From positions 1-34,316 of the forward strand of contig JBOFCW010000068.1 of assembly GCA_051646395.1 (NCBI GenBank): a DNA stretch of 34,316 nucleotides, given 5' to 3'. Positions 1 to 34,316 of this stretch are shown piece after piece. Made by a program: the position numbers and the translations under genes. This stretch comes from Bacteroidales bacterium (GTDB lineage Bacteria; Bacteroidota; Bacteroidia; Bacteroidales; JAUNSR01). Below the pieces are notes generated by a model, which saw only the letters and a program-made list of their open reading frames with translations, was not told the origin of the DNA and did not search any database. The stretch's first letter is position 1, and each line of letters opens with the position of its first letter.

Positions 1-407
1 GTATTTTCATACCAGGGAACAAAGATGCTTTTATGGAGGTTATTTATCTTGAAAAAGGAAGGGCATTATACGTAATACGGAAATCAGAGCTTGCCTCTGC
101 GGGTAAACAAGGAGCTTATGGTACTTATTCGCAAACTACCTCTGTTACAAGTTATAGCTCATTTTCCAATGAAGCTTCTGGTAGATACAATGATCTGATA
201 ATAAATGAAAAGATTGAAGAGAAAATCGATGATGTTTATTTCTTTAAAATAGATGGGCAACTAGAAAAGTTAACAACACTAAAAAAAATAATATCGATTT
301 ATCCGGATAAAAAAGAAACAATAAAGGAATTTGTTAATAGTAATTATATAAAGGTAGGAAGAGAATCTGATTTATTGATGCTCCTGAATTTTTGCGAAGG
401 ATTTTAA
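1..407 (+). CDS. Hypothetical protein, 5'-truncated by the window edge
   Basis: The frame of ORF 33..407 stays open back to base 3 (IFIPGNKDAF-MEVIY...). It is AT-rich and has no recognisable motif. Confidence 0.6.
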   Translation, partial: IFIPGNKDAFMEVIYLEKGRALYVIRKSELASAGKQGAYGTYSQTTSVTSYSSFSNEASGRYNDLIINEKIEEKIDDVYFFKIDGQLEKLTTLKKIISIYPDKKETIKEFVNSNYIKVGRESDLLMLLNFCEGF

Positions 408-420
408 TCGATATGTTTTT

Positions 421-467
421 AAAAAAGAACAGCTTCCCGGAAATTTTTCAAGGAAGCTGTTTTTTTT
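421..467. terminator. Bidirectional intrinsic terminator between convergent genes
   Basis: Stem AACAGCTTCC (428-437) / GGAAGCTGTT (452-461), with an A-run on the left and a T-run on the right. Confidence 0.85.
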
Positions 468-488
468 AGTAGTGATCGCTTATGTTGA

Positions 489-3400
489 TTACACAACCTC
501 CCGCTCCCGATACTTCGAAGGCGAAAGCCCCGTATGCTGCTTGAACGCGGTGCTGAAGTAGCGCTGGTTGCTGTAGCCGCATAGTCCGGCGATTTCCTGG
601 ATCGGGAGATCGGACTGTTTGAGAAGTGCTCCGGCTTTTGCGATACGCAGTTTGTTGATATAATCGTTCACACTGGTGTCGGTTAGTTGCTTGAGCTTGT
701 TGTATAGTGTGGCCCGGCTCATTCCGATCTCGTCGGTGATGAATTTTACGTCGAGGTCTGAATTGGCGATATTCCTGTTGATGATATCGTTCAGACGGAT
801 GATAAACTGCTCGTCGGTATTTTTAATTTCGATATTTTCTAATTTGGCATGGGCTCCGTATCTTTTGTATCGGGCTTTCATGCTGTTTTTGTTTTTGGCC
901 AGGTTGATGACGCGTGTCTCGAGGATATCCATATCGAACGGTTTCGAAATGTAGATGTCGGCACCGGTCTTATAACTGGTCAGCATACTTTCGGAATCGG
1001 TTTTAGCCGTGAGCAGGACAAACGGGATGTGACAGATGTCGGGATTCTCTTTTACGGCTTTACAAAGCTGTAGCCCGTTCATGCCCGGCATCATGATGTC
1101 GGATATGATCACATCCGGTAGCTCCTGTTTGATCAGGTGTAACGCAGCCTCGCCATTGTCGGCTTCGTAGATGGCTTTGAACTTGTCGCACAACGATTCG
1201 CGGATGAAATTGCGCAGTTCGACCTCATCTTCAACGATCAGAATGGTGTTGTTCATGCTGATTTCTTCCCGGTCGGATTTCTGAAGATCGGCTTCTTTTT
1301 CGAATGCGTCGTTGAGGATCGCTTTTTTGTCGTTTGAATGAAGCTCCGGCGCCAGCGCGATAGGCAGATCGAAAAAGAATGTGGCTCCCGGACCTGACTC
1401 GTTGTTATAGGCTCCGATTTTGCCCTGATGCATTTCAATCAGGTTTTTCGCATATGACAATCCGATTCCGCTTCCTGCGCGGTCGTGGTTTTTACCCTGA
1501 TAAAAGCGGGTAAATAACTTTTCGATATCCGTATTCTTGAGACCGATCCCTTCGTCTTTTACCGCGATGCGGATGTAATCGCCCTCGATGGATGATGAAA
1601 TCATTACGGCTGTTTGCGGGTCGCTGAACTTTAGTGCGTTGACTAATAGGTTCGATAGTACGGTTTCGCAACGGTTGCTGTCGAATGTGAGCCGGTCGAT
1701 TTTGTCATCCAGACGAAAATCGATGTTTATGTTCTTTTCTTCGAATTCATAGGTGAAATCCTGTGCCACCTGCGTGATCCATTCGTTCAGTTTCCGGGTG
1801 TGGAGTTGTAACGGTTCGTCGGCAACTTCCATTTTCCGCAGATCCAATACCATGTTGATGATATTGCGCATCCGTTTGGCTTGTTTATAAATGCCGCTGA
1901 TTGGTTTTTCCATATCGGATGGAAGTGTTTTTTCGTCGAGCATCCTTTTCAGGGGTGCATAGATCAGGGTCAGCGGGGTACGTAGCTCGTGACTGATGTT
2001 GATCAGAAAACGTACTTTTTCTTCGTAAATTTTTTGTTCGTGTTCTTTCATCCGCCATTTCATCCGTATCTCTTTCCGACGTACGATTGCGAATGCGATC
2101 AGTATCATGAGCGCAAAAATGCACGAGAATAAGAATAGCAAGATCCATCTGCTTTTCCACCAGGGAGGAGAGATGATGATGCTCAGAATCTGTTTCGGTT
2201 CGCTCCAGTTGCCATCTGCCGTATTGCAGGCGACGCGGATATCGTATTTGCCGGGTGACAGAGAATGCAATTTAAGGGAGTTGTCATATGATTCTGAAGG
2301 CGCGGCGGCCAGGCCGCTGACCTCGTAGCGAAATATCTTGTTGCGGAAAATATCTTCGTCGGGAGCCATGCTTTTGACAATCAGGGTGGAGTAGTTCCAG
2401 GGAATACGAATCACGGGCTCCTCGGGTGCAATTTTTTCGTACATCGAGTTGCCGTTGAGTATAACATCTGTCAGATTCACGACCGGGCTTTCCGTTACGG
2501 CATGTAGCGGAATCTCTTTGATGCGGGCCAGTCCCATTACTCCGCCCATGTAAACATCGCCTGCTTCGGAGCAAAGTACCGGCTTGTTGAGGAACTCATT
2601 GGGATAAACTCCTTCTGATTCATCAAGGATAGAAAATCGATTTTCCAGGGGATGGTAGGCGAAAAGCATGCCCCGTGCTGCAATCCAGATGCGGTTGTTG
2701 AAGTCGCGGATCAGCGCGGATACCTCATGAAAGAGGTTTGTGTTGATTTTGGCGCTAATGCCGGTTTTCGGGTGAAAACTATACAACCCGCCGGATGTGC
2801 CGACCCAGAATATCCCGTTGTCGTAGGTGACGGCATTTATGATCCCTTGTTCGCGGGTGAAGGTAGCGATCGGCGAAATCGTATTTCCGTCATGATTTAA
2901 TACGAACAGGTTGCGCTGCCCGAACAGATATGACTGCCCTTCGATCAGGCAGATGTTTTGTAGTGATGAAGTGGAAATATAGCGTCGTGCCTTCAGTTTG
3001 GCAATCCGGAATCTTTGTTCTTTCGGGTGATAGGTATAAACATTGTCGGCCAGAAACAGAAACCTGTCGTCAGAGATGCGTGCCATGTTTACGGAGTTGC
3101 TCGAACGGCAAATCCGTTTATTGTCTGTTTCACTTAATAACAGGAAGGGAGTTGTCTTTCCCGTTTCTTTGTTGAACAGAAAGACCCCTTTGCTGAAAAA
3201 TGAAACCATCAGTTCGGTTTTGCTGTAATTGATGATGCTCGCTACTTTTTCTTTATAAGTAGAAGGGTAATGTAAAAACGTTTCGGTTGCGGGGTCGAAT
3301 CGGTTTATCCCTCCTCCATCAGTCCCGATCCAGATATGCTTGTTGTCTTCGCATACTGAAAGTATCGTTTTTTCACTCAATCCGTAAGGACTGTTCAAGG

Positions 3401-4412
3401 CTACGTCTTTATAGGTTTTTACAAAAACTTTCTTGATTCCGATCAGACCGCCGCGAATCGTTCCCGCCCACATGTTATTTTGCGGATCTTTGTAAAGTTT
3501 TGAAATGGCATTGACCGGAAAGGAATAGATATCGCCCGGAATCGGTTCGATTACTGAAAACGACTCTGATTTCGGATCAAGAATGCTGATACCGCCTCCG
3601 TCGGTAGCGAACCAGATTTCTCCGTCTTTTTCTTCGATGTCGAGAATGATATCGTTGCTTAAGCCGGAATTGGATGTATCGTATGTTTTGATCAGATTAC
3701 CGCCAGCATCATAACAAAATACGCCATTGCCATAGGGGGAAATCCATATTTGTTTTTGCGAGTCGACAAACAGCGCGATGATATTTCTGTCTGTATAGAA
3801 ATCTACAGGTTTCATCGTCTGTTCTTCCGGATAATAATACCACAAGCCGAACCAGCGACTGCCGATAAGCATGCGCCCTTCGTCCAGCGGATGGATGGAG
3901 TTGAAAAATACCGATGGGTTTTTTTCTATCCGGACAGGGAGTTGCCGGATGATGCGTGAAGCATAGTCGTAAAAAAACAGTCCCTCTTTTCCACAAAACA
4001 AGATACCCTCTTTTTGAAAATGAAAATCGCCGGCGAAAACTTTGTCTCCGTCTATATATAATGTTTCAAACGCATCTTTCGACCGGTTATAAAGAGCAAG
4101 CCCCTGGTTGGTCGAGATCCATAGATTTTGTCTTTCATCTTCGGTGATGAAGGTGATTCTGTTGCCCGGAAGCGAACCCGAATCACCAGGGTGGTGCATG
4201 AACGTTTTGAGTTCTTGTTGATCGTACCGGTTGAGTCCGGATTTCGTACCCAGCCAGATGTATCCCTGATGATCTTTTACGACACTTTGTACGGTCGATT
4301 GTGTAAGACCGTTTTCCAGGGAAATCTGCTTGAAGTAAAAATAATCAGAAGAAGACCCGCGCAGTGTGAAAGAAACGAGCAGTAAAACCAGGGTTAGAAG
4401 GTGTACCCGCAT
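489..4412 (-). CDS. Hybrid two-component system (HTCS) sensor kinase/response regulator of the PUL
   Basis: Signal peptide, repeated beta-propeller motifs (IWLGT..GL, IWIGTDGGG), Y_Y_Y-like region, TM helix after PPWWKS, HisKA (NISHELRTPLTLI), HATPase (DEGIG, GSGIGL), receiver (ILIVEDE, DIMMPGMNG) and AraC HTH (CGYSNQRYFSTAFK). ATG at 4412 is preferred to TTG at 4442. Confidence 0.95.
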   Translation of the reverse strand: MRVHLLTLVLLLVSFTLRGSSSDYFYFKQISLENGLTQSTVQSVVKDHQGYIWLGTKSGLNRYDQQELKTFMHHPGDSGSLPGNRITFITEDERQNLWISTNQGLALYNRSKDAFETLYIDGDKVFAGDFHFQKEGILFCGKEGLFFYDYASRIIRQLPVRIEKNPSVFFNSIHPLDEGRMLIGSRWFGLWYYYPEEQTMKPVDFYTDRNIIALFVDSQKQIWISPYGNGVFCYDAGGNLIKTYDTSNSGLSNDIILDIEEKDGEIWFATDGGGISILDPKSESFSVIEPIPGDIYSFPVNAISKLYKDPQNNMWAGTIRGGLIGIKKVFVKTYKDVALNSPYGLSEKTILSVCEDNKHIWIGTDGGGINRFDPATETFLHYPSTYKEKVASIINYSKTELMVSFFSKGVFLFNKETGKTTPFLLLSETDNKRICRSSNSVNMARISDDRFLFLADNVYTYHPKEQRFRIAKLKARRYISTSSLQNICLIEGQSYLFGQRNLFVLNHDGNTISPIATFTREQGIINAVTYDNGIFWVGTSGGLYSFHPKTGISAKINTNLFHEVSALIRDFNNRIWIAARGMLFAYHPLENRFSILDESEGVYPNEFLNKPVLCSEAGDVYMGGVMGLARIKEIPLHAVTESPVVNLTDVILNGNSMYEKIAPEEPVIRIPWNYSTLIVKSMAPDEDIFRNKIFRYEVSGLAAAPSESYDNSLKLHSLSPGKYDIRVACNTADGNWSEPKQILSIIISPPWWKSRWILLFLFSCIFALMILIAFAIVRRKEIRMKWRMKEHEQKIYEEKVRFLINISHELRTPLTLIYAPLKRMLDEKTLPSDMEKPISGIYKQAKRMRNIINMVLDLRKMEVADEPLQLHTRKLNEWITQVAQDFTYEFEEKNINIDFRLDDKIDRLTFDSNRCETVLSNLLVNALKFSDPQTAVMISSSIEGDYIRIAVKDEGIGLKNTDIEKLFTRFYQGKNHDRAGSGIGLSYAKNLIEMHQGKIGAYNNESGPGATFFFDLPIALAPELHSNDKKAILNDAFEKEADLQKSDREEISMNNTILIVEDEVELRNFIRESLCDKFKAIYEADNGEAALHLIKQELPDVIISDIMMPGMNGLQLCKAVKENPDICHIPFVLLTAKTDSESMLTSYKTGADIYISKPFDMDILETRVINLAKNKNSMKARYKRYGAHAKLENIEIKNTDEQFIIRLNDIINRNIANSDLDVKFITDEIGMSRATLYNKLKQLTDTSVNDYINKLRIAKAGALLKQSDLPIQEIAGLCGYSNQRYFSTAFKQHTGLSPSKYREREVV

Positions 4413-4466
4413 AGCTGTTAAAACATGTGATGATTGATTCAATTTTAAGATTTCTCTTTAAAAATT

Positions 4467-4474
4467 CAAATATA
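4467..4474 (-). promoter_or_regulatory. Bacteroidetes -7 promoter box for the HTCS gene
   Basis: TATATTTG on the minus strand matches TAnnTTTG, about 55 nt upstream of the ATG. Confidence 0.6.
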
Positions 4475-4546
4475 ATAGGAAGGGCCTCTTTTTGGTTATT
4501 CTGATAATCTTTTTTATGTAAAAATGGATGTTAACCCGGTTTGCAT

Positions 4547-4590
4547 GTTCGAAATCGTATCAAAATAGGTTCGAAATTGTCTGAAATATG
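4547..4590 (+). promoter_or_regulatory. Candidate HTCS (AraC-type) operator: direct repeat with 22-bp period
   Basis: GTTCGAAATCGT (4547-4558) and GTTCGAAATTGT (4569-4580) are 11/12 identical and lie in the divergent intergenic region. Confidence 0.6.
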
Positions 4591-4663
4591 CATCCTGTTA
4601 GCTGTTTGGACAATTACGAAAGTATTACAAACGGAAAAGAACAAGGGTCTGGATCGGGAGCTC

Positions 4664-4671
4664 TATTTTTG
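4664..4671 (+). promoter_or_regulatory. Candidate -7 box for the main PUL operon
   Basis: TATTTTTG matches TAnnTTTG. There is no clear -33 TTTG at the expected spacing. A small hairpin follows (ACCGG 4686-4690 / CCGGT 4697-4701). Confidence 0.4.
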
Positions 4672-4727
4672 AACCAAACCAGATGACCGGGTATTTCCGG
4701 TACATGTCAAACACAAAAAAAGTTATC

Positions 4728-5678
4728 ATGAAAAGAAATCTACTATTTGTAACGATGGCGACTTGCATGAGTCTTTCTACCGTTAATGCGGAAAATGTAA
4801 CGCCTTCAAATTTCTTGTTTAAGAATCTTCCGATCGGGAAATTCCAGATTACGAATGCGGGTTCAGGTGCGAATCCGAATGTTGATTTAGATACCCCCGG
4901 AGATGTAGTAATAGCTTGCGGCCCGGGTGCTGCCGATAAGTTAATTCCAGTTGTGAAAAATTGTGCTTGCATCGTCGGTAGCAAATGGGGAAATCTTTTG
5001 ATGGTCAAAGGACAGGATTCATCGGTAGAAGAAGGTATCGCCACCCCTGGGTCATTGAATACAGGTTGGTGGAGCATTAATTTTATCGGACCGAAAAGTA
5101 TTGCGTCGCAAAAGTATCGTGGAACGGTTCAGATAAAAGTTGTGGCCGATGTTGCTGACGAAAGTAAACTGATCGATGTAAATTATGTTACAGGAGGTGG
5201 AAATAATCAGTCACTACCCGGACAAGCCAGGGATGTTCTTGCTTTTGGTGACACAGGGTGGTATCAAGCTCAGCTTGAGGGAACAGTAGGTACTACAGAT
5301 CCTGCGCGTTTTCGTGTCCAGATACCGGGAGGAGCGATGGATAAATCGGCTCTCTATATATATGAAGTGCGTTTTGAGAAAAATCCGACAGAACCAATAT
5401 ATAACTCACCGAATGATGGTACACCCGGATCTGATGCTCCGATTGGTGCTGTAGAGACTTCTTTGAATGACTTTGCGAACCACAAAGGTGCTTTCGTAAC
5501 CTGGGAAAAAGGAATGATCTATATTAATGAAGCCGCCGGCAAATCAGTTGTCGTTTATACGGTTTCAGGACAGAAAGTGAAAGAATTCACGGCTGGTTCG
5601 GATTTCGAATCATTGACGTTGGCTTCAGGTATTTACCTGGTTTGTGTTGACGGACAAACGACGAAAGTGGCATTGTAA
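4728..5678 (+). CDS. Secreted protein of unknown function with a T9SS-type C-terminal sorting domain
   Basis: Signal peptide MKRNLLFVTMATCMSLSTVNA, beta-rich core, Pro/Thr/Gly linker, and a C-terminus (VVVYTVSGQKV...LASGIYLVCVDGQTTKVAL) typical of T9SS CTDs. Start moved from 4683 to ATG 4728. Confidence 0.8.
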   Translation: MKRNLLFVTMATCMSLSTVNAENVTPSNFLFKNLPIGKFQITNAGSGANPNVDLDTPGDVVIACGPGAADKLIPVVKNCACIVGSKWGNLLMVKGQDSSVEEGIATPGSLNTGWWSINFIGPKSIASQKYRGTVQIKVVADVADESKLIDVNYVTGGGNNQSLPGQARDVLAFGDTGWYQAQLEGTVGTTDPARFRVQIPGGAMDKSALYIYEVRFEKNPTEPIYNSPNDGTPGSDAPIGAVETSLNDFANHKGAFVTWEKGMIYINEAAGKSVVVYTVSGQKVKEFTAGSDFESLTLASGIYLVCVDGQTTKVAL

Positions 5679-5690
5679 ATACATATAAAG

Positions 5691-5709
5691 GGGGGATGAA
5701 AATTCCCCC
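5691..5709 (+). other. Intra-operon stem-loop without U-tract
   Basis: GGGGGA-TGAAAAT-TCCCCC, 12 nt after the stop of the first operon gene. Confidence 0.5.
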
Positions 5710-5772
5710 GAAATAATTCATCACTAACAGAAAAACACACCCGATACGAAAGGGGAATTAAATCATATCCTT

Positions 5773-8331
5773 ATGAAGATCAGAAATCTACTTTTACTGC
5801 TTTGTCTGAGTTCGGCAAGCGTGAATACACTAAAAGCACAAACCACGAATTATGCCTTGCGTCTGAACGGACAGCAGGCCGTTACTTGCGGTTCTATCGA
5901 TGAGTTGGCCGGAAGTACAAGTTATTCGGTACAGTTTATGGTTGCCCCCGACAACTGGTCTTCTTCTTCGTATATTTATCGTGCAGGATCAGGCTCGGAT
6001 GAATTTTCAGCCAGACTGTCTTCTGTCAACGGTGAAATCCTTTTCAAATCCGGAAATAAAGAGTTCGCTCTGGGAAATATCAAAGTGAACGGGTGGAGTC
6101 AGGTGACTCTGATCGTATCGCCGGAAATGATTCAGGCCTGGGTAAATGGTGTTAAATCTGAAATTGCGACTTCCGATTTTGCCGCTCCGGCTCAGTTAGG
6201 CAATTTTCAGATCGGTTCGGGTTTTACCGGACGGGTGGATGAATTCCGATTGTGGAATGCAGCCCTGAATACATCGGATACCGACTATCTTTTGTTACAA
6301 AATACGGTGAATAAGTTTCATCCGCAGTGGGAAAACCTGGTGGTATATTATAAATTCGATCAGGACCAGTGCGCAGACAACATCGTCGATTATAAGTTTA
6401 CACACCATGGATCGATGGGTTCGGCTATTTTACGCGAACCGGTTCGTGACAACGATTATTTCCGTTACCGTGTGGTAAGCGGATATTCCGATTTCAACCG
6501 TCATTGCGACCGTGTTCAAATCGATCGGGATATGCACTTGCTGACCAATGACCTGATCATTCTGAATGCGAAGGTGGATGGTTATACGGGCGAAATATCG
6601 ATGAATGCCCCGGATAACGGCGTATTCACAGGTGGATATAATCACCTGGATGCTTTCGATGGACGCAAGGGGGTGATGAACTTCGACGGAACGGGAGTTA
6701 TGAACCTGGGTGATCATGTTGTCATACCCGGTAGTCCGGCTGGTAACGCTTTGACTTTCGAAGGATGGTTCAATATCTCCGAATGGAAAGAGGGTGCTTA
6801 TCTGTTTAAAAAACAGGAGAGTGAATTCAAACGGATGAATATTCGTTTGGGTAATGCCGAAAAAAAAGAACTGATTATCGAAGCGGGAGGCTGGACGGCT
6901 GTTTTTGCAGGCGGAATGGCTAACATAAATAAATGGGATCATTTGGCCGTAGTGGTAAATCCGGGTTCAACGCGTAGCCCATTTAGCTTATATGTTAATA
7001 ATGTAGCTTTGCCGAAGCCGGTTGTGACTAAAGTTGACGGTTCTAATACATTCGAAATCATGAACATCAATGCCGAAGGAACGATCGGGGAATCATTCAA
7101 CGGAAAGATCGATAACATCATGATGTGGCGACAGGCGAAATCCAGCTTTGCGGCAACGATGAACGAAACGGCCAATGAGTTGAAATTCCCGGGCGGAGGT
7201 GACGGTTCTATTTACCTCGACGCTTATTTACGCTTCGATGATCCGGGCGATCCGGGATTGAATCTGAAGGGATGGAAGGGAATGCTGAAACAGATCAAAG
7301 ATCAATATGCGGGGCATCGTGGTTATATGATCCGTCTGGGGCTGATTACTTCTACGTCTTATCCCGGTGGTGGTAAAGTTTGGCCCGATTATATCGGAAA
7401 ACCCGAATGGCGCGCGAATCTGGCCAAAGGGGTAGAGAAACTGATTCCATATTGTGACGGAATCGATGTCGATTTCGAGTGGTTAGACAATAACGTGAAC
7501 AATCCGAAATGGGTTTCGTATGGCGAAATGGTGAAAAGCCTGCGTAAGGTTGTTCCGAACGATAAGGTTTTAAGTGTTTCTTTGCATCCTGTTTCATATA
7601 CGATGCCGACAAATCCGGAAGTGCTTGATGCGATCGACTTCATAACATATCAAAACTATGGACCCCGACCTACGAGCCTTTATTATGATGCTTATCAGAA
7701 ATTCTTCACTCAGGCATTGAATTACGGTATTCCTGCTGAAAAAATTCGCTTGTCGATGGCTACTACGATTGTACGGGCTGACAACAGTGGAAAAAACGTG
7801 AGCGGGTATAAGAACCTGGATTTTACGAACATCACTGCTGATACGAATACAGCACAGTATGCGGGTTATGAATATACTTTCAACGGCGTAAACGAAGTGA
7901 AAAAGAAAATGCGCCTGTTGGTAGAGAAAAATAGCGGTGGTTGTATGTACTTCGACATGGGGAATGACCTGTCTGTACAGAAAGAGCTTTCTTTGATCCG
8001 GGCTCTGAATACGGTGATCGCCTCGAATGTGGACACGTTGGTTACGAAAGTTCCACCCGTTACCGGTATTCAGGAAACGACCACTGATCGTAAAGAGAAA
8101 ATCACGGTATTTCCGAACCCAACGAAAGATTTCATCACCGTAAAAGGTAATATCGGCGGGGTTGCTCCCGTTAAATATGAGATTTGTTCGATGAAAGGGG
8201 AGTTGGTTGCGAAAGCGATTTTGCCTGATTCAATGATTATTTCTCTTGAAAATCTTCCTTCGGGGACTTATTTTTTACGCTTATTCAATTCAGAATCATC
8301 ACATACGGAGAAAATCCAAATCAAAAACTAA
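5773..8331 (+). CDS. GH18 family glycoside hydrolase with two LamG/concanavalin-like domains and a T9SS type A CTD
   Basis: Catalytic DxxDxDxE motif (DGIDVDFE, Glu569 at 7477). LamG signatures FTGRVDEFRLW and WDHLAVV...FNGKIDNIMMW. CTD VFPNPTKDFITV...LPSGTYFLRL...KIQIKN. Signal peptide present. Confidence 0.88.
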   Translation: MKIRNLLLLLCLSSASVNTLKAQTTNYALRLNGQQAVTCGSIDELAGSTSYSVQFMVAPDNWSSSSYIYRAGSGSDEFSARLSSVNGEILFKSGNKEFALGNIKVNGWSQVTLIVSPEMIQAWVNGVKSEIATSDFAAPAQLGNFQIGSGFTGRVDEFRLWNAALNTSDTDYLLLQNTVNKFHPQWENLVVYYKFDQDQCADNIVDYKFTHHGSMGSAILREPVRDNDYFRYRVVSGYSDFNRHCDRVQIDRDMHLLTNDLIILNAKVDGYTGEISMNAPDNGVFTGGYNHLDAFDGRKGVMNFDGTGVMNLGDHVVIPGSPAGNALTFEGWFNISEWKEGAYLFKKQESEFKRMNIRLGNAEKKELIIEAGGWTAVFAGGMANINKWDHLAVVVNPGSTRSPFSLYVNNVALPKPVVTKVDGSNTFEIMNINAEGTIGESFNGKIDNIMMWRQAKSSFAATMNETANELKFPGGGDGSIYLDAYLRFDDPGDPGLNLKGWKGMLKQIKDQYAGHRGYMIRLGLITSTSYPGGGKVWPDYIGKPEWRANLAKGVEKLIPYCDGIDVDFEWLDNNVNNPKWVSYGEMVKSLRKVVPNDKVLSVSLHPVSYTMPTNPEVLDAIDFITYQNYGPRPTSLYYDAYQKFFTQALNYGIPAEKIRLSMATTIVRADNSGKNVSGYKNLDFTNITADTNTAQYAGYEYTFNGVNEVKKKMRLLVEKNSGGCMYFDMGNDLSVQKELSLIRALNTVIASNVDTLVTKVPPVTGIQETTTDRKEKITVFPNPTKDFITVKGNIGGVAPVKYEICSMKGELVAKAILPDSMIISLENLPSGTYFLRLFNSESSHTEKIQIKN

Positions 8332-8366
8332 CCTGAACAAACACGAATTACTTAAATATCAAATCT

Positions 8367-11300
8367 ATGAAAGGTAACATAAAATCATCCGTTGCTTTTC
8401 TTGTTTTCCTCTTCTGTCCGTTTATCGCGGTAATGGCACAGATCATGGTGAAAGGAAAAGTCACAGATAAAACAGGAGAATGCATTATCGGAGCGAATAT
8501 CCTGGTAAAAGGAACAACAAACGGTACGACAACCGATATCGACGGTGATTATTCGATCAATGTAGCCGATGATAAAGCCGTTTTGGTTTTTTCCTACATC
8601 GGTACGCAGAACCAGGAGAAGACAGTAGGTAAAAACCGTGTCATCAATGTAACACTGGATGAGAACACTGAGGTGCTCGACGAAGTAGTCGTAGTCGGTT
8701 ACGGTACGGTACGAAAAGGCGACCTGACGGGAGCTATCTCTTCAATCAAACCGGATGAAAACGAAGCTTCGAAAGTAGTGTCTGTCGATAACCTTTTGCA
8801 GGGGAAAATCGCGGGTGTTTCTGTAGGAAGTGCGGTAGCAGCTCCCGGAGCAGCATCATCTGTAACGATTCGTGGTGCGAATTCGTTGCGCGGTGATAAC
8901 CAGCCGTTGTATGTGATCGACAATATCCCGCAGGCATCTACAGGAGAGTTTGCAGCAAGTGCTTTCGGTAGCGGTGATTTCCAGATTGCTCAGAATCCGC
9001 TGACCAGCTTGAATCCGCAGGATATCGAGGATATCCAGGTGTTGAAAGATGCTTCGGCAACGGCAATCTATGGTTCGCGCGGTGCGAACGGGGTAATCAT
9101 CATTACGACTAAAAAAGGAAAGAGCGGCAAAGCGAAGGTGAATGTGACAGCCAACTTTACGGTTGCTACTCCTACCAATATGAAAGATATGCTAAACCTG
9201 AATGAGTACGCTGCTTATCGTAACGAACAGGCTGGAAATGCCAAACAGTATTATCCGGTCGACGGGGAAATGCGTTACATCTTTTCCGGTTCGACTTATG
9301 ATCCGAACAATCCGGCTACTTACCGTATTCTTTCTTACAGAAACTGGCAGAGAGAGATCTACCGCAATGCTTTCTCGCAGAATTATGCGGCAACAGTAAG
9401 TGGTGGTACGGATAATACGACCTACTACATCTCGGCTTCATTCAAAGATATCAATGGTTTGGTAATGAATACGGGATTGAAACAAGGCGATTTGCGTGCG
9501 AATATTTCAACGAATATTTCGAAAAACGTAACCTTGAAAATGGCTTTGAACGGGTCGATCAAACAGAATGATATGATGTCGGGTGGCGACACGAAAGGGG
9601 GAGCGACCGGTTCGGTTACCCGTACGGCAATCGACTCTGCTCCTTATCTGATTCCGGATGACGAGCCGAACTTGTCGGCAGAACAGCGCACAACCGTATT
9701 TAGCTGGATCAACGACTACGATGATATCACAAAAGAAAAAACATTCCGCGGATCGATCGATCTTAACTGGAATATCAACAAAAACTTTTCTTACAATGCA
9801 CGTGTAGGGGGAGACTTGTTTATTCAGGACCGTGCAAGATGGTTCGGATTGCAGCTTTTCCGTGGTCAGAATGACAATGGTTCATTGGGTCTGACTAATC
9901 TGAATAAAGATCATTATACGGTTGAAAACCTGATCAACTACAAAGCGAAGATCGATCGTATCGTAAATATCAATGCAACAGTAGGGGTCACTTACGACGA
10001 TTATGCATTCGTAAATAAGATTACCAGTGCAAGAAACTTCGAGAACCACTCTTTCCGTACGAATGGTTTGCATATGGCGGGTGTAATCAATCAGGAACAA
10101 CCGATTCAGAAAGATTACCAATTGCTTTCTTACCTGGGACGTTTGAACCTCTCTTTTGCGGAGGGCAGATACTTGGCAACAGCGACATTCCGTGCCGACG
10201 GAACCAGTAAATTCGTTAAATCGAATCGTTGGGCTTACTTCCCTTCGGTAGCATTAGCCTGGCGTTTGGAGCAGGAGAGCTTCCTTCGTGACCAGGAGTG
10301 GCTGGATCAGCTGAAGTTGCGCCTGGGTTACGGTCAGACAGGTAACCAGTCGATCGATCCTTATAACAGCTTCTACGATTACAAGAAAAAAATCGACTAT
10401 GCTATCGCCAATGGTAATAAAGAACTGGCTCTGGCGGTAAGTAACCTGCAGAATGCTTATCTGAAATGGGAAACGACAACGTCTTATAGCGCGGGTATTG
10501 ATTTCGGATTCTGGAACAGCCGCTTGTCGGGATCGCTCGACTGGTATTACAAACAGACCAACGATTTGCTGATCGAACGTGCCGTATCGTTTACAACCGG
10601 TTTCAACAGTATCCTGATGAATCAGGGCGCTCTGAGCAACAACGGATTCGAGGTTTCGCTTAACGCTGATATCTTCCGTACGAAAGATTTTACATGGTCA
10701 GTATCGGGTAACATCGGTTTCAACGATTCTAAAATCAAAAAATTAGGTCTTCCTGCTTCGAATTTCGGAAACCAGGAGTATGTGGCTTACCTGGGGAATT
10801 CGATCGGCGACCATTTCGGAGTTGCGAATATCTTTATCGAGGGGCAGGCTCCGGGTCTGTTCTGGGGATACAAAACAGATGGCATCATCAATGAGGGAGA
10901 CGCCGTATTGCCTAACAAAGTTTCAACCAACACGAATCCGGGAAATATCAAATACGTCGACTCGAACGGCGACGGGCAGATCACGGAAGATGATAAGGTG
11001 ATCCTGGGTAATCCGAATCCGGATTTCACATATGGATTCCAGACTACAGTCAAATACAAAGACCTGACTCTGACAGCGGCCTTCAACGGGGTATACGGAA
11101 ATCAGATCCTGAATACGAACATCCGTTATGAAGAAATGCCATCACGCCAGACAGCAAATATGACGAAACGAGCACTAGAGGGTGCCTGGAGAGAAGGAAT
11201 GACCAACGCGCAATATCCATCGGTAAACAGTTCGATTGCCTCTCAGGCAGTTCTTGACCGGTATATCGAAGATGGTAGTTTCTTGCGTTGTTCGGACATT

Positions 11301-11519
11301 ACATTGAATTATTCGTTGCCTAAAAACCTGATTCAAAAAATCAGTTTCCAGTCTGTCAATGTATTCGCATCTGTTAAGAACGCATTCGTAGTGACAAACT
11401 ATTCAGGATATGATCCGGAGGTGAACACATTTGCTTTCGACGGTCTGAGACGCGGAATCGACATGAACTCATTCCCACAGGCGAGATCATTTATCTTTGG
11501 TTTAAATGTAACTTTCTAA
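8367..11519 (+). CDS. susC: SusC/RagA family TonB-dependent outer membrane transporter
   Basis: N-terminal extension (VKGKVTD...IIGANILVKGT), LDEVVVVGYG, plug motif LKDASATAIYGSRGANGVIIITTK, and terminal GLNVTF. Confidence 0.97.
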   Translation: MKGNIKSSVAFLVFLFCPFIAVMAQIMVKGKVTDKTGECIIGANILVKGTTNGTTTDIDGDYSINVADDKAVLVFSYIGTQNQEKTVGKNRVINVTLDENTEVLDEVVVVGYGTVRKGDLTGAISSIKPDENEASKVVSVDNLLQGKIAGVSVGSAVAAPGAASSVTIRGANSLRGDNQPLYVIDNIPQASTGEFAASAFGSGDFQIAQNPLTSLNPQDIEDIQVLKDASATAIYGSRGANGVIIITTKKGKSGKAKVNVTANFTVATPTNMKDMLNLNEYAAYRNEQAGNAKQYYPVDGEMRYIFSGSTYDPNNPATYRILSYRNWQREIYRNAFSQNYAATVSGGTDNTTYYISASFKDINGLVMNTGLKQGDLRANISTNISKNVTLKMALNGSIKQNDMMSGGDTKGGATGSVTRTAIDSAPYLIPDDEPNLSAEQRTTVFSWINDYDDITKEKTFRGSIDLNWNINKNFSYNARVGGDLFIQDRARWFGLQLFRGQNDNGSLGLTNLNKDHYTVENLINYKAKIDRIVNINATVGVTYDDYAFVNKITSARNFENHSFRTNGLHMAGVINQEQPIQKDYQLLSYLGRLNLSFAEGRYLATATFRADGTSKFVKSNRWAYFPSVALAWRLEQESFLRDQEWLDQLKLRLGYGQTGNQSIDPYNSFYDYKKKIDYAIANGNKELALAVSNLQNAYLKWETTTSYSAGIDFGFWNSRLSGSLDWYYKQTNDLLIERAVSFTTGFNSILMNQGALSNNGFEVSLNADIFRTKDFTWSVSGNIGFNDSKIKKLGLPASNFGNQEYVAYLGNSIGDHFGVANIFIEGQAPGLFWGYKTDGIINEGDAVLPNKVSTNTNPGNIKYVDSNGDGQITEDDKVILGNPNPDFTYGFQTTVKYKDLTLTAAFNGVYGNQILNTNIRYEEMPSRQTANMTKRALEGAWREGMTNAQYPSVNSSIASQAVLDRYIEDGSFLRCSDITLNYSLPKNLIQKISFQSVNVFASVKNAFVVTNYSGYDPEVNTFAFDGLRRGIDMNSFPQARSFIFGLNVTF

Positions 11520-11532
11520 GACTTCACCTTTT

Positions 11533-13233
11533 ATGAGAATAACTAAATATTTGTGCTTCTCGTTAGCACTAGCATCACTTTCATCATGCTTGGATGAAAA
11601 CCCACTTTACTCACTCAACAGTGAGAGTACATTCGAAGATGTACGTACGGCAGAATTGGCCATGAAAGGTTGTTACGGTTACATGACTACCTACGATGCT
11701 TTCGGGCAGGCCGGGCAGGAGCTCCTTTCGGGAGCATCCGGCCTGGGTTGGGCACAAACAAGTGCCAGCGATCAGGACCGTTTCGCTTCAATGGATGCTT
11801 CTTCGGCTTGTGTGATTACGAAGATGTTCTGGAGCGGGATGTATAAAACAATCAGTGAGTGTTGCTTTTTTATCCATAACATGGAAAAATCGCCCCTTGC
11901 CGAGGCGGACAAGGCTTATCTCGTCGCTCAGGCAAAATTCCTTCGCGGACTTGCATACTACAACCTGGTGACCACTTACGGAGGTGTTCCTTTGCGTGTG
12001 GATGCTCCTACTTCATTGACGCTTTCTATCCCGAGAGCTTCTGAAGAGGAAGTTTACGCCCAGATCGAGAAAGACTGGATGGAATCCGCACAAGGATTGA
12101 AAGAGAAGGATCAGAAAGGACTGGCTTCACGTCCGGCAGCCTATGCTTATCTGGCAAAACTTTACTGGACGTTGGGATCGAAAGAGAACAATGCATCTTC
12201 ACCATACTGGAAGAAAGCACAAGCTTACTGTGATTCGGTTTATCAAAAAGGTGGATTCGCTCTTGAACGTAAGTTCGAAAATGTATTTGTAAACCATTAC
12301 CAGGCGGATGAATCTATTTTTCAGTTGAATTTTTCAACATCTTCTTCTACAACAGGAAACCGGGGGAACTGGATTTTCGCACCACAGAATTCAACGGAAA
12401 AAGGAATCTCATGGGGACGTATCCGGGCAACGAAAGCGTTTCATGATTTGTTCAAGGGGACTTATCCAACCGACCCGCGTTATGATGCGACTTTCCTTAG
12501 CGAATGGGTGAATCGCGGTAACGGGGAAAAACAATATGCTTATCCTACGATTTCATACAAAGAAGGAAGAAAAACAATAGTAGAGACTCTTGATTACTCA
12601 AAACTGGAGGATCCTACGAATCCAAAAATCGAGGAGTTGTCTACTATGCAAAGAAATCGTTTATGTGGACCGAAAGGAGAAAATAACGGTTGGGCTTATT
12701 TCAAGAAAAGCTATGACTACGTTTCAGAAGCCCAGAACTGCAATAAAAACCTGATTTTGTACCGCTATGCCGACTTCCTGTTGTTGATGGCCGATGTGGA
12801 GAATGAACTGGGAAATACATCTAAAGCGATCGGACTGGTTAATCAGGTATTGTCGAGAGCCCGTAATTCGGTGACTCCGGCGGCGGCAGATCCTGCCGAT
12901 TGGGATATGGGGCTATCACAGGATCAGGTAAGAACCAAAATCTATTACGAACGATTATTCGAGCTTGCCGGTGAGCCGACGATGTATATGGATGTGCGCA
13001 GACGCGGCGGAGATTATATCAAAAGTATCGCTGAGCTGAATAACCGTCATCATATCACGTATTCTCTGGCCACATCCGATACCGTGGGTATCCATAAATT
13101 CAGAGACCGTATTTTTAACAATGGAAATATTTCCGCGGATTTCCTTAAAAAGAATCTTGTTCTACCAATCCCTCAGGAAGAAATCAATACCAATGAATTG
13201 ATTTCGGTTAAAGACCAGAATTTCGGTTATTAA
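11533..13233 (+). CDS. susD: SusD/RagB family glycan-binding lipoprotein
   Basis: Lipobox LSS-C followed by LDE. Motifs AKFLRGLAYYNLV..YGGVPL, RYADFLLLMAD, ERLFELAGE and LPIPQEEI. Lies directly after susC. Confidence 0.95.
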   Translation: MRITKYLCFSLALASLSSCLDENPLYSLNSESTFEDVRTAELAMKGCYGYMTTYDAFGQAGQELLSGASGLGWAQTSASDQDRFASMDASSACVITKMFWSGMYKTISECCFFIHNMEKSPLAEADKAYLVAQAKFLRGLAYYNLVTTYGGVPLRVDAPTSLTLSIPRASEEEVYAQIEKDWMESAQGLKEKDQKGLASRPAAYAYLAKLYWTLGSKENNASSPYWKKAQAYCDSVYQKGGFALERKFENVFVNHYQADESIFQLNFSTSSSTTGNRGNWIFAPQNSTEKGISWGRIRATKAFHDLFKGTYPTDPRYDATFLSEWVNRGNGEKQYAYPTISYKEGRKTIVETLDYSKLEDPTNPKIEELSTMQRNRLCGPKGENNGWAYFKKSYDYVSEAQNCNKNLILYRYADFLLLMADVENELGNTSKAIGLVNQVLSRARNSVTPAAADPADWDMGLSQDQVRTKIYYERLFELAGEPTMYMDVRRRGGDYIKSIAELNNRHHITYSLATSDTVGIHKFRDRIFNNGNISADFLKKNLVLPIPQEEINTNELISVKDQNFGY

Positions 13234-13243
13234 TCTACCTGAC

Positions 13244-13283
13244 AATCCGGGTAAGTTGTTTTATGACAGAATTTACCCGGATT
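13244..13283 (+). other. Strong stem-loop after susD (partial terminator or mRNA stabiliser)
   Basis: AATCCGGGTAA (13244-13254) / TTACCCGGATT (13273-13283), extendable inward, with only a short T tail. Confidence 0.65.
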
Positions 13284-13325
13284 TCTATCACATCATGTTT
13301 GTTTAAACGTATAAGCTGTTTTCGT

Positions 13326-14870
13326 ATGCATTCCTATTCTACTCTTTCCGTTGGTTCCTTATTGACATTGTCCTTGTTGAGCGGCTGTCAGTCACAATCG
13401 AAAGAACAAACCAAACCTTTGAATATCCTTTTTATCATGACCGATGACCATACTTCTCAGATGATGAGTTGTTATGACAAAAGGCATGTGGAAACGCCCA
13501 ATCTCGATCGTATCGCTGAGAACGGAGTACGGTTTACCCGCAGTTTTGTAGCGAATTCGATCAGTGGTCCCAGCCGGGCCTGTATGTTGACAGGAAAACA
13601 TAGTCATGCCAACGGATTTATCGATAATACGACATGTGTATTCGACAGCTCACAACAGACTTTTCCTAAACTTTTACGCAAAGCAGGGTATCAGACCGCG
13701 GTAGTCGGAAAATGGCACCTGGAAAGTTTACCCTCCGGATTCGATTACTGGACCGTGGTTCCCGGCCAGGGAGACTACTACAATCCGGATCTGATCACGC
13801 AGGATAACGATACCGTACGGCATACCGGATATCTGACGAATATCGTTACAGATTTAAGTCTCGACTGGCTACAGACCAAAAGAGATCCGGCTAAACCATT
13901 CTGTTTATTGGTTCATCACAAGGCGATTCACCGCAACTGGATGGCTGATACGACTTATCTGAATCTATATGAAGACAAAGTCTTCGACCTGCCGGCTAAC
14001 TTTTATGATGATTATGCCAACCGTCCGGCAGCTGCAGCTCAGGAAATGTCTATTCTGAACGATATGGATGTGATTTATGACCTGAAGATGTATCATCCGG
14101 ATAAGCAAAGTCGCTGGAAAGTTTGGTTCGAGTCTTTTTACGGACGAATGAATCCGGCCGAAAAAGCTGCATGGGATCGCTTTTACGATCCGATCATAGC
14201 AGACTTTTACAAAAGGGATCTGCAGGGAAAAGAACTTGCCGAATGGAAATACCAACGCTATATGCGTGATTATTGCAAAACGCTGAAATCGCTTGATGAG
14301 AACGTTGGCCGGGTATTGGATTATCTTGAGCAAAATGACCTGATGGAGAATACATTGGTCGTTTATACATCCGATCAGGGATTCTATATGGGAGAGCATG
14401 GATGGTTCGACAAACGATTCATGTACGAGCAGTCAATGCATACTCCGCTGATCATGCATCTTCCGAAAGGATTCGATCGCAAAGGCGACATAACCGATCT
14501 TGTTCAGAACATCGATTATGCTCCCACTTTTCTGGAATTGGCTGGTGTCGAAATTCCGGAAGATATACAAGGCGTTTCCTTGTTGCCGCTTTTGAAAGAT
14601 GAAAAACCGCAGGAGTGGAGAAAAGGGCTTTATTATCATTTTTATGAATATCCGGCCGAACATATGGTAAAACGGCATTACGGAATCCGTACGGATCACT
14701 ACAAACTTATCCATTTCTACAATGACATCGACCAGTGGGAATTGTATGACCTGCAAGCCGATCCGGATGAGATGAACAATCTTTATGGCGATCCGCAATA
14801 TGATGCGGTGGTAGCCGGCCTGAAAAAAGAATTAAAGAATTTACAACAGGAGTATAAAGCTCCTGTTTAA
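13326..14870 (+). CDS. S1 family Ser-type sulfatase lipoprotein, resembling GlcNAc-6-sulfatases (S1_11-like)
   Basis: NILFIMTDDH, S-G-P-S-R formylglycine motif, GKWHL, SDQGFYMGEHGWFDKRFMYE. Lipobox LSG-C at residue 21 when started at ATG 13326; ATG 13263 lies inside the hairpin. The subfamily is recalled similarity, not searched. Confidence 0.88.
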   Translation: MHSYSTLSVGSLLTLSLLSGCQSQSKEQTKPLNILFIMTDDHTSQMMSCYDKRHVETPNLDRIAENGVRFTRSFVANSISGPSRACMLTGKHSHANGFIDNTTCVFDSSQQTFPKLLRKAGYQTAVVGKWHLESLPSGFDYWTVVPGQGDYYNPDLITQDNDTVRHTGYLTNIVTDLSLDWLQTKRDPAKPFCLLVHHKAIHRNWMADTTYLNLYEDKVFDLPANFYDDYANRPAAAAQEMSILNDMDVIYDLKMYHPDKQSRWKVWFESFYGRMNPAEKAAWDRFYDPIIADFYKRDLQGKELAEWKYQRYMRDYCKTLKSLDENVGRVLDYLEQNDLMENTLVVYTSDQGFYMGEHGWFDKRFMYEQSMHTPLIMHLPKGFDRKGDITDLVQNIDYAPTFLELAGVEIPEDIQGVSLLPLLKDEKPQEWRKGLYYHFYEYPAEHMVKRHYGIRTDHYKLIHFYNDIDQWELYDLQADPDEMNNLYGDPQYDAVVAGLKKELKNLQQEYKAPV

Positions 14871-14886
14871 TGAATATATCCTGACT

Positions 14887-20269
<5,383 letters not shown>

Positions 20270-20279
20270 TATCTATGTT

Positions 20280-22151
20280 ATGAGGCGATTCATCACAACT
20301 TACACGTTGGCTACACTGCTTTTATGCGGTTGTAGCCAACAGAAAGAAACTTATTATACCAAACACCTCGTTTTTCCGGCGGATGCTACGAGCGAACAAA
20401 AGGTAGATATGGCCTCACGGCTGGTTCCTTCTGCGCAACAACTGGCATGGCAGCAACTCGAACTGACCGCATTTCTTCACTTCGGGATAAATACCTTCAC
20501 CGGCAGAGAATGGGGAAATGGACAAGAAGATCCGGCTTTGTTTGATCCAACGGCCCTGGATGCGGGGCAATGGGTGAAATCATTGAAAGATGCCGGATTC
20601 AAAATGGCGATTCTTACGGCGAAACACCACGACGGATTTTGTTTGTGGCCAACAGCGACAACGCATCATTCGGTAGCTTCGTCTCCCTGGAAAAACGGAG
20701 CCGGAGATGTGGTGAAAGAGTTGCGGGATGCATGTGATAAATACGATATGAAATTCGGGGTTTATCTTTCTCCATGGGACCGGAATGCTTCTTGTTATGG
20801 AGATTCTCCCGAATACAACCGATTCTTTATCGAGCAGCTCACCGAACTACTTACGAATTACGGCGAAATACATGAAGTGTGGTTCGACGGTGCTTGCGGA
20901 GAAGGCCCGAATGGAAAGAAACAGGAATATGACTGGGATTCGTTTTACCAAACCATCACACGCCTGCAACCCAATGCGGTGATGGCGATCATGGGTGATG
21001 ATGTACGCTGGGTAGGAAATGAAAAAGGACTGGGGCGCCCGACGGAGTGGAGTGCTACTGCACTGACCCCCGGTATTTACCGTCGTTCGGCAGAGCAAAA
21101 CAAATCCCTCGGACTGTTTTCCAAATCGCCCGATTTGGGTGGACGGGAAATCATCCAAAAGGCATCCGAGTTATTCTGGTATCCTTCTGAGGTGGATGTT
21201 TCAATTCGTCCGGGATGGTTCTACCATGAAAAGGAAGATGACAAAGTGAAGTCATTGCCTCACCTGGTTGATATTTATTTTCAGTCTGTAGGCTATAATT
21301 CGGTTTTGCTTTTGAATATACCACCTGATAAACGCGGATTGATTCATGAAAATGATGTGAAGCGGCTGAAAGAGATGTCGGTTTATCTGAATGAAACATT
21401 CTCGAAAAACCATCTGAAGCAAAATCAGGAATGGAAGGCACAACCGGGAAGTTCGAAAGAGTTCGCTCTTGTTCCTGATTCCCGTATCAATACCATTTTG
21501 CTGCAGGAAGATATCCGGAAAGGACAGCGGGTAGAACGCTTCGTTATCGAATCGTTCGAAAACGGAAGCTGGAGAACACTCGAAGAGGGGACTACGATCG
21601 GTTATAAACGCCTGATCCGTTTTCCTGAAACAACAACGGATAAGATCCGGCTGACGATTGCGGAATCCCGCAACGCCGCAAATATATCGAATGTAGCGGC
21701 TTATTATGCTCGTCCGCTGCAAGATGCGACAGCCGCAGAAAAGCTAAGTGATCTTGCAGTTGAAACCTGGATGCCGGTCGGTGTTTCGGGCGACGCGAAA
21801 AAGGCGATCGATGCCAATGCTTCTACGGCATGGAAGGCGAATGCGCTGACTGCTTTTGTCGTGGATATGGGTAAACCGGAGCCGGTCAAAGGATTTGTTT
21901 ATGCTCCTGTTCAGCAGGAAGACAAAACAGGAACCATCTTCAAGTATAATTTTTACGTAAGTGAGAATGGGAAAGAATGGACGAAATGTGCTTGTTCGGG
22001 TGAATTCAGTAACATCATGCATAATCCGATTCCGCAATATGTACGTTTCGAACAACCTTATTCAGCCCGGTATTTCAAGCTTGAACCAGTGCGGGAAATC
22101 GAGGGCAGAGAATCGACATCGATAGGTGAAATCGGTATTCTTACAAAATAA
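20280..22151 (+). CDS. GH29 alpha-L-fucosidase lipoprotein with C-terminal F5/8-type domains
   Basis: FLHFGINTF, LTAKHHDGFCLW, YLSPWD, EVWFDGA (nucleophile), DVSIRPGWFYH, and lipobox LCG-C. Confidence 0.93.
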   Translation: MRRFITTYTLATLLLCGCSQQKETYYTKHLVFPADATSEQKVDMASRLVPSAQQLAWQQLELTAFLHFGINTFTGREWGNGQEDPALFDPTALDAGQWVKSLKDAGFKMAILTAKHHDGFCLWPTATTHHSVASSPWKNGAGDVVKELRDACDKYDMKFGVYLSPWDRNASCYGDSPEYNRFFIEQLTELLTNYGEIHEVWFDGACGEGPNGKKQEYDWDSFYQTITRLQPNAVMAIMGDDVRWVGNEKGLGRPTEWSATALTPGIYRRSAEQNKSLGLFSKSPDLGGREIIQKASELFWYPSEVDVSIRPGWFYHEKEDDKVKSLPHLVDIYFQSVGYNSVLLLNIPPDKRGLIHENDVKRLKEMSVYLNETFSKNHLKQNQEWKAQPGSSKEFALVPDSRINTILLQEDIRKGQRVERFVIESFENGSWRTLEEGTTIGYKRLIRFPETTTDKIRLTIAESRNAANISNVAAYYARPLQDATAAEKLSDLAVETWMPVGVSGDAKKAIDANASTAWKANALTAFVVDMGKPEPVKGFVYAPVQQEDKTGTIFKYNFYVSENGKEWTKCACSGEFSNIMHNPIPQYVRFEQPYSARYFKLEPVREIEGRESTSIGEIGILTK

Positions 22152-22152
22152 T

Positions 22153-23598
22153 ATGAAGCTAATTACGATGCAAAACACAAACAGATTAGGCCTGCTTTTC
22201 GCAGGCCTTACTGCGTTTATGCCACTTATGGCCAAACAGCAGAAGAAAACCATGCAGAAACCCAATGTCCTGTTCATTCTTGCTGATGATCTGGGATATG
22301 GCGATTTGAGTTGCTACGGACAGGAAAAATTCGACACACCGAATATCGATCGTCTTGCTTTGAACGGGATGCGTTTCACGCAGTGTTATTCGGGCACAAC
22401 GGTCAGTGCGCCGTCTCGTTCGGCTTTGCTTACCGGTATGCATACCGGGCACACTTTTGTGCGCGGAAATAAAGAGATGAAGCCGGAAGGTCAATTCCCG
22501 CTCCCGGCAGACACATACACGATTTTCCGCTTATTCCGTGACGCCGGCTATACCACAGGAGCTTTTGGTAAATGGGGATTGGGGGGAATCGGCACGAGCG
22601 GCGATCCGAATGCGCTGGGAGTGGATAATTTCTACGGATATAATTGCCAGCTGTTGGCGCATAACTATTATCCCGATCATCTATGGGAAAACGATACCCG
22701 GATCGAATTGGCAGATAATAAAGATAAGGGCACGGGATCGTATGCTCAGGATCTGATTCATGAGAAAGCAATCGCTTTTCTGGAAAGCCAGAATGAAGAG
22801 CAACCGTTTTTTATGTATTATCCCGCAGTTCTTCCGCATGCGGAGCTGATCGTGCCGGAAGATAGCATCATACGGAAATTCAGAGGTAAATATCCGGAAA
22901 CGCCTTTTAAAGGGGTTGATAACGGATGTCGTTGTGGTGAATATTGTTCTCAGGTTTATCCCCGGGCAACCTTTGCAGCAATGGTATATCGCCTCGACGT
23001 TTATGTCGGACAATTGATCGCAAAGTTGAAGGAGCAGGGTTTGTATGATAACACATTGATTGTTTTTACCAGTGATAATGGTCCTCACCAGGAAGGTGGG
23101 GCTGATCCGGTATTTTTTAATGGAAACGGGATCTATCGCGGGTTTAAGCGTGATTTGTATGAAGGTGGAATCCGGGTACCGATGATCGTGTCGTGGCCGG
23201 GCCGGATAAGTCCGGGAACGGAAACTTCTTTCATGTGTTCTTTCTGGGATATGATGCCTACTTTCCGCGAAATGATCGGCGCAAAAACGAAAAATAAAGA
23301 AGATGGTTTGAGCATTTATCCTTTGCTTACCGGAACGAAAGGGCAAAAAGAACATGAATATCTTTATTTCGAATTTCAAGAGCTGGGAGGAAGACAGGCT
23401 TTGCGCCGGGGAGACTGGAAGCTGTTGCATCTGAATATCCGGAATAAACCGGTTTATGAACTGTATAATATCGCAGCAGATCCGCAGGAAAAATACAACC
23501 GTATCGCGGAATATCCGGAGATTGCCAACGACTTGAAATCATTGATGAGTCAGGCGCGGACTTCTGATTCGAACTGGCCTTTATTGCCCGGCGAATGA
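22153..23598 (+). CDS. S1 family Ser-type sulfatase, resembling Gal/GalNAc-3-sulfatases (S1_20-like)
   Basis: PNVLFILADDLGYGD, S-A-P-S-R motif, GKWGLG, SDNGPHQEGG and KRDLYEGGIRVP. Start is ATG 22153 or 22168. The subfamily is recalled similarity only. Confidence 0.88.
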   Translation: MKLITMQNTNRLGLLFAGLTAFMPLMAKQQKKTMQKPNVLFILADDLGYGDLSCYGQEKFDTPNIDRLALNGMRFTQCYSGTTVSAPSRSALLTGMHTGHTFVRGNKEMKPEGQFPLPADTYTIFRLFRDAGYTTGAFGKWGLGGIGTSGDPNALGVDNFYGYNCQLLAHNYYPDHLWENDTRIELADNKDKGTGSYAQDLIHEKAIAFLESQNEEQPFFMYYPAVLPHAELIVPEDSIIRKFRGKYPETPFKGVDNGCRCGEYCSQVYPRATFAAMVYRLDVYVGQLIAKLKEQGLYDNTLIVFTSDNGPHQEGGADPVFFNGNGIYRGFKRDLYEGGIRVPMIVSWPGRISPGTETSFMCSFWDMMPTFREMIGAKTKNKEDGLSIYPLLTGTKGQKEHEYLYFEFQELGGRQALRRGDWKLLHLNIRNKPVYELYNIAADPQEKYNRIAEYPEIANDLKSLMSQARTSDSNWPLLPGE

Positions 23599-23649
23599 GA
23601 ATAGATCCTTTCTGATTTGGTTTTAGTCTAATATCTGTCCGAATGACAG

Positions 23650-23731
23650 CCCCTCCGCAGGAGACTCACATGTCCTCCGCTGAAGACTCACGTGTCCTCT
23701 GCGGAGGACATGTGAGTCTTCAGCGGAGGGG
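23650..23731. repeat. REP-like palindromic element built from 22-bp units
   Basis: Unit CCTCCGCwGrAGACTCACrTGT at 23652-23673 and 23674-23695, centre CCTCTGCGGAGG, and an inverted unit at 23708-23729. Ends are CCCCTCCGC / GCGGAGGGG. Confidence 0.85.
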
Positions 23732-23872
23732 TGCTTCCGGCAATAGAAGCAAACATTCGACAATTCCTGTTTTGAAGAAAAATGGAAGTTTTAAAGGCTT
23801 GTGTGTCACTATTTTAAGATTAGGGTAGATTCATTGTCTATAAAATTATGATTGAATAATTCTGAGAGGTAC

Positions 23873-23929
23873 AACAAAAAGAAAGAGGAATCCGCGTTCG
23901 TTTTGAATCGGAATCCTCTTTTTTTTGTT
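23873..23929. terminator. Bidirectional intrinsic terminator between convergent sulfatase genes
   Basis: AAAGAGGAATCCG ... CGGAATCCTCTTT stem with one mismatch, flanked by A- and T-runs. Confidence 0.8.
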
Positions 23930-23947
23930 ATTTATCCGGAGCAATTA

Positions 23948-25480
23948 TTACTGCAAGTACCGGTTGTCTTTGATTTCTTGTAATTTGTCGTGGAACTGTT
24001 TTGTCAGCTTTTCTTTATCTGTTGCGCGATTGACCGTTTCACCACAATCTTTTTTCAGATCGTACAATTGCGGTTGACGACTATTGCCCAGTTCGATTTT
24101 AGTGTTTTTATTTACAGCCGGACCATCAGACGGTTCGATGTATTTATAACGACCGTTCGTAAGTGACAGGTTGTTCATCGCATTCTGTTCCACCAGCCAT
24201 TCACGCCCCTTTTTATCTTTTCCAAGCCATGCGTTCAAGTGGTTTTCGCTATCCGGAGCTGCTCCCTGAGGAATATTCACATTCAGCAGATCGGCAAACG
24301 ATGCAAACCAGTCAATCTGACACATCAACGCGTCCGATACCTGAGGTTTCACATTTCCTTTCCAGCGCAGAATAGCCGGTACGCGTGTTCCTGCTTCAAA
24401 TGAACTGTATTTTGCTCCGCGGTAAGGCCCCCATGGTGTATGATCGCCCAATAGTTCGATCGCCTGATCTTGGTATCCGTCATCGATAACCGGCCCGTTG
24501 TCGCTCGAAAGGATCACGATTGTATTTTCATCCAGTCCCAGTCGCTTCAATGTATTCATTACTTCTCCCACGCTCCAGTCGAACTGCAATAATACGTCAC
24601 CTCGCGGCCCCATGTCGCTTTTACCAGCGAATCGTGGATGAGGAACGCGCGGTACATGCGCATCCTGAGTTGCAAAATATAAAAAGAACGGTTCGTCTTT
24701 ATAACGTTCGATGTAAGATATTGCCTGTCCGGTCAGCTGATCGGCAATGTTTTCATCAGTCCAGAGTGCAGATTTTCCTCCTTTCATATATCCGATGCGG
24801 GAGATGCCGTTCACAATACTTTGGTTATGTCCGTGCGAAGGCTGCATTTTCAAAAGTTCAGGATTGTTTTTTCCTGTAGGCTCGCCGGGGAAGTTCTTTT
24901 TGTAACTGACTTCAATCGGATCGTTCGGGTCAAGATTTTCTACAAGACCATTCTTGACAAACACACACGGCACGCGGTCGCCGGTGGCAGCCATGATGTA
25001 AGAATAATCGAAGCCGATATCGCTAAGTCCGGGTGATAGTTGGTTATTCCAGTCCTGAGTGCCGCTCTCATTACCCAATCCCAGATGCCATTTTCCAATC
25101 GCTCCGGTTTTATAGCCAGCTTGTTTAAACATATCGGCAAGTGTATATCGATCCGGACGGATTATCAAAGCCGCATCTCCGTCGGCAATCCCCGTTCCTT
25201 TTTTACGCCAGGCATATTCACCTGTCAGCATCGCATACCGTGAGGGTGTGCTTGTAGCGGCTGCACTATGTGCATCCGTAAACCGGATCCCTTCGGCGGC
25301 CAGTTTGTCAACATTCGGAGTGGATATTCGTTTGGCTCCGTTACAACTTAAATCGCCATAACCGATATCGTCAGCGTAAATGAAAATGATATTGGGTTTT
25401 TGAGGAGCTTTCTCTTTCGGGGCTGCAAATGCAAGTCCGGTCATAGAGGCCAGGGGAAGAAGAGCAAGTGTCTTTTTCAT
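23948..25480 (-). CDS. S1 family Ser-type sulfatase, resembling Gal/GalNAc-6-sulfatases (S1_15-like)
   Basis: PNIIFIYADDIGYGD, S-T-P-S-R motif, GKWHLGLG, AATGDRVP, HVPRVP and SDNGPVIDDGY. Signal peptide present. The subfamily is recalled similarity only. Confidence 0.9.
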   Translation of the reverse strand: MKKTLALLPLASMTGLAFAAPKEKAPQKPNIIFIYADDIGYGDLSCNGAKRISTPNVDKLAAEGIRFTDAHSAAATSTPSRYAMLTGEYAWRKKGTGIADGDAALIIRPDRYTLADMFKQAGYKTGAIGKWHLGLGNESGTQDWNNQLSPGLSDIGFDYSYIMAATGDRVPCVFVKNGLVENLDPNDPIEVSYKKNFPGEPTGKNNPELLKMQPSHGHNQSIVNGISRIGYMKGGKSALWTDENIADQLTGQAISYIERYKDEPFFLYFATQDAHVPRVPHPRFAGKSDMGPRGDVLLQFDWSVGEVMNTLKRLGLDENTIVILSSDNGPVIDDGYQDQAIELLGDHTPWGPYRGAKYSSFEAGTRVPAILRWKGNVKPQVSDALMCQIDWFASFADLLNVNIPQGAAPDSENHLNAWLGKDKKGREWLVEQNAMNNLSLTNGRYKYIEPSDGPAVNKNTKIELGNSRQPQLYDLKKDCGETVNRATDKEKLTKQFHDKLQEIKDNRYLQ

Positions 25481-25564
25481 AAGTGATGGATTATTTTATT
25501 AGGTTTATGTGTGTTTGGGATATATGGTCTTTCGTTTGTTTTCCTGATGTGATTTATGATTAGT

Positions 25565-25598
25565 CAAAATTAATATTCTGGTTTAATATTCAAAATTA
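25565..25598 (-). promoter_or_regulatory. Two candidate -7 boxes for the minus-strand sulfatase
   Basis: TAATTTTG on the minus strand at 25565-25572 and 25591-25598. Confidence 0.45.
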
Positions 25599-25689
25599 CA
25601 CTTCTAAATGTTACGACAATCGATGTCTTGCTCTTTGTTGTAACTTGTTATTAATTAGCGAGGTAGTTGGGTGAAATTAAAATGCTTAT

Positions 25690-25710
25690 TTAGTGTTAAA
25701 ATTACACTAA
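25690..25710. promoter_or_regulatory. Palindromic operator-like site TTAGTGT-N7-ACACTAA
   Basis: Perfect 7-bp arms overlapping the expected -33 region of the GH2 promoter, whose -7 box TATTTTTG is at 25728-25735. Confidence 0.55.
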
Positions 25711-25778
25711 CTATTTATATAAATAATTATTTTTGTGCATAGCGTCACATTTTATTCAGAATTACTTAAATTATACCT

Positions 25779-28292
25779 ATGTTGAAGAATACACTTCTTG
25801 TATTGCCTCTCTTCCTTTCCGGAAGTCTTTTCGCGCAGCAGCGTGATACCTTATTGCTTGAAAAAAACTGGAAATTTGCAAAAGGAGACTATCCTGAAGC
25901 CAAGTCTGTCGATTTTAACGATAAAAAATGGGAAACTGTACGGGTCCCTCATGACTGGGCCATTTATGGACCATTCAGTTTTCATAATGATGTGCAGAAT
26001 CTGGCGATCTCTCAGGACGGACAGAAAAATGCCATGGAACATGCGGGGAGAACAGGCGGTTTGCCTTTTGTCGGAACCGGATGGTATCGTACCAAAATAA
26101 ACATACCTGATTACGATGCCGCAAACCGTGCTGTGATCCAGTTTGACGGGGCAATGAGCAATTCGCAGGTATACGTAAACGGAAAACCGGCCGGAGGATG
26201 GCCTTATGGCTATAATTCCTTTCATCTGGATATCACGGAATTCCTGCAGCAGGGTGAAAACACGATTGCCGTTCGGCTGGAGAATCCCAATGAATCATCC
26301 CGTTGGTATCCGGGTGCCGGATTGTATCGCAATGTGCGCGTGATCGTGATGCAGGATGCCTATATCCCGACGTGGGGAACACAAATCACGACACCGGTAA
26401 TCAATAAGGATTATGCAAAAGTAAATGTGAATACGACTTTTTGTATTCCTGAAAATGAGGATCCGGCACGTTATTCCATCAAAACGGTATTAAAAGATAA
26501 CAAAGGGAACGAGGTGGCCTCAGTCGTTTCGCCTGTACGTCTGACACGTGCTCAGTTAAAGTACGAATCACCGGTTCAGAATCAGGAGCTTACTGTAAGC
26601 AACCCGCGGTTGTGGGATTTGGATACGCCCGAAATGTATCTGGCCGAATCTTATCTGTATAAAGGAGAGCAATTGAAAGACCGTTATGAAACACCTTTCG
26701 GTTTCCGAACGATCGAGCTGATTCCGGACGACGGTTTTTACCTGAACGGGCGCAAGCTGAAAATACAGGGAGTTTGTAATCACCACGATCTGGGTCCTCT
26801 CGGTGCCGCTGTCAACGAAGCTGCTCTGCGTCGTCAGATCCGTATCATGAAAGATATGGGTGTGAATGCGATTCGTACCTCTCATAATATGCCCGCACCT
26901 GAATTTGTTCGCCTTTGTGACGAGATGGGAATGATGGTGGCTTGTGAAACCTTCGACAGCTGGAAAATACCGAAAGTACCCAATGGTTATAATCTGATTT
27001 GGGATGAATGGGCAGAAAAAGACCTTGTCAGCGCGATTCGTCATTTCCGGAACAACCCATCTGTCGTGATGTGGTTTATCGGGAATGAGGTGGAAGAACA
27101 AAGCACGAAAAACGGAGAGGGAGGAAAAATAGCCAAATGGCTTACCGATATTTGCAAAAGAGAAGATCCGACCCGTATCGTGACCAACGGAATGGATCGG
27201 CCTGATCATTTTATCAACAACAATATGGCTGGTATGCTGGATGTGCCCGGTTTCAATTATCGTCCGTTCCGTTATCAGGAGGGGTATCAGAAATTACCAC
27301 AGCGACTTATACTAGGCAGTGAAACAGCCTCGACACTTAGTTCGAGAGGTATTTATAAGTTTCCGATACAACGGCAGTCGATGAAAAAATACGATGACCA
27401 CCAGGCTTCTTCTTATGATGTAGAGCACTGTCTTTGGTCTGATCTTCCGGAGGATAACTTTATCATGCACGACGATTTGCCTTATACGATTGGTGAGTTC
27501 GTGTGGACCGGATTCGATTATCTGGGTGAACCGACCCCTTATTATAGCGATTGGCCGAGCCACAGCTCGCTTTTCGGAATCGTTGATTTGGCCGGATTGC
27601 CGAAAGACCGTTATTATCTTTACCGCAGCCACTGGAACAAGCAGGAAGAAACATTACACATGCTTCCTCACTGGAACTGGAAAGGTAAGGAGGGCGATAC
27701 GATTCCGGTATTCGTTTACACCAGCTATCCCTCGGCCGAATTGTTTATAAATGGAAAAAGCCAGGGGCGCAGAACGAAAGATCTATCTGTCGGGCTGGAG
27801 GCTTCCGGAACAAAAGAGGCAATGTCTGCGCTTGAGCGATGCAAACGTTACCGGTTGATGTGGATGGACACGCAATATGAGCCGGGCACAGTCAAAGTAG
27901 TAGCGTATGATGAAAACGGGAAAGTGGCTGCACAAAAAGAAATGGTTACATCAGGTGAGCCTTTTGCGATTGAACTTTCTGCTGACCGTCAGACGATTTC
28001 GGCGGATGGCAAGGATATTAGTTTCGTTACGGCGACAGTTGTCGATAAAAACGGGAATCCATGTCTGAATGCTGTGCCCGAACTTTCATTCAGGGTAAAA
28101 GGAGCCGGTAAATATCGTGCGGCCGCCAATGGTGATCCTACGGATACGACAGTCTTCCATTCCAATAAGATGAAGGCTTTCAGCGGTAAGCTTGTTGTGC
28201 TGGTGCAGGCTGATGAGAAACCAGGTGATATCGAACTTTCTGTTTCAGGAAAAGGGTTGAAGCCGGGGATAGTAAAACTTTCAGCCCAGTAA
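25779..28292 (+). CDS. GH2 glycoside hydrolase, probable beta-galactosidase (non-LacZ architecture)
   Basis: VPHDWAI, SRWYPGAGLYR, GVCNHHDLGPLG, NAIRTSHN, WFIGNE (acid/base), GSETAS (nucleophile), GEFVWTGFDYLGEPTP and LPHWNW. Signal peptide present. Confidence 0.93.
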   Translation: MLKNTLLVLPLFLSGSLFAQQRDTLLLEKNWKFAKGDYPEAKSVDFNDKKWETVRVPHDWAIYGPFSFHNDVQNLAISQDGQKNAMEHAGRTGGLPFVGTGWYRTKINIPDYDAANRAVIQFDGAMSNSQVYVNGKPAGGWPYGYNSFHLDITEFLQQGENTIAVRLENPNESSRWYPGAGLYRNVRVIVMQDAYIPTWGTQITTPVINKDYAKVNVNTTFCIPENEDPARYSIKTVLKDNKGNEVASVVSPVRLTRAQLKYESPVQNQELTVSNPRLWDLDTPEMYLAESYLYKGEQLKDRYETPFGFRTIELIPDDGFYLNGRKLKIQGVCNHHDLGPLGAAVNEAALRRQIRIMKDMGVNAIRTSHNMPAPEFVRLCDEMGMMVACETFDSWKIPKVPNGYNLIWDEWAEKDLVSAIRHFRNNPSVVMWFIGNEVEEQSTKNGEGGKIAKWLTDICKREDPTRIVTNGMDRPDHFINNNMAGMLDVPGFNYRPFRYQEGYQKLPQRLILGSETASTLSSRGIYKFPIQRQSMKKYDDHQASSYDVEHCLWSDLPEDNFIMHDDLPYTIGEFVWTGFDYLGEPTPYYSDWPSHSSLFGIVDLAGLPKDRYYLYRSHWNKQEETLHMLPHWNWKGKEGDTIPVFVYTSYPSAELFINGKSQGRRTKDLSVGLEASGTKEAMSALERCKRYRLMWMDTQYEPGTVKVVAYDENGKVAAQKEMVTSGEPFAIELSADRQTISADGKDISFVTATVVDKNGNPCLNAVPELSFRVKGAGKYRAAANGDPTDTTVFHSNKMKAFSGKLVVLVQADEKPGDIELSVSGKGLKPGIVKLSAQ

Positions 28293-28322
28293 TATAGGGG
28301 CTTGATTTTCTAATAGGTATTG

Positions 28323-28360
28323 GGTTCGGATCGGTTAATGCCGGTCTGAACCTTTTTTTT
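28323..28360 (+). terminator. Intrinsic terminator after the second GH2
   Basis: GGTTCGGATCGG / CCGGTCTGAACC stem with G-U pairs, followed by T8. Confidence 0.85.
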
Positions 28361-28365
28361 GATTA

Positions 28366-28872
28366 CAATATAAAGAACATCTTTCCGATTACCGGAGTTG
28401 GTCTCAATTGCCATACATAGGCCGATATATTCTATTTCCACAAAATATCGGCACCAGCCTTAGTCTTGATGAAACATATCTATCAAACGGCGGGCTCACA
28501 CTATTATAATTAAGCTGCGTACGATATGATTCACCAACTCAGGTGTATTTATAATCAGAAATATACAAAAGAGGTTGCGAAGGCAAAGTTAGGATTGTGG
28601 TACAACGAAATGGGGGAACTGGAGAAAAGATTGAAGGGGTCTTATTTTAACACGGTGATTAATACAATTCGAAGCTATTCGGAAGAGATTTTGAATTATT
28701 ATAACAACCGTAGTACAAATGCTTCGGCGGAGTCTTTTAATGCCAAAATCAAAGCTTTTAGAGCTGGATTCAGGGGTGTGACAGATGTGAAATTTTTCCT
28801 ATATCGACTCGCTAAAATTTATGCTTGAGCAAAGAGTAAATTTAACATTACCACAACTTCTGAGACTGATCC
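28366..28872 (+). mobile_element. ISL3-family transposase remnant (internal fragment, C-terminus and right end)
   Basis: Translates as YKEHLSDYRSW...LFPQNIGTSLSLDETYLSNG, then jumps to ORF 28526-28828 with NRSTNASAESFNAKIKAFR..FRGV (ISL3 C-terminal motif). The terminal IR reads GGATCAGTCTCAGAAGTTGT inward from 28872. Confidence 0.85.
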
Positions 28873-28900
28873 AAAATGAGGAATGGTGGGGTATAGGTAT

Positions 28901-28938
28901 AAAAAAAGAGTTCTGAAAACAATTGTTTTCAGAACTCT
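28901..28938 (-). terminator. Terminator of tRNA-Ser; perfect 32-bp palindrome
   Basis: AGAGTTCTGAAAACAATTGTTTTCAGAACTCT (28907-28938), followed by a T-run on the minus strand. Confidence 0.85.
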
Positions 28939-28940
28939 AG

Positions 28941-29025
28941 CGGAGAGAGAGGGATTCAAACCCCCGGTACCTTTCAGTACGGCGGTTTTCAAGACCGCTG
29001 CAATCGATCACTCTGCCATCTCTCC
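28941..29025 (-). tRNA. tRNA-Ser (anticodon TGA)
   Basis: Cloverleaf with GGAGAGA/TCTCTCC acceptor, G discriminator, GCGGT-CT-TGA-AA-ACCGC anticodon arm and long variable arm. T-loop TTTGAAT is non-canonical. CCA is not encoded. Confidence 0.93.
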
Positions 29026-29063
29026 AGGACAGTTGCAACAGGTTTTAATTCCCGATTGCGTTG

Positions 29064-29093
29064 CAAAGGTAAGTGTTTTTTTTGTTTCTGCAA
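29064..29093 (-). promoter_or_regulatory. tRNA-Ser promoter
   Basis: -33 TTG (29091-29093), 19-nt spacer, -7 TACCTTTG (29064-29071). Confidence 0.75.
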
Positions 29094-29529
29094 GAGTTTG
29101 ACTAAACTTTTTTATTTAAAATGAATGGCTTTTTTTCTTTTGTATTCATTATCAGTTTGTAAAGTCTTATCGGTATATGTGTTTTTTTTATTTCAGGAAT
29201 GAAGAACAGCTGGTTGAAGAGGTAGGTGGATTGAAGTAAGCTGATGTTCGAATAGGAATAGCGTATTTTTGTGTTTAATTATTATTGTTTGGATTCAAAA
29301 GTTGGAGGCCTCATTCGAGAGTCAATTGTTCGATGTTTTGAAAAATAGGATTAGATATTAGTTTTTTGATTTCAGAAAGGATGAGTCATGAAAATAAATA
29401 ATAGGGTTCATAAAAAAATACTGAATTAATTTTTTTCATGGTTTTTTGATTTATAGGACATTATCTTAATATTAGACGTTTTTTTTATTGTTTCATTGAA
29501 AAAACATTTAATAAATTTTGAATCAGGTG

Positions 29530-29560
29530 TTGCACAGTAAAAATATATGTCCTATATTTG
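29530..29560 (+). promoter_or_regulatory. tRNA-Asp promoter
   Basis: -33 TTG (29530-29532), 20-nt spacer, -7 TATATTTG (29553-29560). Confidence 0.75.
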
Positions 29561-29604
29561 CATCGCAATCGGGAAACAATGATGACCGAAAGTAAACTCC
29601 AAAC

Positions 29605-29678
29605 GGTGTGGTAGTTCAGCTGGTTAGAATACCTGCCTGTCACGCAGGGGGTCGCGGGTTCGAGTCCCGTCCATACCG
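29605..29678 (+). tRNA. tRNA-Asp (anticodon GTC)
   Basis: GGTGTGG...CCATACC-G acceptor, CCTGC-CT-GTC-AC-GCAGG anticodon arm and TTCGAGT T-loop. Confidence 0.97.
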
Positions 29679-29679
29679 C

Positions 29680-29713
29680 AAAGGCTTGATGATTTATCAT
29701 CAAGCCTTTTTTT
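29680..29713 (+). terminator. Terminator of tRNA-Asp
   Basis: AAAGGCTTGATGA / TCATCAAGCCTTT stem followed by a T-run. Confidence 0.88.
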
Positions 29714-29740
29714 GTTCGCCCAGGATGGGTGATAATTCTG

Positions 29741-30205
29741 GAGTCAGTCTCAAGTGTTGTTTGTTATTGGATGAGTAATAAACATTGCGCTCGAATTAAA
29801 ACTGAGAAGAATGGAGGTGGTTGAATTTTTATCGATGGGTTTACCTGAAGGTATTCTGGATTACTTCAAAGTAATCAAAGTCATAAAAATGGATGATGTT
29901 TTTGAGGTTTGGATTGAATAAAAAAATGCACTAAATAATCATATAGATGATATGCAGGTTGTGTTCAGTGGTTTTCGTATGGATGTTTATTTGCAGGGTT
30001 TGTTTCAGTCGCCACACGCAGACCGATCTATTCTATTTCCGCAAAATATCGGCACCAGCCTTGTTCTTGAAACATGTCTATCCAACGGAGAACTCTACGC
30101 TATTCTAGCAAATAAAGACAAGCCGGAAGCAAAGGTTGTATCGTAGTTATAATGCAAGGGGTTAAAAGCGACGATATCGTCGGATGAATAAATATAAATA
30201 CCAGG
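29741..30205 (+). mobile_element. Second ISL3-family remnant (left end and degenerate N-terminal part)
   Basis: Left IR GAGTCAGTCTCAAGTGTTGT matches the right IR at 28853-28872 at 15/20. Reads MEVVEFLSMGLPEGILDYFK from 29811 with a premature stop, then LFPQNIGTSL..ETCLSNGELY and a frameshifted GSKGCIVVIMQGVKSDD. The right boundary is approximate. Confidence 0.8.
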
Positions 30206-30238
30206 TTGGGTTCTGGTCTTGTCTTGTTTGGTAGTTAT

Positions 30239-30277
30239 AAAAAAAAGCCTTCCGATCTTTCGATCAGAAGGCTTTTT
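30239..30277 (-). terminator. Terminator of the tRNA-Gly/Leu transcript
   Basis: Minus strand GCCTTCTGATC-GAAA-GATCGGAAGGC followed by T8. Confidence 0.88.
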
Positions 30278-30280
30278 CTG

Positions 30281-30364
30281 TACCCGGAGCGGGACTTGAA
30301 CCCGCACAACTGCAATAGTCGCAGGATTTTAAGTCCTGTGTGTCTACCATTCCACCATCCGGGC
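30281..30364 (-). tRNA. tRNA-Leu (anticodon TAA)
   Basis: GCCCGGA...TCCGGGT-A acceptor, CAGGA-CT-TAA-AA-TCCTG anticodon arm, long variable arm and TTCAAGT T-loop. Confidence 0.96.
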
Positions 30365-30373
30365 ATCCGAGAG

Positions 30374-30446
30374 AGCGAAAAACGGGACTCGAACCCGCGA
30401 CCCCAACCTTGGCAAGGTTGTGCTCTACCAACTGAGCTATTTTCGC
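30374..30446 (-). tRNA. tRNA-Gly (anticodon GCC)
   Basis: GCGAAAA...TTTTCGC-T acceptor, CAACC-TT-GCC-AA-GGTTG anticodon arm and TTCGAGT T-loop; 9 nt upstream of tRNA-Leu. Confidence 0.97.
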
Positions 30447-30457
30447 GTTTGCGTGTG

Positions 30458-30488
30458 CAAATATAGGGCAAATTTCTGTTGTTCCAAA
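30458..30488 (-). promoter_or_regulatory. tRNA-Gly/Leu promoter
   Basis: -33 TTTG (30485-30488), 19-nt spacer, -7 TATATTTG (30458-30465): full Bacteroidetes consensus. Confidence 0.8.
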
Positions 30489-30557
30489 TAAAAGGATTAC
30501 TTTTTTTTGATTTTATTTAGTCTTGCATTCCCTGTATTGCTCTGTTTTTGCTGTTTT

Positions 30558-31016
30558 TTAGTTGTAAACGGTTAATAAATAGGAGCTTTCGGAATAATGC
30601 GCATTGTAACGGCGCAACATTAATTTCAGATCTTTTGCCGGACCAGAAGTGGGAGCCGGATTGCCATAACGGATCACATCGAACTCCGATTTGCAAGAAG
30701 GACAAACCACGTTGTAATCATCTTTCATTTTCAGGAGAACCGAACGGCTGATCTCCACCGGGCATGCCAGATCATAGGCATATGCTTCGGACTCGTAAGT
30801 ATATCCTTTAACAACCAAAACACCGGCAAAACCGATGTAGGGAGCTTCGGGTGTGGGAGAGCTGATAATCTTATATCCCTGTTGAATGAAGTCGAGAGCC
30901 GTAGTACGCGTATTCATTTGTATCTCGACACGGCTGCGGGGAATGAGGCTGTCAACTTTTTCGTCGCAAGCGCAAAGCGTAAATAAGAAAGAGAGTAAAA
31001 GCAGAGGGTGTTTCAT
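30558..31016 (-). CDS. Rieske-like domain lipoprotein
   Basis: Lipobox LCA-C-DEK. AYDLACPVE and VCPSCKSEF sit at Rieske box positions, followed by G.P..GP....LRRY. Confidence 0.7.
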   Translation of the reverse strand: MKHPLLLLSFLFTLCACDEKVDSLIPRSRVEIQMNTRTTALDFIQQGYKIISSPTPEAPYIGFAGVLVVKGYTYESEAYAYDLACPVEISRSVLLKMKDDYNVVCPSCKSEFDVIRYGNPAPTSGPAKDLKLMLRRYNAHYSESSYLLTVYN

Positions 31017-31103
31017 CGGATGTAATTGAGTAAGAAGAACGAAAGATGTCGGGAGGGAATGATATCCCTCTCCTGCACCGATCGCGAATGAGAATTCCCG
31101 GTC

Positions 31104-32438
31104 TTATTGTCCGGTCAATGATTTTACGGCCTGGGTAGCCTTTTCAAAGTCGAAACCTTCGACTACTTGTTGCATCAGCAGGTTGATCTGCGGAATGCAC
31201 AAATTGCCAATACTGCCTTCGTGCGTGTGAGATACCTCTTTTTTGCAACTGAAATTTCCCGATTCGATGTCGAGTCCTACTTTCTTATAAGCATCCCGGA
31301 AAGGCATTCCTTCGGAAGCAAGCCGGTTTACTTCTTCTACCGAGAAGATAAGATCGTATTTGTTGTCGTCCAGGATTTGCTCGTTCACTTCGATATGTTC
31401 CATCATCAGATCGACCATCCGAATACAGTCTTTTAGTTCGTCAAACAAGGGCAGGAAGATTTCTTTGATAATCTGCAAATCGCGGAAATAACCCGAAGGA
31501 AGGTTGTTGGCGATCATCATGATCTGTTGCGGCACACTTTGTATCTTATTGCACTTGGCCCGGGTAAGTTCGAAAACATCCGGATTCTTTTTGTGCGGCA
31601 TGATGCTCGAACCGGTAGTGAAAGCATCATGTAGCTTGATGAATCCGAAATTCTGCGAGCTGAACATACACGCATCATAGGCCAGTTTGGAAAGGGTTCC
31701 GGCTATCGATCCCAGTGCTGAAGCAACGATCCGTTCGGTTTTGCCTCGTCCCATCTGTGCATAAACAACATTATATGCCATCGAATCGAAACCGAGTAGT
31801 TCGGTTGTCAACGTGCGGTTGAGGGGGAAAGAGGAGCCATAGCCTGCGGCCGATCCCAGCGGATTGCGGTTGGTTACTTTGTAAGCGGCCTGCAATACGG
31901 TCAGATCGTCGATCAGACTTTCTGCGTACGCACCAAACCAAAGTCCGAAAGAGGAGGGCATCGCAATCTGTAAATGGGTATATCCCGGCATCAGGGTTTG
32001 AGAATACTTTTCGCTCTGGCGGATGAGGGTTTGGAATAACTGCTGGCTGAGGAGTGTGATTTCGCGGATCTCATGGCGCATAAACAGTTTCAGATCGACC
32101 AGGACCTGGTCGTTGCGTGAGCGGCCACTGTGAATTTTTTTACCCATATCGCCCAATTTGCGGGTGAGCATGAGTTCTACCTGAGAATGGACATCTTCGA
32201 TGCCGTCTTCTATGATAAACCGATCGGTGAGGGCAAGGGTGTAGATGTTGCGCAACTCGGCCATCAGCAGGTTTAGCTCTTCGGCGGTAAGCAAGCCGAT
32301 CGATTCGAGCATGGTAATATGGGCCATCGAGCCCAATACGTCGAAAGGAGCCAGGTATAGATCCATTTCACGGTCTTTGCCGACCGTGAAACGTTCTATT
32401 TCATGATTCACTTTCGTGCTTTTCTCCCAAAGCTTCAT
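31104..32438 (-). CDS. argH: Argininosuccinate lyase
   Basis: EDVHSQVE, HSGRSRNDQV, MPGYTHLQ.A, PLGSAAGYG and the fumarate lyase signature TGSSIMPHKKNPD. Confidence 0.97.
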   Translation of the reverse strand: MKLWEKSTKVNHEIERFTVGKDREMDLYLAPFDVLGSMAHITMLESIGLLTAEELNLLMAELRNIYTLALTDRFIIEDGIEDVHSQVELMLTRKLGDMGKKIHSGRSRNDQVLVDLKLFMRHEIREITLLSQQLFQTLIRQSEKYSQTLMPGYTHLQIAMPSSFGLWFGAYAESLIDDLTVLQAAYKVTNRNPLGSAAGYGSSFPLNRTLTTELLGFDSMAYNVVYAQMGRGKTERIVASALGSIAGTLSKLAYDACMFSSQNFGFIKLHDAFTTGSSIMPHKKNPDVFELTRAKCNKIQSVPQQIMMIANNLPSGYFRDLQIIKEIFLPLFDELKDCIRMVDLMMEHIEVNEQILDDNKYDLIFSVEEVNRLASEGMPFRDAYKKVGLDIESGNFSCKKEVSHTHEGSIGNLCIPQINLLMQQVVEGFDFEKATQAVKSLTGQ

Positions 32439-32462
32439 GATCTGTAAAGATGAAAGTGTGAA

Positions 32463-32873
32463 TTAATAAGGAAGCATCGTCATCATGTCTGCCATCTTGT
32501 TGAGGGCGTCTTGCAATGGTTTCGAAACCATCGGTTTGATGAACATGCTCAGTTCAGCCTTCAGGGTAAGTTTGACTTTCGTTTCATACGGTCCTGTGCT
32601 GATAAGCTGTATCCAGAGATTGAATTGGATGGGTGATTTTTCGGATTCGAACTTGATGGTTTTCACCGGTTCGCGTTCAATGATGCGCATCCCCAATGTG
32701 CCGATCGGGCTTACCGAAAAGCTTACTGAATCGCTGTCGAACTCAAAATCCTTGATTTTATCCTGAGGGATACGATCCTTGATCAGCCCCAGGTTGTTGA
32801 GATTCGAAAATTTATTGTAAACAGCCTCTTGTGAGGCTGCTATTGTTTTTACCGGACTTTCAAATGTTGCCAT
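32463..32873 (-). CDS. SRPBCC/START-like (CoxG/polyketide cyclase-like) small protein
   Basis: 136 aa with the pattern I.AS.EAVY..FSNL, several beta strands and a C-terminal amphipathic helix; lies between pyrE and argH. Confidence 0.7.
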   Translation of the reverse strand: MATFESPVKTIAASQEAVYNKFSNLNNLGLIKDRIPQDKIKDFEFDSDSVSFSVSPIGTLGMRIIEREPVKTIKFESEKSPIQFNLWIQLISTGPYETKVKLTLKAELSMFIKPMVSKPLQDALNKMADMMTMLPY

Positions 32874-32888
32874 GTGCCTGTCTGGGGA

Positions 32889-33527
32889 TTATTTAGAAGG
32901 ATTCCATGCCGCAGGATCGTTGCGCCACTCTTTCAATGTTTCCAAATCAGAAGCCTGAATGAAATCGGTAGCTACCGCCTCTTCAAGAACAGCTTCGTAA
33001 TTGCTTAATGTGATCAGGCGAACGTCTGCTTCTTCGAATTTTTGCTGTGCAACCGGGAACAGGTAAGAGAAGATAGCGACCATACCAGCTACTTCGCATC
33101 CGTTATTCCGGATAGCATCAACAGCTTTAAGGCTGCTTCCACCAGTAGAGATCAGGTCTTCGATAACCACAACACGCTGTCCCGGACGCAAATCACCTTC
33201 GATCAGGTTTTCCAAACCATGGTCTTTCGGAGTTGCGCGAACATATACGAATGGTAATCCCAGTGCATCCGCAACCAGTGCTCCCTGCGCGATAGCTCCT
33301 GTAGCAACACCTGCGATTGCATCGATATTCTGGAAGTTTTCAAGGATCGTACGGCAAAGTTCAATACGGATCAGATTACGAACATCCGGATAAGACAATG
33401 TCTTGCGGTTGTCGCAATAGATTGGCGATTTCCAGCCTGAGGCCCATGTGAAAGGGTTGTTTGGCTGTAACTTAAGTGCTTTGATTGCCAATAGCTTTTC
33501 GGCTACTAAACGTTCTGGACTTTTCAT
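32889..33527 (-). CDS. pyrE: Orotate phosphoribosyltransferase
   Basis: FTWASGWKSPIYCDNR, YVR..PKDHG and PRPP-binding VVIEDLISTGGS. Start set at ATG 33527 (MKSPERL); an in-frame upstream ATG at 33620 also exists. Confidence 0.96.
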   Translation of the reverse strand: MKSPERLVAEKLLAIKALKLQPNNPFTWASGWKSPIYCDNRKTLSYPDVRNLIRIELCRTILENFQNIDAIAGVATGAIAQGALVADALGLPFVYVRATPKDHGLENLIEGDLRPGQRVVVIEDLISTGGSSLKAVDAIRNNGCEVAGMVAIFSYLFPVAQQKFEEADVRLITLSNYEAVLEEAVATDFIQASDLETLKEWRNDPAAWNPSK

Positions 33528-33555
33528 TTGGATATATTTGATATTTATATTAAGG

Positions 33556-33625
33556 TACAAATGCGCCTTTACATACCTTTTATCGGGTATCCCACCTGAG
33601 GGTGAGTAGGGCGATATCATTTGTA
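33556..33625 (-). ncRNA. Candidate structured 5' leader RNA of pyrE (three-way junction)
   Basis: Hand-folded stems UACAAAUG/CAUUUGUA, CGCC/GGCG, CUCACC/GGUGGG and AUACC/GGUAU form a GC-rich island in an AT-rich leader. Confidence 0.45.
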
Positions 33626-33668
33626 TATAATTAATTTAAAAGTATAATGCGGCTGTTTTTAAGCCTCA

Positions 33669-33698
33669 CAAAGATAGGGTATTATTCGGCGAATCCAA
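33669..33698 (-). promoter_or_regulatory. Promoter of the pyrE-SRPBCC-argH unit
   Basis: -33 TTG (33696-33698, inside the comF 3' end), 19-nt spacer, -7 TATCTTTG (33669-33676). Confidence 0.7.
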
Positions 33699-34316
33699 GA
33701 GTGAGGATACTGATTTTAACCTGAGGGATTTGCTGTAAGGCTGATATGCATGCTTCGAGGGTGGATCCGGATGTGAGTACGTCGTCAATTAGCAGGATGT
33801 GTTTTCCCTCCAGGTTTTGTTTCTTTTTGAGTTTGAACCCGGCTGATGCATTGAGGTATCGGTCGTATATGCTTTTACGGGTCTGACTCGGCGTGTGATG
33901 TCTTTTTATCAGAATGTCGGTGCGTATCGGTTTTTGCCAAACGCTACCGACGCCACGGGCAATCCATTCGCTTTGGTTATAGCCCCGCTTCAGCTGTTTG
34001 ATCCAATGCAATGGGACAGGAAGGAGGATGTCGATCGGGACTTGCCAACCGATGGATTGCAGTTCGCGGGCATAGAGTGCACCCAGATTGAATGCGGTAC
34101 GCGGTGAATCGTGGTATTTGAACCGATGGATTGCCTCGCGGAAGGAGCCTCCTTTTTCGAAATAACAAAAGCAGGCTACCCTCTCTACCTCACAACGGCC
34201 GTAGAAAAGCTGTTCCGCCAAATTTCCCGCTTGTTCATGAAAACGGGTTCGGGGAAGTCGCTGATTGCAATGCAGGCAATAACAACGTTCTTCATTGATC
34301 AGCGAATTGCCGCATT
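33682..34316 (-). CDS. comF: ComF family phosphoribosyltransferase-like protein, 5'-truncated by the window edge
   Basis: PVPLH, RGYNQS and LLIDDVLTSGSTL. The frame stays open to the window end with Cys-rich CGNSL...CLHC. Confidence 0.9.
   Translation of the reverse strand, partial: CGNSLINEERCYCLHCNQRLPRTRFHEQAGNLAEQLFYGRCEVERVACFCYFEKGGSFREAIHRFKYHDSPRTAFNLGALYARELQSIGWQVPIDILLPVPLHWIKQLKRGYNQSEWIARGVGSVWQKPIRTDILIKRHHTPSQTRKSIYDRYLNASAGFKLKKKQNLEGKHILLIDDVLTSGSTLEACISALQQIPQVKISILTLGFAE

Follow-up and report, generated by a model that had tools for sequence, protein, structure and literature searches.

The window, that is, the whole stretch of 34,316 nucleotides that was analysed, contains a SusC/SusD pair side by side together with CAZymes and a regulator (Pfam, NCBIfam), the combination by which a PUL is defined. 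Two genes, designated here gene 1 and gene 2, directly precede SusC/D, and three sulfatases, a GH20, two GH2 and a GH29 enzyme (Pfam) are encoded downstream of it. Among the ORFs of the window, no gene lies between the end of SusD (13233) and the start of the first sulfatase (13263). The positions given for genes 1 and 2 in a preliminary description of this DNA (4728-5678 and 5773-8331) are correct. The features are as follows.

489..4442, minus strand: regulator of the hybrid two-component system type (HTCS), transcribed divergently to the operon; Pfam Reg_prop, Y_Y_Y, HisKA, HATPase_c, Response_reg and HTH_AraC
4728..5678, plus strand: gene 1, 316 aa; PF19910 and TIGR04183 matches, AF2 model
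5773..8331, plus strand: gene 2, 852 aa; Pfam Laminin_G_3 (two stretches), Glyco_hydro_18 and Por_Secre_tail
8367..11519, plus strand: SusC-like TonB-dependent transporter; TIGR04056 (888 bits), Plug, CarbopepD_reg_2
11533..13233, plus strand: SusD-like lipoprotein, lipobox ...LSSC/LDENP; SusD_RagB, SusD-like_3
13263..14870, plus strand: sulfatase 1, lipobox LLSGC/QSQ; Sulfatase, SGSH_C
14887..17199, plus strand: GH20 beta-hexosaminidase with F5/8 type C domain, lipobox LSGC/KKD; Pfam
17192..20269, plus strand: GH2 LacZ-type beta-galactosidase; NF052611 (943 bits); the likelier start is ATG 17216
20280..22151, plus strand: GH29 alpha-L-fucosidase with F5/8 type C domain, lipobox LLCGC/SQQ; Pfam
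22126..23598, plus strand: sulfatase 2, leader of signal-peptidase-I (SPI) type; Pfam; the likelier start is ATG 22153
23948..25480, minus (opposite) strand: sulfatase 3, SPI leader; Pfam
25779..28292, plus strand: GH2 GalB-like beta-galactosidase; NF041463 (888 bits, cut-off 900)

An SPI leader, two LamG modules, a GH18 catalytic domain and a type-A CTD make up the predicted product of gene 2. The leader (residues 1-22) reads MKIRNLLLLLCLSSASVNTLKA/QTT, and its A/Q junction is kept in nearly all homologues; the leaders of both genes were judged by eye from the sequence and its relatives. A lipobox at Cys11 was rejected, the preceding LLL not being a lipobox context. LamG 1 occupies residues ~30-170 (nt 5860-6282) and LamG 2 residues 314-457 (nt 6712-7143), followed by a predicted GH18 barrel at ~480-760 (nt 7210-8052). 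The catalytic motif D562-G-I-D565-V-D567-F-E569 (DGIDVDFEW) is intact (DxDxE / DxxDxDxE), and D567, E569 and W570 occur without exception in the 86 aligned family members. On Pfam Glyco_hydro_18 (PF00704) gene 2 reaches 29.3 bits, just under the gathering score of 29.6, and the family profile matches the PDB GH18 chain 6xyz_A (E 2.7e-12). At the C-terminus, Por_Secre_tail (PF18962) scores 42.8 bits (cut-off 27, residues 779-850) and TIGR04183 41.5 bits (cut-off 23), which places the type-A CTD at residues 779-851 of 852 (nt 8107-8325).

The ORF of gene 1 extends over 4683-5678, and ATG 4728 (MKRNLLF...) is the start common to six of six relatives. Its leader (residues 1-21) terminates in ...STVNA/ENV, is of SPI type and has a conserved A/E junction; a lipobox was rejected here because Cys13 is missing from three of the six relatives. 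A CBM-like beta-sandwich (~22-234) and a low-confidence linker (235-253) are followed by a DUF6383/type-A T9SS CTD (residues 251-316, nt 5478-5675). This tail scores 43.3 bits on DUF6383 (PF19910, cut-off 23.7, residues 251-314) and 25.2 bits on TIGR04183, barely above the cut-off of 23 (residues 265-312 of 316). Gene 1 is the sole above-cut-off DUF6383 match in the genome. Its family is a rare one, with 16 clusters at E<=1e-3 in a set of 1.84 billion representatives, and among 42 relatives found by phmmer the DUF6383 cut-off is passed by 11, a sub-cut-off score is obtained for 14, and 17 match neither CTD model.

The source genome is a 73%-complete MAG of 358 contigs, in which the T9SS genes are located on contigs other than that of the window. 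Profile searches revealed, above cut-offs, porP-K-L-M-N in a single operon (contig C97), PorU and PorV adjoining each other (contig C200) and two matches to SprA/Sov. Genome-wide, TIGR04183 gives 32 matches above the cut-off and 35 at E<=1e-3. The proteins of genes 1 and 2 are thus very probably both T9SS cargo, as judged from their sequences, and would be exported to a surface location. The preliminary description had proposed cleavable leaders and T9SS CTDs instead of lipoboxes for both proteins; the SPI leaders, the lack of a conserved lipobox cysteine or of lipobox context, the CTD matches and the set of T9SS genes (porK/L/M/N with porP, SprA/Sov, PorU and PorV) all agree with it.

The CTDs could also be relics, with both proteins remaining periplasmic. 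CTD-less SPI forms of the enzyme (744-756 aa) do occur in loci L014, L016, L018, L019/L111 and L054, some of them in loci without an adjoining SusC. Such an explanation is nevertheless very improbable, given that both tails exceed curated cut-offs, that the tail is kept in 68 of 79 gene 2 relatives at E<=0.01 (48 of the 68 above the cut-off), and that, among the genomes tested, CTD-type genes are confined to those with GldM. GldM was above cut-off in 42 of 151 sampled genomes of the genus Bacteroides. In the same sample, CTD-inclusive GH18 matches were present in nine genomes, all GldM-positive, and a GH18 form of ~555 aa in seven, all GldM-negative. A further 22 CTD-type carriers reached through the collected loci (three overlapping with the sample) were GldM-positive in 22 of 22 cases, and in total 29 of 29 distinct CTD-type carrier genomes tested, including that of the window, have GldM.

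The ~555-aa form has a lipobox and lacks a CTD in five of the seven genomes, those whose N-termini were read (seven loci, L101-L107). This GH18 of T9SS-negative Bacteroides contains the lipobox ...LFGMLTAC/KDTKW... and one LamG, so that the expected replacement of the CTD by a lipobox in Bacteroides lacking T9SS is borne out. Gene 2 is 30.6% identical to the lipoprotein GH18 of locus L101 across 497 aa (E 2e-54) and shares its catalytic motif. The family profile of gene 2 scores the lipoprotein type at ~333 bits, and the L101 homologue reaches 92.3 bits on PF00704.

The gene order in L101 and L112 combined is GH18, SusC, SusD, DUF5006, sulfatase, GH20, GH2, GH29 and sulfatase. The sulfatases, GH20, GH2 and GH29 of the window are 57-71% identical to their L101/L112 counterparts: sulfatase 1 is 70% identical to the L101 sulfatase that comes after the DUF5006 gene, GH20 57% to that of L101, the LacZ-type GH2 66% and GH29 62% to those of L112, and sulfatase 3 71.5% to the L112 sulfatase adjoining GH29. 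Sulfatase 2 shares 43% identity with an L112 sulfatase, and the HTCS likewise 43% with that of L101. SusC is only 25.5% identical to the transporter of the lipoprotein-type locus, and the imported oligosaccharide could therefore differ.

L101/L112 fits the published bt1624-bt1632 locus of B. thetaiotaomicron, a link made by gene order only, since the order agrees with the numbering of BT1632, BT1629, BT1627, BT1626, BT1625 and BT1624. According to the part of the 2026 preprint that was available (PMC13042051), BT1632 is a surface endo-beta-GlcNAcase with activity on keratan sulfate, sulfated poly-LacNAc and colonic O-glycans, from which it frees sulfated oligosaccharides; BT1626 is a beta-1,4-galactosidase, BT1625 a fucosidase and BT1624 a 6S-Gal sulfatase. 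Close paralogues of the BT1632-type enzyme vary in specificity, and a mutant without four endo-enzymes, BT1632 included, grows normally on keratan sulfate, so the endo step may be dispensable (PMC13042051, same part). The PUL bt1623-36 described there, for colonic mucin O-glycans and keratan sulfate, agrees with the window in the order of its families (GH18, SusC, SusD, sulfatase, GH20, GH2, GH29 and a further sulfatase) and in having an HTCS. In contrast to it, the GH18 of the window has an SPI leader, an additional N-terminal LamG and a T9SS CTD and no lipobox; no DUF5006/DUF5014 gene follows SusD, gene 1 being found upstream instead; and SusC/D are non-orthologous.

The locus of the window would be a secretion-route variant of this locus already studied in Bacteroides thetaiotaomicron. 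Its substrate is likely to be sulfated poly-LacNAc (keratan sulfate and the sulfated chains of mucin O-glycans), with a front end that would be delivered by T9SS instead of one made of lipoproteins. Gene 2 itself probably encodes an endo-beta-N-acetylglucosaminidase for sulfated LacNAc-type chains, a prediction drawn from its homology. An endo-glycanase releasing sulfated oligosaccharides had been suggested in the preliminary description, and by analogy this would fit what the available part of PMC13042051 reports on the activity of the lipoprotein homologues.

A classical GH18 activity of gene 2, either that of a chitobiose-core ENGase acting on complex, possibly sulfated N-glycans or that of a chitinase, would direct the locus to N-glycans. 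The nearest solved sequences carry chitinase annotation, and GH20, GH2, GH29 and sulfatases suit sulfated complex N-glycans equally well. Corneal keratan sulfate is itself N-linked. We consider this quite unlikely, because the exo-enzymes have their close counterparts in a keratan/O-glycan locus and the Pfam scan of the locus gave neither GH92 nor GH130 nor any other mannose-core enzyme. Moreover, the closest characterised relative type cuts within LacNAc chains and clusters away from chitinases and N-glycan ENGases (PMC13042051, in the part available).

The AF2 model of gene 1 (pLDDT 74.8, medium confidence) has two parts, a beta-sandwich and, set apart from it, a C-terminal domain of seven strands. 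The top Foldseek matches are CBM4, CBM16 and CBM22 (TM 0.5-0.64 target-normalised, 0.3-0.36 query-normalised), and the closest atlas clusters of a language model carry CBM27, CBM_4_9 and SGBP_B_XBD (scores 0.90-0.94). The predicted beta-sandwich, encoded near SusC/D, is thus closest to SGBPs and to modules of CBM4/16/22/27. Unlike SGBPs as that class is defined, gene 1 starts with an SPI leader that lacks a conserved lipobox, is sited upstream of GH18 and SusC rather than after SusD, and would be anchored or exported via a DUF6383-type CTD; in Pfam and NCBIfam its N-domain matches none of the CBM or SGBP families by sequence. It may act in an SGBP-like manner though it is no member of the class.

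The pairing of genes was counted with a profile of the gene 1 family (E<=1e-3, at most 3 kb upstream, same strand, upstream sequence of 1200 b or more). In the collected loci, among which those gathered with gene 2 as the query (the best 80 of 159 matches) over-represent the CTD type, a gene 1 relative precedes 58 of the 69 CTD-type GH18 genes, the match covering the N-domain in 52 of the 58. The corresponding counts are none of six for lipoprotein-type GH18 genes and one of six for CTD-less SPI forms. The DUF5006 protein is encoded in all seven lipoprotein-type loci and in two Rikenellaceae loci with CTD-less forms; among the collected loci, none that holds a CTD-type gene encodes it. Neither the tails, with scores above curated cut-offs, nor the gene pair, which recurs in dozens of other genomes, could be due to chance.

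The case for glycan binding by gene 1 consists of the medium-confidence CBM4/16/22-like model and the language-model leads, and the chances that it is a binder appear evenly balanced. From the 'T9SS-exported binder' of the preliminary description, the CTD stands by its HMM matches, while 'binder' goes no further than these leads. Alternatively, gene 1 could assist gene 2 as a spacer, as an anchor, or as a partner in stability or export, or it could have an unrelated surface role and simply be co-transcribed. Beta-sandwich folds are common, the structural matches are weak over the full query, CBM and SGBP families are not matched in sequence, and the frequent pairing with gene 2 suits a protein-protein role equally. 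This non-binding role seems somewhat unlikely, as nearly all top neighbours by fold and by language model are carbohydrate-binding modules and the family retains invariant aromatics, including W114, W115, W178 and Y130. In addition, gene 1 and the DUF5006 protein of the lipoprotein loci are mutually exclusive, which suggests a shared niche.

With sulfated poly-LacNAc as the substrate, degradation could proceed as follows. The proteins of genes 1 and 2 would cross the inner membrane via Sec and fold in the periplasm; their CTDs would then take them through SprA/Sov, with processing by PorU/PorV, and they would end up bound to the cell surface or to vesicles, or be set free. In the extracellular space, gene 2 would cleave beta-GlcNAc linkages within the polymer, as reported for the lipoprotein homologue type, and gene 1 could keep the polymer or its fragments close to the transporter. 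Sulfated oligosaccharides would be imported via SusC/D, periplasmic sulfatases, fucosidase, galactosidases and hexosaminidase would complete the breakdown, and the HTCS would detect a degradation product. In T9SS-negative Bacteroides, the equivalent job could be performed by the lipobox GH18 (one LamG, no CTD) together with the DUF5006/DUF5014 protein encoded after SusD.

The same parts could operate with the enzyme, and perhaps gene 1 too, released to the medium or onto vesicles, where it would serve as a shared 'public good', instead of being held by the cell beside SusC/D. Cargo with type-A CTDs can be either anchored or released, and the latter is the fate of ChiA, a chitinase of Flavobacterium johnsoniae with a type-A CTD, as cited in 10.1101/2022.07.15.500217 (part of the text). 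The sequence offers nothing to separate the two fates. Nevertheless, release is unlikely: T9SS-targeted PUL proteins of B. salyersiae are vesicle-associated, and the available part of the same preprint reports them absent in free form from the supernatant, with no free activity (10.1101/2022.07.15.500217). The attachment-complex components PorU and PorV are also encoded in the genome.

The chitin utilization locus of F. johnsoniae resembles the window in that its GH18 (ChiA), with a T9SS CTD, belongs to a SusC/D locus. As a chitinase, ChiA reportedly attacks an insoluble polymer and leaves the cell as a soluble protein, whereas gene 2 belongs to a LamG-GH18 subfamily tied to sulfated host glycans.

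T9SS-targeted GH76, GH38 and glycan-binding proteins are described for the yeast-mannan PUL52 of B. salyersiae in the accessible part of 10.1101/2022.07.15.500217. Like the locus of the window, PUL52 is a SusC/D PUL of a gut Bacteroidales with T9SS CTDs replacing lipoboxes; in PUL52 they are found on endo- and exo-enzymes and binders. The PUL52 substrate, fungal alpha-mannan, is soluble, and both it and the enzyme families are unlike those of the window; the binders of PUL52 are large multi-domain Big_2 proteins of 138-240 kDa, in contrast to the 316-aa single-module protein of gene 1. For gut Bacteroides, PUL enzymes and binders exported by T9SS are already in print (10.1101/2022.07.15.500217), the designation 'undescribed system' was too strong, and the notion that T9SS-exported PUL enzymes serve mainly insoluble substrates is outdated by soluble yeast mannan. 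B. salyersiae also has an orthologue of the window's locus (L008), the gene 2 counterpart of which is 51% identical.

The window is an entire contig (C184, 34,316 b) of a MAG of 2.56 Mb in 358 contigs, with a completeness of 73% and a contamination of 1.7%. Its genes are arranged as follows.

489–4442, − strand, HTCS regulator, divergent from the gene string
4728–5678, + strand, gene 1, first of the co-directional string
5773–8331, + strand, gene 2, second of the string
8367–11519, + strand, SusC, third of the string
11533–13233, + strand, SusD, fourth of the string
After SusD, + strand, same string, in this order: sulfatase 1, GH20, LacZ-type GH2, GH29, sulfatase 2
After sulfatase 2, strand opposite to the string: sulfatase 3; then, + strand, a GalB-like GH2

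No gene intervenes between SusD and sulfatase 1. SusD, sulfatase 1, GH20 and GH29 carry a lipobox, and the remaining enzymes of the locus have signal-peptidase-I (SPI) leaders.

Genes 1 and 2 had been described as possessing cleavable leaders and C-terminal sorting domains (CTDs) like those of a type IX secretion system (T9SS), and no lipobox; leaders and HMM scores confirm this. Gene 1 starts with the ATG at 4728, a start shared by all six relatives, and its leader ends in VNA/EN. Its C-terminal 65 residues score over the cut-offs of DUF6383 (43.3 bits, cut-off 23.7), described in the papers found only as resembling a T9SS targeting domain, and of TIGR04183 (25.2 bits, cut-off 23). Lipidation of gene 1 via Cys13 was considered and rejected; three of these six relatives lack the residue. 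The gene 2 leader ends in LKA/QTT, with the A/Q junction found in nearly all homologues; over the final 73 residues, both Por_Secre_tail (42.8 bits, cut-off 27) and TIGR04183 (41.5 bits, cut-off 23) give a match. Leaders and lipoboxes were judged by eye. Both proteins are predicted to be exported by T9SS and would be attached to the cell surface or vesicles, or released.

The core genes of this system, whose absence would have spoken against such export, are all present in the genome (PorK/L/M/N, SprA, PorU and PorV). A porP-porK-porL-porM-porN operon lies on contig C97, each gene scoring above its curated cut-off, and PorU adjoins PorV on C200; these genes sit on contigs other than that of the locus, in an incomplete MAG. 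The B. thetaiotaomicron control genome remained below the cut-off for every T9SS model applied to the MAG. SprA/Sov is encoded by two full-length genes (C99:15867-23075, 2808 bits; C188:891-8123, 2786 bits), which, at a MAG contamination of 1.7%, may reflect a true duplication, mixed strains or an artefact of binning.

TIGR04183 has 35 matches in the MAG at E<=1e-3, 32 of them over the cut-off. A genome-wide coupling of T9SS with PULs was rejected, just 3 of these 32 lying within 6 kb of SusC: gene 1, gene 2 and a gene 2 paralogue on the 2840-b contig C210. This second gene 2 paralogue (C210:1-2840; profile positions 273-848, CTD 48.4 bits) is directly followed by SusC, so the genome has at least two such front ends.

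Gene 2 is composed of a leader, two LamG domains, GH18 and the CTD. The Pfam GH18 score (29.3 bits) is just under the gathering score of 29.6; gene 2 keeps the full catalytic motif D562-G-I-D-V-D567-F-E569-W, with D567, E569 and W570 unchanged across 86/86 aligned relatives, and the family profile matches solved GH18 chains (best E 2.7e-12). Gene 2 is a putative GH18 hydrolase; for the lipoprotein form of this GH18 branch, a 2026 study reported endo-activity (PMC13042051). A word-index search retrieved 43 proteins at E<=0.001, including gene 2 itself, nearly all of about 850 aa; the closest named relative is from Barnesiella viscericola (42% identity).

A scan of one genome per species revealed 159 stretches encoding a gene 2 relative, of which the best 80 yielded 78 loci; these were picked by likeness to gene 2, so the CTD type is over-represented. 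Among these best 80 of 159 relatives, the string gene 1/gene 2/SusC/SusD/sulfatase/GH20/GH2 is widely recurrent, being found in a Bacteroidales MAG (gene 2 identity 69%), Bacteroides salyersiae and B. nordii (about 51%), as well as in Barnesiella, Coprobacter, Muribaculaceae, Paludibacter and Marinilabiliaceae. In the B. nordii locus (L010), the gene 2 orthologue (L010:1515-4053) is broken into ORFs of 479 and 394 aa that overlap, and SusD (L010:7288-8993) is likewise in two pieces; these are frameshifts or sequencing errors in the draft. The C-terminal tails were counted in 79 gene 2 relatives longer than 700 aa: 48 were over the Por_Secre_tail cut-off, 20 were below it at E<=0.01, and 11 had no match. 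The last comprise five CTD-less forms of 744–756 aa, two Akkermansiaceae proteins of 1230 aa, and four full-length proteins with divergent tails. The CTD-less forms (LamG-LamG-GH18 with an SPI leader and no lipobox) come from loci L014, L016 and L018 (Rikenellaceae MAGs), L019/L111 and L054 (4917-7187); some of these loci are without adjacent SusC, and in two the gene lies beside a DUF5006 gene.

A counterpart with a lipoprotein enzyme was found in T9SS-negative Bacteroides (L101 plus L112, genome G153), in the order HTCS/two small genes/GH18 lipoprotein/SusC/SusD/DUF5006-DUF5014 protein/sulfatase/GH20/GH2/GH29/sulfatase. In gene order, this locus is an exact fit to the published bt1623-36 locus of B. 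thetaiotaomicron, and the putative tie is drawn from that order. In the 2026 preprint on the latter, the GH18 enzyme BT1632 is reported to cluster apart from chitinases and N-glycan ENGases and to cleave beta-GlcNAc linkages of keratan sulfate and colonic mucin O-glycans, which sets sulfated oligosaccharides free; the enzyme was observed on the cell surface (PMC13042051). The preprint further assigns a 6S-Gal sulfatase (BT1624), a fucosidase (BT1625) and a beta-1,4-galactosidase (BT1626); BT1627 and BT1629 are also named, and the signal-peptide scheme in Figure S2 may be relevant to classing BT1632 as a lipoprotein (PMC13042051). This paper contains 0 mentions of T9SS.

The degradative enzymes of our locus are close to those of L101/L112: sulfatase 1 (70% identity), GH20 (57%), GH2 (66%), GH29 (62%) and sulfatase 3 (71.5%). 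Identity is 43% for the HTCS regulator, 30.6% over 497 aa (E 2e-54) for gene 2 against the L101 GH18, and 25.5% for SusC. These values indicate that the degradative 'back end' is kept and the outer-membrane 'front end' exchanged. The transporter and back end also occur without an adjacent endo-enzyme: in PULs L085-L099 of the genus Bacteroides, a SusC 56–61% identical to that of the window (over 1190 bits) is followed by SusD, sulfatase, GH20 and GH2, with neither GH18 nor gene 1 upstream. This pattern is met in genomes negative and positive for the T9SS component GldM alike.

GldM was used as the sign of T9SS presence. In an order-wide sample, the gene 2 family profile A1 matched at E<=1e-60 in 3 of 301 genomes, the window's own counted, which is too sparse for a contingency table; therefore a sample of 151 genomes of the genus of B. 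salyersiae was chosen, together with carriers reached via the loci. GldM is over the cut-off in 42 of the 151 genomes. All nine genomes with A1 matches spanning the CTD are GldM-positive, and all seven with shorter matches (positions 258-744, ORFs of about 555–595 aa) are GldM-negative; a GldM-positive genome supplies an eighth short match, to an 801-aa lipoprotein. A further 22 CTD-type carriers found via the loci, three of them also in the 151-genome sample, are all GldM-positive, giving 29/29 distinct genomes overall, the window's included. These counts are given without a statistical test, since related genomes are not independent. Of the three Rikenellaceae MAGs (of no stated completeness) with CTD-less SPI forms, two gave no GldM match and the third has only an atypical 459-aa form. 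Shorter GldM-like ORFs (442–462 aa) are present in several Bacteroides-genus genomes (G130:C1:3274184-3275497, and others in G126, G089, G137, G053, G093 and G031); they match the two ends of the model only and are devoid of its positions ~257–321.

The preliminary description had raised the replacement of the CTD by a lipobox in orthologues from T9SS-negative Bacteroides, and such replacement was found in seven loci. Five of them (L101, L104-L107) were retrieved from the seven short-form genomes; the remaining two, L102 and L103, nearly duplicate L101 and come from two further GldM-negative genomes. In each of the seven, the N-terminus of the protein (...LFGMLTAC/KDTKW...) is a lipobox, followed by one LamG and GH18 (92 bits in L101), with no CTD at the end.

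A FastTree tree of the LamG2-GH18 core (86 rows, midpoint root) was constructed, with omission of partial or >1000-aa ORFs (L010, L060, L069, L076, L079, L080) of the near-duplicates L102 and L103, and of L111. Six lipoprotein forms constitute one clade (local support 99) beside the Labilibacter CTD form. Gene 2 pairs with L007 (support 96), and this pair joins B. salyersiae and the CTD-less forms of Rikenellaceae (support 100). The tree shows few format switches, with at least four label changes; with midpoint rooting and several long branches, it does not give their direction. Among 120 of the 195 relatives of the L101 GH18, proteins P0132-P0156 (34–42% identity, 847–951 aa) carry Por_Secre_tail, and two are named as from Flavobacteriales and Cytophagales MAGs; by these sources, the CTD format of the LamG-GH18 subfamily reaches past Bacteroidales.

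The gene 1 family is rare: six relatives were found by word-index search, and 16 clusters at E<=1e-3 among 1.84 billion representatives, 15 of them of 306–353 aa. The AlphaFold model (pLDDT 74.8) comprises a beta-sandwich (22–234), then a disordered linker, and at the C-terminus a separate domain of seven strands. In Foldseek, CBM4, CBM16 and CBM22 modules match best (TM 0.5–0.64, target-normalised), and the nearest language-model clusters, taken as leads only, carry CBM27, CBM_4_9 and SGBP_B_XBD (scores 0.90–0.94). With a profile from seven close sequences (A2), a gene 1 relative was found on the same strand <=3 kb upstream of 58/69 CTD-type GH18 genes having enough upstream sequence, and in 52 of these 58 the match covers the N-domain; it was found upstream of 0/6 lipoprotein-type genes and 1/6 CTD-less SPI forms. 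The DUF5006 protein is encoded in 7/7 lipoprotein-type loci and two Rikenellaceae loci, and in none of the CTD-type loci examined. From these opposite distributions, gene 1 and the DUF5006 protein exclude each other. It is mainly for this reason that we infer that gene 1 fills the place of the binder; it may bind glycan. Divergent CTDs are seen among 42 gene 1 relatives: 11 pass DUF6383, 14 are below the cut-off and 17 match neither CTD model.

Taken jointly with all of the following parts, the view of genes 1 and 2 as a portable two-protein 'T9SS front-end cassette' is possible rather than probable. Gene 1 would found a new small glycan-binding family anchored by a DUF6383-type CTD, and the pair would stand in for both lipoproteins of the surface in classical PULs, the enzyme and the SGBP. 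Throughout Bacteroidales, Marinilabiliales and beyond, the keratan/O-glycan GH18 subfamily would commonly have the T9SS format; the well-studied lipoprotein format known from B. thetaiotaomicron would be derived, having replaced the former along with T9SS loss.

For chitin and cellulose, PUL enzymes exported by T9SS are already known. Studies of how gut Bacteroidota attack sulfated mucin and keratan chains are based on B. thetaiotaomicron, in which, to our knowledge, every surface component is a lipoprotein. Our comparisons suggest a picture unlike that of B. thetaiotaomicron for the attack of gut Bacteroidota on these chains: most of the sampled LamG-GH18 members, picked by likeness to gene 2, appear to be T9SS cargo with a small uncharacterised partner, and the export format changes as a block with T9SS presence. 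This could serve as a natural experiment on why PUL enzymes are anchored by T9SS instead of as lipoproteins, possible reasons being the size of the protein, the loading of vesicles, and shared as opposed to selfish use. The gene 1 family is a candidate new binder family, and T9SS-positive gut taxa (Barnesiellaceae, Muribaculaceae, some Bacteroides) are probable degraders of keratan and mucin O-glycans. A 2022 preprint on the B. salyersiae mannan PUL reports GH76, GH38 and two glycan-binding proteins with T9SS signals (10.1101/2022.07.15.500217). Literature searches retrieved no T9SS-format keratan or O-glycan PUL, and nothing on the gene 1 family or on a gene 1-for-DUF5006 swap.

The gene 2 family was not found with profile A1 (E<=1e-60) in the two same-genus genomes (99% and 95% complete), which hints that the locus is variable or acquired. 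The locus end adjoins a transposase-like fragment and four tRNA genes. At 28526-30446, a 100-aa ORF, read by eye as a transposase C-terminal end, is followed by tRNA-Ser, tRNA-Asp, tRNA-Leu and tRNA-Gly; G+C is 34% at 29–30 kb.

Promoter and terminator scans of 4300-8500 were uninformative (8 promoter-like sites versus 8.4 expected). A G+C-rich hairpin (GGGGGAT...ATTCCCCC) is located at 5691-5709, inside the 94-b gap between genes 1 and 2; it has no T-run on the + strand and could control the balance between gene 1 and the genes downstream. For the LacZ-type GH2 (17192, TTG start) and sulfatase 2 (22126, GTG start), the longest ORF overlaps the gene before it; the likelier starts are in-frame ATGs, at 17216 and 22153, respectively, which yield normal signal peptides.
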